64,000 nucleotides of DNA from Candidatus Latescibacterota bacterium (GTDB lineage Bacteria; Latescibacterota; UBA2968; UBA8231), in assembly GCA_965203355.1 (NCBI GenBank), contig OZ241889.1, positions 3,936,001 through 4,000,000 on the forward strand, in the 5' to 3' direction. Under the pieces are notes generated by a model. The model did no database searches and was not told the DNA's origin. It was given only the letters and a program-made list of their open reading frames with translations. How positions within the stretch are numbered: the stretch's first letter is position 1; every line of letters starts with the position of its first letter. Made by a program: the position numbers and the translations under genes. Below are positions 1 through 64,000 of this stretch, in pieces.

Positions 1-60
1 CTTCTAACTGGTCGTCGTCCGGCTCGCGGGTCGTAATGCGCTGTAGCCACAGCCCTGGGC
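1..60 (-). pseudogene. C-terminal fragment of DUF1385-family gene (runs off window edge)
   Basis: Minus strand reads PGLWLQRITTREPDDDQLE, the characteristic DUF1385 C-terminal motif. It is separated from its N-terminal part at 774-983. Confidence 0.75.
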
Positions 61-120
61 ACTCGCCATCTATCTCATTGCAAGAGAATGGCTCAAGCGT
101 ACGTTGAAAGATTTTGTCAG

Positions 121-756
121 TCATTCATCAACACGCTCATAATAGGCGTAATCGAACACTTTATGAAGATCAGCGTTACTAGAAGTATTAGATACCCACT
201 CTATAGCAAGCGAGTTATCAAACATCACTACCCCATTATCCCAAGACAGCAACCACCGCCACGCCTCATCATGCCGGTACTTTTCCCTTATTTCATCCCA
301 ATGTCGGTCATAGCTTACAGTGTGTTTGAATAACCAAACTCCGTATCCTGCGTATCCTCTATACACACCTATTTTACCTTTTCTCTCTCTGAGAGGTCTG
401 GTTGGATCATACTCATCAGGATCATACTCATCAGATGGAGTATAGAATGAAAGCAGTGTGTAGTTATAATACATCGTACCCGTATCGCCCACCGGCCTAG
501 GATCATTTGCGAGCTCTATCCACAATGTGTCTTGGGTTGATATTAATACCTCATTACCAAAATGAACCCAATGCCTACCCTCCCCTGACCATGTACCCGC
601 AATGTCCAAAGTCGGTGTTAGGCATTGTTCAACCTCAACCTTGATCTCAATAGGCATGTCTTCACTGAGCTTGACTGTGCCGGGCGAGGTAGGACTATCT
701 GCGTTGCACCCCAATAAGAGAATGAAAGCGGCAAGAGCTACGGTTGCTTTGTGCAT
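121..756 (-). CDS. Hypothetical lipoprotein, AT-richer insert
   Basis: 211-aa ORF with lipobox LLGC, strong RBS AAGGAGGG and a 15-bp tandem duplication (DEYDP x2, 404-433). Confidence 0.75.
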   Translation of the reverse strand: MHKATVALAAFILLLGCNADSPTSPGTVKLSEDMPIEIKVEVEQCLTPTLDIAGTWSGEGRHWVHFGNEVLISTQDTLWIELANDPRPVGDTGTMYYNYTLLSFYTPSDEYDPDEYDPTRPLRERKGKIGVYRGYAGYGVWLFKHTVSYDRHWDEIREKYRHDEAWRWLLSWDNGVVMFDNSLAIEWVSNTSSNADLHKVFDYAYYERVDE

Positions 757-983
757 TATGAATCCCTCCTTATTTCAAAAAAAGATAGGGCGCCGCGCAA
801 TACGGGTAGCCCCAACAGGCGATAGCGCTGGGTTAGGGAATCGTACGCTTTCTCGCGCACCACGATCTGGCGGTCAGCCGCCCGCACGGCAGTGACGATT
901 TTGCCGGGTACGCGCATCATCACCCCTTCGATGACGGCTTGGCCACCGACGGGTAGATCTTGCGTGAGTTGCTCTCTGTCCAT
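756..983 (-). pseudogene. N-terminal fragment of DUF1385-family gene
   Basis: VGGQAVIEGVMMR...LPVLRGALSFFE is the DUF1385 N-terminus. It stops after ~75 aa and sits at the usual position downstream of rpmE. Confidence 0.8.
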
Positions 984-1060
984 GGACTCGCGTACACGAA
1001 AAAGGCGATACGAACACCCTCGGGAGGGCGTCCTACCACCTTTTCGCACAAAATGGGTTA

Positions 1061-1318
1061 CTAGGCTTGCGCGCTTTTGCCGTAGCGGCGATTGAACTGG
1101 TCGATGCGCCCGCCGCGGTCCATGATCTGCTGGCGCTTACCGGTGTAGAAAGGATGCGACGCCGAGCTGATTTCGACCCGAATTACCGGATAGGAATTCC
1201 CATCTTCCCACTCCATCGTCTCTTCGGACCTCATCGTAGAACGCGACAGTATCTTGTAGTCGCAGCTAGTGTCGAGAAAGATAACCGTTTGATACTCGGG
1301 ATGGATGTCTTTTTGCAC
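1061..1318 (-). CDS. rpmE2: 50S ribosomal protein L31 type B
   Basis: KDIHPEY...[13 protein letters not shown]...[11 protein letters not shown] motifs, no CxxC pairs, GTG start with AGGAG RBS. Confidence 0.93.
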
Positions 1319-1402
1319 CTTCACACTCCTCTGCTTTTGGGGATTGAAATTCGGCTGTCGAGTCAATAAAAATAGAGGCTTGAGACTCAAAAGACAAGGT
1401 GA

Positions 1403-2677
1403 CTAGTCGTTCATGGCCTTGAGGAATTCCTCGTTGGATTCCGTGCCCTGCATGCGCTCTTGGAGGAACTCCATGCCCTCAACGACACCCATCTGATTGA
1501 GTATGCGGCGCAGGACCCACGAGCGGTTCAATTCAAACTCCGTCAGCAGCAACTCTTCCTTGCGGGTGCTCGTCGCCGTCACATCAATGGCCGGATAGAC
1601 GCGGCGGTTGCTCAATCGGCGATCTAGCTGCACCTGCATGTTACCCGTGCCTTTGAACTCTTCAAAGATCACTTCGTCCATGCGGCTCCCGGTCTCTACT
1701 AGGGCCGTAGCGACAATCGTCAGGCTACCGCCTTCTTCGAGATTGCGCGCGGCGGCAAAAAAGCGGCGCGGCCACTGCAAAGCTGTCGAGTCAACGCCAC
1801 CAGTGAGGATCCGTCCCGAGTGCGGCGTCACTGTATTGTAGGCCCGTGCCAAGCGCGTGATGCTATCGAGCAGAATGACCACATCCCGCTTGTGTTCAAC
1901 TAGACGCCGAGCCTTCTCGATCACCATATCCGCCACCTGCACGTGCCGCGTAGCCGACTCATCAAAGGTCGAGCTAACGACTTCGCCCTGCACCGAACGC
2001 AGCATATCGGTAACTTCCTCGGGGCGCTCGTCAATGAGTAAGACGATGAGAACCGCTTCGGGATGATTAGTTGTGATGGCGTTGGCAACCTTTTGCAACA
2101 GCATGGTTTTGCCAGTGAAGGGTGGCGCGACGATTAGGCCACGCTGCCCTTTGCCGATGGGCGAGAGCAAGTCGAGAATCCGCGTCGTCATGTCTTTGGG
2201 ATTGTGCTCTAACTTGAAGCGATCCGTGGGATGTAAGGCCGTCAGGTTTTCGAAGATCGTCTTGTTCTTGGTGACTTCTGGATCGTCAAAGTTGATTGCC
2301 TCGACTCTCAGCAGCGCAAAGTACTTCTCGTCGTTTTTCGGCGGCCGGATCTGGCCGGAAATAGTATCGCCCGTGCGCAGGCTAAATCGCTTAATCTGCG
2401 AATGAGAAACGTAAATGTCGTCGGGACCAGGTAAGTAGTTGTAGCTCGGCGAGCGGAGAAAGCCGAACCCCTCGTCCAGCACCTCCAAAGTACCTTGAGC
2501 AAAGATCAGCCCACTGCGCTCGGTCTGGTGCTTAAGGATAGAGAAGATCAACTCCTGCTTGCGCAAAGAGGTGCAATCTACAACCTCCAACTTCTTGGCC
2601 AGCTCTTGGAGATCCAAGATGTTCATGCGCTGGAGTTCGACAATGTTCATTTTCTGCGTTCTATTGAGGGGTGGCAT
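1403..2677 (-). CDS. rho: Transcription termination factor Rho
   Basis: [36 protein letters not shown] and FEEFKGTGN motifs; start 2677 or 2650. Confidence 0.98.
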
Positions 2678-2947
2678 CTCTTCCTTGCAACCTTTCTTGC
2701 GGTTAGAGTGCAGGATCACAAAGGGAATATTCGAGTGCCCTACGGCACTGCAAGCACCTATGAGCTATTACGAGCATTGGAGTACATGTGGTAGTACTGT
2801 TAAAATACTAAAAACCTACCTAAGGTATGCCGTACCTTGGTAAAATTCTTTAACAACTGCAGGAGGTCTATCGCGAAGAATTTTTAAATAGGGGGGTGGA
2901 ATTTCAAGCGGAATAAACCGCTGAGGTATTTAACTAACAGAGCTTAA

Positions 2948-2976
2948 AGCATACAGATAATATCTTTATTTGTCAA
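2948..2976 (-). promoter_or_regulatory. Sigma70-type promoter for rho
   Basis: TTGACA-17 nt-TATGCT on the minus strand. Confidence 0.7.
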
Positions 2977-2996
2977 GACGTGCTATACAAAAGACA

Positions 2997-3025
2997 AGGA
3001 CGCCTGCTCATCAAGCAGGCGTCCT
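2997..3025 (-). terminator. Intrinsic terminator after the FN3/dockerin-like gene pair
   Basis: 12-bp stem aggacgcctgct/agcaggcgtcct followed by a U-rich run on the minus strand. Confidence 0.65.
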
Positions 3026-3054
3026 ATCTCTGCAACTTGCAACTTCTCGTGCCC

Positions 3055-3738
3055 TTATTGCTCTGCGCCAACAGCCATCGCCATCCGAGCTACATCCTCA
3101 TTGGAAGCAAAAGGGGCGACAACGCCCGTTTCGTTGTCGCCGTCAAAGGCTCTTACGTCATAGACATAGGAGGCCCCGCTGACGACGTCATTATCGACAA
3201 ATTCGGAGATGCCCGGCCCCAGCGTGGCAACCAGCCTTTCGCTGCCCTGTTCCTGAGTTACGGCCTTGCCGAAATCATCGGCGAAGCGCAGAAAATCATC
3301 GACATCAATTTGGCCATTGGGGACTATATCGAAGAACAACTCAAAATCCCCATCAGCGTCAGAAGAGCCGAAGCGATCAGCTAAGAGAAAGAAGTCGTCG
3401 AAGTCAACCTTAGCTCCCTCGCGCGTGAACCAGCCGAGGACTATATGGCCGCTATCGTCCACGGGTGGAAAATAATCCGTGCGATACACGCGATAACCGT
3501 GTACGTCTCCCGTAGGCACCACTTGGCCCCCAAAGGTCGTAAACGAACGAGCATCATCTGCCGATAGCGTCCAAGAAAGCGACACGGAGGAAGCATCACT
3601 ATCTGCGGCTTGTAGGTTAGTCACAGGTGCAGGAGGAATATTATCGACAGAAGCTACGGACTCAGAAGTAGTTAGCTGAGCGGCTGCGGGAACAGCGCAA
3701 AAAGCAGCTAGCGCGACGATGCGAATATATCCTTTCAT
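3055..3738 (-). CDS. Secreted FN3-like protein with internal dockerin/EF-hand-like domain
   Basis: Signal peptide; PAPVTNLQA..VSLSW..GYRVYR..FVD..Y.Y.VRAFD FN3 pattern; VDFDDFFLLADRFG and IDVDDFLRFADDFG repeats; RBS AAGGAG before 3738. Confidence 0.75.
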   Translation of the reverse strand: MKGYIRIVALAAFCAVPAAAQLTTSESVASVDNIPPAPVTNLQAADSDASSVSLSWTLSADDARSFTTFGGQVVPTGDVHGYRVYRTDYFPPVDDSGHIVLGWFTREGAKVDFDDFFLLADRFGSSDADGDFELFFDIVPNGQIDVDDFLRFADDFGKAVTQEQGSERLVATLGPGISEFVDNDVVSGASYVYDVRAFDGDNETGVVAPFASNEDVARMAMAVGAEQ

Positions 3739-3788
3739 CGAACTATACTCCTTGTGAAAAGATGAAATACACAACCATATTGCGGCCG

Positions 3789-4454
3789 TCACTGATACAA
3801 CTTGGCACCGAGGTTATCGGCCCAAAGGAAAAAGTCATCGAGATCAACCATGCCATTGCCATCAATATCTGTGGCTGGATCGAATTCGGCTTGGCCAAAG
3901 TTGGTTTGAAAAATGCCGTAGTCTAAAAGGTCTACATCGCCATCGTAGTCAAAGTCGCCAAGGAGCAACATGTTCCTGACTTCGGCAGACTCGATCGGGG
4001 CACTCTCATTGCCGCTTTCATCGACAACCGAGACCATATAGAAGTACCGTCTGCTTCCCCTGCTCACGTCGATCGAGACATCGACCAAGGACGTCACGCC
4101 GGGACCAACGGTGCCGACGATTGCCAATCCGTCGGAACCATCGGCGAGACGACGCCATATATTGTAACCAGCCACATCGTTGACGTTGGCAAAGGTGCCG
4201 CCCGTCGTAAAGTCGCTGCTCGTCGGGACCTGGCGCACAACATCGTCAACAGATATATCCCAAGAGACGGTGATGCTCCTTCCACCTTCGTTGAACTCAG
4301 CCTGTACTCCGTCAACCGGACTCGGTGCAAGGTCGTCGGTATCCGCTGCTGACTCAGAAACCGTCACCTGTGCTGCCGCCGGACTCGCGCCCAGAAAAAT
4401 GCCGAGTCCCAACAAGGCCAGACTCGCGATAGCTCCCTTTATGCCTTTCGACAT
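3789..4454 (-). CDS. Secreted FN3-like protein with C-terminal dockerin/EF-hand-like domain
   Basis: Signal peptide; FN3 pattern ending VDESGNES; GDFDYDGDVDLLDY and DIDGNGMVDLDDFFLWADNLG. Confidence 0.78.
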   Translation of the reverse strand: MSKGIKGAIASLALLGLGIFLGASPAAAQVTVSESAADTDDLAPSPVDGVQAEFNEGGRSITVSWDISVDDVVRQVPTSSDFTTGGTFANVNDVAGYNIWRRLADGSDGLAIVGTVGPGVTSLVDVSIDVSRGSRRYFYMVSVVDESGNESAPIESAEVRNMLLLGDFDYDGDVDLLDYGIFQTNFGQAEFDPATDIDGNGMVDLDDFFLWADNLGAKLYQ

Positions 4455-4601
4455 ATCTGATTCCTCCTCTGAATGCTCAATGGGTCAAATTCTGATTTAG
4501 CCCCAGCAAGGCCATGAATAAGTGTTTAACTTATTAATAATACCAACAGTTCGCTGTAAACTCAAGGAATTAACGCAAATTAGCGTCGCTAATTGACTTT
4601 C

Positions 4602-4630
4602 TTGACCTAGTTAATGGGCCACCATATCTT
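4602..4630 (+). promoter_or_regulatory. Sigma70-type promoter for dnaG
   Basis: TTGACC-17 nt-TATCTT upstream of the dnaG ATG. Confidence 0.5.
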
Positions 4631-4674
4631 GCTCAATGGCACTGTTAATATAAAGAAACCCCCCCCTGCTAGCA

Positions 4675-6465
4675 ATGCCACACAACTATGAAGCAGAAGC
4701 CATTCGCGACCGCATCCGCGACGCTACCGACATCGTCGATTTAGTCTCCGAACACGTCCAGCTCACTAAGAAGGGTCGCAATTTTTCGGGCCTCTGCCCA
4801 TTTCACGAAGAGAAGACCCCTTCCTTTAGCGTCAATCCCGACCGCCAATTCTACCACTGCTTCGGCTGCGGCGGCGGCGGCGATGTCTTCAAGTTCATCC
4901 AAGATATCGACCGCGTTACTTTTGTCGAAGCGCTCAAATTCCTCGCCGATCGCGCCGGTATCGCCCTGCCCGAGCGTTCGGGATCATCGCGCGAAGAAGT
5001 CGAAGCCGCTGATGAACTCTACCGAGCCAACGACCTAGCGCAAAAGTACTTTCACCATCTGCTGCTCAACGACGATGTTGGCACCAATGCCCGCACGTAT
5101 TTGCAAGCACGCCGCCTCACAGACGAAACCATCGCACGCTTCGGCTTGGGCTACGCGCCGCCGGAGTGGGACGCCTTGCTCAAAGTAGCCGGTCGCCGCG
5201 ACCTGAGTCCCCAAACCTTGGAGCGCGCCGGATTGGCTCTGCCGCGCTCCACAGGCAGCGGGCACTACGATCGCTTTCGCGACCGAGTCGCTTTTCCCAT
5301 TGCCAATCTCTCGGATCGGACCATTGCCTTCGGTGCGCGCACACTCCAGCCTGACCAAGAGCCTAAATACCTGAACTCGCCCGAAACGACCATCTACCAC
5401 AAGGGCCGGGTGCTCTATGGGTTATCCATTTCCCGCGATGCCATCCGCCGCCAAGATGCGGTACTAGTCGTCGAAGGCTACATGGATCTCATCAGTCTAG
5501 CGCAGGCTGGCATCCAGCACGTAGTCGCCACCTCCGGCACAGCCCTAACCGAAGACCACGGCCGCTTGTTGGCTCGCTTTGCCCGCCAAGTCGTGCTGCT
5601 GTTTGACGGCGACGCAGCCGGCTCCACGGCCGCCATGCGCGGCCTTGAAGTTCTCCTAGGCACGGGTATAGACGCCCGCGTCGTTTCGCTGCCCGCTGAG
5701 CACGATCCCGACAGCTTCGTACAAAAGCACGGGCCGGACGCGCTGCTCAAACGAGCCGAAAATGCCCAGTCGGTTCTCGATTTCTACCTCGAACAACTCG
5801 CGCAGCAGCACGATCTCTCCAGCATCGAAGGCAAAGCGCGCGCTATCGCAAGGCTCAAACCCCTCCTAGCCAAGCCCCAAGATGCGGTCCGCCGCGACCT
5901 GCTACTGCGCGAAGTCGCCGGGCGCCTCTCGGTTGACGAACAATCCCTGCGCCACGACCTGCAAGCCTCCATGCGCCGTCCCCAACAATCGCGCAAGGCA
6001 GTTGCCGAGTTATCCCCGACAGCCACGCCCGATCCACCGCGCCACGAGCTCGAATTCGTAGGGCTGTTGCTCAACTTCCCGCAACTCATACCCGAAACGG
6101 TTCGAGAATTCGCCCCCGACTCGCTCAGCGACGCCCGCTCTCAAGCCCTGTGCCGCATCCTCTTCGACCACCATGCTCAAGGCAAAGCCATCACCCCTGC
6201 CGCGATCATCGGTGCGGTACAAGACGACGCACTCGCACGCCTAGTCGCTCAATGCGCGGCCCAAGGTTTCGACGAGGAACAAGTCGAGCGACAAGGGCGC
6301 GACTATTTGCTTTACTTTCAGAAAAATGCGCTGCAAAGGCGCATCGACAGCGCACGGCAGGCTCTGGCTGCGGCATCCGACGACGGCGAAATTGCACGCA
6401 TCAGCGCCGAACTGGTCGCGCTCAACCAAGAGCGCCAAGCGGTCGCGGCCGAACAAAGCTCTTGA
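4675..6465 (+). CDS. dnaG: DNA primase
   Basis: CPFH..EKTPSF..CFGC zinc finger, KYLNSPET, VEGYMD and FDGDAAG TOPRIM motifs. Confidence 0.98.
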   Translation: MPHNYEAEAIRDRIRDATDIVDLVSEHVQLTKKGRNFSGLCPFHEEKTPSFSVNPDRQFYHCFGCGGGGDVFKFIQDIDRVTFVEALKFLADRAGIALPERSGSSREEVEAADELYRANDLAQKYFHHLLLNDDVGTNARTYLQARRLTDETIARFGLGYAPPEWDALLKVAGRRDLSPQTLERAGLALPRSTGSGHYDRFRDRVAFPIANLSDRTIAFGARTLQPDQEPKYLNSPETTIYHKGRVLYGLSISRDAIRRQDAVLVVEGYMDLISLAQAGIQHVVATSGTALTEDHGRLLARFARQVVLLFDGDAAGSTAAMRGLEVLLGTGIDARVVSLPAEHDPDSFVQKHGPDALLKRAENAQSVLDFYLEQLAQQHDLSSIEGKARAIARLKPLLAKPQDAVRRDLLLREVAGRLSVDEQSLRHDLQASMRRPQQSRKAVAELSPTATPDPPRHELEFVGLLLNFPQLIPETVREFAPDSLSDARSQALCRILFDHHAQGKAITPAAIIGAVQDDALARLVAQCAAQGFDEEQVERQGRDYLLYFQKNALQRRIDSARQALAAASDDGEIARISAELVALNQERQAVAAEQSS

Positions 6466-6505
6466 CCGGCTCGGGAAAAATCCTAGGTTTTTAGCTAACT
6501 TACAT

Positions 6506-6582
<77 letters not shown>

Positions 6583-6645
6583 TTACTTTTTCCACACGCG
6601 CGGTTACGATGATTGGGACGCCAATTTTTGTAGCCGTTTTTTCTT

Positions 6646-8826
6646 ATGCAGAGCGTTATAGCCGTCCTGCTATGGGCCACAGCTAGCTGGGGGCAGGTGG
6701 ACGCCGACGTAGATCGCGGGGATTCGCGTTTTATGGCGACGGTGTTGGCCCGCCTCGCCCAACGGGCCGATCCCATTGCCAACATCTATCTGAACCAAGC
6801 CCGCGTCGAAGGCCTTAGTTCCTTGTTGGGGCAACCAATGAGCGCGGGCAAGCGGCTGAACATGCGCCTGCACATTGCCCAAGAGCGGGTGCGGGCCGGG
6901 GATTTGCACACGGGCATCGAAGAAATGCAAAGTGTGCTGGCAGCCGTAAAAGCCGGGCAGGTGCCGGCGACCGAGGGATTCGTCTATATGCTGCATGACC
7001 AACTCGCCATCGCCTATCTGCGCCTTGGCGAGCAAGAAAACTGCCTGCTCAACCACACCACGGATTCCTGCTTGCTGCCGATCCGCGGCGACGGCATCCA
7101 CCGTTTGCAGGAAGGCTCCCGCCGCGCCATTGAGCACTACACCATAAACTTGAACAAACGCCCAAGCGATCTGGGAACGCGCTGGCTGTTGAACTTGGCG
7201 TACATGACCTTGGGTGAATACCCGGAAGGAGTGCCAGAACCTTGGTGCATTCCCCCGCACGTATTCGACGGCCACGGCGGCGGGATCCAACGCTTTCGCG
7301 ACGTGGCACCGGTGGCCGGAGTCGCGGCTGTGGGCCTGGCGGGCGGCAGCGCGGTCGAGGACTTCAACGGCGACGGTCTGCTAGACATTGCGGTTTCTTC
7401 GTGGGGACTGCGCGATCCACTGCGCTACTTCCGCAACGAGGGCGATGGCACCTTTACCGAGGCCACGACAGCGGCCGGGCTGGCCGGGCAAATCGGGGGG
7501 ATCAACCTCGAACAGGCCGACTACGACAACGACGGCGATGTCGACCTGCTCGTTTTGCGCGGTGCTTGGATGGGGGAAGAGGGCCGCATGCCTAACTCTC
7601 TGTTGCGCAACAACGGCGACGGCGCCTTTGTGGACGTGACGCGGCGCGCTGGCTTGTTCTCCTTGCACCCGACCCACGCAGCAGCCTTTGCCGACTACGA
7701 CAACGACGGCTGGTTGGATCTGTTTGTTGGCAACGAGTCCGGCAAGCGGCCCCATCCATGCCAGTTGTTTCGCAATCAAGGGGACGGTGCGTTTGTCGAT
7801 GTGGCTCCCGCAGTCGGCGTCGCTCACGTGGGCTTTGTGAAGGGCGTTGCTTGGGGCGATATAGACAACGACGGCCTGATTGACCTATACGTATCTCAGT
7901 TCTACCGAGAAAATGTCCTCTACCGCAATCTCGGCGACCGCTTTGCCGCCGAGATCGTCGCTCCGGGGCCAAACGAGAGCTTTCCCACTTGGTTTTGGGA
8001 CTATGACAACGATGGCTGGCTCGACTTGTTCGCCGGTGGCTACAACATGGACGACCTCGGAGACATGGCGCGTGCATACCTCGGCGAAGAATTTGCCGCC
8101 GATCGCGCCCAAGTGTATCGCAACAACGGCGACGACACCTTCACCGAAGTCACCGAAGTACTGGGCAGTTTCGGCCAAGTTATCCTAGCTATGGGTGCCA
8201 ACTACGGCGACTTAGACAACGATGGGTTCCCCGACTGCTACGTCGGCACTGGGATCCCCGATCTGCGTGCGCTCACGCCCAACCGCATGTTGCGCAACGA
8301 CGGGGGGGTGCGGTTTTTGGACGTCACCACCACAGGCGGTTTCGGCAACGTGCAGAAAGGGCACGGAGTGTCCTTTGCCGACTTCGACAATGACGGGGAC
8401 CAAGACGTCTTCGAGGTCATGGGCGGTGCTTTTGAAGGCGACCTCTATCAGAACGTGCTCTACGAAAATCCCGGACACGGCAATCGCTGGCTGCGGTTGT
8501 TTCCCCAAGGCGTACAGTCGAACCGAGGTGCTATTGGCGGCCGCGTCCGGGTGCGCGTGCGGCGACCAGACGGCAGCACCCGCGACATCCACCACCTCAT
8601 CGGCTCGGGCGGCAGCTTTGGGGCCAACCCGCTCACACCGCACCTCGGGCTGGGGGACGCTGTTGCAGTGGAGTTTGTGGAAATCACTTGGCCAGCGACC
8701 TATCAGACGCAGCGCTGGACAGGGCTGAAGCTCGACCGCGCGTACCGCCTGCGCGAGGACCACTCGTTGGCAACGGAAGTAGCTCTACCGAAATTCCACT
8801 TTGCCACCGGGCACAACGGACATTGA
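6646..8826 (+). CDS. CRTAC1-family FG-GAP/VCBS repeat protein with ASPIC/UnbV domain
   Basis: Multiple DYDNDGxxDL repeats, KGHGVSFADFDNDGDQD, C-terminal SNRGAIGGRV...HLGLG...VEITWP. Confidence 0.9.
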   Translation: MQSVIAVLLWATASWGQVDADVDRGDSRFMATVLARLAQRADPIANIYLNQARVEGLSSLLGQPMSAGKRLNMRLHIAQERVRAGDLHTGIEEMQSVLAAVKAGQVPATEGFVYMLHDQLAIAYLRLGEQENCLLNHTTDSCLLPIRGDGIHRLQEGSRRAIEHYTINLNKRPSDLGTRWLLNLAYMTLGEYPEGVPEPWCIPPHVFDGHGGGIQRFRDVAPVAGVAAVGLAGGSAVEDFNGDGLLDIAVSSWGLRDPLRYFRNEGDGTFTEATTAAGLAGQIGGINLEQADYDNDGDVDLLVLRGAWMGEEGRMPNSLLRNNGDGAFVDVTRRAGLFSLHPTHAAAFADYDNDGWLDLFVGNESGKRPHPCQLFRNQGDGAFVDVAPAVGVAHVGFVKGVAWGDIDNDGLIDLYVSQFYRENVLYRNLGDRFAAEIVAPGPNESFPTWFWDYDNDGWLDLFAGGYNMDDLGDMARAYLGEEFAADRAQVYRNNGDDTFTEVTEVLGSFGQVILAMGANYGDLDNDGFPDCYVGTGIPDLRALTPNRMLRNDGGVRFLDVTTTGGFGNVQKGHGVSFADFDNDGDQDVFEVMGGAFEGDLYQNVLYENPGHGNRWLRLFPQGVQSNRGAIGGRVRVRVRRPDGSTRDIHHLIGSGGSFGANPLTPHLGLGDAVAVEFVEITWPATYQTQRWTGLKLDRAYRLREDHSLATEVALPKFHFATGHNGH

Positions 8827-8865
8827 CTCAGCAACCATTGGCGGCTAATTTTAGAAAACGCTCTT

Positions 8866-8942
8866 GGGCGATTAGCTCAGTTGGTTAGAGCGCCGGTCTC
8901 ACATACCGGAGGTCCGCAGTTCAAATCTGCGATTGCCCACCA
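8866..8942 (+). tRNA. tRNA-Val (CAC)
   Basis: Cloverleaf, anticodon arm ccggt-CTCACAT-accgg, CCA end. Confidence 0.93.
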
Positions 8943-8995
8943 TCGTCACAGGCCGTGCGAAGCGCATCTCAGCTTCCACGGCTTTTTTTAGCAAT

Positions 8996-9027
8996 AAAAG
9001 GCACCTACCCGCAAGTAGGTGCCTTTT
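8996..9027. terminator. Bidirectional intrinsic terminator
   Basis: aaaaggcacctac-loop-gtaggtgcctttt between convergent tRNA-Val and the lamin-tail gene. Confidence 0.75.
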
Positions 9028-9042
9028 GTTCTACAATCCGCG

Positions 9043-9717
9043 CTATGGATATAGATGCTCTTTTACCAAGGCCCAAGGCATCGGTAAAATGTTCGTTCCC
9101 ATGACGGGTTCGGGCGCTTCCCCTCCTTCCGGGAGCAGGTACGCAGGAATGGATCCTGGCGTCCCCCTTTCGCTGGCACCTACATCCCAGCCGCTTTGTT
9201 CGGTTGCCGTTGCCCAGCTTTCGGGCTGGTCGCCGGGCTGGTCAAAGGCGATGCGGACCATAGCACTTTTGCTAGCCGCGTCGCCAGCGAAAGGAGCTCC
9301 GCGGCCATCGTCAGCCACGTCAATGAGTTGGCCGCCAGCTTGCGGATCGCCATCGTATAGCTGTAAGAACAGCTTGGTATTGGGCAGCGAAACGGCGGCG
9401 TCAACGCGCTGCGGCTCAACGGCGAGGAGGGAGCTTTTGTGATCGGCAGCGTAGTTAGCGATGAGAAAAGCCTGTCCGGCGGGGATCGCAGCAGCGTCGA
9501 GCACAAACATCACCTTGTCCTCGTCGCCGCTGCGGTAGGTCAAAGTCCAGCCAGCCAGATCGATCGCCGCCGCGCTGGTGTTGTAGAGTTCGATCCACTC
9601 GTCGGCAGTAGATGCCGTACTACCGGACCACATCAACTCGGATATGACGACCGGCCCGGGTTGGGCCGCAACAGGTGCGGCGAAAGCAAAAAAGATAAGG
9701 ACAATAACAGGACGCAT
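9043..9717 (-). CDS. Secreted lamin-tail-domain protein
   Basis: Signal peptide; VVISELMW..DEWIELYN..IDLAGWTL; GTPG; C-terminal TNILPMPWALVK; RBS GGAGG. Confidence 0.85.
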   Translation of the reverse strand: MRPVIVLIFFAFAAPVAAQPGPVVISELMWSGSTASTADEWIELYNTSAAAIDLAGWTLTYRSGDEDKVMFVLDAAAIPAGQAFLIANYAADHKSSLLAVEPQRVDAAVSLPNTKLFLQLYDGDPQAGGQLIDVADDGRGAPFAGDAASKSAMVRIAFDQPGDQPESWATATEQSGWDVGASERGTPGSIPAYLLPEGGEAPEPVMGTNILPMPWALVKEHLYP

Positions 9718-9882
9718 GGCAACCTCCATGTTGGGGTGAGATGGCAATTACCATGCGCTTAGTGCAATATGCGTACCTCGGTTTATTATTTTTTATAATA
9801 TATTGTAAAATATACAAATACAGAATTCACATGGCGCGTCTTATCCGTGTTCAGTGCATCTATTTGGCAACACTCCTGACAC

Positions 9883-11310
9883 CTAGTCGATACAGGGCGC
9901 ACGGGCTGTGAGTGCCGCGCACAGTTTCTGTTGCAAACCGCCGAAGCCGCCGTTGCTCATAAAAACCACCAAATCGCCTGAGCGAGCTTCCGCCGCTAAA
10001 AAAGCGGTCATTGATTCGACATCGGGGAGATAGTGCGCTGGCTTGCCGGTGGCGCGGAGACGCGCCGCTAAACGCTCGGGAGAAAAGGGCTCGTCGTCTC
10101 GGGCGCGTTCGGGACGGGGGACCGCGGTTGCGACGAACGCGTCGGCCAAGGCGAATGCCTCGACGTAGCGATCCCCAAAGATAGCGCGGGCATTGGTCGC
10201 GCTGGCCGGTTCAAAAACCGCGATGAGCCGGCGTCCGGGATGGGATCGACGCAGGCCCTCTAGGGTGTGGGCGACCGCCGTGGGATGATGGGCGAAGTCG
10301 TCAATCAGGAGCACATCGTCAATCAGGCCGATCGGCTCTTGTCGGCGCTTGACGCCAGCAAAACTGGTGAGGGCCGTGCGGAGATCGTCGGCAGTTAGGC
10401 CAGCGTGAAAACCAGCGGCCAGGCTGGCGAGAGCATTGCAGACGTTGTAGTCTCCGCTCAGTGGCAAGTCGAAAATCCCCACTTCTCTCCCGGCTCGACA
10501 CAAGGTGAAACGCGTACCCTCGGCACTGGCCCGGCGGTCAGTGGCGCGCCAAAACGCTCCTTCTGCAAGGCCAAAGGTCTCCACCGGTGCCAGCGCGGTG
10601 GGGAGGAGTTCGGCGATATTCGGATCGGTACCATGGGCTAGAATCAGGCCGTTTTGCGGCACCATGTTGACGAGTTGGCGGAAGGCTTTGACGATTTCGG
10701 CCAGATCTTGGTAAATGTCGGCGTGGTCGAATTCAATGTTGTTGACGATGAGTACCTCGGGTAGGTAGTAGAAAAACTTCGCCCACTTGGCAAAAAAGGC
10801 ACTGTCGTATTCGTCGCCCTCGACGATGAAATGCGCACCTTGGCCGAGCCGGTAGGAGCGGTCGAAATTTTGCGGCACCCCGGCGACGAGAAAGGAAGGA
10901 TCCAAGTCGCAAGCGGTAAAGAGATGAGCAATGAGCGCCGTAGTGGTGGTCTTGCCGTGGGTTCCGGTTACCACCACCGAGCGCTTGCCGCGGATAAAGA
11001 AATCGCGCAGCACTTCCGGTAGCGACAGGTACGGGATCCGGCGCGAGAGTACGGCCTCAACCTCTGGATTGCCACGCGAGATTGCATTGCCAATGACGAC
11101 CAAATCCGGCGCTGGCACTAGGTGATCCGCCGAAAAGCCGGCCCGCACGTCGATCGCCAACTCCTCGAGCATGGTGCTCATCGGCGGATAGACGTGGCTG
11201 TCCGACCCGGTGACGCGATACCCTCGCTCGCGCAACATGCCGGCCAAAGACCCCATAGCCGTACCGCAAACGGCAATCAGGTGAATGTGGGAACCCAAGG
11301 GAAGCTGCAT
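9883..11310 (-). CDS. mpl: Murein peptide ligase Mpl (MurC family)
   Basis: HLIAVCGTAMGSLA, GTHGKTTTT, EGDEYDSAFF, DDFAHHPTAV and MSNGGFGG. Confidence 0.92.
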   Translation of the reverse strand: MQLPLGSHIHLIAVCGTAMGSLAGMLRERGYRVTGSDSHVYPPMSTMLEELAIDVRAGFSADHLVPAPDLVVIGNAISRGNPEVEAVLSRRIPYLSLPEVLRDFFIRGKRSVVVTGTHGKTTTTALIAHLFTACDLDPSFLVAGVPQNFDRSYRLGQGAHFIVEGDEYDSAFFAKWAKFFYYLPEVLIVNNIEFDHADIYQDLAEIVKAFRQLVNMVPQNGLILAHGTDPNIAELLPTALAPVETFGLAEGAFWRATDRRASAEGTRFTLCRAGREVGIFDLPLSGDYNVCNALASLAAGFHAGLTADDLRTALTSFAGVKRRQEPIGLIDDVLLIDDFAHHPTAVAHTLEGLRRSHPGRRLIAVFEPASATNARAIFGDRYVEAFALADAFVATAVPRPERARDDEPFSPERLAARLRATGKPAHYLPDVESMTAFLAAEARSGDLVVFMSNGGFGGLQQKLCAALTARAPCID

Positions 11311-11420
11311 GTCCGTATATACCGTTGGGGCGATTGGGGTGTCAAGGGAAGCGGGCCGGTTTGTGCGCGGCAATCGGCGATTGTTTTATTGTCAGGCACT
11401 TGCTCGCAAGAGAGGAGACC

Positions 11421-12389
11421 ATGGACCAAGACAAAGAAGCGGAAGAAGAAATTTTTTTATCCCTCGTCATTCCCGTTTTTAACGAAGAGAAAAGTCTGCC
11501 TCATCTATGGGGTCAGATCGATAGCGCCCTGGCAACCGCGGAATGGTCCTGGGAGGCTATTTTCGTGGACGACGGAAGCACGGACGGCTCGTTTGCCGTC
11601 TTGGGCCAGTTGGCCAAACAGCATCCGCAGGTGTGCGCCTTGCGCTTTCGCCGCAACTACCGCAAGGCCGCAGCCCTCGCCGCCGGTTTCAAGCAGGCAC
11701 GCGGCCAAGTCATCATCACCATGGACGCCGACCTGCAAGACGACCCCCGCGAAATTCCCCGGCTGCTGGCCGAACTCAACCGCGATTGCGACTTAGTCTC
11801 AGGCTGGAAGGCCAAGCGCCGCGACCCTTTGAGTAAAACCCTCCCCTCCCGCTTGTTCAACTGGATCACCTCGCTGGTATCCGGGGTGCGCCTGCGAGAT
11901 TTCAACTGCGGCCTCAAAGCATATCGGCGCGAGGTGGCCGAAGATGCCCTGCCGTACCTCTATGGGGAATTGTATCGGTTTTTGCCCGCCGTAGCCCACT
12001 GGATGGGCTATCGAGTCGGCGAGATTCCGGTGCAACACCATCCCCGCCGCTTTGGCCATTCCAAATTCGGGACCAAGCGGTTGTTAAACGGATTCTTGGA
12101 CCTGCTGACCGTGACCTTTGTCGTGCGCTTTATGACCACGCCCATGCACGTCTTCGGCAGCTTAGGGCTCGGCTCTACGCTATGCGGGTCGGTCATCTGC
12201 GCCTATGTGGCCTTGCTGCGTTACGAACACGGCAACATCCAAAACCGCCATCCCCTGCTCATGCTGGGCATCCTGCTGATCATCGTCGGCATTCAGTGTT
12301 TCTCCATCGGCTTTTTAGGAGACATGATCGCCAGTATGCACCAGCGCGGCGGACGCACCCCGCGCGTTGTCGAGTGCCTAAACGGGTGA
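11421..12389 (+). CDS. GT2 glycosyltransferase, ArnC/polyprenol-phosphate type
   Basis: IPVFNE, VDDGSTD, MDADLQDDP, DFNCGLKAYR and two C-terminal TM helices. Confidence 0.9.
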   Translation: MDQDKEAEEEIFLSLVIPVFNEEKSLPHLWGQIDSALATAEWSWEAIFVDDGSTDGSFAVLGQLAKQHPQVCALRFRRNYRKAAALAAGFKQARGQVIITMDADLQDDPREIPRLLAELNRDCDLVSGWKAKRRDPLSKTLPSRLFNWITSLVSGVRLRDFNCGLKAYRREVAEDALPYLYGELYRFLPAVAHWMGYRVGEIPVQHHPRRFGHSKFGTKRLLNGFLDLLTVTFVVRFMTTPMHVFGSLGLGSTLCGSVICAYVALLRYEHGNIQNRHPLLMLGILLIIVGIQCFSIGFLGDMIASMHQRGGRTPRVVECLNG

Positions 12390-13442
12390 TAGCTCTTTTA
12401 GGGCCGCTAGCAACGCAGCGATCTCCGCGTCCGTGCCCACCGAGATGCGCAGGCAATCGGCCAAGCGCGGCGGCGTGGCAAAGTAGCGCACCAAGATCCG
12501 ACGCTCCTTGAGCTGCGCGTAGAGTTCGGCCGCAGCACAGCCAGCCCAGCGCTCGCCGAGCTTGGCGAGCACGAAATTCGCCTGCGAATCCCACACGTAA
12601 AAACCCAACGCCCGCAACCCAACACACAGATGTGTGCGCGTTGCACAGACGCGGGCGGCGTTGGCGCGCATCGCGTCGAGATCTTCTAGGGCCGACTCGG
12701 CGGCCACTAAGCTCAACCGATTGAGATTGTAGTGGTCCTTGACCTTCCACATCCCCGCGATCAGCGCGGCCGGGGCAAAGGCAAAACCAATGCGCATGCC
12801 GGCGAGGGAAAAAGACTTGGACATGGTGCGCACGACAATGGCATTGGGGTGTTGCTCGATGAGTTGAATGCAGCCGCCCTGCGAAAAATCGACATACGCT
12901 TCATCTACGACCAAGACACCGTCAACCTGTACACAAAGCGCGGCGACCTCGTCGTAGGGCACGAGGGTGCCCGAGGGCGCATTGGGATTGGCGAGAAAGG
13001 TGATGCGGGCCTCAGGCACAGCTAGGCCCTCGGGCAGGGAGAAATCCTCGCCGAACTCGACCGGAACCGCCTCCGCGCCTTGAATGTCGATCAGCGGCTT
13101 GTAGTAGCCGTACGTGGGATGGGGATAGGCGATTTTGTCGCTCTCACCGGCGAAACTGCGGATGATGACGTTGATCAACTCGTCCGAGCCGTTGCCGACC
13201 ATAACCTGTTGGGGAGCAATGGCGAATACTTCGCCCAGTTTGCGGCGCAAAGCCCAAGCGTCTGGATCGGGATAGAGACGCAGATCAGCCGCGCAGGCGT
13301 CGCGCAGCCGCGCTAGCACTAAGGGGGAGGGTGGATAGGGGTTTTCGTTGGTATTGAGCTTGATATAGCCCTGTTCGCGGGGCTGTTCCCCAGGGACATA
13401 CCCGCGCAGCCGAGCGATATTGGGGCGGAACAGTTCCGACAC
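12378..13442 (-). CDS. hisC: Histidinol-phosphate aminotransferase
   Basis: KLNTNENPYPPS, GNGSDE, NPNAPSG, DEAYVDF and RTMSKSFSLAGMRIG. Confidence 0.93.
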   Translation of the reverse strand: MSELFRPNIARLRGYVPGEQPREQGYIKLNTNENPYPPSPLVLARLRDACAADLRLYPDPDAWALRRKLGEVFAIAPQQVMVGNGSDELINVIIRSFAGESDKIAYPHPTYGYYKPLIDIQGAEAVPVEFGEDFSLPEGLAVPEARITFLANPNAPSGTLVPYDEVAALCVQVDGVLVVDEAYVDFSQGGCIQLIEQHPNAIVVRTMSKSFSLAGMRIGFAFAPAALIAGMWKVKDHYNLNRLSLVAAESALEDLDAMRANAARVCATRTHLCVGLRALGFYVWDSQANFVLAKLGERWAGCAAAELYAQLKERRILVRYFATPPRLADCLRISVGTDAEIAALLAALKELSPV

Positions 13443-13444
13443 GA

Positions 13445-15391
13445 TTAACTATTGGCAGGATCATCCACGCACAGAACTTCCAAAACGCCGTCGATGCGCT
13501 CGATTCGGTCCATGATCTGGCGCAGTTGCTGGTTGTCAACGACGTCGATCCAGAAGTTCATTACGGCGATGTGATCCTCGATGCGGGTAGTGGAGTCGCG
13601 GATGTTGAAGCCAGTTTCGCCGATCATCGTCGCGATGTCCCCCAGCAAGTTCTTGCGGTCCCAACTACGGATGCTTAACTGCACAGGAAAGGTCGGTTTG
13701 GGCTGGTCTATTCGGCTGATAACCTTGCCGATTGACAGGTGCCCTTTGCCGAGGGCCACGTAGAGCTGCTCGGTGCCCCTGAGCCCGAACTTCTGAGCCA
13801 CGGCATTGAGGTCGGGTAGGTCGGCGGTCCGTAGTCCTCTGTGGAGCACCTTCTTGCCCGAGCGGACGATGTCGTCGTATTCCTTCTTCCGTAGCCAGTG
13901 GCGGATGGCTTCAAGGGCCTTATCGGTCTTGGCTTGGTCCAGCCAAGAGAGTTGGGGGGTTTGCTGGGGGTCAGTAACGATGTCCACGGCTTCGCCGCTG
14001 TTCAAAGTCGCACCTAACGGTGTATCTCGACCGTTTACTTTGGCCTTCACACAGTGTATCCCGATGTCGGTGTGGACGGCAAAGGCTAAGTCGAGCGGCG
14101 TGGAGCCCTTGGGCAACTCGTATATGTAGCCTTTAGGAGTGATGACTAATATCTGGTCGAGAGACGCGATCCTGGTACTCACATTTTCCAAGAATTCGGG
14201 CAGGTCCTTAGCGTCGGCGGCTTGGCGTATCCAACTCGCGTGTTGGTCGAAATCGCTGGACCCCGCGTCGTTGGATTTGTAGCGCCAGTGGGCAGCAATG
14301 CCGATTTCAGCCGTTTGGTGCATCTCCTTGGTGCGGATTTGTACTTCGACATATTGGCCTTGAGGGCCAACCACCGACGTGTGTAGCGACTGGTAGCCGT
14401 TGCCCTTGGGTGTCAGTATATAGTTTTTGGTGTTAATAGCTTTGTAAATGTCGTGGATCGAATTGAGGATGGCATAGCATTGGTTCCTTGTGCCGGTGAT
14501 GATGCGTATGGCCAGCAGGTCGTAGATTTCTTCAAAGGGCTTACCGCGCTTCTTCATCTTATTGTAAATGCTATAGAAGTTCTTAGGACGGCTCGTAAAT
14601 TCGGCTTTAATGCCCTCTTCGTTCAGGTGCTTCTCGATTGGCACTTTGAACTTTTCTAGATAGGCTTCGCGCTCTTCGAGCGTCATGGCCACCTTGTCGC
14701 GCAACTCTTGGTAAATTTTGGGTTCGAGAAATTTGAGGCTTTGGTCTTCGAGTTGCCAGCGGAGCAGCGCCATCCCAAAGAGGTTAGCCAGCGGTGCGTA
14801 CAGGTCGAGCGTTTCCCGTGCCTTGCGCTCGCGGGATTGGGGGGGTAAGTGTTGGAGCGTACGCATGTTATGTAGGCGGTCGGCTAGCTTGATGGGAATG
14901 ACGCGGCCGTCCTTGGCCGCGGAGAGTAGCATCTTGACATAAGTCTCAAGTTGGCTCACCTGGGGGTTTTTGTCGGTTATCTGATCGATTTTGGTGACCC
15001 CGGCGATCAGTTCGGCGATCTCTTCGCCAAATTGTTTGGCAACCTCCTCATGCGTAGCCGGCGTATCCTCAACGACATCGTGCAACAGTCCGGCTGCAAC
15101 TGTAGTATCATCCAAGCCCAGTTGGACGAGCAGCCGAGCCACTTCGACGCAATGGATGAGGAACGGGGCGCCGGACTTGCGGGTTTGGCCTTTGTGATGC
15201 TCTTTGGCGAAGTAATAGGCGCGTTTGATCAGGGTGAACGGTTCGGAACCGGCTTTGGAGTTGGAGGAGTAGAACTCAATTAGCAGATCGGCCAGCGGCT
15301 CTTCGTTGCCTGCCAGCTCGACAATACAGTCCAACACGCCCCCCGAGGAGGTTTCAGATAAAGCCGAAAGATGTGTAGGAGTTTCAGTCAT
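13445..15391 (-). CDS. rel: RelA/SpoT homologue (HD-SYNTH-TGS-ACT, shortened)
   Basis: LLHDVVED, KLADRLHNMRT, NGYQSLHT, EVQIRT, AAHWRYK, TGS (DLAFAVHTDIG) and a C-terminal ACT domain. Confidence 0.93.
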   Translation of the reverse strand: MTETPTHLSALSETSSGGVLDCIVELAGNEEPLADLLIEFYSSNSKAGSEPFTLIKRAYYFAKEHHKGQTRKSGAPFLIHCVEVARLLVQLGLDDTTVAAGLLHDVVEDTPATHEEVAKQFGEEIAELIAGVTKIDQITDKNPQVSQLETYVKMLLSAAKDGRVIPIKLADRLHNMRTLQHLPPQSRERKARETLDLYAPLANLFGMALLRWQLEDQSLKFLEPKIYQELRDKVAMTLEEREAYLEKFKVPIEKHLNEEGIKAEFTSRPKNFYSIYNKMKKRGKPFEEIYDLLAIRIITGTRNQCYAILNSIHDIYKAINTKNYILTPKGNGYQSLHTSVVGPQGQYVEVQIRTKEMHQTAEIGIAAHWRYKSNDAGSSDFDQHASWIRQAADAKDLPEFLENVSTRIASLDQILVITPKGYIYELPKGSTPLDLAFAVHTDIGIHCVKAKVNGRDTPLGATLNSGEAVDIVTDPQQTPQLSWLDQAKTDKALEAIRHWLRKKEYDDIVRSGKKVLHRGLRTADLPDLNAVAQKFGLRGTEQLYVALGKGHLSIGKVISRIDQPKPTFPVQLSIRSWDRKNLLGDIATMIGETGFNIRDSTTRIEDHIAVMNFWIDVVDNQQLRQIMDRIERIDGVLEVLCVDDPANS

Positions 15392-15515
15392 GGAATTCTT
15401 TTTTCGTTCGCGTCTGTTAATATTGAATAAGTATTACAAAAAAACAAATATATACAAGCAGAAGTTTCACGCTCGTTTGTACGCACGGTAGAAGTCAAAC
15501 TAAAATGGGAAGAGA

Positions 15516-15902
15516 ATGTGGCTAAATACCGAAAATGCACCCGTGCTGACGCAAGCGGATAAAATTCTCGCGCTCGTCGTGGGCTTGAGTGCGATCGGGC
15601 TGATACTCTACGGCCGCTATACCGCCGAGGCTGGTGGCGTACTAAGCGTCGAGTTGGCTGGAGCCGCGCCCGCCACGCATGTCCTCTCAGATTACGGGGT
15701 CTTGCCCGTTGTAGGACCTTTGGGCGTGAGCCAGATCGAGATCGGCCCCAAAGGGGTGCGCGTACTTTCCGCACCTTGCGTCCACAAGCTCTGCATGCGG
15801 CGGGGCTGGATGCAGCGGGCCGGCGACGTGGCCGCGTGCGTACCTAATGGCCTAGTATTGAGGATCGCTGGGGCCGCGCCCATAGACGCGATGATTCACT
15901 GA
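15516..15902 (+). CDS. NusG domain II (Lin0431/DUF1312-like) membrane-anchored protein
   Basis: N-terminal TM helix, GPLG..IEI...VRV..APCVHKLCMRRGW...ACVPN. Confidence 0.82.
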   Translation: MWLNTENAPVLTQADKILALVVGLSAIGLILYGRYTAEAGGVLSVELAGAAPATHVLSDYGVLPVVGPLGVSQIEIGPKGVRVLSAPCVHKLCMRRGWMQRAGDVAACVPNGLVLRIAGAAPIDAMIH

Positions 15903-16426
15903 TGTTTGCCCGCCCTAGAGACGTGGCTCGTTTGGGGCTTATGGCCAGTGCGGCAATTGTGCTCTTCGCCTTTGAATCGCTGGTACCCAAACCCTTGCCT
16001 TGGATGAAGCTGGGACTCGGCAACTTGCCGGTTTTGGTCGCGTTAGTGAGCTTTGGTGGCGGTCCAGCATTGGCCGTTAGTGCCATCAAGCTGGTAGTTG
16101 GCGGCTTGCTCAGCGGGGGATTTGCCGGTCCAGCCTTTGTCATTGGCGGCGGGGCTGGCTTGGCGAGTTGGTTGGTCATGGTTGCGGTGCGCCGCATGGG
16201 AGCAGGGCTTTTCAGCGTCGTGGGTCTGAGCATCTGGGGAGCGCTGGCGCACCAACTCAGCCAGCTCGTTCTCGCCGCTGGCTACATCGGCCACAGCGGT
16301 CTGTTCGCGCTTTTGCCGCTGGCCTTGTTCAGTGCCCTAATAAGCGGCGGGACGATCGGCCTGCTGGCTTGGTGGACCTTGGAGCAACTGGAGAAAATAG
16401 GCTGGTTGGACCAAGGCCAGTTATAA
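15902..16426 (+). CDS. Gx transporter family (heptaprenyl-PP synthase component I-like) membrane protein
   Basis: FESLVPKPLPWMKLGLGN and SVVGLSIWGALAHQLSQL motifs; coupled to the NusG-II gene. Confidence 0.85.
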   Translation: MFARPRDVARLGLMASAAIVLFAFESLVPKPLPWMKLGLGNLPVLVALVSFGGGPALAVSAIKLVVGGLLSGGFAGPAFVIGGGAGLASWLVMVAVRRMGAGLFSVVGLSIWGALAHQLSQLVLAAGYIGHSGLFALLPLALFSALISGGTIGLLAWWTLEQLEKIGWLDQGQL

Positions 16427-16455
16427 ATGTAATGTATAGACTTTAGATCGCTTCA

Positions 16456-18411
16456 ATGGACCTGCCCAAAAAGCCTACCTTGCAAACCGAACCGGTCTTC
16501 AGCACCAAAGCACTGGTCGCGGGCACCCTAGGGTCGCTGTGCATCGCCGTGGGAGCACCCTACGGCAACATGGTCATCCGCGGCTCCTACATGTCGATTG
16601 ATTTCAGCGCCGCGGGTGCCCTTTTCCTCTTCTTCTTGTTGACGGGCTTATTCAACGCCTTGTTGACGCGCTTTGCCGCTTCTGTGGCCCTCGGACGCTG
16701 CGAACTAATCGTCGCGTACATCATGATGCTCACGGCTTCGGCCATCCCGACGATGGGCCTCAGCGAATACTGGCTGACGATCATCACCGGTGCCCAGTAC
16801 TATGCCACCCCGGAAAACGAATGGGCCTTGCTCATCCTGCCGCACCTTCCCACGTGGATCGCACCGCAGGATCCCGAGGCGATCAAGTGGTTTTACGAAG
16901 GAGCACCTCGCACCACTGGGGTACCTTGGGCCGCTTGGAGCGGCCCGCTGTGCTATTGGACCATTCTGATCGTAGCCCTGTACTTGGTGATGATCTCGTC
17001 CATGGTCATTATGCGCCGCCAGTGGGTGGAGCGAGAGCGGCTGGTTTATCCGCTGGTGCAAGTGCCCTTGGCCATGGTCGAAAGCGGAGGCCGCGGACAG
17101 GCCCTAGGTCCTTTCTTCAAAAATCCAATCATGTGGGTCGGCTTTGCCCTGCCCGTGTTCGTCAGTAGTCTCAACGCCCTACACTCGTATTTCAACTTCA
17201 TCCCCGCCATCCAACTCGTCTCCTCGGTTCCGATCCTGCGCAACACCGTCAGCCTGATCTTCCGCCTGAGCTTTCCCATGATCGGGTTCGCCTATCTGAT
17301 CAACCTCGACATCGCCTTCAGCCTGTGGTTCTTCAACACCATCGCCAAGTTGATCCGAGGAGGGCTGGGAGTTTTAGGGATTGGCAGCACTGAAAAACTC
17401 GTTTACGGCGCTCCCAGCGAGCCAATTCTCGCCCACCAAGGGCAGGGCGCGATGATCGTCTTAGTGCTTTTCGGCCTGTGGGTCGGCCGCGAGCATCTGC
17501 GCGACGTACTGCGCAAAGCATTCCGAGGCGACGACCACATCGACGACAGCGGCGAGATGCTCTCCTATCGGACGGCGGTCTTAGCTTGGCTCTCCGGCGT
17601 CGCAGTCATGACCATCTGGCTGTGGCAGTCTGGCTTGCCGCTGTGGGCGGCCTTTTTGACCCTGATGTTGGCCATCCTTATCTTCGTCGGCTTGACCCGA
17701 GTGGTAGTGGAAGGAGGTGTGGCCGCGGCGGTCGGACCGATGATTTCTCCAACGGTCTTGGTTTCGGCCGTCGGAGTTTCGGCAATCGGCCCGACCGGCA
17801 TGGTCGGCCTCGCATATACCTTCGTGTGGGCGGCGGACATCCGCACCTTTGTCATGGCCTCCTGTGCGCACGGTCTCAAGTTGAGCGAGGGACTAGGCCC
17901 GCGGCTACGTCCGCTCTTTTGGTACATGCTGTTGGCCATTGTCGTTAGCATCGTCGGCTCGGTCGCAGCGATTTTGTACCTCGCCTACGAATACGGCGGC
18001 ATCAACCTCAACGCGTGGTTTTTTGGAGGTGGAACTCGTGCCCCTTTTGATTATATTACCACCAAGTTAAGCGCACCTACCGAGCCAAACATAGATGGTT
18101 GGATTCACACTTTTGTCGGCGGGGGCATCATGGCCCTGCTCATGTGGGCGCGCCAGCAGTTCTTGTGGTGGCCCCTGCATCCCATCGGCTATCCCATTGG
18201 TGCCGTATGGCTGATGGACCAGTTGTGGTTTAGCATTGCCATCGCTTGGCTCTTAAAGTTGTTGGCAATGAAATACGGTGGGCCCAGCCTTTTTCGCCGG
18301 GTACGTCCCTTTTTTCTAGGCTTGATCATAGGCCAGTTTTTCATCGCGGGACTCTGGTTGATTATCGACTTTTTTACGGGCATGACCGACAATGTGGTCT
18401 TCTGGATCTGA
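16456..18411 (+). CDS. DUF6785/DUF6784-type multi-pass membrane protein (OPT-like)
   Basis: 651 aa, many TM segments, RRQWVERERLVYPL, WWPLHPIGY and KYGG..LFRRVRPFFLGLIIG motifs. Confidence 0.75.
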   Translation: MDLPKKPTLQTEPVFSTKALVAGTLGSLCIAVGAPYGNMVIRGSYMSIDFSAAGALFLFFLLTGLFNALLTRFAASVALGRCELIVAYIMMLTASAIPTMGLSEYWLTIITGAQYYATPENEWALLILPHLPTWIAPQDPEAIKWFYEGAPRTTGVPWAAWSGPLCYWTILIVALYLVMISSMVIMRRQWVERERLVYPLVQVPLAMVESGGRGQALGPFFKNPIMWVGFALPVFVSSLNALHSYFNFIPAIQLVSSVPILRNTVSLIFRLSFPMIGFAYLINLDIAFSLWFFNTIAKLIRGGLGVLGIGSTEKLVYGAPSEPILAHQGQGAMIVLVLFGLWVGREHLRDVLRKAFRGDDHIDDSGEMLSYRTAVLAWLSGVAVMTIWLWQSGLPLWAAFLTLMLAILIFVGLTRVVVEGGVAAAVGPMISPTVLVSAVGVSAIGPTGMVGLAYTFVWAADIRTFVMASCAHGLKLSEGLGPRLRPLFWYMLLAIVVSIVGSVAAILYLAYEYGGINLNAWFFGGGTRAPFDYITTKLSAPTEPNIDGWIHTFVGGGIMALLMWARQQFLWWPLHPIGYPIGAVWLMDQLWFSIAIAWLLKLLAMKYGGPSLFRRVRPFFLGLIIGQFFIAGLWLIIDFFTGMTDNVVFWI

Positions 18412-18428
18412 GAAAGGCACCTACAATT

Positions 18429-21400
18429 ATGCCTAAGTTCGCGATACAGTGGATGGCCTTCGGCTGGATTTTAGTCGGCGCAGCACCGGCTTGGACCGAA
18501 GTCGATTTTGCTGAATTGGCGCACGCGGCCCCGGTCGAGCGCGTCCGGCAGACAATGGACACTTTTGCCGGCTTGGGGTCTAGAGTCGCCGGCTATCGAG
18601 GTGCCGACCAAGCAGCCCAGATCGTGCAGGAACGCTTCCGCGCCATCGGCCTCGCCGACGTTACAGTCCACGAATACGATGTCTCTATTCCGGTCGATAA
18701 GGGCGGATTTCTGCAAGTAGTTGGCAGCGACGAACAAGTGCCCATCCACGGCCTGTGGCCCAACCTCGTCAAAACCTCGACGCTGCCCGAAGGCGGGGTG
18801 ACCAAGCGCTTGATTGACGCGGGCGCGGGTGAGTACGCAGACATGGACGGCAAGCAAGTCGAGGGGGCCGTGGCCCTGATGGACTTCAACTCGGGCGACG
18901 CTTGGCTCAATGCTGCTTATCTCGGGGCGCAAGCTATCATCTTTATCGAGCCGGACTCCACTGTGTACTTGGAGGGCGAAAAGAAATTTCTCTCCATGCC
19001 GCTCGACCTGCCGAGGTTTTGGGTCAATCGCCAAGTCGGTCAGCGCTTGCGTCGCCAGTTGGCAACCGAGGGAGAGCAAACGCTCCATCTACAGTACCGC
19101 ATGGATTGGGAGCGGCGTCCTGCTTGGAATATCCTCGGCACGATCCCCGGATACGATCCTTTGCTAAAAGAAGACGTGATCGTGCTAGAGGCGTACTACG
19201 ACGCCATGTCCGTTGTTCCGGCCCTTGCCCCAGGGGCCGAGCAAGCCTCCGGCATTACTGCGCTGTTGGAACTGGCGCGCTATTTCCGCGAAAATCCACC
19301 GGCGCGCACGGTCGTATTCCTCGCCACCTCGGCCCACCACCTAGGCTTGCGCGGGGTTGATGACTTCATCCAGCGCTATTTGCGCAAAGAGGACCCGTTC
19401 ATCGAGCACATGCTAGTGAGGCGGGTCGTCGATGCTGCTCTCGCGCGGAACATGATCGCCCAAGACGGCATCCACTACGCCATCGGCGAGGAGCAGTTCA
19501 CCGGTAAGGAAGCCCTGGTGCGGGGCGTTGCCGAAGGGCGCACCGACTTGGCCGAGCGCGTTGCCGACGCGGCCTTCGCCGAAGGCCTACTGAGCCAAGA
19601 AGGAGGCGCACTACACCTCGCCGACGAGCAATTCAAAGATCACCGCGCGCTAGTGGACGAACTGCGCTCGGACGACGACTTGCGACTCGAGCTCTTCAAA
19701 ACTTGGGTCGATCCCAAAGTCGATTCGCTCGCGGTCAAGCTCTTTATCAGCCTCGACCTTTCGTCGCAGACCGACGAACTCGGAGTGTGGAATAGCAATA
19801 CCAGCTTTTACTACAAGCGATACTTCGCGCCCTTCGGCAAGAACTTCATGGCCTATGCGCGCAAGATCAGCCGCGCGTTGGATTACCAGCGACGCGATGT
19901 ACTGGTCAATGGCATTAGTCCCGAAGGCGGGATGAGCTGGCAGACCTTTGTACCGGGTGAAATATCGGTCAACAGCGAATTGGTGTTGGCGACCGGTACG
20001 CCGGCATTGGCTTTTGTCACGGTCAACGACGCGCGCTTTCTCGTCGATACGCCCTTAGACCGGGCCGAGCACGTCAACTACGCCAATCTCGCCAAACAGA
20101 TCCGGGTGCTCGCTGGCATGTTCGAGATGGCCTTTGAAGACCCAGAGCTTTTCCCGGACTTCAAGATGCGCTTGCGCGACACGCTGCGCTCGCTGCGCGG
20201 CCGGACCATGGTTTTTCCGCGCCGCAGCATCATCCCCGACCTGCCGCGTACAGACGCCGTAGCCGTGGTGCGCAACGGCAAGAAAAAGTCGTATAAAGGC
20301 GTGCGCGGCGAGTACTACGAAGTCGTCGATGACAAAGGAGCCTTCTACGTAAATCGGGTGCGGGTCAACAACGTGCAGATCGAGGGCTACTACATGGACC
20401 CGATCACCGGCCGCATCACCTACGCCCCCGACCGCGGCGTGCAAGGCGACGAAAGCTACCCCATGCGGGTCGCCATGGACTGGCGCGACAAGCAATGGAT
20501 GGTCATCCTCTTCCCCTGCGTGCCCTACAATTTCTTCGACATCGTCGATCCGCGCTATTTGACCAAGCTGTCCAACGTGCAGGTCTTCGACGAGACCAAC
20601 AGCGCACCCGTGGAGTACGGTTATACCATCGGCGAAGGCCCCTCGGCCCAAAACGAGCCGGTCGGGGTGCTCTTTGCGCGGCCCGGTTCGCACATCAAGA
20701 TGGGGTTCGGGGCTGGCCTGCTGGGATTCCGCTCGCTCCTGCTCAACGCCACCAGCGTAACCGACAAGGAAAAAGCCGAGGGCGAGGGTTTTGAGATTCG
20801 CCCCGGCACTTCCTTTGCCCGCACGACCTTTCAAGCCGCCCAAGACATGTGGAATCTCAACGAGTCGCGCATGCGCGAGTTGCGGAGCTTTGCCATTGAA
20901 AACCAGCGCCTCAACGACCTCCACTACCGAGCCGAAGCCGAGTTAGCCCAAGCCGCCGAGGCCGAGGCCGAGCAGCGCTGGGGCGATTTCGTGCGCCACA
21001 CGCGCGCGGCCTTCGGGCTGGAGTCGCGTGCCTACCCAGACGTCAAATCCACTCAAAACGACGTCGTTCAGGGCATTATCTTCTTCATGGCCCTTGTCAT
21101 TCCCTGCGCCTTTTTCACCGAGCGGCTCATTTTTACGGCCGCCACGATCCGCAATCAAATCATCGGCTTTTCCGGGGTTTTCCTAGCGATCTGGATCGTG
21201 TTGTGGCTGGTGCATCCGGCCTTTCAACTATCCAATCCCTTCGTCATCCTGCTTGCTTTCATCATCATCGCCTTGGCCCTGCTGGTGATGTCGATCATCT
21301 CCGGCCGTTTCAACGAACAGATGAAGAAGCTGCGCACCGAGGTAGCCGTGATCCACGACACGGACGTCAGCCGCTCTTCGGCCTCGCTGACGGCCTTCCA

Positions 21401-23180
21401 GCTTGGGATTTCCAACATGAAGCGGCGCAAGACGCGCACGATGCTCACCTTTACCACGCTCTTGCTGCTGACGTTTACGGTGCTCTCTTTCACCTCCATC
21501 CGCACGGGCTTGCGGTTCAACCAAATCAGCCGCGACAACGAGGGTCTCTACGAGGGCATCCTCATCCGCAGTAAGGCGTGGAATCCCATGGAGGATTCGG
21601 TCCTCGAATACGCCCGCAGCAATTTCGGCGATCGCGCCGCAATCGCGCCGCGCAGTTGGTACAGCAACAAAGCCAAAGCACACATCAAAATAAAGCACGG
21701 GGAAAAGGCCCATAACGCGCTCGGCGTCCTAGGTTTAGCGCCCGAGGAAACTCAGGTCACTCGGCTCAACCAAGCCCTAGTTGCCGGGCGCTGGTTTGAA
21801 CCGGGCGAAGACAAGGTCTGCATCCTGCCCATCGACATGGTTAAAGAAGCTCATCTCGATGTCGATTTGGCCGACATTGGCCAAGCGCAAGTAAGGGTCT
21901 TCGGCAACTTGTTCACGGTGGTCGGCGTCATCGACTCTAAGCGCATGAAGGACCTCAAAGACCTCGACGACGAGATCCTAACACCGGCCGACTTCGCCGT
22001 CACCGGTGGCCAAGCGGTGCAGGAAATAGCCGAGGAAGAACAGCGCGAAAAGCAAGGGCTGGAGGACGCTAAGGTCGTCGTCAAGCCCTTCGTCCACATA
22101 GAGCCAGCCAACACCCTGATTATTCCCTACCATACGCTGCGCAACATCGGCAGTGGTAATCCCTTGCAGTCGGTAGCCGTGCGCTTCCCGGAAAGCAGTG
22201 ATGTACGCGGCGAGGTTGAGGAGTTCCTCTCGCGCCTCGCCGTGACGCTGTTCGCCGGCGTCAAGGAGGCTGGCGACGAATACATCAAGGTGTCGATCTA
22301 CTCGTCGCTGGGCATGACCTCCTTTTCCGGGATGAGCAACTTGTTCATCCCCATGCTGATTGCCTCGCTTATCGTACTCAACACCATGATGGGCAGCGTG
22401 TACGAGCGCTTCCGCGAGATCGGTATTTACTCTTCGGTCGGCCTAGCCCCGGGCCATATCTCTTGGCTCTTTATCGCCGAGAGTTGCGTCTATTCGGTGC
22501 TGGGCGTAGTCGCCGGTTATCTCAGCGGCCAAGTAATCGCCAAAGTGCTCATCGAATCGGACCTTTTGGGCGGCTTCACGCTCAACTACTCCTCGGTCGC
22601 CGCGGTGCTTTCCTGTATGCTGGTGATGGCCGTGGTCATGCTCTCGACGATTTATCCAGCGCGCAAGGCTTCGCAGATGGCCGTGCCAGACGTGACCCGC
22701 AAGTGGAAATTGCCAACGCCCGACGGCGACCAGTGGGATTTCGAGTTCCCCTTTACAGTCAGCGGCCACGAGGTCTTGGGCTTGAGCGTGTTCCTCATCG
22801 GCTACTTCGACTCCTACAGCGAAGAGTCCATCGGCACCTTCTATACCGACGGTGCCCAGCTAAGCCGCGAAGGAACGCCCAACGGCGAAGGATACATTAT
22901 CGACATGAATATCTGGCTGGCCCCTTTCGACTTGGGCGTCAGCCAACACGTCACCGTGCGGGCCATGCCAGAGGCCGAGCACAATATTTACGCGGTCAGC
23001 CTACAAATCAAGCGACTCAGCGGCGAGGACGCCTCGTGGCGGCGGGTCAACCAGCGCTTCATGAACGTCATCCGCAAACAGTTCCTCATCTGGCGCACGG
23101 TGGATACCGAGGCCAAGGAAGGCTATCGCCAACAGGGCGCGGAAATTCTGCAAGGGCTGCGCAGCGAAGTGTCGGCGTAA
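18429..23180 (+). CDS. Giant fusion: PA/M28-like ectodomain + TM bundle + MacB-type periplasmic core + FtsX permease + C-terminal domain
   Basis: Signal peptide; SRVAGYRG and NILGTIPG; EAYYD..APGAEQASG..LLELAR; SNMKRRKTRTMLT; GSVYERFREIGIYSSVGLAP..FIAES; IYPARKAS. Confidence 0.85.
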   Translation: MPKFAIQWMAFGWILVGAAPAWTEVDFAELAHAAPVERVRQTMDTFAGLGSRVAGYRGADQAAQIVQERFRAIGLADVTVHEYDVSIPVDKGGFLQVVGSDEQVPIHGLWPNLVKTSTLPEGGVTKRLIDAGAGEYADMDGKQVEGAVALMDFNSGDAWLNAAYLGAQAIIFIEPDSTVYLEGEKKFLSMPLDLPRFWVNRQVGQRLRRQLATEGEQTLHLQYRMDWERRPAWNILGTIPGYDPLLKEDVIVLEAYYDAMSVVPALAPGAEQASGITALLELARYFRENPPARTVVFLATSAHHLGLRGVDDFIQRYLRKEDPFIEHMLVRRVVDAALARNMIAQDGIHYAIGEEQFTGKEALVRGVAEGRTDLAERVADAAFAEGLLSQEGGALHLADEQFKDHRALVDELRSDDDLRLELFKTWVDPKVDSLAVKLFISLDLSSQTDELGVWNSNTSFYYKRYFAPFGKNFMAYARKISRALDYQRRDVLVNGISPEGGMSWQTFVPGEISVNSELVLATGTPALAFVTVNDARFLVDTPLDRAEHVNYANLAKQIRVLAGMFEMAFEDPELFPDFKMRLRDTLRSLRGRTMVFPRRSIIPDLPRTDAVAVVRNGKKKSYKGVRGEYYEVVDDKGAFYVNRVRVNNVQIEGYYMDPITGRITYAPDRGVQGDESYPMRVAMDWRDKQWMVILFPCVPYNFFDIVDPRYLTKLSNVQVFDETNSAPVEYGYTIGEGPSAQNEPVGVLFARPGSHIKMGFGAGLLGFRSLLLNATSVTDKEKAEGEGFEIRPGTSFARTTFQAAQDMWNLNESRMRELRSFAIENQRLNDLHYRAEAELAQAAEAEAEQRWGDFVRHTRAAFGLESRAYPDVKSTQNDVVQGIIFFMALVIPCAFFTERLIFTAATIRNQIIGFSGVFLAIWIVLWLVHPAFQLSNPFVILLAFIIIALALLVMSIISGRFNEQMKKLRTEVAVIHDTDVSRSSASLTAFQLGISNMKRRKTRTMLTFTTLLLLTFTVLSFTSIRTGLRFNQISRDNEGLYEGILIRSKAWNPMEDSVLEYARSNFGDRAAIAPRSWYSNKAKAHIKIKHGEKAHNALGVLGLAPEETQVTRLNQALVAGRWFEPGEDKVCILPIDMVKEAHLDVDLADIGQAQVRVFGNLFTVVGVIDSKRMKDLKDLDDEILTPADFAVTGGQAVQEIAEEEQREKQGLEDAKVVVKPFVHIEPANTLIIPYHTLRNIGSGNPLQSVAVRFPESSDVRGEVEEFLSRLAVTLFAGVKEAGDEYIKVSIYSSLGMTSFSGMSNLFIPMLIASLIVLNTMMGSVYERFREIGIYSSVGLAPGHISWLFIAESCVYSVLGVVAGYLSGQVIAKVLIESDLLGGFTLNYSSVAAVLSCMLVMAVVMLSTIYPARKASQMAVPDVTRKWKLPTPDGDQWDFEFPFTVSGHEVLGLSVFLIGYFDSYSEESIGTFYTDGAQLSREGTPNGEGYIIDMNIWLAPFDLGVSQHVTVRAMPEAEHNIYAVSLQIKRLSGEDASWRRVNQRFMNVIRKQFLIWRTVDTEAKEGYRQQGAEILQGLRSEVSA

Positions 23181-23193
23181 GGGAGGATAGCGA

Positions 23194-25617
23194 GTGCTCG
23201 GAAGGAAAAATAGAAACCCGAACCAAGAGATAGAAGAATATCGGGATCTAATGCAGGTCCCGGACCGCTTCGAGAACGGCTTTACGATCAAGGCTATACT
23301 CGGTGTGTTCTTCGTCGCCTTCATCATGGTGCCGGGCAACATGTACTTAAGCCTGATGATCGGCGGCTCTTTGGGGGCCGCGGCCGAGTGGGTGACCATC
23401 ATCCTCTTCGCCGAAATCACCAAGCGCTCCTTCTCCTCCCTCCGGCGCCAAGAAGTCTATGTGTTGTTCTACGTGGCTTCCTCGCTGATCGCCGCGGAGA
23501 CCGGCGCCTTTGAGGGCTTGCTCTACAACCAGTACTTGGTGCAATCGCCGGCGGCCAAGCAGTTCGGCATAACCAATCTGATCCCCACTTGGGTGGCGCC
23601 GCCGGCCGACTCCCTCGCCATCATCGAGCGCACCTTCCTGCACTCGGATTGGGCGATGCCGATCGTCCTCCTAGTCTTGGGGATGATCATCTCGCGCATC
23701 AACTGGTTCACGATGTCGTACGCGCTCTTCCGGCTTAGTTCCGACTACGAGCGCCTGCCCTTTCCCTTCGCGCCCGTAAACGCCCAAGGAGCTACGGCAC
23801 TGGCCGAGACCACCCAAGGGGTTGAGACGTGGCGCTGGCGCGTATTTTCGGCCGGGGCGATGATCGGCTTGGTCTTTGGCACGATCTACGTGGCCCTGCC
23901 GGCGATTACGGGCGCACTGCTGACCGAGCCGATCCAACTCATACCCATTCCCTTTATCGATTTCACGCAAGTTACCGGCAACTTCATCCCGGCCACTCCG
24001 CTGGGATTTTCTGCACACTTGGGGCCGGTGTTCACCGGGCTAGTGGTCCCATTCTGGGGCGTGGTCGGCACCTTTATCGGCGTGGTCGTCGCCTCAATCG
24101 CCAATCCGCTGCTCTATACTTGGACGCCGCCGTGGCGCGAGGACGAGGGGCCTTACCTGAACTTGTGGCAGCAAGGCATGGGCACGGTCGAGACCTTTTT
24201 CGTCAACAACGTCGATTTCTGGATGAGTTTCGGCATCGGCACCACCATCGCCATCGCCGTCATCGGCATCTATCAGGTGTTTCAGAGCGTGCGCAGTGCT
24301 AGGGCCAACGCCGGGAATGAAGGCGAGCCCAAGCGCAGTTTCGCCACGCCAGTGGGCCGGGGCGATTTCCCCATCTGGCTGGCGCTGGCCCTATACGCCT
24401 TGGCCACGGCTGGCCTGATAGGCATCGCCGCTTGGCTGCTGCCGGGCATTGCCCAATTTATATGGTTTTTCCTCTTTTTTGGTTTTGTATTTACGCCCTT
24501 TCAATCCTTTGTCAACGCCCGCCTAGTCGGGATGGTGGGGCAGACGGTGGACATCCCCTTCGTGCGCGAGGCCACGATTATCTTCTCTGGGTATCGCGGC
24601 GTTGACATCTGGTTCATTCCGTTTCCCTTGGGCAACTACGGTGCCCAAACCATGAAGTTCCGCGAAATCGAACTGACCGGCACCCAGTTTACTAGCATCA
24701 TCCGCGCCGAGATTTTCATGGTGCCCATCGTGCTCTTTACCAGTTTTCTCTACGGCTCCTATATCTGGAAACTGGCACCGATCCCCTCGGCCTCCTATCC
24801 CTATGCCCAGCTAATCTGGCGGCTGCGCGCCTACCAGCAATGCCTCTTTATCACCGGCACCATGCGCAGCGAACTAGCCATAGACAATGATCGGGCGGGA
24901 TGGACCCCGGCTAACCTGATTGAAAACGAGTGGTGGTACTGGCGGGTGCGGCTAGTGGATCAGGAGTGGCTGGATTCCAACGGCAAGCGCGGCCAAGTCG
25001 GTCGGTGGATGCCGACCCAAGTTTTCTACTCGTACTTCGAGCAAGGGGCGCCCGACATCGTCGCCGAGCGCTATCTGCGCGACGACCCGCTATCTGAGGA
25101 AGTTGTCGAGGGGCTACCGGCCATTGCGCCACTAAGGCCGACTATGGACGCCGTCATCCGCACCCCCCGCCCGACGCTCGAAGTGCAGGTTGAGCGGGCC
25201 GTGCCAGCGGGATGGTCCTTCTACTTTGAAGTGGATACCGATCCGCTCTTTACCAGCTCTTGGATCCAGCGTTCCACCGATGAGCCTTGGCTCTTTAAGG
25301 CCCTGAAAGAAGAGGTCATCGCCTTTGGTGCTGTCTTTGGGCTGGTGAGTTTCATTCTGCTGTCCATTCTCGGGCTGCCGATCCTGCTGATCTTTGGCTT
25401 CGTGCGCTCGCTGACGACCTTGCCGCATTTCGTGGTGACTGAGATCGTCGGTGCGCTCTTGGCCCGCTACTACTTTTGGAACAAGTACGGGCGGCAGGAA
25501 TGGCGGCAGTTTGCCCCCATTCTGGCCGTGGGCTTTTCCTGCGGCATGGCATTGATGGGGATGGCGTCGGTGGGGATCGCCCTGATCCAGAAATCGGTCT
25601 CCGTGTTGATCTTTTAG
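23194..25617 (+). CDS. OPT-superfamily-like multi-pass membrane protein with an extracytoplasmic insertion
   Basis: 807 aa, many TM segments, ERLPFPFAPV motif, IPSASYPYAQLIW; GTG start with GGGAGG RBS. Confidence 0.72.
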   Translation: MLGRKNRNPNQEIEEYRDLMQVPDRFENGFTIKAILGVFFVAFIMVPGNMYLSLMIGGSLGAAAEWVTIILFAEITKRSFSSLRRQEVYVLFYVASSLIAAETGAFEGLLYNQYLVQSPAAKQFGITNLIPTWVAPPADSLAIIERTFLHSDWAMPIVLLVLGMIISRINWFTMSYALFRLSSDYERLPFPFAPVNAQGATALAETTQGVETWRWRVFSAGAMIGLVFGTIYVALPAITGALLTEPIQLIPIPFIDFTQVTGNFIPATPLGFSAHLGPVFTGLVVPFWGVVGTFIGVVVASIANPLLYTWTPPWREDEGPYLNLWQQGMGTVETFFVNNVDFWMSFGIGTTIAIAVIGIYQVFQSVRSARANAGNEGEPKRSFATPVGRGDFPIWLALALYALATAGLIGIAAWLLPGIAQFIWFFLFFGFVFTPFQSFVNARLVGMVGQTVDIPFVREATIIFSGYRGVDIWFIPFPLGNYGAQTMKFREIELTGTQFTSIIRAEIFMVPIVLFTSFLYGSYIWKLAPIPSASYPYAQLIWRLRAYQQCLFITGTMRSELAIDNDRAGWTPANLIENEWWYWRVRLVDQEWLDSNGKRGQVGRWMPTQVFYSYFEQGAPDIVAERYLRDDPLSEEVVEGLPAIAPLRPTMDAVIRTPRPTLEVQVERAVPAGWSFYFEVDTDPLFTSSWIQRSTDEPWLFKALKEEVIAFGAVFGLVSFILLSILGLPILLIFGFVRSLTTLPHFVVTEIVGALLARYYFWNKYGRQEWRQFAPILAVGFSCGMALMGMASVGIALIQKSVSVLIF

Positions 25618-25618
25618 C

Positions 25619-26611
25619 ATGAGCGGCTCGGTGGATTTCGCTTGGCAAGGGTTGCGGCTGTCCGTGCCCGACGATTGGAACCTCGGCCGAGTTGACGGGG
25701 ATTTTGAAAAGGGCTATGCCCGCCTCGACGACGCCGAAATCGTCCGCGCCGAGATCGAATGGCGGCGGCTCAAAGGCCGCGGCGAAGCCCTGCGTCTGAC
25801 CGAGTTGGTAGATCGCTATCTGGCCAACTTGCGAAAGAAGGCCCAAAAGGTCGATGCTCCCTTTGAGGTTCAACGCCGCGCCCGATTCCTCAAAAACAAG
25901 AAGTTCCTCGCCGGCCGCGAATACGAGGTCTTCACTTGGGAGGCCGACTTCCGCGCGTACAACCTAGCACTCGCCTTAGAGTCCGGGCGCGTAGTGCTCC
26001 TGAGAGTGCTGGCCAAGTTAGACGAGTTTTTGCCCGAGCAAGCCGAGGCCGTGTTCAGCTCGCTCGTCGATCAAGAAGGCGAGGCCGCGCATCTGTGGAG
26101 CGTGTATGGCTTGCGGTTCTTCGCGCCCAACGACCTCAAGCTACAAAGCCACTCCCTCAAGTCGGGCCACATCGAGCTAGCGTTTTCCCTCGGCAAACAA
26201 GTTCTAAAGGTACATCGTTTGAGTATGGCCCGGATCATGCTCAAAGACGCGCACATTCAAGACTGGTATCCAGTTTTTTTTAAGAAGCAATTGCGCGATT
26301 TCGTGGTGGATATTACTCCAGAAGCCGTGCGGGAACACGAGGGCATTCGCATCGAGGGGCGGCCGCGCAGCCGCTGGCGTCAACTACTGCGACCCCTGCC
26401 CTTTATGAACCCGAGGCCGCGCCTGTACATGCGGGGGCGCGTCTGGCGCGATACCAGCATCGACAAAATCGCCATCGTCGAGCACCTCTATCGCAAAAAA
26501 AACGCAGCAGACGATCTAGTCGCCAAGGTAGTAGATGGGCATTTTATCGAAAAACAAGGGACCCAAGCTGAGTCGGGCCGCCATGCTGGCGTCGCGGCCA
26601 ACGCGCAATGA
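25619..26611 (+). CDS. Conserved hypothetical soluble protein with an internal two-fold repeat
   Basis: 330-aa ORF starting 1 nt after the upstream stop; repeats FAWQGLRLSVPDDW and WSVYGLRFFAPNDL. Confidence 0.7.
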   Translation: MSGSVDFAWQGLRLSVPDDWNLGRVDGDFEKGYARLDDAEIVRAEIEWRRLKGRGEALRLTELVDRYLANLRKKAQKVDAPFEVQRRARFLKNKKFLAGREYEVFTWEADFRAYNLALALESGRVVLLRVLAKLDEFLPEQAEAVFSSLVDQEGEAAHLWSVYGLRFFAPNDLKLQSHSLKSGHIELAFSLGKQVLKVHRLSMARIMLKDAHIQDWYPVFFKKQLRDFVVDITPEAVREHEGIRIEGRPRSRWRQLLRPLPFMNPRPRLYMRGRVWRDTSIDKIAIVEHLYRKKNAADDLVAKVVDGHFIEKQGTQAESGRHAGVAANAQ

Positions 26612-26966
26612 GTCCCTGCACTGGGAAAACAACGACAACGGCGAGGTCCAGGTCTCAATAAAGCGCCAAGATACCTATAAGGTGCGGTTGTTGTCCAAGT
26701 TTTTCTACATTCCCAAGCAGCGCAAAATCACCCTCGACGAGGTCGGCAGCGAGGTCTGGCGGATGTGCAATGGCCGCAACTCGGTCGGCAGGATGATCGA
26801 GGAACTCAGCGACAAGTACCAACTCAATCGCAAGGAGGCCGAGGTCTCCCTGCTCCAGTATTTGAAGACCCTTGGGCAGAAGCGCTTTATCGGTTTTGTG
26901 TTAGAAAGCGACGAGAGGCCACCCGGTCGCGGCGCGGCCAGCGGAAAAAAATGGCAAAAAAAATAA
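26535..26966 (+). CDS. PqqD-family (RiPP recognition element-like) protein
   Basis: ITLDEVGSEVWRMCNGRNSVGRMIEELSDKYQL..EAEVSLLQYLKTLGQKRFI winged-helix RRE pattern. Confidence 0.85.
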   Translation: MGILSKNKGPKLSRAAMLASRPTRNESLHWENNDNGEVQVSIKRQDTYKVRLLSKFFYIPKQRKITLDEVGSEVWRMCNGRNSVGRMIEELSDKYQLNRKEAEVSLLQYLKTLGQKRFIGFVLESDERPPGRGAASGKKWQKK

Positions 26967-27571
26967 ACAAAGGAGAGCAATTAGCTCGTCCCTTGTTTCT
27001 TCTGCACCCGCACCAAATCGCACGCTTTTTCTCCCATTTACTCAATCCCGCGCTGTTGGCACTCTTAGTCTTCGGCGTCCAAGCGCACGTGTTGGGCGAC
27101 TGGCTCGCCGGCTCGGTGGCGATCGGCATCTTCTCCTTGGTTCCCGGACTGTTACTCTGGTATTTGGTGCGCTCGGGCTATCTCGACAAAGCCTATACAG
27201 ACGACCGCAAAAAACGCGCTACTCTGCTCTTGCTGGGCGTCCTGTGCTATGCCTTGGGGAGTGCGGCCCTCTACGGGATCGGAGCCCCGCGCCTGATGCT
27301 GGTCACGGCCGCGTCCTGTGCCGTCAACGCGCTCTTGGTTTGGTGGATCAATCGCTCCTATAAGATCAGTATTCACGCGGCTGGTGTCGGCGGGGCAACC
27401 TGTGTATTGTTGATCAGCGTCGGCAGCGCGGCGTGGCCCTTCTTGTTCAGTTGGCCGACCGTCGCTTGGGCGCGGCTTTACTTGCGGGCACATACTCCCA
27501 TGCAGATCGGCGCGGGCGGTGCGCTGAGCGCGGGGAGTATGGCCCTGCTGTACCGTGTTTTCATCTGGTGA
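26951..27571 (+). CDS. PAP2-like membrane protein
   Basis: Hydrophobic, with KISIHAAG and WARLYLRAHTPMQIGAG motifs. Confidence 0.7.
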   Translation: MAKKINKGEQLARPLFLLHPHQIARFFSHLLNPALLALLVFGVQAHVLGDWLAGSVAIGIFSLVPGLLLWYLVRSGYLDKAYTDDRKKRATLLLLGVLCYALGSAALYGIGAPRLMLVTAASCAVNALLVWWINRSYKISIHAAGVGGATCVLLISVGSAAWPFLFSWPTVAWARLYLRAHTPMQIGAGGALSAGSMALLYRVFIW

Positions 27572-27580
27572 GTGCAGCAC

Positions 27581-29755
27581 ATGAACCAATCGTATAAGGG
27601 CTTTATAGATCGCCTGACCTACCACAACCCGGAAAACGGCTATACCATCGCGCGCTTAGTAATAGAGGGCCAGCGCGAGCGTATCGCCATTGTGGGGACG
27701 CTTGCCTCCATCCAAGAGGGCGAGAGCGTCGAAGTCGAAGGCGTGTGGACCAATCATCCCAAATACGGCAAACAGCTCAAGGTAGAGCACTATAAAGCCG
27801 TTTATCCCTCGACCCTTGAAGGTATGCAAAAGTACCTCGGGTCCGGTTTGATCAAAGGCATCGGGCCGCGGTCGGCCAAGCGCATTGTCGACCACTTTGG
27901 CGCGGAAACGATCGACATCATCGACGCGGATCCTCACCGGCTAGAGGAAGTCCCCAAGCTGGGCAAGAAGAAAGTCGAACTGATCGCCGAGGCCTGGGAT
28001 GAGCAGCGGCAAATCAAGGATGTGATGGTCTTTTTGCAATCGCACGGGATTACCACCGGCTACGCAGTGAAAATTTTCAAGACCTACGGCCAAGAGGCCA
28101 TCCAGAAGGTGCGCAGCGATCCCTATCGCCTAGAGCGCGATGTGGATGGGATCGGCTTCCGCATCGCCGACCGCATTGCCCAGCGCTTGGGCCTGGGCCA
28201 CGACGCACCCGAGCGCGTACAGGCCGGTATTCGCTACCTGCTCTCCGAAGCGACCGACGAAGGCCATGTGTACCTGCCGGCTGTCGAAATGATGGAACGG
28301 GCCGTCGAAATTTTGGCGATCGACGCCGAATCGCTGCCGCCAGCATTGGAGGCCCTGCGCGCCTCCGACGGCGTGGTCACCGAAGACTTGCGCTACTATC
28401 TGCCGCCACTCCACCGCGCCGAAGTGGGCACCGCATCGTCGCTAAAGCGGCTTCTACAAGCACCGGCCGAAGAATTGGCTGTGCCCGCAGAAGCAGAAGA
28501 CGAGCTGGAATTGGCTCCGGCGCAAAGACAGGCCGTGGAACTAGTGGCCACCAGCAAGGTACTGGTGCTGACCGGCGGTCCGGGTACGGGCAAGACCACG
28601 GTCACTCGGCGCATCTTGCGCCTGTTGGAGGAAGGTGGCCTCAAGGTCGCGCTGTGCTCGCCTACGGGCCGCGCCGCCAAGCGGCTGAGCGAGGCCAGCG
28701 GGCGCGGGGCCAAGACCATTCATCGGCTGCTCGGATTTCAGCCGGGCGAGCGGCAATTCAAAAAGGGCTACGACGACCGCCTCGAAATCGACGCGCTGAT
28801 CGTCGATGAGGCTTCCATGATCGACGTGGTACTGATGAACGCGCTCCTGCGCGCCCTACCCGATCACGCTCGGCTGGTGCTAGTCGGCGACATTGACCAA
28901 CTGCCCTCGGTGGGGCCGGGCAACATGCTCCGCGACATCATCGACTCTGCTGAAGTGCCGGTGGTGCGTCTGACGCAGATTTTTCGCCAAGCGCAAAGAA
29001 GCCACATCATCCGCAACGCGCACCGCATCAACAGCGGCGAAATGCCTATCGTCGAGAACCAAGCGGACGCGGATTTCTACTTCATCCAAGCAGGTGACCC
29101 AGAGCGGGTGGTCGAGTTGGTGGAGGAGTTGTGCGCCACGCGGCTACCCAGCTATCGGCGATGGGACCGGCGCAACGACATCCAAGTGCTTGCGCCCATG
29201 TACCGCGGCGAAACTGGCGCACTCAACCTCAACCAGCGGCTGCAACAGCGCCTCAACCCGCACGGCCAAGCACATGGCCATCGCGGGGCTGAGTTCCGGG
29301 TGGGCGACAAGGTCATGCAGGTCAAAAACAACTACGACAAGGGCGTTTTTAACGGCGACATCGGCGCGATCGAGCGGCTCGACGCAGAAAAGCAGCTACT
29401 CTACGTGCGCTTTGACCACACTTTGGAATACGATCAAGTCGATCTCGACCAGCTAACCCTCGCCTACGCCATCAGCATCCACCGCTCTCAAGGCTCGGAA
29501 TTCCCCGTGGTGGTGCTGCCGCTGACGACGCAGCACTACGTGATGCTTCAGCGCAACCTGCTCTACACGGCGATTACCCGCGCCAAGCAAATGGTCGTCA
29601 TCGTCGGTACCCTCAAGGCCCTCAAGCTGGCCATTGCCAACGATAAGGTCGCCCAGCGCTATACCACGCTCAAGGAGCGGCTGCGCGGCGAGGTCGGTAC
29701 GGTGATGGAAGCGGGGCAAGCCATCCCATTGGAATCAACACTGCCGAGCGATTGA
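27581..29755 (+). CDS. recD2: ATP-dependent RecD2 helicase
   Basis: YLGSGLIKGIG, GGPGTGKT, SPTGRAAKR, DEASMID, GDIDQLPSVGPG, AYAISIHRSQGSEF and LYTAITRAK. Confidence 0.96.
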   Translation: MNQSYKGFIDRLTYHNPENGYTIARLVIEGQRERIAIVGTLASIQEGESVEVEGVWTNHPKYGKQLKVEHYKAVYPSTLEGMQKYLGSGLIKGIGPRSAKRIVDHFGAETIDIIDADPHRLEEVPKLGKKKVELIAEAWDEQRQIKDVMVFLQSHGITTGYAVKIFKTYGQEAIQKVRSDPYRLERDVDGIGFRIADRIAQRLGLGHDAPERVQAGIRYLLSEATDEGHVYLPAVEMMERAVEILAIDAESLPPALEALRASDGVVTEDLRYYLPPLHRAEVGTASSLKRLLQAPAEELAVPAEAEDELELAPAQRQAVELVATSKVLVLTGGPGTGKTTVTRRILRLLEEGGLKVALCSPTGRAAKRLSEASGRGAKTIHRLLGFQPGERQFKKGYDDRLEIDALIVDEASMIDVVLMNALLRALPDHARLVLVGDIDQLPSVGPGNMLRDIIDSAEVPVVRLTQIFRQAQRSHIIRNAHRINSGEMPIVENQADADFYFIQAGDPERVVELVEELCATRLPSYRRWDRRNDIQVLAPMYRGETGALNLNQRLQQRLNPHGQAHGHRGAEFRVGDKVMQVKNNYDKGVFNGDIGAIERLDAEKQLLYVRFDHTLEYDQVDLDQLTLAYAISIHRSQGSEFPVVVLPLTTQHYVMLQRNLLYTAITRAKQMVVIVGTLKALKLAIANDKVAQRYTTLKERLRGEVGTVMEAGQAIPLESTLPSD

Positions 29756-29758
29756 TTC
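29715..29758. repeat. 44-bp imperfect direct repeat, copy 1 (overlaps recD2 3' end)
   Basis: ggcaagccatcccattggaatcaacactgccgagcgattgattc; 39/44 identical to 30827-30870. Confidence 0.85.
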
Positions 29759-29831
29759 CACAAACTATCATCTCCACAGCTAGTCCGATATTGGATGGTC
29801 GCCGGCGTTGGTTGTGCAGTTGTAGCCATAC

Positions 29832-30602
29832 CTAGGCATCTTCTGCGACGAGGAGCGTATGCACCCCGGTCTCGTCCCCTCTTTGCTGGTCTTGCGGTTG
29901 GATGCGACAGCCGACCACCACCGCCAATGTATCCTGTAAAAAAACTGCGCTCAGGGCATCAGCCGCCTGCCGGGCCCGTTCCAAGTCGCGTTGGCTGATG
30001 GCGTTGGACACCTCCACGGCTACCCACACCGACGTGCGGTTCACCTGGTGCTGGGCCCGGATGATCAGGTCGGTCGCATTAATGCGCGTTTCTTGCCCGT
30101 CGTCAATGACTCCCCTATCAAAGGCTTCTTCCACCGGATCAAACAATTCTGGATGGGTATCTTGGACTGGACTTTGCAGAACCTGCGCCCGACGCAAGCC
30201 CAGCCGTTGGCTGAGCAGCGGTCGAATCCGCCGATAGATCTTCACTTCCAAACTGTCGCCTTTGAGTGCAGCCACATCCGTCTTGAGGACGGCCACATCT
30301 GTCTTGAGGACAGCCACATCCGTCTTGAGGACGGCCACATCTGTCTTGAGGACGGCCACATCTGTCTTGAGGACAGCCACATCTGTCTTGAGGACGGCCA
30401 CATCTGTCTTGAGGACAGCCACATCTGTCTTGAGGACAGCCACATCGGCCTCTATGCGCTCCAAGCGAATGGGCATGCCGAGGAACTCGTTAGTCAACAA
30501 GGCTCGCAACAACAAGGTCTGGGCTTCGGGGTCGGCTTGTAACTCAGCGATGATGCGATCGACCAAGGACTCGGAATCACGGAAAGAGGATGTCGTAGTC
30601 AT
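29832..30602 (-). CDS. Heptad-repeat coiled-coil protein with a PD-(D/E)xK-like C-terminal domain
   Basis: (VAVLKTD)x8, then DLIIRA...WVAVEVS. Confidence 0.72.
   Translation of the reverse strand: MTTTSSFRDSESLVDRIIAELQADPEAQTLLLRALLTNEFLGMPIRLERIEADVAVLKTDVAVLKTDVAVLKTDVAVLKTDVAVLKTDVAVLKTDVAVLKTDVAVLKTDVAALKGDSLEVKIYRRIRPLLSQRLGLRRAQVLQSPVQDTHPELFDPVEEAFDRGVIDDGQETRINATDLIIRAQHQVNRTSVWVAVEVSNAISQRDLERARQAADALSAVFLQDTLAVVVGCRIQPQDQQRGDETGVHTLLVAEDA
30271..30446. repeat. 21-bp intragenic tandem repeat, ~8.4 units
   Basis: gccacatc(t/c)gtcttgaggac(a/g) repeated 8 times, varying only at synonymous sites. Confidence 0.97.
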
Positions 30603-30826
30603 AGTCTATTGCTACTACATAGTTGGTGGACTCTGTACTCGACCACGAGGCTCAAGGTAGTACAGATGAAAAATAATATAAATAAAGCACGAAGCCTCTA
30701 CCAAGGGTAAAGCAATATACGTGCCAGCCCTGACAGTCTGGTAGAAAGAGCTTGCGGTCAGTGCCCAGTGTATCAGGAAGCACACACCGCTGGGTTGTTT
30801 AAGTGCTACTCCGGCTACCCCGGAGA

Positions 30827-30870
30827 GGCAAGCTATCCCATTGGAATCAACGCGGCCGAGCACTTGATTC
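30827..30870. repeat. 44-bp imperfect direct repeat, copy 2
   Basis: ggcaagctatcccattggaatcaacgcggccgagcacttgattc. Confidence 0.85.
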
Positions 30871-30881
30871 GCAGTAACCAC

Positions 30882-33800
30882 TCAAGCGACTGAAACCTTA
30901 TCGCCCTCAACCGTTACGGTGCCGTCCTGCACCAGCTTTCTCAGTGCGGATCCTACCTTCTGATTCGCCTTGGCCGTTACGCGGCGAAAGCCCATCAGCG
31001 ATAGAGCCTCAGAAATGGCTTCCTCTTCAGACATGCTAAAGGCCGCGTGGATTGCCGTGAACAGGGCCTCGCGAATTTCCTCGTCGGGCACCAGCTCGAT
31101 TTTTTTAACGGTGGGCGGCATATCCGAGCGGTCGCGCACCCGTACAGGCTTATCGCTATTGGCAAATAGGAAGTCGCCTTCTAAGTAGAGGAATCCATTC
31201 CCTTGACCGTACTCGGCGGCTCGTTTTATATGCGCTAGCATTCGCGAACCCACGCGGGCAAAACCGGCTGACTCAGCCAATCGCCGCGCCGCCTCTGTCA
31301 AGTGAACGGGGCCTTCAATGTCAACTACCTTGCGCATGGCTTGAGCGACATTGTTTAATGGCAACTCGTGGATCTCAGCGAAATTAGCCATGCCCAAATC
31401 GCCGGTGGCCAACACATAGGCATCGGCCTGCAAGTTGTTTTCCGTCAGCTCGTCGCGCTCGATGCACTTAGACGGCTCGGCGACGCGGGGTTTTTCTTCC
31501 GAATGCAACGCTTGCTCAATAGCCTCTTTGAGGCGCACGCTTTCTCTATGGGGACCCCGGAACCAGTCGGTACTCCAAATGCGATGGAAACGCCAGCCCA
31601 AGCCCTCTAGTACGCTTTGGCGCAAACGGTCGCGGTCGCGGGCCGTTGCCGAGCTGTGATAACTCGCACCGTCGCACTCTACGGCTAAAACATAGCGACC
31701 GGGCTTTTCAGGGTCGCGCACGGCAATGTCAATATAGAAGCCGGCCGAACCCACTTGCGGCTCAATGTCATAGCCGAGTTGGCGAATGGCGTCGCTGACG
31801 GCCTCTTCAAACGGTGAGTCCGTCTCCTTTCCGGTTTCGTGGCGATGATCTAATTCACCGGTCTGCGCGTAGTGCAAGAAGCTCTTTAAGGCGCGAACCC
31901 CAAACGGCGAATCGCGCTCGGTTTTGATGTCGTCCGCCGTAAAATTGCTAAAGACCTCCATCGCCAAGCGCGCGCGCGTGATCAACACATTCAAGCGACG
32001 CTCACCGCCCTCGCGGTTCACTGGACCAAAACCCCTGCTCACGTTGCCGGCAGCCGTACGGCCATAGCCAACGCTGATAAAAATCACATCGCGCTCATCC
32101 CCCTGCACGTTCTCCAAGTTTTTTACAAAAAAGCCTTCTAATCGGCCCGTAGTGAAAAATTCCTCACAACTCGGATCGAGACGCCGCAATCGCTCAATTT
32201 CCAGCAAAATGCGATCGCGCTGAGCCGTCGAAAAAGCAACCACTCCCAAGGTTATATCCGGGTGCGCTTTGGCGTGTCGCATAACCGCCTCGGCTACGTC
32301 GCATGCCTCAATCGGGTTCGTGCGCGAACTACCGCGCTCGTACACGGATTCGGGCAGATGGTTAAATGTCAAGCCCTTGGCGTAGGGATTCACTCCGGGG
32401 CTGGGGAAGATCATCAGGTGGCCATCGTAAAACTCCCGATTGGAAACGGCAATCAGGGAATCGTGTCGGCTCCGATAGTGCCAGCGCAACATGGACTCCG
32501 CTGCCCCTTGCGACAAGAACATACTCAAAATGCTCTCAATGTCGGCGGTCTGACTTTCTTCGTCGTCTAGCTCCAAGGCTTTATTAAAGAAGTCTGTCGG
32601 CGGCATCTGGCGCGTGTCCCCAACCACCACAACCTGTTTGCCGCGCAGAATCGGGCCGATTGCATCTACTACTTTCACTTGACTGGCTTCGTCAAATACC
32701 ACCAAATCAAAGTCCAGCACCCCCTGCTCCAAGTAAGTCGCTACCGACATAGGGCTCATCATAAACACGGGTTTTATTTGTTGAATCGCCCGGCCGGCTT
32801 GGGTGATTAGCCGACGAATCGGCATGTGGCGGCGCTTCTTGTTTACCTCGCGGCGAATAATCGCCATCTCGCCCGCAGCGTTGGCCACCGGCAAGCTGTG
32901 GTAGTGTTTCAAGACCAACTCTTCTTGGGCGTGATACAATAGATCTTCATCTAAGCGTCTAAATTCAGCGATGGCGTTTTCATGGCCGAGCCGATTGAAC
33001 CGCTTGAGCGTCTCACTTTTGTTATACGCCTCATTCACCAAGCCCTCGTAATAGGCTTTCTTCAGGGAGGTCAGCAACAACGCTGGTGGCCATGTCCAGT
33101 CGTAAGACAATCGGTCGATCTGTGCCAATTCACTGGCGCAAAGTTTTTTTCTCAGGTGGTTATAACGCGCCATCGGCTCTAGCGTATCGATTCGGTCGCG
33201 CCAACGATTGAGCTCGTCTTTCATTGCCTCCAAGGGTTGCTCTTCAATGGCTCGCGCTACCATCCCCAAACGCTGGCTCACCTCGTCAACCAGCTCTCGC
33301 AGTTCGCCAGCGCTGCACTCAAGCATCTCCAATGGCTCCTCGCGACCTTTGAGTTTTCCGCCGCTCTCCAAGAATTTTAGCAAGCCTTCCGGCAACGCGC
33401 CCTCGCCCACTTCTTTGTGCAACTCGGCGATCCAAGCACTAAGTACCTTCAGTGAACTCCAATCGCTACGCAGCCCTTTCCATTGTGTCCCCAACAGGCT
33501 TTTGCCCAAACACTCGTGCTCGGTGTATAGCTCGCGCAGAGCTTGGTATCTGAGAATGTCGTCGATGAGTTCCACGCATGCTTCCGCACTGGCTGGCAGT
33601 TCGCCTCTCACCAAACCTTGTAGAGTGCGTTGGGCCCGGCGGAAACTGGGAAAGATAAAACGCCACCAGTGCCGGCCCGTAGTAGCCCAGGCTTGGCGCA
33701 CACTCAACAGATTGGCTCGCCAAGCCTGCTCGATCAACTGCTCGCGCCGTTTGTCTTGCAACGCTGCAATCTCTTCGCCGGCTTGGATCAGAGCCTCAAT

Positions 33801-35516
33801 TTGCTCAGCGCGGAGTTTCCAGTCCGCAGCGGTTATCTGTACTCCCGCCAAGGGCGGCGCATTCAGCACGCGCGCGCCAGCGCGGCAAACGATCCGCACG
33901 GCGGCGAGGCTTGCTGGGCTATCCAGACCCATCTCTTCGGACAGGGTGGCAGCCAATTTCCAGCAGTCGTTGAGCGATGCGAGTGCTTTAGTCAAGCAAG
34001 TAACCACCTCGTTTTGCTCAATCGGCGAGATGTGCTCTAGCGTTGACTGGGCAAAAGGATTCTGGGCCGGAGTGCCCATCGCCTCTAAGTGTTCAACCAA
34101 TTCGCGCACATTCGCGCACGCGTTTGTAAAGGCATCCTCGTCCCAATGGCGGAACTCGGCAAAATCCAATACCGGCAGTTCGCGCTCACCGGCTTCTTCT
34201 CTCAGCTTCAGGAGGTGCCCTTGGGCATTTATATAGCTCGTTCCCGAAGTCAGAATGGGGCGGTTCACCTCTTGGCAATACGCATCGAGCTGTTCGCGTA
34301 ACTGGGTGTGGCGACGCTTTTTGGCTGTGTGATTCTCCACGACCGGCGGACCGAGCTCCAACGTGTGCCTCAGTTCTTGCAAAACGGCACTTTTATTGCT
34401 CTTATGGCTGTGAAGTTCCAAGACGGCATCGCCCAAGTGGCATTCGTCAAGGCGGCGTTTTACCACTTCCAAAGCAGCCATTTTCTCGGCTACAAAGAGT
34501 ACGGTTTTTTCGTCGGCCAGAGCCTCGGCGATAATGTTGGTAATGGTCTGCGATTTACCCGTGCCCGGCGGGCCTTGAATTACTAGGTTGGCACCTTGCT
34601 TCACCGCCATAACGGCTCGCGTTTGGCTGGAATCCGCATCCAACACAAAGTGGAGATCTGTGGGATCGAGCAACGCGGAGGATGTATCTTCACTCGACGT
34701 TGAGAGCAATCCATCGCCGCCGCCAAATCCGCCACCGAGCAACTTTTGCATCACCTTGTGGTCGTGGGGTTTGCGATCTTCGGGCCAATTGTCCGGGTCT
34801 AAATCCTGATACATCTGAAACTTGCCAAAAGAAAAAAAACCAAGCGCAATCTCATCGGCCTGCACCTGCCAGCATGGCTGGTGAGCCACGCTATCGGCCA
34901 CTTCTTTTAAGTACCCATCAACATCCAGCTCTTCTCCGAACTCCGGCAGCGTTATCTCGAACTCGCTTTTCAATTTGTTAGCAAGCGTCAAATTCGGGCC
35001 AAGATCGGCCTGAGTGTACGCTACCTTGTAGCACGCTCTCGCACTGCCGCGTTCCAAAGCAACCGGCACCAATACGAGCGGTGCTTTGCGGGGCACGGAA
35101 GAATTTTCATGTTCAAACCAAGTCAAGAAGCCCAAGGCCAAGTGTAGTAGATCAACGCCCTGCTCTTGGTAGTAGCCCTCGGCCTCTGTGCTGATCTTCA
35201 GTAGGTTTTTGTCCAGCGCATCCGCGGTGAGTTTGGTTTGCAGGCGCTTGTCGGTATGGCGACGATCTGCGTCCTGGTCTGCCAAAATTTGGCGTAGCGC
35301 TTGCGGCGCGCTTTCGTCCTCCAGCGGCTCGGGCACCGAAATAAATGCCATGGGCTTTTGCTCAGCGACCAATATCCGAAACACCGCTCTCGACTTCTCG
35401 CCGATCACTTCAAGTGTTTTCGCGCCGTGCCGAAAGTTGAGCAGCGTATTGCCGCGCAGGCCCATATCCAATAATTCCGCCCGGCTGACTTCCAGTTTCT
35501 CTGCCAAAAATTGCAT
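30882..35516 (-). CDS. DUF4011-SF1 (Upf1-like) helicase-Vsr-like nuclease-DUF3320 protein (Hhe-like defence candidate)
   Basis: LLDMGLRGNTLLNF, QGPPGTGKSQTITN, PVFMMSPMSVA, FDEASQ, WHYRSRH, NLENVQGDERD, DSPFEEAV, VECDGASYHS..ARDRDRLRQ, RIWSTDW and VVDIEGPVH. Confidence 0.88.
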   Translation of the reverse strand: MQFLAEKLEVSRAELLDMGLRGNTLLNFRHGAKTLEVIGEKSRAVFRILVAEQKPMAFISVPEPLEDESAPQALRQILADQDADRRHTDKRLQTKLTADALDKNLLKISTEAEGYYQEQGVDLLHLALGFLTWFEHENSSVPRKAPLVLVPVALERGSARACYKVAYTQADLGPNLTLANKLKSEFEITLPEFGEELDVDGYLKEVADSVAHQPCWQVQADEIALGFFSFGKFQMYQDLDPDNWPEDRKPHDHKVMQKLLGGGFGGGDGLLSTSSEDTSSALLDPTDLHFVLDADSSQTRAVMAVKQGANLVIQGPPGTGKSQTITNIIAEALADEKTVLFVAEKMAALEVVKRRLDECHLGDAVLELHSHKSNKSAVLQELRHTLELGPPVVENHTAKKRRHTQLREQLDAYCQEVNRPILTSGTSYINAQGHLLKLREEAGERELPVLDFAEFRHWDEDAFTNACANVRELVEHLEAMGTPAQNPFAQSTLEHISPIEQNEVVTCLTKALASLNDCWKLAATLSEEMGLDSPASLAAVRIVCRAGARVLNAPPLAGVQITAADWKLRAEQIEALIQAGEEIAALQDKRREQLIEQAWRANLLSVRQAWATTGRHWWRFIFPSFRRAQRTLQGLVRGELPASAEACVELIDDILRYQALRELYTEHECLGKSLLGTQWKGLRSDWSSLKVLSAWIAELHKEVGEGALPEGLLKFLESGGKLKGREEPLEMLECSAGELRELVDEVSQRLGMVARAIEEQPLEAMKDELNRWRDRIDTLEPMARYNHLRKKLCASELAQIDRLSYDWTWPPALLLTSLKKAYYEGLVNEAYNKSETLKRFNRLGHENAIAEFRRLDEDLLYHAQEELVLKHYHSLPVANAAGEMAIIRREVNKKRRHMPIRRLITQAGRAIQQIKPVFMMSPMSVATYLEQGVLDFDLVVFDEASQVKVVDAIGPILRGKQVVVVGDTRQMPPTDFFNKALELDDEESQTADIESILSMFLSQGAAESMLRWHYRSRHDSLIAVSNREFYDGHLMIFPSPGVNPYAKGLTFNHLPESVYERGSSRTNPIEACDVAEAVMRHAKAHPDITLGVVAFSTAQRDRILLEIERLRRLDPSCEEFFTTGRLEGFFVKNLENVQGDERDVIFISVGYGRTAAGNVSRGFGPVNREGGERRLNVLITRARLAMEVFSNFTADDIKTERDSPFGVRALKSFLHYAQTGELDHRHETGKETDSPFEEAVSDAIRQLGYDIEPQVGSAGFYIDIAVRDPEKPGRYVLAVECDGASYHSSATARDRDRLRQSVLEGLGWRFHRIWSTDWFRGPHRESVRLKEAIEQALHSEEKPRVAEPSKCIERDELTENNLQADAYVLATGDLGMANFAEIHELPLNNVAQAMRKVVDIEGPVHLTEAARRLAESAGFARVGSRMLAHIKRAAEYGQGNGFLYLEGDFLFANSDKPVRVRDRSDMPPTVKKIELVPDEEIREALFTAIHAAFSMSEEEAISEALSLMGFRRVTAKANQKVGSALRKLVQDGTVTVEGDKVSVA

Positions 35517-35519
35517 ACG

Positions 35520-36251
35520 TCAAGCCCTGCCGTCGCGCAGCAGCCAGCGCACGGCGTTTTTCTGCAACTTCTCGTAGGCTGGGTTCCACAGCACAGGGAT
35601 GGTGTGCCCTGGTGATAAATAGCACACGCGACCCGCACCATAATCGTACGCCCAAGCCGCCTCGCACGTGGTACCCAAGTCCTGCCAAGTGTGCCCGTCG
35701 TCATTGACGCTGACGGCCAAAACATGGGCTGGGTCCTTGTCGTACTGCATGAAGTGCTGCTCATCCTCGACGACAAAGTCTTCCACGCCGCGCGTGATGG
35801 GGTGATCGGCGCACGTGATGTGTACGCGGTAGGGACGCACCGGCGGGTGGCCCTGTGTAGCAGCACCTAACACGTGGCGAAAGTCGCTGCTGCCCGGAGC
35901 GATGTACGTGGAATTGTGATAGAAAAGGGCCGCTCCACCTGCCTCCACAAAGCTCCGCACGGCGCGACCTTGAGCCTCGGTAATCCACTGCACGGGACGC
36001 GCTTCCTCGGCCTCGACGGGCGGCTTGCTGACGGACGCAGCCTCTATGCCGTAGCCATTGGGCCAAATCATGCCGTCGCGGAAGACGATCAGCAGCCGGT
36101 AGCTCGACAGATGTTGGGCGTTGAGCAGGGTGATTTCGTCGGTAAAGTCAATGGATAATCCCATGCCTTGGACCAAGGTGCGGCTCAAAGCTGTGCGGAT
36201 GTAATCAGACGTGTGATAGCGGTCGCCCACTAGGGCAAAGGCCGTAGCCAT
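35520..36251 (-). CDS. ThuA-like (class I glutamine amidotransferase fold) protein
   Basis: FVEAGGAALFYH, DHPITRGVEDF..EDEQH, WAYDYGAGRVCYLSPGH. Confidence 0.85.
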   Translation of the reverse strand: MATAFALVGDRYHTSDYIRTALSRTLVQGMGLSIDFTDEITLLNAQHLSSYRLLIVFRDGMIWPNGYGIEAASVSKPPVEAEEARPVQWITEAQGRAVRSFVEAGGAALFYHNSTYIAPGSSDFRHVLGAATQGHPPVRPYRVHITCADHPITRGVEDFVVEDEQHFMQYDKDPAHVLAVSVNDDGHTWQDLGTTCEAAWAYDYGAGRVCYLSPGHTIPVLWNPAYEKLQKNAVRWLLRDGRA

Positions 36252-36307
36252 GAATCATCTCCTCCGTGAATTTTGCGCTTGCAATGGGCGGCAGGCCCGC
36301 CGCCTTA

Positions 36308-36449
36308 GAAGCGTTTTTAAGATTCCTCTTATGGCCCTTTGCGTCAAAAAAGAACCTAGTAGCAATGGAGTCTCGCCCGCGGAAAACGCTCGACCTGGAA
36401 GCCGCTCGACCGCCTTTGCAGCGGTCGACGAGAGGTTTAAAAACGCTTC
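36308..36449. mobile_element. MITE-like element, copy 1
   Basis: Terminal inverted repeats gaagcgtttttaa...ttaaaaacgcttc flanked by TTA/TTA; homologous inverted copy at 59095-59238. Confidence 0.82.
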
Positions 36450-37937
36450 TTAGAACCGTTCCAACGCTGGGAACTTTTCCTCACCTCGATGCACGTGCAT
36501 GGCCCCGCCCTCAGCGCACCGCCGCAAGGTGGGAAACACCTTGCCCGGATTCAGCACTTGCTGCGGGTCAAACGCGGCTTTAACTCGCTCTTGAGCGTCC
36601 AAATCCGCGTCCTTGAACATGCACGGCATTAAATCCCGCTTCTCAATGCCAATCCCGTGTTCCCCACTCAATACGCCCCCTACTTCGACGCAGAGCTTCA
36701 GGATTTCGGCCCCTAGCGACTCGGCCTTCGCCAAATCGCCCTTGACATTGCTGTCGTACAGCACGAGCGGGTGCAAGTTGCCATCGCCCGCGTGGAAAAC
36801 ATTGGCCACCCGCAGGCCATACGCGGCCGCTAGCTCGCTGATTCGCGCTAGCACCTGCGGCAGTGCGCCCCGTGGAATGGTCCCATCCATGCAGTAGTAG
36901 TCCGGGCTAATCCGCCCCATCGCGGGGAAAGCGGCTTTGCGACCGGCCCACAGCTTTTGCCGCTCGGCCTCGGTGGTGGCGCGGGAAAGCTCGGTCGCGC
37001 CGGTCTGCCGCAGGAGCGTTTCCAAGGTGCGGCTTTGGTACTCGACCTCACTTCGCGGCCCGTCCAACTCGACCAGCAAGAGCGCCGCAACCCCGAGCGG
37101 ATAGCCCGCGCCGACAAAACCCTCCACCGCTTCAACCGATAGCTGATCCATGATTTCCATGCCGGCCGGCACCATGCCCGCGGCCACGATCTCAGCCACG
37201 GCCTGCCCGGCCGCGGCGACCGAATCGTACACCGCCATCACAGCCTGCGTCATTTCCGGCTTGGGCAAGATGCGCAGGGTGGCTTCCGTGGTAATGGCCA
37301 ACAGCCCTTCCGAACCCGTCAGCAGCCCGAGCAAGTCGTAGCCGGCTTGGTCCATGCCTTTGCCGCCGACCCGCGCGATCTCGCCATCGGCCAGTACCAC
37401 CTCCAAGCCGAGGAGATTATTGGTCGTCGTGCCGTATTTGAGACAGTGTACTCCGCCGGAATTCTCGGCGATATTACCGCCGATCGAGCAGGCGATCTGG
37501 CTCGAAGGATCGGGCGCGTAGTAGAAGCCACTCTGCTCTACGGCTTCGGTCACGGCCCGATTGGTCACGCCCGGCTGCACGGTCACCGTGCGATTTTGCA
37601 AATCAATGTCGAGAATCGCACGCATCCGCGCCGTGCTCAACACGACTCCATCTTCCCTCGGCAGAGCACCACCCGAAAGCCCGGTGCCAGCACCCCAAGG
37701 GACGATGGGAATGTCGAGTTGAGCGCACGACCGGAGTACCGCCGCAACCTGCTCGGTGCTCTCCGGTAAGGCGACCAACATGGGCCGCTGGCGATACGCC
37801 GACAGGCCGTCGCATTCATAGGCGACCACGTCCTCGCGGCGATGAATGATTTGCTCGGCGCACAAGTGCCGGTGCAGGAGATTAATGAGGTCTCCGCGCC
37901 GCTTGAAGCGGGCAGGGTCGGGGGTGGGAAGTTGCAT
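36450..37937 (-). CDS. glcD: FAD-linked oxidase, glycolate oxidase subunit GlcD-like
   Basis: GAGTGLSGGA, YAPDPSSQIACSIGGNIAENSGG, GSEGLL, FHAGDGNLHP and GEHGIGIEKR. Confidence 0.88.
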   Translation of the reverse strand: MQLPTPDPARFKRRGDLINLLHRHLCAEQIIHRREDVVAYECDGLSAYRQRPMLVALPESTEQVAAVLRSCAQLDIPIVPWGAGTGLSGGALPREDGVVLSTARMRAILDIDLQNRTVTVQPGVTNRAVTEAVEQSGFYYAPDPSSQIACSIGGNIAENSGGVHCLKYGTTTNNLLGLEVVLADGEIARVGGKGMDQAGYDLLGLLTGSEGLLAITTEATLRILPKPEMTQAVMAVYDSVAAAGQAVAEIVAAGMVPAGMEIMDQLSVEAVEGFVGAGYPLGVAALLLVELDGPRSEVEYQSRTLETLLRQTGATELSRATTEAERQKLWAGRKAAFPAMGRISPDYYCMDGTIPRGALPQVLARISELAAAYGLRVANVFHAGDGNLHPLVLYDSNVKGDLAKAESLGAEILKLCVEVGGVLSGEHGIGIEKRDLMPCMFKDADLDAQERVKAAFDPQQVLNPGKVFPTLRRCAEGGAMHVHRGEEKFPALERF

Positions 37938-37940
37938 TGG

Positions 37941-38945
37941 TCAATAGCCCAAGTCGTTGGCGTAAGCAAAAAGCGCAGGTGTGCCGCCGGTGTGGAGGAA
38001 GATAAGGCTCTGCTCGGGACGCCACCAACCGGCACGCACGTGCGCCAAAAGCCCGGCCATGGCTTTGCTGGTATAGGACGGATCGAGCAATAGTCCTTCC
38101 TGTTGCGCCAACAGGTGCAAAGCTCCGCGGCCCTCTGGAGTGACCACGCCGTAGTCTGGGCCGACAAACGCGGCGTAGCTTTCGAAATCTTCCGCCTTCA
38201 GCGAAAGGTCGAGTCCTAGGATCTCAGCGCATTCCCGTCCCAGCGCGAGATGCTCCTTGGCCGCCTGCTGGTCGCAGCGCAGCGAAGGGCTGATGCCGAC
38301 CACCCGCATGTCGATGCCCAACGCCTTGAACGCCACCACCAATCCCACGTGGGTATGCGCCCCGGAACACAGATAGAGTGCCGCTGGCGCAACGCCCTGT
38401 TCTTCGCATTGGGCCAAAAGTTCTAACGCCCCATCGACGTACGCTACACTGCGGAAGATGCACGCGTCCGAACTAGTGTGGAAGGGGCGGTGCCCAGCCG
38501 CGATCAGCGCGGCCATCTTCGCGGCCACGGTCTGCGCCTGCTCGCTTGGCACTGGCAAATCGACCTCGGCACCGAAGAGACGGGTCAACAGCAGGTTCCC
38601 TTGCGTCTGTGCGTGGGCGTCGCTGCGCCCCACGATCACGGCCGGCATTCCCAATTTTGCGGCCACCGCGGCCGTCTGTCGCGATTGATTCGACTGGGCA
38701 GCGGCCGAGTGTACCAGCACATCGCAGCCCTGCTCTACGGCTTGGGCGATTTGGTATTCAAACTCGCGGATCTTGTTGCCGCCAAAAGCCAAGCCGGTCA
38801 AATCGTCGCGCTTGACCCAGATTTGCGGGCCACCTAGATGGGCACTGAGACGCTTTAATTCCTCCAAGGGCGTCGGCAAGGACGCTAGCGGCAAGCGCGG
38901 CAAGCGAGCCAGTCGCTCTTTCAATTCCTCTCGGCTAACAATCAT
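37941..38945 (-). CDS. PLP-dependent D-cysteine desulfhydrase/ACC deaminase family protein
   Basis: PTPLEEL, WVKRDDLTGLAFGGNKIR, QSNQ, EGLLLDPSYTSKA and FLHTGG. Confidence 0.88.
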   Translation of the reverse strand: MIVSREELKERLARLPRLPLASLPTPLEELKRLSAHLGGPQIWVKRDDLTGLAFGGNKIREFEYQIAQAVEQGCDVLVHSAAAQSNQSRQTAAVAAKLGMPAVIVGRSDAHAQTQGNLLLTRLFGAEVDLPVPSEQAQTVAAKMAALIAAGHRPFHTSSDACIFRSVAYVDGALELLAQCEEQGVAPAALYLCSGAHTHVGLVVAFKALGIDMRVVGISPSLRCDQQAAKEHLALGRECAEILGLDLSLKAEDFESYAAFVGPDYGVVTPEGRGALHLLAQQEGLLLDPSYTSKAMAGLLAHVRAGWWRPEQSLIFLHTGGTPALFAYANDLGY

Positions 38946-39157
38946 AGCTTCCCTCTTGTTTGCTTGCAAAAAAACCATTAAACAACCACGGGGCAAACCA
39001 TTTTGGCTCCATGCGCTGAGCGTCGTCGAATTTGCTCTTTTGCTAAAAATCCTTAACTTTTTTGCAGTGAAGCCGCACAACCTACCACCCCTCCTCAGAA
39101 CTTCACGACTCCCCAACACCAATCGCTGTTTAACCATAAAAAACATATAGGGCCGTT

Positions 39158-41449
39158 TTGGATCTAGTCGAACCTATACCCGAACGCCTGTTGCCTCACA
39201 TTCGCGGCGAATTGCACCCCGGCGAACTGCTCATCGTCCTCCTCGCCGCCGACATTCGCCCCGACGGACAATACGGCGACTCTTGGTTTGCTCTGACGGA
39301 CGAGCGGATACTCGTCTTCCACCCTAATGGTGCCGATACGCCCGAGACCGTGCGCCTCGGTTTGGACCAAGTGCAGGGCATCCAGACCCGCAATTACGTA
39401 GGCAGCGGTGCTCTCGTCGTCGAGCTAGCGGACGAGACCGTCGAGCTGCTGCGCTTTTCGCAGAGTGCGTACTACAAATTCTCCGGCGTACCCCAAGCCA
39501 TCGAGGGCGCCGATCTATTCGAAGGCGAAGACGCAGCAAAGGACGGGCCGGCGCAGGTCGATCCGGCCAAAGTAGTAGAGCACTGTCCCACCTGCGGACT
39601 CGCCCTGCGCTCCGGCTCCAAAGTCTGCCCCAACTGCCTGCGCCAGACCGAGACCTTCTGGCGCTTGTTTTCCTATATCAAACCCTATAAAAGCCAAGCA
39701 CTGCTCGGATTCACGCTGACGATTGTGCTGACGGTTATTGGCCTGTTGCCGCCCCAGCTCAACCGCATCCTCATCGACGATGTCATCGTCCCGGCCATCG
39801 TCCAATACGAATCCGCGGGCATGGCCGAGGGCGAAGCGACCGTGGCCACCGCCGCGAGCGTACAATTCCTGCTGTGGGTCGTACTGGGCCTGCTCGGCGT
39901 CTATCTCGGCCGCGGCATCATCAGCGGGGTGCGAATGTACGCCTTGGGGTGGCTCGGCCAGCGCGTCGTGTACGATTTGCAGACGCAAATTTTCCAACAC
40001 TTGCAACGGCTGTCGCTGACGTTTTACAACACGCTCAGCACGGGGCGGATTATGACTCGCGTCACCAGCGATACCGAGCGCATGCGCAGGTTTATCACTT
40101 CGGGGTTCCAAGACATCGTCATCGACGGGCTGACCATCATCGGCATTTGCGCGATGTTATTTGTAACAAATTGGGAATTGGCGCTCTTGTCGCTGATCCC
40201 CATTCCCTTCATGATCATCGGCACCATTATCTACCGCAACCACATCCACTGGGTTTTCCACCGGATATGGCGTCGCATTTCCACCCTCAACGCCATGCTC
40301 GCCGACACCATTCCCGGTGTCAAGGTAGTAAAGGCGTTTGCCCAAGAAAACCGCGAGCTCGAGCGCTTCAACAAGCGCAACAGCGACCTGCGAGACTCGC
40401 AGATGACCTCGTTCAAGATGCGGTCCTATTACATTCCGACGATCTCCTTTACCACCTCGGTTGGCTCGATCATTCTCTGGTGGTTCGGCGGCCATCGAGT
40501 GCTCTCCAACACCCTGACCCTCGGCGACCTCCAAGCATTTATCGCCTATATGACGATGTTCTACGCGCCGGTGCGCTCGCTGTGCAACCTCACCGAACAG
40601 CTAGAGACCGCAGCGACAACAGCCGAGCGCGTCTTTGAGATCATCGACACCGAGCCGGAAGTCCAAGACGCCCTTGACGCCATAGATCCCGGCGTGCTTG
40701 AAGGCTCAGTAGAGTTCCGCAACGTCAGTTTCACCTACGACGGCTCGGCCAGGATTCTCGACCACATCCACTTTAAGGCCGAACCCGGCGAGATGATCGG
40801 CATCGTTGGCCCCAGCGGCGCGGGTAAGTCCACGTTGGTCAACCTCATCTCGCGGTTCTACGACGCCACCGACGGTCAAGTCCTCATTGACGGCCAGCCC
40901 ATTACCCGGCTCAAACAGCAGGCGTTGCGCGGTCAAATCGGCGTGGTCTTGCAAGAGCCGCTGCTCTTCCAAGGCTCCATCGCCAACAATATCGCCTACG
41001 GCCACCCCACTGCCACGCGCCAAGAAGTCATCGAGGCGGCCCGCGCGGCCAACGCCCACAAGTTCATCATGAATTTTCCCGATGGCTACGACACCCAAGT
41101 CGGCGAGCGCGGCGGTCGGCTCTCCGGCGGCGAGCGCCAGCGCATCTCCATTGCCCGCGCCCTGATCGGCAACCCGCGCATCCTGATCCTCGACGAAGCC
41201 ACGGCCTCGGTCGATACCCAGACCGAGTACGAAATCCAAGAGGCACTCGAACGGTTGGTAGCGGGCCGCACGACCTTTGCCATTGCCCACCGGCTCTCAA
41301 CCCTCAAAAACGCCGACCGCCTGCTGGTGCTGGAAAGAGGGCGCGTCGCCGAGGTCGGCACCCACGAAGCGTTGCTCAATAAGGAGGACGGCGTCTATCG
41401 CCGACTGGTCGATATGCAAACCGAAATGGCGAAAGTGCGGGCACTATGA
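39158..41449 (+). CDS. ABC exporter (TMD+NBD) with N-terminal PH-like domain and Zn ribbon
   Basis: CPTCG..CPNC, six-TM region, GPSGAGKST, LSGGERQR, ILDEAT and IAHRLST. Confidence 0.92.
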   Translation: MDLVEPIPERLLPHIRGELHPGELLIVLLAADIRPDGQYGDSWFALTDERILVFHPNGADTPETVRLGLDQVQGIQTRNYVGSGALVVELADETVELLRFSQSAYYKFSGVPQAIEGADLFEGEDAAKDGPAQVDPAKVVEHCPTCGLALRSGSKVCPNCLRQTETFWRLFSYIKPYKSQALLGFTLTIVLTVIGLLPPQLNRILIDDVIVPAIVQYESAGMAEGEATVATAASVQFLLWVVLGLLGVYLGRGIISGVRMYALGWLGQRVVYDLQTQIFQHLQRLSLTFYNTLSTGRIMTRVTSDTERMRRFITSGFQDIVIDGLTIIGICAMLFVTNWELALLSLIPIPFMIIGTIIYRNHIHWVFHRIWRRISTLNAMLADTIPGVKVVKAFAQENRELERFNKRNSDLRDSQMTSFKMRSYYIPTISFTTSVGSIILWWFGGHRVLSNTLTLGDLQAFIAYMTMFYAPVRSLCNLTEQLETAATTAERVFEIIDTEPEVQDALDAIDPGVLEGSVEFRNVSFTYDGSARILDHIHFKAEPGEMIGIVGPSGAGKSTLVNLISRFYDATDGQVLIDGQPITRLKQQALRGQIGVVLQEPLLFQGSIANNIAYGHPTATRQEVIEAARAANAHKFIMNFPDGYDTQVGERGGRLSGGERQRISIARALIGNPRILILDEATASVDTQTEYEIQEALERLVAGRTTFAIAHRLSTLKNADRLLVLERGRVAEVGTHEALLNKEDGVYRRLVDMQTEMAKVRAL

Positions 41450-41949
41450 GCGAGGCACGCGGTTATTCGTACGAGGATTTTCTGCTCGACCCGCAAAAGG
41501 TGCGCTTCAGTCGCTCCGAGCGCGGCAGTTTGCTCCTCAAGCTCGACGGCGAAGAATACACCAACCTCAAGATTCGCCGCGCCTTCCCATTAGAGGAGAC
41601 CGACCGCTACATCGGCGTCTTTGCCGCCGAGGACCAAGAACTCGGCATAATCGAAGACCCACAGCAGCTAGACGCCCAAAGCCGTCAGGTGCTCTTGGAC
41701 GAACTCGGCAAGATCTACTTTCAACCGCAGATTCTCGCCTTTGACAAACTCGACGAGGAGTTCGGGGTGCTGCGCGGCCAGATCGAAACCACCAGCGGCC
41801 CCCGCCAGCTCGAAATCCGCGGCTATCGCACTAATGTACGCATGCTCTCCGGTAGCCGGGCCATCATCGAGGATGTCGATGGCAACCGCTATCTGATCGC
41901 CAACTGGCGCACACTGCCGCGAAGAACCCGCGATATTTTAGGGCTTTAA
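41446..41949 (+). CDS. DUF1854-family protein
   Basis: RRAFPL..DRYI..ELGII, W/ETTSGPR-like segment, IEDVDGNRYLI; overlaps the ABC gene stop codon. Confidence 0.8.
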   Translation: MSEARGYSYEDFLLDPQKVRFSRSERGSLLLKLDGEEYTNLKIRRAFPLEETDRYIGVFAAEDQELGIIEDPQQLDAQSRQVLLDELGKIYFQPQILAFDKLDEEFGVLRGQIETTSGPRQLEIRGYRTNVRMLSGSRAIIEDVDGNRYLIANWRTLPRRTRDILGL

Positions 41950-41955
41950 TGGTGG

Positions 41956-42524
41956 TTAGCCAGCGAAATACGCCCGCATCTTCTCCAGACCAATCCGGGC
42001 AACTTCCGCTGGATCCTGTTCCCACAGCCCCGGATTGAACAGTTCCAGCGACACAAATCCCTCGTATCCCTGCGCTTGCGCCAACCGCTCAATCGCGCGC
42101 AATGGCCCAACCCCATCCCCCGGCATCACCCGATCAGCATCGCTTTGTTCGGCAAAGGGCCTGTTGCCTGGGGCGTCGTTCCAGTGCCAGACCGCAACTT
42201 TGTCGCTGGGTACTTTGGCAATACTCGCAATGGGACCGCCACCGCCTGCGCCATTCGCCGCCGCACCTCCTCCAATGCCAGCACCCGCGCCGCGCCCTCA
42301 GCCCCCAACCAGCCGTGGAGTGCAATGACGGTCGGCACCGCCAGCCCGTAGTCGGCCAGTGCCTGACGCACCTCCGCGAGCGAACCGCCCTGCTGCTCGT
42401 GCGCCGTCAAGTCGTCGTTCCACAGTTCAATGCCCTCGTAGCCAGCCTGCCCGGCGATGCGGATTTTCTCCATCAGCGACGCTGGGCGAATTGTCGATGT
42501 GTTGAGCGCGTATTGCACTGTCAT
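41956..42524 (-). pseudogene. Sugar phosphate isomerase/epimerase (xylose-isomerase-like TIM barrel) with internal deletion and frameshift
   Basis: N-half ALNTSTIR..AGYEGIELW; C-half HWNDAP..DRVMPGDG..GFVSLELFNPGLW in a different frame; central part missing. Confidence 0.85.
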
Positions 42525-42544
42525 AGTACTTCCTTTCTCGTTGG

Positions 42545-42932
42545 GCTATCCATGGAAAAAATCATTTCCCTCTACCAATCCCACGCCCCACGATGCCACA
42601 GCCACCCAGAGAATCGGGTGATCGTGGCCGTCCACCACGTCGGCCAATCATCCGGTCCGAGCACGGGCTTTGCGCCGCACGGTGCCGCCGATTTTCTTGG
42701 GCGCAATATCGACAAACACATCGGGAACGCGGCCTTCGCACGCTAGGTGCCTGGCGAGTCGGCGAAACACCCTAAAGTGCCGATCGCGGCGGCGCCATTC
42801 CACCGCTCTCGTCGTCCGAACCATCGCGGCCACGACCGCAAAATCTTCGCAGCACTGCGCTTGGATGCTTTGCCGGTGTGGCGGCTGCATTGAACACGGG
42901 CGTTTTCACGGTCACGCGGGTTGCACTTTCAT
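42545..42932 (-). pseudogene. Degraded GT2 glycosyltransferase relic
   Basis: Frame-shifted fragments RVTVKTPVFNAAAT, QSIQAQCCEDFAVVA, DGSDDES and RRLARHL..FVDIAPKKIG. Confidence 0.6.
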
Positions 42933-42990
42933 AGCCGTTAGGTATGAGAGCTTGACATTCTTTCGCTCCGTGCCCGATTTTAATTCCTAT

Positions 42991-43752
42991 ATGGTACATC
43001 TCAAATCACCCGCGGAAATCGACCGCATCCGCGCTAGTTGCCGCATCGCCGCCGAAGCCATGGTCCGCGTCGAAGAGGCCATCGCACCTGGGATCACCAC
43101 CCTCCATCTCGATCAAATAGCCGACCGCTACATCCGCAGCCAAGGAGCCGTCGCCAGTGCCTTGGGCTATCGCGGCTTTCCCAGCAGCATCTGCGTCTCG
43201 GTCAACGACGAAGTCGTCCACGGCATTCCCGGCGACCGCATCCTGCAAGAAGGGGACATCCTCGCCGTTGACATTGCCGTTAAAAAGGATGGCTTTCACG
43301 GCGACATGAACGTCACTATGAAAGTCGGCTGCGTAACTTCCAAGGCCCAGTGCCTGCTCGACACCACGCGCCAGAGCTTGGAGGAAGGGTTGGCCTTCTG
43401 CACACCTGGGCACCGCCTCGGCGACATTGGCCACGCCATCCAAAGCTATGTCGAAGCGCATGGCTTCTCCATCGTGCGCATGTATTGCGGCCACGGCATT
43501 GGCCGCAACTTCCACGAGGAACCCCAACTGCTCCACTACGGCAAGGCTGGCACGGGTCGCCGCCTGCAAAACGGCATGGTATTTACCATTGAGCCGATGG
43601 TCAACGAGGGCGCGCCCGACACGCTCGTACTCGACGACGACTGGACGGCCGTCACCGCCGACGGCAAGCTCTCGGCCCAATACGAACACACCGTGGCCGT
43701 CACCCACGACGGGCCAGACGTGCTGTCGCGCTTTGCCGATCTGCCGTACTGA
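42991..43752 (+). CDS. map: Methionine aminopeptidase type I
   Basis: CVSVNDEVVHGIPG, GFHGD, GHGIGRNFHEEP, FTIEPM and SAQYEHT. Confidence 0.97.
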   Translation: MVHLKSPAEIDRIRASCRIAAEAMVRVEEAIAPGITTLHLDQIADRYIRSQGAVASALGYRGFPSSICVSVNDEVVHGIPGDRILQEGDILAVDIAVKKDGFHGDMNVTMKVGCVTSKAQCLLDTTRQSLEEGLAFCTPGHRLGDIGHAIQSYVEAHGFSIVRMYCGHGIGRNFHEEPQLLHYGKAGTGRRLQNGMVFTIEPMVNEGAPDTLVLDDDWTAVTADGKLSAQYEHTVAVTHDGPDVLSRFADLPY

Positions 43753-43809
43753 ACTTGCTCGGCAGCGGCATTTTCTTATTTTCTAAATTCATTTCACGAG
43801 GAGAACAGC

Positions 43810-44103
43810 ATGGCAAGGCCCAAAAAAGTCCAATCCAACGGCGACGACGACAACGCTGAATTTCCGATTGATCCCGGTACGCAGATCGAGTTGGAAATGG
43901 AAGACACCTGCTGCGTCACTGGCGAGCGAGTCGAGTTCAGCTTTTGTCGCTTCCCCGATTACAAAAATGGCACGATGATGGTCATGTCCAAGAGCGAGAT
44001 GCTAGCGCACCTGAGTGCTGGCGACTCCATCAGCAAATTCAAAGAAGTGTTGGTCCAGCGCCACGGCGAGGAAGTCTTGGCGGAGCACTACTCCAACTAC
44101 TAA
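43810..44103 (+). CDS. Small acidic hypothetical protein
   Basis: 97-aa ORF with GAGGAG RBS, host-like codon usage and a terminator immediately downstream. Confidence 0.7.
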   Translation: MARPKKVQSNGDDDNAEFPIDPGTQIELEMEDTCCVTGERVEFSFCRFPDYKNGTMMVMSKSEMLAHLSAGDSISKFKEVLVQRHGEEVLAEHYSNY

Positions 44104-44125
44104 AACAACGACGAATTACCTACAT

Positions 44126-44168
44126 GCAAAAGAAGGGATGGTCCGCATGGGACCATCCCTTCTTTTGC
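44126..44168. terminator. Bidirectional intrinsic terminator
   Basis: Perfect 19-bp inverted repeat gcaaaagaagggatggtcc/ggaccatcccttcttttgc between convergent genes. Confidence 0.85.
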
Positions 44169-44183
44169 TCTATGCCGACGTCC

Positions 44184-44741
44184 TTAGGAGCGCGCCAACA
44201 AGGTTTCGATATCCTCGCTGAATACCCCACGGGGATTGAGTTGGCCGCTTTTGTCGCGCGGCACACCTATGTGCTTCTTGTACACGCGGCCTTGGCGATC
44301 AAAAATAAAGGTGAGCGGTACGCTTACCTGCCCTAAATTTCCTTTGTAAAAGGCGCGGAGTAACTCGTATTGACCATCGTGAACCACCGGGTAGTTGATG
44401 GCCAAACGCTCGACGAACTCGCCTATTAGAGGTAAGACGCGCTCGGGGGGGCCTAGATCTATGGAAACGCCAATGATCGCCACCTGTTCGGGATCGTACT
44501 CAGTCCTCATCTCGACTAAGGCTGGGATCTCGTAGCGACACGGGCCGCACCAAGTCGCCCAGAAGTTGACCAAGACCACCTTGCCCTCGTAATCGCGCAA
44601 ATCCACGTTCTGGCCCTGATAGTCGTTCCACTTAGCAGCCTGCGGGGGAAATAGCTTGTCCGCTTGTGGCTCGGAGGAGCCACAGCCCAACATTAGAAGT
44701 GCCAACCCACTCACCAGCCCTTTGATCGCCATTGCACACAT
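44184..44741 (-). CDS. TlpA-family thiol-disulfide oxidoreductase lipoprotein
   Basis: Lipobox LGC and GKVVLVNFWATWCGPCRYEIP. Confidence 0.9.
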   Translation of the reverse strand: MCAMAIKGLVSGLALLMLGCGSSEPQADKLFPPQAAKWNDYQGQNVDLRDYEGKVVLVNFWATWCGPCRYEIPALVEMRTEYDPEQVAIIGVSIDLGPPERVLPLIGEFVERLAINYPVVHDGQYELLRAFYKGNLGQVSVPLTFIFDRQGRVYKKHIGVPRDKSGQLNPRGVFSEDIETLLARS

Positions 44742-44755
44742 GGTACGTCCTGTGT

Positions 44756-47700
44756 TTAGCTGGGCTGGTGTAAGCCTACGGGTACTTGCATTTTGGGATC
44801 CAGCCGAGTGGACCGGGGACCGATCAGTTCCTCAATGCCGCGCAGCAAATCGTCGCAGGGATCGACGCGAATGGTCTTTGAGCGCACCACTTTGTCCTGC
44901 TCGCCGCCGTTTTGGAGCCGGAGCCACAACTCGCAATCGCCCGTGTGGCGCTCGCACAGGTGGCGCAGCCGGCTGAGAAGGGGGTCGCCTACTTTCTGGT
45001 AGGGCAGCGACAAGGTAACGGCCTTAGTCAACTCCGCCCGCGCCGATTCAAGGGGCAGCGCGCGATCGGCCTGTAAACTCAGGCGTCCGTTGCGCTCGCA
45101 AACGCGCCCCTCTACGAGGATGGTTTCGCCTTCCACGAGTAGCTGTTGGCAGTGGGCGAAGGTGTCGCCGAAAAACGCGATATCGCCCGTGCTATTGAGG
45201 TCTTTGAGCGTGACAAAGGCATAGGGATTGCCGCGGCGGTCAAAGAGCTTGCGCACCTCCTCGACTAGGCCACCGACCCGCAGCGGCATACCGTTGCGCT
45301 GCCCATCTATCTCGCTTAGAGGCCGTGCGAGGTTTCCGAGATCGCGGGCGTAGCGCTCGAGCGGATGGCCGGAGATATAAAGACCCAATAGGTCGCGTTC
45401 CTTGGCCAGCTTTTCGCGCTCAGACCACTCCTCGACCTCGGGTAGGTCCTGTACTACTAGCTCGGACGAGCCGCCGCCGAAGAGGCTGATTTGCCCCTTT
45501 TCGTGGTTTTCTTGGGCCTTGTTTGCGGCCTTTAACGCCAGATCTAGTGCCTCCATTTTCTGTGCGCGATGGCCTTCAAGGCTCTCCAACGCGCCGGCAG
45601 CAATCAGACTCTCGATCACGCGCCGGTTGACCGCACGCAAGTCGATGCGCTCGCAGAATTCGAAGAGCGTGGTAAACGGCCCGTCTGCAATCCGCGTATC
45701 TACTATGCCCTGTACTGCGATCTCGCCGACGTTCTTGATCGCCGCCAAACCGTAGCGAATGCCCTCGTCCGTCGGTGTGAAATTGAGCGTACTCTGGTTG
45801 ACATCAGGCGGCAGGACCCGGATGCCCATGCGGTGGCAGTCGTCGAGCAAGACGGTCAGTCGGTCCGTATCTTTGCGCTCAATGGTCAGGCTAGCGGCCA
45901 TGTACTCTTGGGGATAATGAGCCTTGAGGTACGCGTTTTTGTACGCACCCTCGGCATAACAGGCTGCGTGCGACTTGTTGAAAGCGTAGCCAGCAAAAAT
46001 CTCGATCTCGCCGAACAGCTTGTTGGCCAACGATTTTTCCACCTCGTTTGCGACGCAGCCAACGACGAAGTCCTTTTTGACCTTGGCCATTTCCTCGGGC
46101 TTTTTCTTGCCCATCGCCTTGCGCAAAATATCGGCTTGGCCGAGGGTGAAACCGGCCAACTCTTGGGCGATGCGCATAACCTGCTCTTGATAGACCATGA
46201 TCCCATAGGTCGGCTCCAAAATCGACTCCAACTTGGGGTGGTCGTAAGCGACGGCTTCATCGCCGCGCTTGCGGGCGATGAAGGTCGGGATATTGTCCAT
46301 CGGCCCCGGGCGATAGAGGGCGTTCATGGCGATAATGTCTTCGATCGTGTCCGGCTTGAGCTTGCTCAGGTATTCGCGCATTCCCGTGGACTCAAACTGG
46401 AAAACGCCAATCGTCTCGCCGCGACCAAACAGATCGAAAGTGGCTCGGTCGTCCCACGGGATGGTTTCCAAATTAAAGTCCGGCTCCTTGAGCCGAATCA
46501 AGCGCACGGCCTCATCAACCAGCGACAACTCCTTTAAGCCCAAAATGTCCATCTTCAGCAAGCCGATGTCCATGCAGGTCTCGCCGACGAACTGGGTGGT
46601 TATAGTCCCGTCTTTCGGGGCGCGATAGAGCGGCACGTAATCGGTCAATTCTCCAGGAGCGATGATGACCGCGCAGGCGTGGACCGAGGCGTGACGCGCC
46701 ATGCCCTCCAGCTTGCGGGCGTATTCGACCAATTTGCCTTCGTTGCCGGGTGCTTGGACTAGCTGCTGTAGCTCGGGCACCCGCTCGATAGCCTTGTCGA
46801 GGGTAATTTTCAGTTCGGTCGGCACCTGTTTGGCGATGCGATCCACCTCGCCAAAGGGCATGCCTAAAACCCGTCCGACATCGCGCACCACCGCTTTAGC
46901 TCCCATAGTCCCAAACGTGATGACTCGCGATACGTTGTCCTTGCCGTACTTATCCACCACATAGCGCAGCACCTCGTCGCGCCGGGTGTCGTCGAAGTCA
47001 ATGTCAATATCGGGTGGCTCAATGCGTTCGGGATTGAGGAAGCGCTCGAAGATCAGGTCGTACTTGATGGGATCCACATTGGTAATGCCGAGGCAATACG
47101 AGGCCAAGCAGCCAGCGGCCGAGCCGCGCCCCGGCCCCACGGAAATGCCCTGATTACGAGCGTAGTTGACAAGGTCCCAGACGATGAGGAAATAGCCGGA
47201 AAAATCCTGGCTGGTGATGACGCTTAGCTCGTAGTCGAGCCGCTCCTGCACGACCGGGTCGACAGTGCCGTAGCGCCGCTCCAAACCCTCCTGCGCCAGT
47301 TGCGTCAGATAGTCGTCGCTGGAAGCATAGCCAGTAGGGATCGGAAAATCCGGCATATAGGTTTTTCCGAACTCAAGCTCGACGTTGCATTTGCCGGCAA
47401 TTTCGAGAGTGCGCTCCAGCGCGTCGGGCAAATCCGCAAACAGCGTCCGCATATCTTCGGCACTCTTCATGTAGAGTCCGTCGGGATAGCACAGGCGATT
47501 TTTCTCGTCAACCGTCTTGTTGGTCTGGATGCAGATCAGGGCATCGTGGGCATCGTGGTCGGAGGCACGCAGGAAGTGGAAGTCATTGGTGGCCACCAGT
47601 GGCACACCCAGCTTGCGATGCAGCTTGAGCAAGCCGTCGTTTACCTTGGCTTCGGGGTCGATGTCGTGGCGCTGGATCTCCAAGTAGTAGTCGTCGCCAA

Positions 47701-48208
47701 AAATGTCCATAAACTCTCGGGCGACCTTTTCGGCTGCGGCTAGCCCCTCGCGCTGGATCAGGTGCGGAATCTCGCCGCCGATGCAGGCCGACATGCAAAC
47801 CAAGCCCTCGGCGTGTTGGCGCAACAGTTCCTTGTCGATGCGAGGATTGTAGTAGTAGCCTTCGAGATAGCCCCTAGAGACGAGCTTGGTCAGATTGCGG
47901 TAGCCAGTGGCGTCTTTGGCCAGCAATATGAGGTGGTTGGAGGCGTGAGTTAGGCCGCGAGCGGGCTGGCGCAAATGACGGCTATCAATCGCTACGTAAA
48001 CTTCGCAGCCGATAATGGGCTTAATGCCAGCATCTTGGCAAGCCCTGTAGTGCTCGATGACGCCAAAGAGATTGCCGTGATCTGTAAGGGCTAAGGCCGG
48101 CATACCCTGCTCGGCCGCTAACTCGGCCATCTCGCCGACCCGACATCCTCCATCAAGCAGGCTGTATTCGCTGTGACCGTGTAAATGGACGAAATCAGCC
48201 GAAGCCAT
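44756..48208 (-). CDS. dnaE: DNA polymerase III alpha subunit
   Basis: FVHLHGHSEYSLLDG, GRGSAAG, FERFLNPER..PDIDIDF, YAFNKSHA and an OB fold. Confidence 0.98.
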   Translation of the reverse strand: MASADFVHLHGHSEYSLLDGGCRVGEMAELAAEQGMPALALTDHGNLFGVIEHYRACQDAGIKPIIGCEVYVAIDSRHLRQPARGLTHASNHLILLAKDATGYRNLTKLVSRGYLEGYYYNPRIDKELLRQHAEGLVCMSACIGGEIPHLIQREGLAAAEKVAREFMDIFGDDYYLEIQRHDIDPEAKVNDGLLKLHRKLGVPLVATNDFHFLRASDHDAHDALICIQTNKTVDEKNRLCYPDGLYMKSAEDMRTLFADLPDALERTLEIAGKCNVELEFGKTYMPDFPIPTGYASSDDYLTQLAQEGLERRYGTVDPVVQERLDYELSVITSQDFSGYFLIVWDLVNYARNQGISVGPGRGSAAGCLASYCLGITNVDPIKYDLIFERFLNPERIEPPDIDIDFDDTRRDEVLRYVVDKYGKDNVSRVITFGTMGAKAVVRDVGRVLGMPFGEVDRIAKQVPTELKITLDKAIERVPELQQLVQAPGNEGKLVEYARKLEGMARHASVHACAVIIAPGELTDYVPLYRAPKDGTITTQFVGETCMDIGLLKMDILGLKELSLVDEAVRLIRLKEPDFNLETIPWDDRATFDLFGRGETIGVFQFESTGMREYLSKLKPDTIEDIIAMNALYRPGPMDNIPTFIARKRGDEAVAYDHPKLESILEPTYGIMVYQEQVMRIAQELAGFTLGQADILRKAMGKKKPEEMAKVKKDFVVGCVANEVEKSLANKLFGEIEIFAGYAFNKSHAACYAEGAYKNAYLKAHYPQEYMAASLTIERKDTDRLTVLLDDCHRMGIRVLPPDVNQSTLNFTPTDEGIRYGLAAIKNVGEIAVQGIVDTRIADGPFTTLFEFCERIDLRAVNRRVIESLIAAGALESLEGHRAQKMEALDLALKAANKAQENHEKGQISLFGGGSSELVVQDLPEVEEWSEREKLAKERDLLGLYISGHPLERYARDLGNLARPLSEIDGQRNGMPLRVGGLVEEVRKLFDRRGNPYAFVTLKDLNSTGDIAFFGDTFAHCQQLLVEGETILVEGRVCERNGRLSLQADRALPLESARAELTKAVTLSLPYQKVGDPLLSRLRHLCERHTGDCELWLRLQNGGEQDKVVRSKTIRVDPCDDLLRGIEELIGPRSTRLDPKMQVPVGLHQPS

Positions 48209-48501
48209 GACTACCTCCGCTACCTGTATGCGCTAGAAAAAATCTCTGGATTTAGAGAGCAAGGCCGAACAACGGGCCCAACTGCCTGGGGAAGGCATCG
48301 CCTTAGGGCAAGCATAGCCAATCCAAAAGGGACTGTCAACGGACCACAGAGGAGATGATTTTTTATAACATGTTATTTTATTTATGAAAAGAGAAATTTA
48401 TTGTATCCCCTTGGCAAAATAGACTGTACCCACCTGCGCCGCGAACTTGTCGCTGGAAACAGATGGGGCTATCTTTAAGTTGTTGCCGAGGAGCTAATCT
48501 G

Positions 48502-48750
48502 ATGATTGACAAAGAACTGTTGGCGATTCTCGCCTGCCCCGAGACCAAAGAGCCGGTCGCGCTCGCCGAGGAAGAACTCATCGCCGCGCTCAACAGCCGC
48601 ATTGCGCGTGGAGAGGTCAAGAATCGAGCCGGCAAAACCGTAGAAGGCAAGATCGACGGCGGCCTAGTGCGCGCAGATGGCGCGTACCTGTATCCGATCC
48701 AAGACGAAATCCCCATCCTGCTTCTCGACGAAGCCATCCCACTCCGCTAG
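48502..48750 (+). CDS. Trm112/YcaR-like protein
   Basis: LLAILACPETK...YPIQDEIPILLLDEA; GAGGAG RBS. Confidence 0.88.
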   Translation: MIDKELLAILACPETKEPVALAEEELIAALNSRIARGEVKNRAGKTVEGKIDGGLVRADGAYLYPIQDEIPILLLDEAIPLR

Positions 48751-48762
48751 CGCCCGCACAAA

Positions 48763-48792
48763 AAAGGGACTGTGCGCTTATACAGTCCCTTT
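48763..48792. terminator. Bidirectional terminator
   Basis: aaagggactgt-loop-acagtcccttt between Trm112 and the convergent tRNA-Leu. Confidence 0.7.
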
Positions 48793-48806
48793 GTCAACGT
48801 ACATTA

Positions 48807-48891
48807 TGGTGCCGAAGCGGGGATTCGAACCCCGACGCCGTAAGGCACTGCCCCCTCAAGACAGCGTGTCTACCAATTCCACCACTTCGGC
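48807..48891 (-). tRNA. tRNA-Leu (GAG)
   Basis: 85-nt cloverleaf with long variable arm, anticodon GAG, CCA end; downstream of secG as commonly seen. Confidence 0.95.
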
Positions 48892-48909
48892 AAAAACCAG
48901 TTTGGCCTG

Positions 48910-49299
48910 CTACTGAGCCTCGACCGGTGGCTCCTCAGCAGTCGAGGATTCAGCCGGCTTTTCTTCCTCGCCCAGCAGGTGCTCTGCTTCCGGGATGGCA
49001 GGCACCGCTGGCACCTGTTGCTCGGCCATCGTCCGTTGCGTCGCCGTCGTCGGAGTGGTCTCGGCCGTCTGAAAGGCCACCGACTGCACCAAACAGCTCA
49101 GCATAAAAGCCGTGGCCAAAACGGTCGTGGCTTTGGTCAGAAACGTGGCTGCGGTACGGCCGCCCAACACGGAGGAAGAGGCTAGTCCGCCACCGATCGA
49201 TCCGGCCAAGCCGCCCCCCTTGCCCGCCTGCAAGAGCACGGTCACGACTAGGAGTACGCAAATCAGCACGTGAAAAATCGCAAATAGAATCTCAAGCAT
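48910..49299 (-). CDS. secG: Preprotein translocase subunit SecG
   Basis: VLLQAGKGGGLAG..G.R..ATFLTKAT, two TM helices, downstream of tpiA. Confidence 0.93.
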   Translation of the reverse strand: MLEILFAIFHVLICVLLVVTVLLQAGKGGGLAGSIGGGLASSSVLGGRTAATFLTKATTVLATAFMLSCLVQSVAFQTAETTPTTATQRTMAEQQVPAVPAIPEAEHLLGEEEKPAESSTAEEPPVEAQ

Positions 49300-49375
49300 A
49301 ATTTTGTGATAGCTTCCAAGTTTTGGTAATTGAGAATTACCTCCACCCCAATTCCCAATTAAGACAAATTTAAGG

Positions 49376-50128
49376 TTAAAGGGCGGCCTTCACAATAGCG
49401 GCAAACTGCCCGGCGTCCAACGCGGCACCGCCGATCAAGCCTCCATCGATGTTGGCTTGAGCAAAAAGTTCGGCAGCGTTTTCGGGTTTGACGCTGCCGC
49501 CGTACTGGATGCACACCTCAGCGGCGGCGGCTTTGCCCAAGTGCCCCGCGAGGAAATGGCGGATCATGGCATGGACTTCTTCGGCTTGCGCGGCCGTCGC
49601 GGTCACGCCGGTGCCAATCGCCCAAACCGGCTCGTACGCCCATAATACCGCACGCGCTGCACCCGCCGCAATTCCGGCTATGGCACCGCTCACTTGGCCG
49701 AGGACGACCTCCTCAATTCGGCCAGCTTCGCGCTCTTGCAGAGTCTCGCCGACGCAGACGATCGGGCACAGGCCGGTTTGGAGGGCGCAAGCTAGCTTGC
49801 GGTTGACTAGCGAGTCGTCCTCGCCGCAAAACTGTCTTCGCTCGGAATGCCCCAGCAACACGTAAGAGCAACCAGCCGCCAAGAGCATGGCGGCGGATAT
49901 TTCTCCGGTGAAAGCTCCCTGCCGCTCCCAGTGCATGTTCTGGGCTCCTAACCCAATGGGGCTATCGGCAAGGGCCGCGCACGCGGTTTCCAAGCAGGTG
50001 AACGGCGGGCAGACGACGACTTCCACGTCGAGTCCCGCAACGAGCGGCTTGATCGCTTCGACCCACTCGACGGCCTCAGCAGCCGTCTTGTGCATCTTCC
50101 AGTTGCCAGCGACAATGGGGCGGCGCAT
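49376..50128 (-). CDS. tpiA: Triosephosphate isomerase
   Basis: [23 protein letters not shown] and YGGSVK. Confidence 0.98.
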
Positions 50129-50129
50129 C

Positions 50130-51335
50130 TTAGTTTTCCTCGTCGTCCAAGGCCGCCACCCCGGGCAAGACCCGCCCGCTCATGCACGCTAGCGACGCCC
50201 CGCCCCCAGTGGAAATATGAGTCATCGCTTGGGCCAATCCGGCTTGAGCTACAGCCGCGGCCGTGTCCCCACCGCCAATAATGCTCACGGCACCCCCGCT
50301 AGTAGCCGCCGCTAGGGCTTGGGCAACCTGTTGGGTCCCTTGGGCAAAGGAGGCCATCTCGCACACTCCGAGGGGACCGTTCCACACGATGGTCCCGCCC
50401 CGGGCGATCTGGTCGGCGTAGCACTGCCGGGTCTGGGGGCCGATGTCCATGCCTTGCCAACCGAGAGGGATGGCGTCGCGGGCGACTACTTGCGCTTGGG
50501 CAGCGGCGGCAAAGTGGTCGGCGACTACGCAATCTGCGGGAAGTTGGAGATCCAATCCCCCGGTTTCGACGCGGGTCAATAGCCGCCGAGCCGTGTCTAG
50601 ACAATCTTCTTCGAGCAGCGAATCCCCGATCGCTAGCCCCATGGCCTTGAAAAAGGTATAGGCCATGCCGCCGCCGATGAGCAGGGCGTCCACTCGGTCG
50701 AGTAAGTGCTCGATCAGTTCGATTTTGCCCGAAATTTTGGCCCCGCCCAAAATGGCAGTAAATGGCCGCTGCGGGCGGCGCAGGGCCTCGTCGAGATAGG
50801 AAATTTCCCGCTCCATCAACAGGCCGCTGACCCCCGCGCCCATACAGCGCGGCACTCCCTCGGTTGAAGCGTGCGCCCGGTGCGCCGCCCCAAAGGCATC
50901 GTTGACGTACGCATCGCCTAGCCCGGCCAACTGCTGGGCAAAAGTATGCTCGTTTTGCTCTTCTTCCCTATGGAAGCGCACGTTCTCTAAGAGCAGAACC
51001 TGCCCCGGCTGCAAGGCAGCAGCTTGGGCTGCGACCTCGGCACCCACGCAGTCTGGAGCCATGCCCACCACACGGCCCAACAACCGGCTCAGGTATTCGG
51101 CTACTGGAGCCAGCGACAGCGCGGGTACTCGCTGGCCGCGGGGGCGCCCCAAGTGCGACATCAGAATGACGGACGCACCCTGCGCCAACAAGTGCTCGAT
51201 CGTTGGCAGCGCGGCGCGAACCCGCGTGTCATCGACGATCTGGCCGGACTCGTCGTCGAGCGGCACGTTGAAATCCACTCGCACGAGGACCCGCTTGCCA
51301 GCTGCATCGAGGTCCCTGACGGTGCGCTTAGCCAT
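50130..51335 (-). CDS. pgk: Phosphoglycerate kinase
   Basis: [26 protein letters not shown] and [10 protein letters not shown]. Confidence 0.98.
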
Positions 51336-51339
51336 GCTA

Positions 51340-52392
51340 TTAACCGAAAAATACCGTAGCTAGGTCGTATAGCTCTTGGTCAACTACCTTGAGCTGATTG
51401 ACGGCCTCGGCGAGTGGGATCGCCACGATTTCATTGCCTTGCAGACTCACCATCTTGCCGAAGTCGCCTTTGTGTACCCAATCGATCGCGGCAATGCCAA
51501 AGCGCGTGCCCAAGACGCGGTCGAAGGCCGTGGGCGTTCCCCCGCGCTGCAAGTGCCCCAGCACCGTAACGCGCGTTTCGTAGTTGGTTGCCTCTTCAAC
51601 CGCGTTGGCGACGAGTTGGCCGATACCACCCAGCTTGACGTGGCCGAATTCGTCGAGTCCCCCTTCGGAGACCACGTACTCTTTCTCCCGGCCTTCCCCG
51701 GAAATCAACTGCGCTCCCTCGGCCACCACCACGATCGAAAAGTCCTTGCCGCGCTCGTGTCGCTTGCGAATGATGCCAACGATTTCTTCGATGGTGTATT
51801 TCTGCTCGGGAATGAGGATCATATCCGCGCCACCAGCCAAACCGGCGTAGAGGGCAATCCAACCGCTGTGCCGCCCCATGACCTCGATGACCATCACGCG
51901 GTTGTGCGATTCGGCCGTGGTGTGAATTCGGTCAATGGCCTCGGTGACAATATTGACTGCGGTGTCAAAACCAAACGTGTAGTCCGTGCCGCTCAGATCG
52001 TTGTCAATGGTCTTAGGTACGCCTACGACCGGTACGCCCATGCTCGTCAGCTTGTTGGCTACCCCCAGCGTGTCCTCGCCCCCGATGGCCACGAGCGCGT
52101 CTAAATTCATCCGCCGCATGTTATCGACGACGATTTTGCCGCCGCCTTCCTGTTTGAACGGGTTGGTGCGCGAAGTGCCGAGGATGGTGCCACCCTTGGG
52201 CAAGATGCCGGAAATCTCCTCCAATCCCAATGGCTCCCAGTCGCACTCCATCATCCCCTTCCAGCCCTTGAGAATGCCACAAAAGCGGTATTGGTATGCA
52301 GTAATACCCTTGCGCACCACAGCGCGAATGACGGCATTGAGCCCCGGACAGTCGCCTCCGCCGGTCAATATGCCGATCGTCTTTTCGGCCAT
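51340..52392 (-). CDS. pfkA: 6-phosphofructokinase (group III, probably PPi-dependent)
   Basis: [40 protein letters not shown] and LGHLQRGG. Confidence 0.93.
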
Positions 52393-52465
52393 AATATTCG
52401 GACTCCTTGGTTCGCGGCCAACATGGGGGATTCCAAAAGCGTCTGAATGTAGGAATTTGTCAGAA

Positions 52466-53146
52466 TCAGGTCAACAGATCGTCTGCGCCCGAGCGCGCCA
52501 AGACAACAGCCCACAAGCGGCGATCGCCTCCTACGGCTTGCGCACAGGCGACCATGGTCTCTCCGGTCGTCCACACGTCATCTACTATCCCGATTCGGGG
52601 GCCTGCGGGCGGCGCGGTCTTGCACACAAAGGCACCGCGGAGATTGGCGCGGCGTTCTGCGGCCGACAAGAGCGCTTGCTGCCGCGTATTTCTCCGTCTC
52701 CGCACGGTCTCGTGGTACACGGGTACGCCGAGCACGGCCCCTAACCCAGCGGCGATTTCCGCACTCTGATTGAACCCGCGCTCCCGCAGCCGAGCTGGGT
52801 GCAAAGGTACGGGCAGCAAGCAGTCCAGCGGAGCGAGTTGCTCGGCCAAGCAATGCCCCATGCGCTCGCCCAATGCCCGCCCGAGACGCACTTGGTTGCG
52901 AAACTTAAGTGCGTAAATGGCCTGTTGCAGTACGCCCGTGAACGGCCCCAAAGAGACGACCTGTTCAAACGCACGGCTTCCATCCTCGGTTTGCGAATGC
53001 GCGCGGCGCGATACAACTTCCGCCCAGCACGGTCCGCATAACAACTCGGCGGCCTCAATGTACGCTTGGCAAACTATACAGTGCGGCGGATAAGCAAAGT
53101 CCAACAGAGCACGGCCCCACGTCTGTAGTGTTTCTATTTTGCCCAC
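52466..53146 (-). CDS. comF: ComF-family phosphoribosyltransferase-like protein
   Basis: CIVC..CGPC zinc ribbon, PVPLH..RERGFNQS and VDDVWTTGET. Confidence 0.9.
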   Translation of the reverse strand: MGKIETLQTWGRALLDFAYPPHCIVCQAYIEAAELLCGPCWAEVVSRRAHSQTEDGSRAFEQVVSLGPFTGVLQQAIYALKFRNQVRLGRALGERMGHCLAEQLAPLDCLLPVPLHPARLRERGFNQSAEIAAGLGAVLGVPVYHETVRRRRNTRQQALLSAAERRANLRGAFVCKTAPPAGPRIGIVDDVWTTGETMVACAQAVGGDRRLWAVVLARSGADDLLT

Positions 53147-53310
53147 TGTTCGTTACCTAAGAGAGACGCGAAGCGCGTGACACGCCCGCTATATAGGACA
53201 AAGAAAAAACCGTGCCAACTCAACGCGCCGTCCGCTTTCTTGCGGACTTGCCATGATTCACTCCTTTCTCGTACTATTACCCAACCCACATTCCGAACAA
53301 AGGATCGATT

Positions 53311-56199
53311 ATGCCCTTGCTATACGCGCTATTCTTTCTCGCCTTGGCCGAGGCCCTGCCCGCTGAGTACAACCTGCTTCACGGCCCGGACCCCAAAGAC
53401 CCCATGGCAGCTCATATCTACCAATTGGACAATGGCCTGACAGTCTATCTGACCGAAAACAGAGAAGAGCCGCGCTTTTACGCCGAAATCGCCATCCGCG
53501 CCGGTTCCAAGCACGACCCCCAAGACGCCACCGGCATCGCCCATTACCTAGAGCACATGCTCTTCAAAGGCAGCAAAAAGATCGGCACTCTCGACTACGA
53601 AAAGGAACAAGTCCACCTCGACCGCATTGAGACGCTCTACGAGCAGCACTTTGTCGAGACAGATCCAGAAAAAAGGGCCGCTATCTACGCACAGATCAAC
53701 GCCGAAAACCAACTTGCTGCCACCTACGCCATTCCCAATGAACTCGACCGCCTCTACACCGCAATGGGCGAGCGCGGCCTCAACGCCCATACCTGGGTCG
53801 AGGAAACCGTCTATAAGGTGGAACTGCCAGCCAATCGTCTAGCCCAATGGGCCAAAGTCGAGGCCGAGCGCTTTCACGAACCGGTCTTCCGCCTCTTCCA
53901 AACCGAATTAGAAACCGTCTATGAAGAAAAAAACCGCTCCCTCGACAACAAGGGCCGCGTCATCCACAAGGCCGTGCAAGAGCAACTCTACAAGGTCCAT
54001 CCCTATCGCATCACCACGCTAGGCACGGTAGAGCACCTAAAAAATCCCTCGCTAGAGCGCATGTACGAATTTTACAACACGTACTACGTGCCCAACAATA
54101 TGGCGATCTTCATCTCTGGCGACATCGACATCGACGCGACCATCCAGCTCATCGACCGAGAATTTTCTCGCTGGGAGCGCCGGGAACTGCCTGAATTCCC
54201 CAACTACCCAGAGCCTGCGATCAACGGGGCAGAACGGATCGAGGTCAATTATCCCGGCGAGGAATACGTGCTGTTGGCTTTTCGCACCGCCGAGCAGTTG
54301 CACGAGGACGCCGAGACCTTGCAAATCCTCGACATGATCCTTGATAACGCCACGGCTGGGCTGATCAACCTCAACCTCAATCAGCAACAGAAAGTGCGCG
54401 AAGCCGGCTCCTACCCTTATCTACTCAACGACTACGGTGCCCAGTACTTGTGGGGCATTCCCAAACAGGATCAGACCCTTGAGGAAGTCGAAGCCCTGCT
54501 CTTGGCGCAGATTGACCTGATCAAGGAGGGGCAATTCGAAGATTGGATCATACCGGCCATTGTCACCGACTTCAAAAAGAGCGTAAAGCAGGGGCTAGAA
54601 AACAATAGTTCTCGGGTCGGCTTCATGCGCGATTCGTATATCGGGTTTGAAAAATGGAGCCACGCCGTGCGCTCCCTCGACCGCATGGCCGAGCTCGAAA
54701 AGCACGACGTCGTCGAAGTCGCCAACAAGTACTTCAACGGCGCGTATGTCGCTGGCTACCGCCGCGATGGCCAGCAGGACATACCCGAGATCGCCAAGCC
54801 GCCCATCGACAAAATCGACATTGACGCCGCGCGCCAATCGGCCTTTTTCGCCGAGGTCATGGCCATGCCCTTTGAGGAAATCGAGCCAGCGTACCTCGTG
54901 CCCGAGCGCGACTTCATCACCCGCGAGTTGGCGGGCGGCAGCAAACTCTACTACACCCGCAACCCGCTCAACGATCTCTTTGAATTTTCTATCGCAATCG
55001 ACCTTGGCTCCCTAACCGAAAATCGCCTGCCCGTAGCCCGCGAACTGCTCGACAAGTCGGGCACCCCGCACTTTGCCGCCGAAGAGCTGAAAAAGGAGTG
55101 GTACAAGCTGGGCACTGACTTTAAGATGAGCGTCGGCGACCAAGAGACTGGGATTTCCATTTCGGGCCTCGACGAAAACTTCGCCGCATCGCTGGCCTTA
55201 TTGTCCGAGCTAATGCACACTCCAACCACCGACGACGCCACGCTCGCCGAGCTTCAGTCCATCATCGTCGCGCGGCGCGACGACGCTCTCAAGGATCACC
55301 GTACCATCCACGAAGCACTCTACCGCTACCACCGCTTAGGCGACATGGCGTACTACCGCCGAGTCCCCTCCAACGAGGAAGTTCGCGCCCTGAGGCGTCA
55401 AGAACTCATCGATCTACTCGGCAGCCTGCTCTCCTATCGCCAGACCCTCAGCTACACCGGGTCGCAGACCATCGAAGCCGTACAGGCCATCCTTGCCCAG
55501 CACTACCCGCTACCCGAGTCGCCGGTCGAACCGCCGCCCTATCAGGTGTTAGAATTCACTCAGCCTGAAAAAACCCAGATATACTTCTTTGACAAGGAAA
55601 TGGCCCAAGCTTCGGTGAGGATCGAGTACGTAGATGTGCCCTATCAAGCAGCGCTCGAGCCAGCCGTCGAACTGTTCAACGACTACTTCTACGGCGGCAT
55701 GGCTGGCATCGTATTCCAAGAAATCCGCGAAGCACGCGCCTTGGCGTATTCGGTGGGTGCCCTCTACTTCAATGGCCGCGACAAAGCCGACTACAACTAC
55801 ATGGTCGGCGGCATGGGTACGCAAGCCGACAAGACACCCGAGGCGGTCGCGGCTTTCGTCGGCCTGCTCGACGACATTCCCTCCTCGCCCGAGCGCTTTG
55901 CCGCCGCCCAGCTTTCAGTGCTCAACAAGTACCGCACGGAACGGCTCGGCTTCCGCTCGGTGCTGGGGGCTGTGCGCGGCTGGGAGCGCAAGGGGCTAAC
56001 CGGCGACCCGCGCACTTGGCGCTTTGAGCAGATCCAAGCCAGCAGCCTCGACGAAGTGCTCGAATTCTACCGCCAGCACATCCAAGGCCGCCCCAAGCTG
56101 ATCTCGATCACCGGCGACAAAAGCAAAATGGACTTCGAGGCCCTAGCCGCACAGGGCGAGATCGTCGAGCTGGGCTTGGAAGACCTGTTCGCCTTCTGA
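53311..56199 (+). CDS. Secreted M16 (insulinase-family) zinc peptidase
   Basis: Signal peptide, inverted zinc motif HYLEH (GIAHYLEHMLFKG), LNAHT and FQEIREARALAYS. Confidence 0.93.
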   Translation: MPLLYALFFLALAEALPAEYNLLHGPDPKDPMAAHIYQLDNGLTVYLTENREEPRFYAEIAIRAGSKHDPQDATGIAHYLEHMLFKGSKKIGTLDYEKEQVHLDRIETLYEQHFVETDPEKRAAIYAQINAENQLAATYAIPNELDRLYTAMGERGLNAHTWVEETVYKVELPANRLAQWAKVEAERFHEPVFRLFQTELETVYEEKNRSLDNKGRVIHKAVQEQLYKVHPYRITTLGTVEHLKNPSLERMYEFYNTYYVPNNMAIFISGDIDIDATIQLIDREFSRWERRELPEFPNYPEPAINGAERIEVNYPGEEYVLLAFRTAEQLHEDAETLQILDMILDNATAGLINLNLNQQQKVREAGSYPYLLNDYGAQYLWGIPKQDQTLEEVEALLLAQIDLIKEGQFEDWIIPAIVTDFKKSVKQGLENNSSRVGFMRDSYIGFEKWSHAVRSLDRMAELEKHDVVEVANKYFNGAYVAGYRRDGQQDIPEIAKPPIDKIDIDAARQSAFFAEVMAMPFEEIEPAYLVPERDFITRELAGGSKLYYTRNPLNDLFEFSIAIDLGSLTENRLPVARELLDKSGTPHFAAEELKKEWYKLGTDFKMSVGDQETGISISGLDENFAASLALLSELMHTPTTDDATLAELQSIIVARRDDALKDHRTIHEALYRYHRLGDMAYYRRVPSNEEVRALRRQELIDLLGSLLSYRQTLSYTGSQTIEAVQAILAQHYPLPESPVEPPPYQVLEFTQPEKTQIYFFDKEMAQASVRIEYVDVPYQAALEPAVELFNDYFYGGMAGIVFQEIREARALAYSVGALYFNGRDKADYNYMVGGMGTQADKTPEAVAAFVGLLDDIPSSPERFAAAQLSVLNKYRTERLGFRSVLGAVRGWERKGLTGDPRTWRFEQIQASSLDEVLEFYRQHIQGRPKLISITGDKSKMDFEALAAQGEIVELGLEDLFAF

Positions 56200-56205
56200 G
56201 TCCTA

Positions 56206-56234
56206 TTGACAAAGCCCCACCCACCGTCTAGCTT
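56206..56234 (+). promoter_or_regulatory. Sigma70-type promoter of tRNA-Met
   Basis: TTGACA-17 nt-TAGCTT. Confidence 0.65.
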
Positions 56235-56247
56235 TTAGACGGTTTTA

Positions 56248-56324
56248 GGCGGCGTAGCTCAGTTGGTTAGAGCAGTGGAATCATAATCCATAGGTCGGGG
56301 GTTCGAGTCCCTTCGCCGCTACCA
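56248..56324 (+). tRNA. tRNA-Met (CAT, elongator)
   Basis: Cloverleaf with GGCGGCG acceptor stem, anticodon CAT, CCA end; no C1:A72 mismatch, so not an initiator. Confidence 0.88.
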
Positions 56325-56363
56325 TATTTCCCACCGCCAATTTTAGCGGTTTGTTGTTTAACC

Positions 56364-56396
56364 CAAGCCCCCGGGGAGCACCTCCTCGGGGGCTTG
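56364..56396. terminator. GC-rich hairpin after tRNA-Met
   Basis: caagcccccggggag-cac-ctcctcgggggcttg. Confidence 0.6.
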
Positions 56397-56726
56397 TCAT
56401 ATCTTGCTTTTTTAGCACTTGCGCGGCCCCACACTGAAATGATCGACGAACTGGCGCAGACATACGCGCATTATGTGGCATTGCGGCGCGAACTCTCGCT
56501 GTGGGTTGAGCAGAGCATTCGCCGCGATAGGCCGGACAAAAACTAAGGCGGCGAGGACGAGGCCAATTTTGCGCTGGCCTTTTTTCGCAGTATCTGAATC
56601 AGCGGCGACTGGTCGACGAACCCAAGGTCGAGGCCCAGCACATCGGCCACTGGACTGAGGGAGTGCCCGTTTGGTGTGGCTGGATGCACGACGTCTTTTT
56701 GAGCCACTGAACAGGAGCTTGAGTCT

Positions 56727-59066
56727 ATGTTCAATAGACACCTATCACAGGGGCTTTCTGCTCTGTGTCTATCTTGCGCTACAATTCTTCAACTTTATGC
56801 TATAGGTGGGGCTGCTACTCTCACTGTAACTACATTGGATTCCCTGACACAAGAGCCAATTAATGGGGTGTTTGTGAATGTTGTAGGATCCCCGCATAAG
56901 TCAACAACAGATATTGAAGGAAAAATTCGCCTTGAACTAGCTCCAGGCCATATAGTTCTCCAGTACTCCCATATTGCCTATTCCAGTGGTACTGTACAAA
57001 CACACTTGGATTCATTAGGTTCGACTCTCCTGATCCTACTTCAAACCCATCCAGTTAAGATTCCCGAGGTGATAATAAGTACTTTGGCCAGTACACTAGA
57101 GCCAGACAAGACCGACATCTCACTGACTGAATTACGAAGATATCCTGCTCCGACCAATGACCCTTTACGATATCTGAAAGTATTGCCCGGAATCACCTCG
57201 GGTAACGACTTCAGTGAATTATACAACGTCCAAGGTGGCAACTACGATCAAAACCTTGTGTATATCAACGGAATAGAAATGGAGGCGCCTCTTCTGCTAC
57301 GACGAGGTCTAGCTCAGACCCTTTCCGTGTTGAACCCTGCAATGATTGACAGCATGACATTTCGAGCTATCTCATTTCCTGTGTCATTCGGAGATAAACT
57401 CAGTAGTGTGCTCGATGCCAACTACAAGCTGGATGAGAAGGAGAATAGAGGGGTATTGGACTTATCAGCAACAACTCAGAGCTTAACGCTCCAAGCCCAT
57501 CTAGCTCAATCTATCAATTTCATTAGCGGCATACGTTATTCCAATCTGGACCGCCATGCTCGAGGTCTGCAAGTTTCCGGCCAATTTGATCGGAGGTTTT
57601 GGGATTGGCAGACTCAGATAAGAGTCAAGTACCCCCGAATCGGCCAACTAACACTCTATATGGCGACTATCAGAAGCGTCTTTGGCATGAGGCCAGAGGA
57701 AATTTTACTTCGCTACAACTGCCATGCTTTTCGGCACAAGAAAATATGCGATGAGTACCACGGTTTCGCGCGCGGGCATGAAAACTTCACTTACGAGGAT
57801 AATCTCCTGGGAATGTCCGTGGAGCGAATAGCAAGACATGGGAGAATCAAAGCATATACCAATATAGTACACAAGAGAGAAGACGAAGATACCAACTTGC
57901 AGTACGAAATTGAACCTAATAGCATTCGAAGCACGGAGGCATTCGCTAACCAACTGAAACAGATAAAGATCGAATCTGGAATAGTCGCATCAAAGAACTT
58001 AGAAGCATCACATTTCACGGTAGGAGCAGGTGTGAAATTCCTAACGATCGATGGCAATGTGAATTCTCTTGAGGAAATTACATATAGCCGTAGAAGGTTC
58101 TTCTCGCAAGACATCAAATCAGAATTGCAACGCAACTACAACGACAGTTTCTTCTATCTTCAAAGCCGACGCCAAGCTGGACGCTTATGGACCCTTTTTG
58201 GAGTTCGCATCGCTCAGTTTGGGGCAACCGGTGAGACCATTGTAATGCCACGAGTCAGCACTAATTATCGACTTTTCCCCTCTGTTTCATGGATACTTGC
58301 AGCCGGGCGGCATGCACAGCCACCTATGTACAAGGAGTTCTTACTAAGCCCTGTAAGAGATAGTCTTAAATCGCAACGATCCGACCAAATAGGCACTGGG
58401 CTTATTTACGAAATCCAAGATTCATTGTATTGGAGCATCGAGACCTTCTATAGATACCAGTGGAGAATGATCTCTTACGAAATTGACGATCTTCGAATAC
58501 ACTATTCAGGTGTGAATGACTCGAAAGGACGAGTCTTTGGTGTGAATTCGAAACTTAGAGGAAAGCTAGACAGTCTAATTGGAATTGTGAGCTATGGCTA
58601 TTTGATAGCGAGAGACAACATCATTAGAGATGGCCACAACTATCTTCCGCGAGCAAGTGATCAGCGCCATACGCTATCCGTGTATCTTGAAGATAGGATG
58701 TTCCTAGACTCTCTGAGGATACGTTGCTGGAATTACTCTCGATTTCACATTCGCGCCTTGTATGGAAGTGGCTTTCCACATACTCCAAAGATCGTAGCTA
58801 TTTCGGAAGATGGAAACTCACAATTAACTGATGGACCACGCCATAGCGTGAGAGATAGACCGTACTTTAGGTTTGACGTCGGGATGACTCAATCGATCAG
58901 CTTATGGGGAAAGACGCTTCATCTCCGTGAAGAAATAGCAAATGTGTTTGATCAATATAATGTCTTAGGCTATTCTTATCTCCCATCATCAAGTGGAGAA
59001 CCAATTGAGCTCCGTAGGTCGCTGGGGCGTCGGGTTTACAACATTTCGGTGTCCGTAGAACTTTAA
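56727..59066 (+). CDS. TonB-dependent receptor-like outer membrane protein with N-terminal carboxypeptidase-regulatory-like domain
   Basis: DSLTQEPINGVFV, plug LKVLPGI..YNVQGGNYDQNLVYINGIE, FGDKLSSVLD, DQRHTL and NVFD; AT-richer than the host. Confidence 0.85.
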   Translation: MFNRHLSQGLSALCLSCATILQLYAIGGAATLTVTTLDSLTQEPINGVFVNVVGSPHKSTTDIEGKIRLELAPGHIVLQYSHIAYSSGTVQTHLDSLGSTLLILLQTHPVKIPEVIISTLASTLEPDKTDISLTELRRYPAPTNDPLRYLKVLPGITSGNDFSELYNVQGGNYDQNLVYINGIEMEAPLLLRRGLAQTLSVLNPAMIDSMTFRAISFPVSFGDKLSSVLDANYKLDEKENRGVLDLSATTQSLTLQAHLAQSINFISGIRYSNLDRHARGLQVSGQFDRRFWDWQTQIRVKYPRIGQLTLYMATIRSVFGMRPEEILLRYNCHAFRHKKICDEYHGFARGHENFTYEDNLLGMSVERIARHGRIKAYTNIVHKREDEDTNLQYEIEPNSIRSTEAFANQLKQIKIESGIVASKNLEASHFTVGAGVKFLTIDGNVNSLEEITYSRRRFFSQDIKSELQRNYNDSFFYLQSRRQAGRLWTLFGVRIAQFGATGETIVMPRVSTNYRLFPSVSWILAAGRHAQPPMYKEFLLSPVRDSLKSQRSDQIGTGLIYEIQDSLYWSIETFYRYQWRMISYEIDDLRIHYSGVNDSKGRVFGVNSKLRGKLDSLIGIVSYGYLIARDNIIRDGHNYLPRASDQRHTLSVYLEDRMFLDSLRIRCWNYSRFHIRALYGSGFPHTPKIVAISEDGNSQLTDGPRHSVRDRPYFRFDVGMTQSISLWGKTLHLREEIANVFDQYNVLGYSYLPSSSGEPIELRRSLGRRVYNISVSVEL

Positions 59067-59094
59067 CTCACTTATAGTTGCCATCCATCCCTTA

Positions 59095-59238
59095 GAAGCC
59101 TTTTTAAAATTCTCGTCGGACTACTTCAACGGGTCGTCGAGAGGTTCCTGGACCGGGCGTTTTCCGCGGGCGAGACTCCAGTACTACTAGGCTTTTTGGG
59201 GGATCAAAAAACAATAAGAATAATTTTAAAAACGCTTC
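59095..59238. mobile_element. MITE-like element, copy 2 (inverted)
   Basis: gaagcctttttaa...ttaaaaacgcttc TIRs flanked by TTA/TAA; shares a 24-bp identical core with 36308-36449. Confidence 0.8.
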
Positions 59239-59372
59239 TAAAATGATGCTCGGGTTGGTAGCTGAAGAACATCAAGGCAATCTGTGATACCTCAGCGGGA
59301 TGATTGGCTTAACAGGTCGAAGGCGTCCTCAGTGCTGCGGATCTTGGCGATGAGTGGTGCGATTAACCACGT

Positions 59373-59408
59373 AAAAGGCACTTGCGATTGCGCTCGCAAG
59401 TGCCTTTT
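59373..59408. terminator. Terminator of the atp operon
   Basis: aaaaggcacttgcga-loop-tcgcaagtgcctttt. Confidence 0.8.
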
Positions 59409-59431
59409 GCTTTGCAAGTATCCCTTATCCC

Positions 59432-59827
59432 TTACTCGCGGAGGCGATTGATCGCCCGCGCCAGCGCCGCCTGCGCTCGCGCTCTATCGACCCGCTCCTC
59501 CCGCGCCCGTGCCAACTCTTCCTCGGCCCGCCGCCGTGCGGCCTCGGCCCGCTCAACGTCGATCTCCTCAATGCGTTCGGCCGTCTCGGCTAGCACCGAA
59601 ACTTGCTCGCGCCTGACTTCGACAAAACCGCCGCTGATGGCCATTTTGACCTCATTGCCATCCTCCTCGACAAAGCGCAACCGCCCTATCTGCAATCCGG
59701 TCAAAAGCGGGATGTGTCCAGCGAGGACGCCAAAACCCCCCTCGCTACCGGGTGCTTGCAGGCTGGTAACCTGCCCCGAGTAGACCACCCGCTCTGGCGT
59801 GACGACCTCTAAGGCGAAAGCGGGCAT
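59432..59827 (-). CDS. atpC: ATP synthase F1 epsilon
   Basis: LEVVTPER, GVLAGHIP, ISGGFVEV and IDVERA. Confidence 0.96.
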   Translation of the reverse strand: MPAFALEVVTPERVVYSGQVTSLQAPGSEGGFGVLAGHIPLLTGLQIGRLRFVEEDGNEVKMAISGGFVEVRREQVSVLAETAERIEEIDVERAEAARRRAEEELARAREERVDRARAQAALARAINRLRE

Positions 59828-59830
59828 CGA

Positions 59831-61255
<1,425 letters not shown>

Positions 61256-62110
61256 CTATTGAGCGACAGCCTCGGCCCCACCGATGATGTCCATCAATTC
61301 GAGGGTTATCGAGGCTTGCCGCTCCTTGTTCATTTCGCGGGTCAGATCCTCGATCATGTCTCTGGCGTTCTTGGTGGCATTGTCCATCGCCATCATCTGG
61401 GCGGCGAAAAAGCCCACATTCGACTCCAGCAGAGCGCACCAGACTTGGAAGTTGACCTGACGCGCAACCAAGGTGCCCAACAGGACCTCGGGCGATGGCT
61501 CGAATTCGTACTGGGCACTTTCACCTGCTTCCTCTTCGGGGGTGATGGGCAAGAGTTGGCGGACGGTGGGTACTTGGGAAGTAACAGAGGCGTATTCGCT
61601 ATAGCAGAGCAATATCCGGTCGGTCTGGCCAGCGGCAAAGCGACTCGTTAGATCCGCGGCTATATCTACGGCGCGGACGAATTCGAGCTGGCTGAATACA
61701 TCGGCGTGATGGCGGGAAATTGGGTAGTCGCGATGGCTGAAGAAATCCCGGCCCTTGTTCCCAATGGTGACCAGATCAAGTTGGGCATCCGCATACTCGT
61801 CCAATTCTTCCTGAACCCGGCGGCACAGGTTGGTGTTAAAGGCACCGCAAAGGCCGCGGTCGGAGGTTATGACCACCAGCACGACGCGCTGGACCGGGCG
61901 ACTCGCAAAGAGCGGCTGCTCATAGGCATTGACGCTCTGGTGCAGTGCTTTCAGTACTTGGTCCAGCCTTTGGGCGTACGGCCGGGCAGCTAAAATCGCC
62001 GCCTGAGCGCGGCGCATCTTGGCCGCTGCCACCATCTGCATGGCGTTGGTGACGCGCTGGATATTGGTGATGCTGGCGACGCGCGTCCTGAGTTCGCGAA
62101 GGGTAGCCAC
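61256..62110 (-). CDS. atpG: ATP synthase F1 gamma
   Basis: TNAMQMVAAAK, SDRGLCGAFN, AMDNATKNA and RQASITLEL. Confidence 0.98.
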   Translation of the reverse strand: MATLRELRTRVASITNIQRVTNAMQMVAAAKMRRAQAAILAARPYAQRLDQVLKALHQSVNAYEQPLFASRPVQRVVLVVITSDRGLCGAFNTNLCRRVQEELDEYADAQLDLVTIGNKGRDFFSHRDYPISRHHADVFSQLEFVRAVDIAADLTSRFAAGQTDRILLCYSEYASVTSQVPTVRQLLPITPEEEAGESAQYEFEPSPEVLLGTLVARQVNFQVWCALLESNVGFFAAQMMAMDNATKNARDMIEDLTREMNKERQASITLELMDIIGGAEAVAQ

Positions 62111-62121
62111 TGCTTAGTTCC

Positions 62122-63648
62122 CTATCCCGCAGAGGGACGGAAGCCGCTCTTGAATTCTTCGACTGCCGCGTTGAGCTTTTCCTTAGCTTCGTCGTTCAAA
62201 TCGCGACTCTCGTAGATTTCTCTCATGAGCTCGGACTGGTGTTCTCGCATGTAGACCAGCAACTCGGTCTCAAAGCGGCCTATGTCGGCCGTGGGCAGGT
62301 CGAGTACGTGGTCGATGATCGACAGCGAGACCGTCAGTTCGGCCAGCGACTGCGGGGAGTACTGATCCTGCTTGAGGATTTCCATGAGTTTCTCGCCGCG
62401 ATTGAGCAAATTGCGCGTGGCTTGGTCGAGGCCCGAAGTGCCGAATTGAGCGAACGCCTTGACTTCGTTGTAACGCGAAATATCGCCCTTGATGTTCCTG
62501 GCCACTGCTTTCATCGCCTTAGTCTGGGCATCGCTCCCCACGCGCGACACCGAAGCACCCACGTCCATGGCCGGCCTGTTGCCCGAGTAGAACAACTCGG
62601 GCTTGAGCAGGATCTGGCCATCGGTAATCGAGATGACGTTGGTGGGTATAAAAGTCGATACGTCGCCTTCGAGAATCTCGATAATCGGCAGGGCCGTCAG
62701 CGACCCGCCGCCCTTCTCATCGCTCATCTTGGCGGCGCGCTCCAATAGGCGCGAGTGCAAGTAGAACACGTCGCCCGGATAGGCTTCGCGGCCCGGGGGC
62801 CGGCGCAAGATCAGCGACATCTCGCGGTAGGCCCAAGCCTGTTTCGACAGATCGTCGTAGATGATCAGGGCGTGCTGGCCATTGTCGCGGAAGTACTCGC
62901 CCATTGAAGCACCGGCATAGGGTGCCAAAAACTGCAAAGGGGCTGGATCAGACGCCGTGGCCGAAACCACGATAGTGTATTCCATGGCACCATTGGCCTC
63001 TAGTTCGGCCACCAACTTAGCCACGGTTGAAGCCTTCTGGCCGATGGCCACGTAGATGCACTTGACGTCTTGATCGCGCTGGTTGATGATGGTATCAACG
63101 GCAATGGCCGTCTTGCCGGTCTGGCGGTCGCCGATGATTAGCTCGCGCTGGCCGCGGCCGATGGGAACGGTCGAATCGATAATTTTGATGCCCGTTTGCA
63201 GCGCTTCGCTGACCGGCTGGCGCTCAATGACACTTGGCGCTTTGCGCTCGACCGGTACGCTCTCGTCCGCTTGGATGTCGCCCTTGCCGTCAATGGGCAT
63301 GCCCAAGGGATTGACGACCCGGCCCAAGAGGGCCTCGCCCACCGGCACCTCGACGATGCGGTCGGTGCGCTTTACTTGGTCGCCTTCGTTGATCAGGGTG
63401 TCATCGCCGAAGAGCACACAGCCGACGTTGTCTTCTTCGAGGTTGAGAGCCATGCCCATGATGCCGTGCGGGAATTCCACCAATTCAGTGGCCCGCACAT
63501 TGCTCAGACCGTGGACGCGAGCCGTGCCATCGCCGACGTAGAGCACTGTGCCCGTCTCGTATATGTCTATTTCTTTTTCAAAGCCCAACAACTGTTGCTT
63601 GAGAATTTGGGAAATCTCATCGGGCTGAACCATCGTTTCGGTGGCCAT
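62122..63648 (-). CDS. atpA: ATP synthase F1 alpha
   Basis: GDRQTGKT and [26 protein letters not shown]. Confidence 0.99.
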
Positions 63649-63663
63649 AAATCCTCCTGCTGA

Positions 63664-64000
63664 CTAACCGGCCAGACGCGCTCGTAGGCGCTCTATATAG
63701 GTGTTCACACTGCCGTCAAATACGGTGTCGCCAACGCGGACGACCACTCCGCCGCGCAAACTGGCATCAACTTGGACATCCAAGCGCACGGTGCGGCCGC
63801 TGCGGTGCTCTAAGCACTCCCGTAGACGCTGGCACTGCTCCTCATTCAACGCCACAGCCGAACGCACTTCAGCACTGATTATGCCCTCGCGCTCGGCGAC
63901 TTGGTCGAGGAAACTTTCGAGTGCTGCGCCGATGATAGAGGCCCGGCCTCTGACCGACATGAGTTGGAGAAAATTCAGGGTCAGCACCTCGACCTTACCG
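63664..64000 (-). CDS. atpH: ATP synthase F1 delta (5' part outside window)
   Basis: NFLQLM..RGR, AEVRSAVAL, VDASLRGGVVVRVGDTVFDGSV; upstream of atpA. Confidence 0.93.
   Translation of the reverse strand, partial: GKVEVLTLNFLQLMSVRGRASIIGAALESFLDQVAEREGIISAEVRSAVALNEEQCQRLRECLEHRSGRTVRLDVQVDASLRGGVVVRVGDTVFDGSVNTYIERLRARLAG

Follow-up and report, generated by a model that had tools for sequence, protein, structure and literature searches.

Type VII ABC systems such as MacB, LolCDE and FtsEX are understood as outward force transmitters, while members of the OPT family are importers which act as stand-alone secondary transporters. To our knowledge all type VII ABC systems characterised so far act outward, by export, extraction or force transmission, and we know of none that imports. 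Nicalin, nicastrin and the transferrin receptor have pseudo-M28 ectodomains, the PqqD/RRE proteins are known from peptide maturation, and the ADOP permeases (TIGR03434) are orphan permeases which have been multiplied. Here we surveyed a gene cluster of a Latescibacterota genome in which an FtsX-type permease, OPT-superfamily-like membrane proteins and a PqqD-like protein are encoded together. The earlier note on this DNA knew of no characterised pathway with this composition, and our literature search likewise found no paper on the composition of its first five genes.

The window is the whole stretch of DNA that was analysed, 64,000 nt in length, and the cluster consists of six plus-strand open reading frames, g1 to g6, at positions 16456-27571. 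The genes and their flanks are as follows.

15516-15902, NusG_II gene, in the upstream flank of g1
15902-16426, Hpre_diP_synt_I gene, ending 29 nt upstream of g1
16456-18411, plus strand, g1, 651 aa, DUF6785 + DUF6784 polytopic membrane protein, OPT-superfamily-like
18429-23180, plus strand, g2, 1583 aa from ATG, the frame being open from a TTG at 18246
23194-25617, plus strand, g3, 807 aa, putative divergent OPT-superfamily membrane protein
25619-26611, plus strand, g4, 330 aa, predicted cytoplasmic tandem PsbP/Mog1-like protein
26535-26966, plus strand, g5, 143 aa, small cytoplasmic PqqD-like (RRE-type) protein
26951-27571, plus strand, g6, 206 aa, PAP2-like by a weak match
27572-29755, RecD2 gene, abutting g6 with zero gap

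The six genes are separated by gaps of 17, 13 and 1 nt and then overlap by 77 and 16 nt (the g1/g2 junction was read directly), and the co-oriented layout first described for them is exact in all its coordinates. The same tight spacing runs past both ends of the cluster, into NusG_II and Hpre_diP_synt_I upstream and RecD2 downstream, therefore spacing alone cannot define the unit. A promoter and terminator scan of 15000-30000 was uninformative, with 3 promoter-like sites against 5.3 expected and all terminator-like sites intragenic. Contigs from RNA libraries, in which DNA carry-over is possible, span the g2/g3 and g4/g5 junctions in two studies and the g1/g2 and g3/g4 junctions in one, and they weakly suggest that the cluster is expressed. 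Summed over the contigs, g1, g6 and RecD2 have less depth than g2-g5, but contig depth cannot rank genes, nor can runs that were chosen using 18000-27600, and no operon boundary was drawn from it.

The unit was therefore sought in other genomes. As anchors for a set of 80 metagenome loci we took relatives of g3 having about 45% identity with the query P0134, the scan being done with a 13-sequence alignment (A2). Homologues do cluster there: phmmer with the window proteins recovered segments of g2 in 37-58 of the loci, g1 in 46, g4 in 27 and g5 in 33. The gene directly upstream of g3 was g1-like (32) or g2-like (37) in 69 of the 72 loci having at least 300 nt of upstream sequence, and g4 lies directly upstream of g5 in all 29 informative loci. 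These genes persist in at least two different gene orders, and two fusions were observed. One is a 2135-aa protein of G001 (a relative genome 97% identical over g2) in which the MacB_PCD + FtsX core of the giant is joined to DUF6785 + DUF6784; the other, a single case, is a 459-aa fusion of g4 with PqqD (L051). Among 150 genomes of the phylum, g4 and the C-terminal domain of the giant occur together in 130 and are both missing in 13, with the giant domain only in 6 and g4 only in 1, so that presence or absence is shared in 143. The sequence comparisons thus support a single module, made up of g1-g5 and conserved in distant lineages. Nearly all Latescibacterota carry it, and it is found also in Poribacteria, Lentisphaerota and Desulfobacterota, cultured strains of Pseudodesulfovibrio among them.

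The sixth gene falls outside this module. The match of g6 to PAP2 is weak (E 0.15, 12.3 bits against a cut-off of 27.2), nothing was found for it against the PDB, and its 14 orthologues all match PAP2 at E<=1 (best 2.3e-5). PAP2 phosphatases carry the motifs KX6RP, PSGH and SRX5HX3D; S140, H142, R175 and H181 are invariant in the g6 family and the first motif is not evident. By phmmer, g6 and the flanking NusG_II, Hpre_diP_synt_I and RecD2 genes were found in 0/80 distant loci. The claim that all six genes encode one membrane complex thus keeps the recurrence of g1-g5 and the two fusions on its side and loses g6, which had been counted as a PAP2-like part.

An alternative is that g1-g5 are independent membrane proteins, namely an orphan FtsX permease, two OPT-like transporters and a stray PqqD protein, held together by inherited order or shared regulation. 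Within Latescibacterota the unrelated flanks NusG_II, Hpre_diP_synt_I and RecD2 are as syntenic as the cluster itself, which shows that order can persist without function, and most DUF6785 paralogues stand alone. Moreover g1 is missing from its position at four related loci (L020, L025, L032 and L037), hence not every part is obligatory. This account is made very improbable by the loss of the flanks from every distant locus where g1-g5 persist, in more than one order, by the independence of the two fusions, by the joint presence or absence of g4 and the giant, and by the relative genome G001, in which each of the 7 giants is fused to a DUF6785 gene or has one no more than about 5 kb away and 5/7 have a g3 paralogue nearby. 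The giant/DUF6785/g3 triad is in fact one of 5-7 paralogous sets per genome, a paralogy which the earlier note had missed, whereas g4, PqqD and small FtsX (described below) are single-copy genes in G001.

The giant protein g2 is built of the following parts.

18429-19391, plus strand, residues 1-321, signal peptide + extracytoplasmic PA/M28-like domain, predicted pseudo-peptidase
19392-21056, plus strand, residues 322-876, extracytoplasmic region with no recognisable family
21057-21317, plus strand, residues 877-963, three extra transmembrane helices before the MacB-type core (hydropathy scan)
21438-22679, plus strand, residues 1004-1417, MacB-type core: TM1, periplasmic core domain, FtsX three-helix bundle
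22689-23180, plus strand, residues 1421-1583, family-specific C-terminal domain, probably cytoplasmic

The core is matched by Pfam MacB_PCD (E 3.1e-07, 31.3 bits against a cut-off of 27, residues 1004-1195) and FtsX (PF02687; E 2.5e-15, 57 bits against 25.5, residues 1306-1417). TM1 lies at 1004-1024, the periplasmic core domain stands between TM1 and TM2, and the C-terminal helix bundle is of the FtsX type, as in type VII ABC transporters; the NCBIfam matches of the core to ADOP, MacB and LolCE are sub-threshold. The segment of three extra helices matched the giant in 45/80 loci by phmmer. Residues 322-876 gave no Pfam match, and an Atlas search with residues 320-875 returned only their own cluster.

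The head of g2 had been read as a pseudo-M28 domain, and the alignments bear this out. Peptidase_M28 (PF04389) is matched at E 8.4e-10 (39.1 bits against 21.3), over profile positions 1-79 of 193 only, and residues 47-321 align to the aminopeptidase YwaD (6hc6) at E 6.8e-10 with the PA domain included; the second half of the M28 domain fails to align. At the metal and catalytic positions of YwaD, His is replaced by Tyr, Asp by Glu and the Glu-Glu pair by His-His, so that the two-zinc ligand set and the catalytic Glu are lost. Of 41 homologues, L126 alone retains the His, and none retains the Glu-Glu pair. The domain is accordingly judged from its residues to be a catalytically dead pseudo-enzyme.

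The C-terminal domain of g2 has 12 invariant columns in an alignment of 39 sequences (A5), and its profile finds 1-9 copies per genome in 136/150 genomes of the phylum. A relationship of this domain with g4 was considered and rejected (BLASTP E 0.13; hhalign probability 0.2). A complex prediction of g4 + g5 with the domain scored 0.00 against a mark of 0.32, was run without controls and weighs neither way.

The engine of the system, which had been overlooked before, is seen in relatives of the cluster. An ABC ATPase is encoded directly upstream of the giant in 23 of the 26 distant loci whose giants have at least 1.1 kb of upstream sequence, and the remaining 3 also carry an ATPase, so that it is in-operon in 26/26. 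A small FtsX protein of about 233 aa precedes the ATPase in 20 of those 23 loci, and the arrangement was confirmed by Pfam in L053, L109 and L051. These in-operon ATPases score best against LolD, MacB, DevA and FtsE. No cognate ATPase was found within the window, where the sole ABC_tran match is a type I exporter at 39158-41449. In each of the relative genomes G001, G002 and G003 one best small-FtsX match stands out (48-49% identity). In G001 it adjoins an ATPase that shares 69% identity with the in-operon ATPase of L109 and 59% with that of L053. This pair is 1.25 Mb away from the cluster, and its neighbours are GT2 glycosyltransferases and an RmlD-type reductase. Going by these close relatives, the cluster of the window would be an incomplete type VII ABC system whose engine is unlinked in this lineage.

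The two large membrane proteins g1 and g3 were analysed by profiles. Pfam assigns DUF6785 (E 1.6e-124) and DUF6784 (E 1.1e-31) to g1, while g3 and g4 have zero matches in Pfam and NCBIfam even at E 10. Neither g1 nor g3 matches OPT (PF03169), also at E 10, and the g1- and g3-family profiles found nothing significant among PDB sequences. The description of g3 as OPT-like holds only transitively: g3 itself has no match, but of its relatives (959 clusters at E<=1e-3) the PF03169 cut-off is passed by 4 of the 22 distant phmmer relatives scanned and also by L053, one relative (P0227) matching over positions 12-618 of 623. NCBI labels on g3 relatives read "peptide transporter" or "OPT family". The families of g1 and g3 align by hhalign over their full length (585 columns, probability 97.4, E 1e-11), a relationship visible by profiles only, as direct BLASTP is non-significant (E 1.3). 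On these profiles g1 and g3 are classed as homologous, divergent members of the OPT superfamily, the kinship being claimed at superfamily level and not as membership of the OPT family. At about residues 530-700 g3 has a lineage-specific soluble insertion, and relatives carry a PDZ or Reg_prop domain at this site.

In Latescibacterota and Poribacteria a genome has dozens of DUF6785 genes like g1. Across 14 regions of G001, 20 stand-alone DUF6785 genes have solute-binding proteins, secreted proteins bearing the CHU_C signal and catabolic enzymes as neighbours. Among these enzymes are sulfatase, FGE-sulfatase, a BNR sialidase-like protein, GFO/IDH/MocA, aldo-keto reductases, amidohydrolases, gamma-glutamyltranspeptidase and sarcosine oxidase.

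The remaining genes g4 and g5 appear to form a cytoplasmic pair. A single-sequence fold of g4 was unusable (pLDDT 33) and was repeated with an alignment (A3), giving an AlphaFold2 model with pLDDT 85.8 and pTM 0.81. The two repeats first noticed in g4 are seen in the model as two PsbP/Mog1-like halves. Foldseek matched it to TplEi/Tli4 over its full length, both halves included (E 5e-6 to 1.6e-5, probability 1.00), and each half to PsbP (E 3e-5 to 6e-4, probability 1.00 to many PsbP chains). Identity to these folds is 9-17%, the likeness is one of fold alone, no sequence family being matched, and on this model g4 is confidently predicted to be a tandem PsbP/Mog1-like protein. A hydropathy scan found no signal peptide or hydrophobic segment in g4, which is read as cytoplasmic.

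The PqqD/RRE label of g5 agrees with a Pfam PqqD match (PF05402; E 1.5e-10, 41.7 bits against a cut-off of 23.4), and the closest NCBIfam models are lasso, GeoRSP and PQQ chaperones, each below its cut-off. The N-terminus of g5, encoded within the 77-nt overlap with g4, is conserved across lineages (M1, L18, P22). Peptide handling had been proposed for the cluster from family names, but of the maturase types looked for (radical SAM, YcaO, lasso B2/C and PqqE-type) none has a gene in the cluster or recurs as a neighbour in the 80 loci. RiPP biosynthesis was set aside as a function, as no maturase or precursor gene recurs among these neighbours, and so was anti-phage defence, as no nuclease gene recurs among them.

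From the observed composition, conservation, fusions, folds and loss of catalytic residues we infer the physical assembly, the transport direction, the substrate and the sharing of the engine as follows. The products of g1-g5 are probably parts of one ABC-based machine, in which they would be the substrate-side and accessory parts of an inner-membrane system of type VII (MacB/LolCDE/FtsEX-like). The giant would be one half of a heterodimeric FtsX-type permease and the small FtsX the other half, and ATP hydrolysis in the cytoplasm would act through the FtsX helices on the extracytoplasmic head of g2, of roughly 870 residues. This head, with its dead PA/M28 domain and unassigned domains, may serve as the ligand-binding module, g1 and g3 may form the membrane path, probably as a hetero-pair, and g4 + g5 may act at the inner face. 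One single-copy engine (ATPase, small FtsX, g4 and g5) would serve several paralogous giant/OPT-like sets of differing specificity.

The function put forward for the machine is that it captures peptides or comparable oligomeric nutrients and imports them with the help of ATP, a proposal which we hold as more doubtful than secure. It follows hints from the OPT kinship of g1 and g3, the catabolic neighbours of DUF6785 and the PDZ/Reg_prop inserts, which may bind ligands. Taken overall, a type VII ABC inner-membrane machine with g1-g5 as its substrate-side and accessory parts and with peptide-like import is the best explanation, and we judge it close to an even matter though slightly on the doubtful side.

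The same machine may work in reverse, for export or envelope assembly: a cytoplasmic cargo, either a peptide or something tagged with one, would be recognised by g5 together with g4 and sent outward through the OPT-like pair, and at the outer face the ATP-driven giant FtsX would release it, hand it on or insert it, like LolCDE and MacB. Outward mechanotransmission is the logic given for type VII ABC systems in two sources (PMC5985334, PMC11491553). The family matches of g5 are peptide chaperones of maturation pathways, a link which fits export better than import, and the ATPase/small FtsX pair of G001 lies beside glycosyltransferase and RmlD genes. The near-universal g4 is single-copy in 131/150 genomes of the phylum and g1-g5 are set among housekeeping genes, features equally compatible with a core envelope function and with nutrition. 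On the other side, no precursor peptide, radical SAM enzyme, cyclodehydratase or lasso-type enzyme recurs in the 80 loci, nor does a membrane-fusion protein or outer-membrane factor; the stand-alone DUF6785 paralogues keep company with catabolic and not biosynthetic genes, and known OPT members are importers. We consider this reversed reading unlikely, though a serious rival.

A sensor is improbable. In such a role the giant, like the FtsX permeases of the BceAB type, would pick up a peptide or polymer outside the cell and pass the signal inward, with g4-g5 as output, joined in some lineages by a partner-switching set (STAS, RsbW-like kinase, SpoIIE phosphatase). A non-catalytic M28 domain would suit a receptor, and genes beside g4-g5 in the 80 loci include STAS (17), HATPase_c_2 (12), cNMP-binding (11) and SpoIIE/MASE10 (5). 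However, neither the window nor the Latescibacterota loci have the partner-switching genes, most layouts lack them too, the core has no kinase or regulator conserved alongside it, and two large OPT-like permeases in 5-7 paralogous sets per genome are hard to reconcile with sensing.

Under the import reading, a further step would be a hybrid class of transporter: OPT-superfamily permeases would be driven or gated for uptake by a type VII ABC mechanotransducer, and one engine would be shared in a TonB-like manner among interchangeable sets, each bearing an extracytoplasmic head for binding; we regard it as speculative and rather unlikely. If true, it would be the first importer on the MacB/FtsX architecture and would give DUF6785 its first function. 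A conserved and sometimes fused partnership of type VII ABC and OPT proteins would be a new design principle of membrane transport, and roles would follow for function-less families, namely DUF6785, DUF6784, the g3 and g4 families and the C-terminal domain of the giant. The expansion of DUF6785 beside catabolic genes suggests a feeding role in poorly known bacteria which are often sponge- or sediment-associated, and the cultured Pseudodesulfovibrio carriers make the module bench-testable.

Compared with known systems, g4 shares its fold with PsbP and with the type VI secretion immunity proteins TplEi/Tli4, from which it differs in being cytoplasmic by prediction and in a context without type VI secretion. 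The PqqD domain of g5, above the Pfam cut-off, resembles the PqqD/RRE chaperones of RiPP pathways; unlike those it has no maturase gene nearby, and its constant partners are a tandem PsbP-like protein and an ABC/OPT-like set. With nicalin, nicastrin and the transferrin receptor g2 has in common an M28-like fold at the outer face whose metal and catalytic residues are lost, presumably for binding (the nicalin match is weak, E 0.0074), but g2 is bacterial, has the PA domain as in active YwaD and is fused to an ABC permease. Like the ADOP permeases it is FtsX-type, without an adjacent ATPase and multiplied in the genome; ADOP chains have two FtsX modules and g2 has one, and its sub-threshold 35.8 bits are far below the cut-off of 622. 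The OPT family (PF03169) is approached through g3 relatives which reach the cut-off over nearly the whole profile, and through the homology of g1 to g3, whereas g1 and g3 themselves do not match it, g1 falls under models of its own, DUF6785 and DUF6784, and g1 and g3 occur paired beside an ABC system in which their transport role is predicted. The closest likeness is to MacB, LolCDE and FtsEX, in the four-helix FtsX topology of g2 with its periplasmic core domain between TM1 and TM2 and in the separate LolD/MacB/FtsE-like ATPase in the operon of its relatives; two different FtsX-type permease genes recall LolC/LolE. Against these type VII systems, no membrane-fusion or outer-membrane partner recurs here, the ATPase is unlinked and the giants are multiplied in this lineage, g2 has in addition three helices, a C-terminal domain of some 165 residues and an extracytoplasmic pseudo-M28 head of some 870, and the association with OPT-superfamily proteins is constant, once as a fusion.

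The six co-oriented open reading frames proposed in the earlier note as one envelope machine were found exactly where they had been placed, with gaps of 17, 13 and 1 nt followed by overlaps of 77 and 16 nt. The genes, with the Pfam results for the window proteins, are as follows.

16456-18411 (+), g1, DUF6785 and DUF6784
18429-23180 (+), g2, the giant (1583 aa), MacB_PCD, FtsX and Peptidase_M28, the last aligned only over positions 1-79 of the 193 in its profile
23194-25617 (+), g3, OPT-like protein (807 aa), no Pfam match even at E 10
25619-26611 (+), g4, two-repeat protein (330 aa), no Pfam match even at E 10
26535-26966 (+), g5, PqqD domain
26951-27571 (+), g6, PAP2-like protein, sole match PAP2 at E 0.15

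The orthologues of g6 all match PAP2 weakly (14 of 14, best 2.3e-5), and their alignment has invariant Ser, His, Arg and His residues. The tight spacing runs on into NusG_II and Hpre_diP_synt_I genes upstream and RecD2 downstream, past both ends of the noted cluster, and so spacing alone does not define a unit. The NusG_II protein and the Hpre_diP_synt_I membrane protein (15516-16426) overlap each other by 1 nt, lie 29 nt upstream of g1 and keep synteny with the cluster only inside Latescibacterota. The remaining window is housekeeping in character (Rho, DnaG, Mur ligase, RelA/SpoT, DnaE, glycolysis genes and ATP synthase), and two further genes were recorded beyond the cluster.

29832-30602 (-), 256-aa ORF with 8.8 copies of a 21-nt unit at 30262-30446 (93% matches), encoding a repeated heptad of VAVLKTD type; Pfam gave a sub-threshold Macoilin match only
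30882-35516 (-), large helicase-nuclease (1544 aa) just beyond RecD2, with DUF4011, AAA_11/AAA_12 helicase, MTES_1575 restriction-endonuclease-like and DUF3320 domains

Scanning a single genome for each species gave 43 loci with g2 identity up to 97%, labelled nearly all as Latescibacterota, with some Gemmatimonadota and one Poribacteria. By tblastn synteny extends from NusG_II through to RecD2 within the lineage of the window, g1 is absent from its usual place in four loci (L020, L025, L032 and L037), and g5 and g6 are parted by a 1.5-2 kb insertion in several related loci. In two close relatives, L028 and L040, g3 lies ~9 kb and ~6.4 kb farther from g2 than usual, which indicates an insertion between these genes. 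As unrelated flanks are equally conserved in the lineage, synteny among close relatives cannot define a functional unit.

The extent of the unit was taken from distant relatives. An alignment of 13 mid-distance g3 relatives was searched against metagenome contigs, the best 80 loci of the 536 relatives found were used, and the window proteins were compared by phmmer with all ORFs of these loci; the counts below are lower bounds because many loci are short.

Phmmer matches of window proteins in the 80 loci
g3, 80
g2 C-terminal domain, 58
g2 FtsX core, 56
g2 extra helices, 45
g2 N-terminal head, 37
g1, 46
g5, 33
g4, 27
g6, NusG_II, Hpre_diP_synt_I and RecD2, 0 each

The profile of g4 raised its number to 37 loci. 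Directly upstream of g3 stands a g1-like gene in 32 loci and a g2-like gene in 37, together 69 of the 72 loci in which 300 nt or more precede g3, and g4 stands directly upstream of g5 in all 29 informative cases (three more g5 genes are too close to a contig end). At least two gene orders exist, g4-g5-smallFtsX-ATPase-giant-g3 and smallFtsX-ATPase-giant-g1-g3...g4-g5. Homologues of g1, g2, g4 and g5 thus recur around g3 relatives in other genomes, as the earlier note had expected, and its cluster holds as a unit for g1-g5 and fails for g6. On gene content, the unit is g1-g5, and g6 and the flanks are lineage neighbours.

The distant loci carry two genes which are absent from the window. Directly upstream of the giant comes an ABC ATPase gene, itself preceded by the gene for a second, small FtsX permease (224-507 aa); Pfam shows both in L053, L109 and L051. 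By a strict rule the ATPase is directly upstream in 23 of the 26 giants having at least 1.1 kb of upstream sequence, and the small FtsX precedes it in 20 of these 23, the 3 apparent misses being over-long ORF calls. The other three giants also have an ATPase: in L044 it lies downstream of g3, in L058 it lies upstream of a split giant, and in L062 an over-long ORF hides it. Loci of the first order have a second ATPase gene after g3. The best scores of these ATPases are against LolD, MacB, DevA and FtsE models, and none reaches an equivalog cut-off. Each of three relatives' genomes (G001-G003) contains a single outstanding small-FtsX match (48-49% identity, E ~1e-32). In G001, which is 97% identical to the window over g2, this 233-aa protein adjoins a 256-aa ATPase at 1.35 Mb, and the cluster is at 2.60 Mb; the ATPase is 69% and 59% identical to the in-operon ATPases of L109 and L053, and the small FtsX is 45% identical to that of L109 over the full length. 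The same G001 pair (L124, 8377-11721) lies beside two GT2 glycosyltransferases, an RmlD-type reductase and a TauE-like exporter. Since the two genes are in the operon in distant loci and unlinked in G001, we infer from the relatives that the window cluster encodes the substrate side of a type VII ABC system and that the engine is encoded elsewhere.

The layout of g2 was obtained by hydropathy scan.

N-terminal, signal peptide
~870 residues, extracytoplasmic part
Residues 877-963, three extra helices
Residues 1004-1024, MacB-type TM1
Between TM1 and the FtsX bundle, periplasmic core domain
Residues 1298-1412, FtsX bundle
C-terminal 165 residues, soluble tail

Residues 47-321 align with the PA-domain aminopeptidase YwaD (6hc6, E 6.8e-10), against which the first zinc-ligand His is replaced by Tyr, the bridging Asp by Glu and the Glu-Glu pair by His-His. 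Among 41 giants of all lineages the zinc-ligand His is retained in one paralogue only (L126), the Asp position is E, D or R, and no giant keeps the Glu-Glu pair. The M28 domain thus failed the catalytic test and is a pseudo-peptidase, in agreement with the name pseudo-M28 that it had been given before.

The description of g1 and g3 as two OPT-like proteins was also upheld. A full HMMER search of g3 reached 959 clusters at 50% identity (E<=1e-3). Four of 22 distant g3 relatives are above the Pfam OPT cut-off, some spanning nearly the whole profile, and so is the L053 protein. Relatives from Pseudodesulfovibrio (the cultured P. indicus, P. aespoeensis and P. piezophilus among them), Desulfovibrio sp. 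Fe33, Syntrophobacteraceae and Lentisphaerota bear the NCBI names 'peptide transporter' or 'OPT family oligopeptide transporter', and the Atlas gave the same lead. The g1-type and g3-family profiles align over 585 columns (probability 97.4, E 1e-11), and plain BLASTP of g1 against g3 gave nothing. Both proteins are accordingly divergent members of the OPT superfamily, outside PF03169 itself. In place of the soluble insertion of g3 (~residues 530-700), relatives carry PDZ (P0121) or Reg_prop repeats (P0124, P0141). One distant relative, the P0207 cluster (29% identity), is recorded from a Brockarchaeota archaeon MAG, which extends the family into archaea.

The AlphaFold2 model of g4 (36-sequence alignment; pLDDT 85.8, pTM 0.81) matches in Foldseek the two-domain T6SS immunity proteins TplEi/Tli4 over its whole length (E 5e-6 to 1.6e-5), each half matches PsbP, and the hydropathy scan gave no hydrophobic segment; g4 is thus modelled as a tandem PsbP/Mog1-like protein. 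The N-terminus of g5 encoded inside the 77-nt overlap is conserved across lineages, which shows that the g4/g5 overlap is real. On the opposite strand just beyond g4-g5, loci such as L073, L108, L096 and others among L044-L123 have STAS (17 loci), RsbW-like HATPase_c_2 kinase (12), cNMP-binding (11) and MASE10-HAMP-SpoIIE phosphatase genes (5), which together look like a partner-switching set. A sensor role of the machine is very unlikely in our estimate; these genes, present in one group of loci, are its sole pointer.

Several observations speak for the parts working together. G001 has a single chain of 2135 aa (L125, 3597-10004; G001 C1, ~5.33 Mb) with MacB_PCD, FtsX, DUF6785 and DUF6784 and a CarboxypepD_reg-containing head, in which the two membrane partners are naturally fused, and in L051 g4 and PqqD form one 459-aa protein. 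G001 has seven giants (each an open frame of 1479 aa or more that contains a single FtsX domain; the C-terminal-domain profile also matches seven), all of which have a DUF6785 gene within ~5 kb or fused and five a g3 paralogue nearby, and g4, PqqD and the family-specific small FtsX are single copy. In one paralogous set (L126, 6599-7594) a Fic/DOC-family gene lies between the giant and its DUF6785 partner. Of 150 genomes sampled evenly from the phylum, 131 have g4, effectively as a single copy (two genomes with two matches hold fragments), and 136 have the C-terminal domain of the giant (1-9 copies). The phylogenetic profiling that had been suggested, done here for these two, found both in 130 genomes; 13 lack both, 6 have only the giant's domain and 1 has only g4. 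This agreement is inflated by relatedness, and several genomes are small fragments. RNA-library contigs at 90-95% identity bridge g2/g3 and g4/g5 in two studies and g1/g2 and g3/g4 in one; they are compatible with expression and co-transcription and cannot prove either. The g1-g5 set and the engine probably form one machine.

DUF6785 matches are numerous in the relatives' genomes (46 in the 6.4 Mb of G001, 27 in G002, 58 in G003, 24 in G004, a 3.5-Mb Poribacteria MAG, and 9 in G005) and were found in none of 14 model genomes. Their context was read in 14 G001 regions holding 20 of the 46 matches, chosen as high-scoring and away from giants. The neighbours include catabolic genes (sulfatase, FGE-sulfatase, a BNR sialidase-like protein, GFO/IDH/MocA and aldo-keto reductases, PhyH dioxygenases, amidohydrolases, an enolase-superfamily enzyme, gamma-glutamyltranspeptidase and sarcosine oxidase), solute-binding proteins and CHU_C-tagged secreted proteins; DUF6785 tandem pairs occurred three times, and no FtsX domain was found in the 91 ORFs scanned. 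As catabolic, solute-binding and secreted proteins are the usual setting of importers, import is favoured. The function which we tentatively prefer is ATP-assisted capture and import of peptide-like nutrients. MacB and FtsEX are described as mechanotransmitters that drive work on the far side of the membrane with cytoplasmic ATP (PMC5985334, PMC11491553). By analogy, the pseudo-M28 head would be moved by the ATPase acting through the giant and the small FtsX. The only plausible route across the membrane is the OPT-like pair, and one shared engine may serve several specificity sets. The main alternative, outward transport or envelope assembly, is rather unlikely; it is favoured by the direction in which type VII systems are known to work, the kinship of PqqD with maturation pathways, the single-copy and near-universal core, and the glycosyltransferase genes beside the engine in G001.

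In the full-text literature covered, which leaves out subscription journals, no paper was found for DUF6785, for DUF6784 (Pfam/InterPro identifiers included) or for FtsX with PqqD and OPT. M28 is unmentioned among the matches listed for MacB/FtsX mechanotransmission, and the matched text of one paper mentions Latescibacteria with OPT in passing. The type VII ABC engine is already known, and the engine predicted here agrees with the testable features of that class. The PqqD domain is present in g5 as in PqqD pathways, whereas the usual pathway context is missing there. What is new is the permanent coupling of the engine to OPT-like permeases, a pseudo-peptidase head and a PsbP-like/PqqD-like pair.

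Follow-up and report, generated by a model that had tools for sequence, protein, structure and literature searches.

An M28-fold head with non-canonical ligand positions on a MacB/FtsX-type permease, and its association with DUF6785 membrane proteins

Background

What might a domain of the M28 aminopeptidase fold be doing at the outer end of an ABC-type permease, when the residues at its metal-ligand and catalytic positions are not those of an M28 enzyme? The question is raised by a 1583-amino acid protein encoded in the window (the whole 64,000-nucleotide stretch of Latescibacterota DNA analyzed here), in which an initial annotation had noted an M28-like domain with reciprocally exchanged ligands, likened to the ectodomains of eukaryotic nicalin and nicastrin and possibly a substrate receptor. 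Literature listings on DUF6785, DUF6784 and the combination of FtsX/MacB with M28 contained nothing on such a system, and the same was true of those on bacterial nicalin/M28, nicalin catalytic residues, Latescibacteria M28 and DUF1559.

Gene organization and permease

The features of the gene and its neighbors are collected in Table 1. The ATG at 18429 has been taken as the start because the relatives found in databases are also 1583 aa long.

Table 1. Features of the head-permease gene and its neighbors (positions within the window; aa, residues of the 1583-aa protein)
Feature	Position	Strand	Remarks
DUF6785 + DUF6784 polytopic membrane protein, upstream partner	16456..18411	+	Pfam E 1.6e-124 and 1.1e-31
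Whole head-permease gene	18429..23180	+	1583 aa; ORF and translation, Pfam, same-length relatives
Hydrophobic N-terminus (signal or anchor), aa 1-22	18429..18494	+	read from sequence
M28-like domain with inserted PA-like apical part, aa 23-578	18495..20162	+	model, hhalign
AYYD, aa 255-258	19191..19202	+	Y256 at first ligand His position
GAEQ, aa 269-272	19233..19244	+	E271 at bridging Asp position
SAHH, aa 301-304	19329..19340	+	H303 at catalytic-Glu position, H304 at ligand-Glu position
Insertion, aa 320-435	19386..19733	+	alignments of relatives, DSSP on model
LDLS, aa 442-445	19752..19763	+	D443 putatively at fourth ligand (Asp) position
VDTPLD, aa 539-544	20043..20060	+	D540 putatively at last ligand His position
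Further outer region, aa 579-878	20163..21062	+	conserved across relatives; first ~56 residues modelled
Three extra membrane helices, aa 879-957	21063..21299	+	hydropathy scan
MacB/FtsX-type permease: TM1, periplasmic core domain, TM2-4	21438..22679	+	Pfam, PDB matches
Cytoplasmic C-terminal domain, aa 1418-1583, and stop codon	22680..23180	+	conserved in relatives
807-aa polytopic membrane protein, downstream partner	23194..25617	+	distant DUF6785 relative
330-aa soluble protein	25619..26611	+	no family match; syntenic in close clade

The permease portion was identified using Pfam, which finds a MacB_PCD domain at aa 1004-1195 (31.3 bits, cut-off 27) and an FtsX domain at aa 1306-1417 (57 bits, cut-off 25.5); in the PDB it matches MacB (5lil, 2.4e-11) and also YtrF, LolC and LolF. 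The helices of the FtsX domain are predicted at aa 1006-1024, 1299-1317, 1344-1362 and 1390-1408, and this four-helix domain, with a core domain lying between TM1 and TM2, is common to MacB, LolCDE and FtsEX, the type VII ABC systems, which do mechanical work outside the membrane. Unlike those systems, the protein carries an N-terminal outer region of ~855 aa with a peptidase-like head, together with three extra helices, a conserved cytoplasmic tail and a seemingly obligate pairing with proteins of predicted OPT fold, discussed below. Conserved polar residues in the extra helices, E898, R899 and H929, form invariant alignment columns. Neither the outer region that follows the M28-like domain nor the C-terminal domain gave a Pfam match to any family. 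We infer the membrane topology of the whole protein from its helix count.

In type VII ABC systems the LolD/FtsE-type ATPase is separately encoded. A gene for a candidate partner, an ATPase of LolD/MacB type, adjoins the head-bearing gene in 15 of 80 related loci, and 10 of these 15 have a small FtsX gene there as well. No ATPase gene was found near the gene within the 64-kb window; in genome G001, which has a 96% identical copy of the head, an orthologous pair of ATPase and small FtsX lies ~340 kb away from the gene.

The M28-like domain

The Pfam Peptidase_M28 match covers aa 234-319 (39.1 bits, cut-off 21.3) and only positions 1-79 of the 193 in the profile. A predicted model of the head (pLDDT 88.9) has the M28 alpha/beta catalytic-domain fold, with a VIA Z of 29.4 to the Aeromonas aminopeptidase 1rtq over model residues 1-551; 267 of the 291 residues of that enzyme superpose on it at an rmsd of 2.5 A. 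VIA aligns 389-401 residues to the PA-M28 enzymes 2ek8, PaAP and 3iib, and the best Foldseek values are of the same kind (2ek8 1.1e-21, BSAP 5.9e-20). The sequence comparisons agree: hhalign to canonical PA-M28 gives a probability of 99.1 over residues 16-302, the family profile finds YwaD (4e-18) and 2ek8 (6e-18) in the PDB, and the core profile has its best PDB hit in the E151H variant of the Aeromonas enzyme (7.5e-10). A profile built from the domain's second half found nothing significant in the PDB. By profile and predicted fold, the head appears closest to the active bacterial PA-M28 aminopeptidases, those compared being Aneurinibacillus AM-1 (2ek8), Bacillus subtilis BSAP/YwaD (6hc6) and Pseudomonas PaAP (8ac7). 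It shares the catalytic-domain fold with these and with 1rtq, and the inserted PA-like apical part with the PA-M28 enzymes; it differs from all of them at each of the five positions of the metal ligands and at that of the catalytic Glu and, unlike these secreted proteins, is fused to a permease with seven predicted helices and has a lineage-specific insertion. This insertion, mostly helix with short strands according to DSSP on the predicted model, is particular to the close clade; in the other aligned relatives it varies or is missing.

High VIA scores are also seen with the transferrin receptor (Z 26.3), glutamate carboxypeptidase II (GCPII, Z 23.2) and one chain from the GPI transamidase complex (Z 19.4). 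Transferrin receptor 1 and GCPII resemble the head in combining PA and M28-like parts on a membrane anchor, the former as a non-enzymatic binder and the latter as an active zinc enzyme, and are unlike it in having a single-pass anchor, a helical dimerization domain and no fusion to a transporter.

All five motifs listed in the initial annotation were recovered by exact string search, between 19185 and 20062 and within a single gene. In the M28 reference enzyme the ligands are His, Asp, Glu, Asp and His; the five positions here hold Y256, E271, H304, D443 and D540, so that the canonical His/Asp/Glu/Asp/His set is absent, and the catalytic general-base Glu is replaced by H303, which aligns with the first of the two paired Glu residues (EE). 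Y256, E271 and H303/H304 were placed by aligning the protein, using HMMER and hhalign, with M28 enzymes that are canonical or of solved structure. The assignment of D443 and D540 to the fourth and fifth ligands is weaker and draws on motif logic, hhalign and the predicted model: using the second-half profile against canonical M28, hhalign pairs VDTPLD with HHEPAD only weakly (probability 2%, E 0.023), and in the model D443 lies at the end of strand E414-421 and D540 in the loop before the last helix.

The canonical ligand set is found in none of 269 relatives, and the description of an M28-like domain with non-canonical residues at the five ligand positions and the catalytic Glu therefore extends to the family as a whole. 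The residue at the catalytic-Glu position is His in 265 of 265 relatives, and D258 is Asp in 268 of 268; D443 is kept in 239 of 244, P542 and D544 are almost invariant, with R536 just upstream of VDTPLD, and two apical residues are constant (K186 in 267/267, R196 in 267/268). Other positions are freer. Position 256 is Y in 234, F in 14 and H in 12 of the 269 relatives (98, 10 and 10, respectively, of 122 non-redundant ones), and position 271 is E in 226, D in 22 and something else in 19 of 267, with Thr, Gly or Gln at this bridging-acid position in some lineages. At position 304 the full set has H in 133, F in 83 and Y in 16, and the 122 non-redundant relatives have F in 71, Y in 13 and H in 12; in the same 122, an acid is missing from position 271 in 15 and from position 540 in 20. 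The neat reciprocal exchange noted initially, which could have made a new metal site, is not a ligand set that the family conserves, with 304 mostly Phe and 256, 271 and 540 varying among the non-redundant relatives.

The head family is regarded as a separate lineage because the genome of one relative also encodes canonical M28 enzymes with the H/D/EE/D/H set. A search for stand-alone heads gave 53 matches, many of them labelled partial at the source, with no clear stand-alone form among them; the weaker Armatimonadota matches of ~600 aa, considered as intermediates, were rejected, being canonical PA-M28-PDZ enzymes.

Genomic neighborhood

The model of the upstream DUF6785/DUF6784 protein (pLDDT 89.8) points to an OPT/Yellow-Stripe transporter fold: it matches 7wsr with Z 24.8 over 550 of 600 residues (rmsd 3.8 A), the next best having Z 6.0, and Foldseek relates it to the Yellow-Stripe/OPT fold with E 2.7e-8. 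The fold is thus predicted to be common to this protein and Yellow Stripe 1/OPT (7wsr), but Pfam finds only DUF6785 and DUF6784 in it, and no OPT match even at E up to 10. To our knowledge, OPT transporters act alone, as proton symporters, without an ABC-type companion. The 807-aa protein downstream is linked to the DUF6785 protein by profile comparison only (hhalign of the two alignments, probability 92.4, E 5.3e-7), BLASTP of one against the other giving no match, and PDB sequence searches with the DUF6785, 807-aa and 330-aa proteins found no matches.

This arrangement recurs. A relative of the 807-aa protein lies downstream in 59 of 80 loci, and in 72 of the 80 either it or a DUF6785 gene upstream, or both, are present. 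In a first phylum sample the same 98 of 121 genomes contain both the head and DUF6785 families; in a second, of 150 genomes, both are present in 136 and neither in 13, and both occur in all five genomes from records labelled as other phyla, though joint presence and absence of this kind can stem from shared descent rather than function. In natural fusions (L111, positions 1149-7556, of 2135 aa, and P0137), M28-like, FtsX, DUF6785 and DUF6784 parts are joined in a single protein. The initial annotation had supposed a tie between the head and a multipass membrane machine, and this is supported in that the head forms a single protein with a MacB-type permease and is tied to membrane proteins of predicted OPT fold.

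The DUF6785 paralogs occur in many copies per genome, adjoining catabolic genes; genomes carry up to ~48 OPT-like paralogs and a few copies of the head-bearing permease. The neighboring genes suggest fructans, galactosides, alpha-glucans and gamma-glutamyl or other peptides as candidate substrates. Pilin-like DUF1559 proteins are encoded beside DUF6785 genes of Armatimonadota, and recognition of their N-termini by the head was considered; it was not retained as a general account, since G001 lacks DUF1559 matches, against 62 in G151 and 58 in G257.

Proposed function and alternatives

The reading that we prefer, holding its chances to be about evenly balanced, is that the domain is a non-canonical and likely non-peptidase M28-fold head of an ABC permease that serves DUF6785 OPT-like permeases. 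The analysis shows the fold, the substitutions with their conservation, the permease fusion and the tie to DUF6785; the topology, this organism's ATPase partner, the geometry of the pocket, the lack of peptidase activity and an uptake role are inferences. The region supplies what is probably the outer head of an ABC permease of type VII (MacB/LolC/FtsX-like), with the PA-domain M28 aminopeptidase fold minus its di-zinc site, and is most likely no ordinary aminopeptidase. It may retain a conserved polar pocket, made up of H303, D258, D443, D544 and R536 with apical K186, R196 and W110-P111-N112, which could serve to bind a ligand or partner, or to hold it in place. ATP would be hydrolyzed by a separately encoded LolD/MacB-type ATPase acting together with a small FtsX-type partner, and this would move the periplasmic core domain and hence the head. 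The machine may cooperate with the DUF6785/DUF6784 membrane proteins of predicted OPT/Yellow-Stripe fold; if it does work with them, the head would therefore probably be a capture, gating or hand-over module. We know of no type VII ABC system that is an importer, so a role in uptake would be without precedent.

Going further, we can suggest only tentatively that dozens of OPT-fold permeases share one outer module for capture and gating, namely the peptidase-derived head of a MacB-type ABC motor. If true, it would amount to an ATP-assisted uptake system of a new class, found almost throughout Latescibacterota and Armatimonadota and also in Omnitrophota-, Poribacteria- and Ratteibacteria-labelled members, and to a bacterial parallel to the repeated recruitment in eukaryotes of inactive M28-like ectodomains (nicalin, nicastrin, the transferrin receptor) as receptors of multipass machines. 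Should the preferred reading be right, an undescribed envelope machine would be common to several mostly uncultured phyla, including sponge-associated Latescibacterota. It would join three known parts (a peptidase-derived head, a mechanotransmitting ABC permease, OPT-fold transporters) in a novel way, would provide DUF6785 and DUF6784, both Pfam families of unknown function, with a role, and would add a bacterial example of the M28 fold turned into a non-peptidase ectodomain. Nutrient uptake in these organisms would become testable, and H303, invariant where M28 enzymes have their catalytic Glu, offers itself as the residue to mutate.

Rather unlikely, in our judgment, is continued catalysis at a re-tooled site, whether as a hydrolase or otherwise, by which the head would trim peptides or other oligomers ahead of their uptake by the OPT-like permeases; one metal could, for example, be held by E271, D443 and D540, with H303 as general base. 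H303 is indeed invariant at the general-base position, and acids occur together at 271, 443 and 540 in 93 of the 122 non-redundant relatives, but in the other 29 at least one of the three is missing, and members labelled Omnitrophota or Ratteibacteria have Thr at 271. The Aeromonas E151H variant, best match to the core profile, is said in the title of a paper to be "functional", which favors such a site, as does a partner with a predicted oligopeptide-transporter-type fold. Against it, Y256 exchanges with Phe, 304 is mostly Phe, and the unchanging D258 and D544 are residues that we take to correspond to the second shell of canonical M28 enzymes.

Those two aspartates may simply stabilize the fold, which would suit a pseudoenzyme that is an inert scaffold, serving as a spacer or as a platform for assembly or oligomerization, with the conservation of the old site being structural. 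The high structural rank of inactive M28-like domains, the transferrin receptor and the GPI transamidase chain, is consistent with this, but folding alone poorly explains the invariance of H303, R536, K186 and R196 across two subdomains, and we consider an inert head improbable.

The likeness to nicalin and nicastrin stands in part. One 61-aa piece (19107-19289) has nicalin as its sole PDB match (E 3.7e-4), the loop at the first two motifs being equally long in both, and 4 of 50 family members show weak Pfam Nicastrin matches (best E 0.011); a special kinship is not supported. With the whole-domain family profile, nicalin scores 1.8e-7 against 4e-18 for YwaD, and with the core profile 2.3e-7, the Aeromonas enzyme reaching 7.5e-10 to 3.8e-8; nicastrin is not significant in the profile search (E 0.15-0.4), and neither protein is among the best 50 structural matches with Foldseek or VIA (VIA Z at rank 50, 18.2). 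Nicalin (7tm3, 6w6l) and nicastrin (5a63) are, like the head, M28-like ectodomains on membrane complexes. Their partners and anchors presumably differ from those of the head, being eukaryotic, with a single-pass anchor and with TMEM147/NOMO or the presenilin complex; no anchor of this single-pass type is present here, the head being joined to a permease with seven predicted helices. That the head is their prokaryotic counterpart by descent, the eukaryotic receptor-like ectodomains being derived from this family, is very improbable: active aminopeptidases match it as well or better by profile and fold, and nicalin keeps in its first two motifs the His and Asp that the head family is missing.

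Decay of an aminopeptidase gene dying in one genome, for which nothing was found in favor, is refuted by the lack of any homolog with H/D/EE/H among the 269, by the 683 clusters (50% identity) that match the gene at E<1e-30 and by the recurrence of the same residues across phyla; RNA-library contigs that cover relatives of the gene (some bins are uncovered, which is uninformative either way) and the intact 1583-aa frame also speak against it.

The M28-FtsX gene and its probable ABC context

The M28-FtsX gene is a single ORF. The start codon given by mechanical ORF calling, a TTG at 18246, overlaps the upstream gene (end at 18411); the ATG at 18429 has been taken as the start instead, since it gives a protein of 1583 aa, equal in length to the closest database relatives, and follows a purine-rich stretch. 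All five motifs of the initial annotation were found by exact search within this one gene, and that observation is thus correct as written.

Features of the M28-FtsX locus; residue numbers are those of the M28-FtsX protein
Feature	Window position	Residues	Strand	Basis or remark
RelA/SpoT-type protein	13445-15391		-	Syntenic in close relatives
Heptaprenyl diphosphate synthase component I family protein	15902-16426		+	Directly upstream of DUF6785 gene; syntenic in close relatives
DUF6785 + DUF6784 gene	16456-18411		+	Pfam; upstream of M28-FtsX gene
M28-FtsX gene	18429-23180	1-1583	+	One ORF
Peptidase_M28		234-319	+	Pfam; only profile positions 1-79 of 193
AYYD	19191-19202	255-258	+	Exact string search
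GAEQ		269-272	+	Exact string search
SAHH		301-304	+	Exact string search
LDLS		442-445	+	Exact string search
VDTPLD	20043-20060	539-544	+	Exact string search
Three extra membrane helices	21063-21299	879-957	+	Hydropathy scan
MacB_PCD		1004-1195	+	Pfam
Four helices, usual FtsX arrangement		1006-1024, 1299-1317, 1344-1362, 1390-1408	+	Hydropathy scan
FtsX		1306-1417	+	Pfam
330-aa soluble protein	25619-26611			Syntenic with the gene in close clade; no family or PDB match
Small membrane protein	26765-27571			After 330-aa gene; weak PAP2-like match
RecD2 helicase	27572-29755		+	Syntenic in close relatives
1544-aa protein	30882-35516		-	DUF4011, AAA_11/AAA_12 helicase, MTES_1575 nuclease-like and DUF3320 domains

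The C-terminal half matches the solved MacB (5lil, 2.4e-11), YtrF, LolC and LolF, and a hydropathy scan gives seven helices in all. Taking the N-terminal hydrophobic stretch as a signal or anchor, we expect the first ~855 residues to be external to the cytoplasmic membrane and the last ~165 to be internal. The three extra helices carry the invariant polar residues E898, R899, H929 and N936, which suggests an intramembrane functional site or interface. The insertion after the SAHH equivalent looks hydrophobic in two Chthonomonadales-type members (L030 and L032; columns ~400-520 of A3, an alignment of relatives), where it is possibly a membrane hairpin; in the window protein the same insertion is mainly helical.

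No ATPase gene lies near the M28-FtsX gene in the window. Among 80 related loci, a LolD/MacB/FtsE-type ATPase adjoins the gene in 15, of which 10 encode a small FtsX-type protein (~250 aa) as well. G001, a relative genome whose copy of the head (the M28-like outer domain) is 96% identical to the window protein, has an orthologous ATPase/small-FtsX pair ~340 kb from the gene, with the ATPase 70% identical. Given the adjacent genes in relatives and the orthologous pair in G001, a heteromeric type VII ABC system is likely, and we infer the same for the window organism. At L081:757-2256 of G001, a small FtsX-type protein of 233 aa without the large outer domain is followed by the LolD/MacB-type ATPase; in the G001 lineage these two genes are not linked to the head gene, whereas Armatimonadota-type loci have them next to it.

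The DUF6785/DUF6784 partner family

The downstream 807-aa membrane protein is itself a distant relative of the DUF6785 family (hhalign probability 92.4, E 5.3e-7). In the 80 loci, DUF6785 lies upstream in 43 and the 807-aa type downstream in 59, with either in 72 and both in 30. Of 121 genomes in the phylum of a carrier labelled Armatimonadota, 98 have both the M28-like core and DUF6785 and the remaining 23 have neither (two lists compared by eye). G001's phylum, sampled with 150 genomes, has the head in 137, DUF6784 in 136 and neither in 13, the single head-only genome being 0.8 Mb. The head was also present, in ORFs of 1298-2124 aa, in 5/5 DUF6785 carriers labelled Omnitrophota, Poribacteria, Ratteibacteria or Planctomycetota. 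Shared descent can inflate such agreement. DUF6785 was absent from the 14 well-known control genomes. Evidence independent of synteny and of presence/absence comes from fusions, in which M28-like, FtsX, DUF6785 and DUF6784 regions form a single protein (L111:1149-7556 in G001, 2135 aa, and the relative protein P0137, 2120 aa). Synteny, two presence/absence samples and fusion, four lines in all, link the DUF6785 family to the M28-FtsX gene. Other long relatives bear LysM, Big_5 or WCX additions.

The model of the DUF6785/6784 protein (pLDDT 89.8, pTM 0.91) has one clear fold match, barley Yellow Stripe 1 (Foldseek E 2.7e-8; VIA Z 24.8, rmsd 3.8 A over 550/600 residues, the next best having Z 6.0), a transporter of the OPT superfamily, whose members are symporters of oligopeptides and metal chelates. 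The family is strongly expanded: G001 has 49 DUF6785 matches against five head-gene copies, and Armatimonadota genomes have up to at least 12 scored DUF6785/DUF6784 matches each. In two Armatimonadota genomes, 4 or 5 of six other examined DUF6785 loci lie, by our own count, in cassettes with a LacI regulator, a pilin-like DUF1559 protein and glycoside hydrolases (GH32 with a fructokinase-type kinase, GH66 with alpha-amylase, GH42, GH2); in G001 the neighbours include sulfatase, FGE-sulfatase, a prolyl-oligopeptidase-family protein, gamma-glutamyltranspeptidase and oxidoreductases. Its predicted fold and its neighbours suggest that the family comprises substrate-specific uptake permeases. The cassette recurs in Armatimonadota: loci L104, L105 and L101 (genomes G248 and G257) combine LacI, pilin-like DUF1559/N_methyl and DUF6785/6784 with two GH32 plus PfkB or with GH66 plus alpha-amylase; DUF1559 matches number ~60 in each of G151 and G257, with none in G001.

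The variant M28 site

HMMER alignments to B. subtilis YwaD/BSAP, the Aneurinibacillus enzyme and the Aeromonas aminopeptidase are mutually consistent, and an hhalign comparison with a pair of canonical PA-M28 proteins encoded by a close relative agrees with them (probability 99.1). In these alignments Y256 occupies the place of the first ligand His and E271 that of the bridging Asp; D258 corresponds to the H-x-D Asp, and H303-H304 to the Glu-Glu pair. The second half of the head is too diverged for sequence methods: its profile had no match in the PDB, and hhalign pairs VDTPLD with the canonical HHEPAD at a probability of 2%. The predicted structure of aa 23-634, a confident model (pLDDT 88.9, pTM 0.89), superposes on 267 of the 291 residues of the Aeromonas enzyme (2.5 A, Z 29.4). 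In this model Y256 and D443 lie at strand ends, E271 at a helix start and D540 in the loop ahead of the last long helix; these are the places expected for ligands, as far as predicted secondary structure can indicate.

The non-canonical residues are a family-wide feature: none of 269 relatives aligned to the family profile has the canonical H/D/EE/D/H set. The initial annotation had proposed reciprocally swapped metal ligands, and the window protein does have Y/E/HH/D/D, but this set is not conserved. Of 122 non-redundant relatives, 71 have Phe at position 304, 13 have Tyr and only 12 have His, which makes "HH" a close-clade trait. At 256, 98 have Tyr, 10 Phe and 10 His; 271 is Glu (87) or Asp (20) and lacks an acid in 15; at 540, 102 have Asp and 20 a non-acidic residue; and acids at 271, 443 and 540 occur jointly in 93. 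Members labelled Omnitrophota and Ratteibacteria have PGATS and SSHF at these motifs. What is nearly invariant in the set of 269 relatives is H303 (265/265) with D258 (268/268) and D544 (255/256), the two aspartates being second-shell residues in canonical M28, together with P542 (255/256) and D443 (239/244). Equally conserved among relatives are R536 (250/255) and, in the apical part, K186 (267/267) and R196 (267/268); P111 and N112 are further conserved apical residues. A conserved pocket would explain this pattern better than a metal cluster kept throughout the family, and the pattern is still compatible with a metal in most members. Besides the variant, present in five large-ORF copies, G001 encodes three canonical M28 proteins that match the whole Pfam profile; both of those inspected (L087 and L088) have normal ligands.

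Proposed function and alternatives

The head is thus an M28-like domain with a family-wide non-canonical site, carried on an ABC permease of the MacB type and tied to OPT-fold proteins. In MacB, LolCDE and FtsEX, ATP hydrolysis moves periplasmic parts. Here it would move the periplasmic core domain and the head, which would hold a substrate or partner in its conserved pocket, and the machine would help the OPT-like permeases in capture, gating or hand-over. We consider the chances of this reading as a whole about even.

The main alternative, in which the head has remained an enzyme through a re-tooled site, is a real but lesser possibility; the invariant His at the general-base position fits it, as does the title of Bzymek et al. 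(Biochemistry 2005; 44:12030), which calls the E151H Aeromonas variant functional. That the head is purely a structural scaffold seems improbable.

Kinship with nicalin by descent is very unlikely. The initial annotation had likened the domain to nicalin and nicastrin, and nicalin is indeed the sole PDB match of a 61-aa piece (window 19107-19289; E 3.7e-4), with equal spacing between the two motifs; it reads AHYD and GADS where the window protein has AYYD and GAEQ, however, and so retains His and Asp. The whole-domain profile ranks YwaD (4e-18), 2ek8 (6e-18) and the Aeromonas enzyme (near 1e-8) ahead of nicalin (1.8e-7) and the transferrin receptor (near 3e-6). With the core profile the lead of YwaD and the wild-type Aeromonas enzyme (1.8e-8 to 4e-8) over nicalin (2.3e-7) is no more than about ten-fold, nicastrin reaches only E 0.15-0.4, and weak Pfam Nicastrin matches occur in 4/50 members. 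The best fold matches of the head model are bacterial PA-M28 aminopeptidases, followed by the transferrin receptor, glutaminyl cyclases and GCPII, and then by a GPI transamidase complex chain, probably GPAA1; neither nicalin nor nicastrin is among the best 50 structural matches (Foldseek; VIA-align). Both rankings point to common descent within M28 and give no indication of a closer tie.

Local decay of the site can be dismissed, as the head has 3311 representatives among 50%-identity clusters at E<=0.001 and 683 at E<=1e-30, and the canonical set is missing throughout the aligned relatives.

In the databases the protein is called no more than "M28 family peptidase" or "FtsX-like permease family protein", and full-text literature searches gave nothing on an M28-FtsX fusion, DUF6785/6784 or the system. 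The whole system, with the function that we infer for it, may be new in kind.

Occurrence and transcription

The whole stretch is present in four coded sequencing runs, and 0.58 of its sampled words in two runs labelled sponge metagenome. Four metatranscriptome libraries (three studies) yielded contigs that align with the gene at 90-99% identity, including one of 9630 nt that spans 17404 to 25617; they come from relatives rather than the window strain, and with DNA carry-over in RNA libraries possible they give a hint that the locus is transcribed. Near-identical copies occur in several records labelled Gemmatimonadetes or Planctomycetota (L004, L010, L034 and others), labels that may not reflect lineage, since at least L034 (G094) and L142 (G137) are in the sample of G001's phylum. 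The 330-aa protein is faintly detectable in some Armatimonadota loci.
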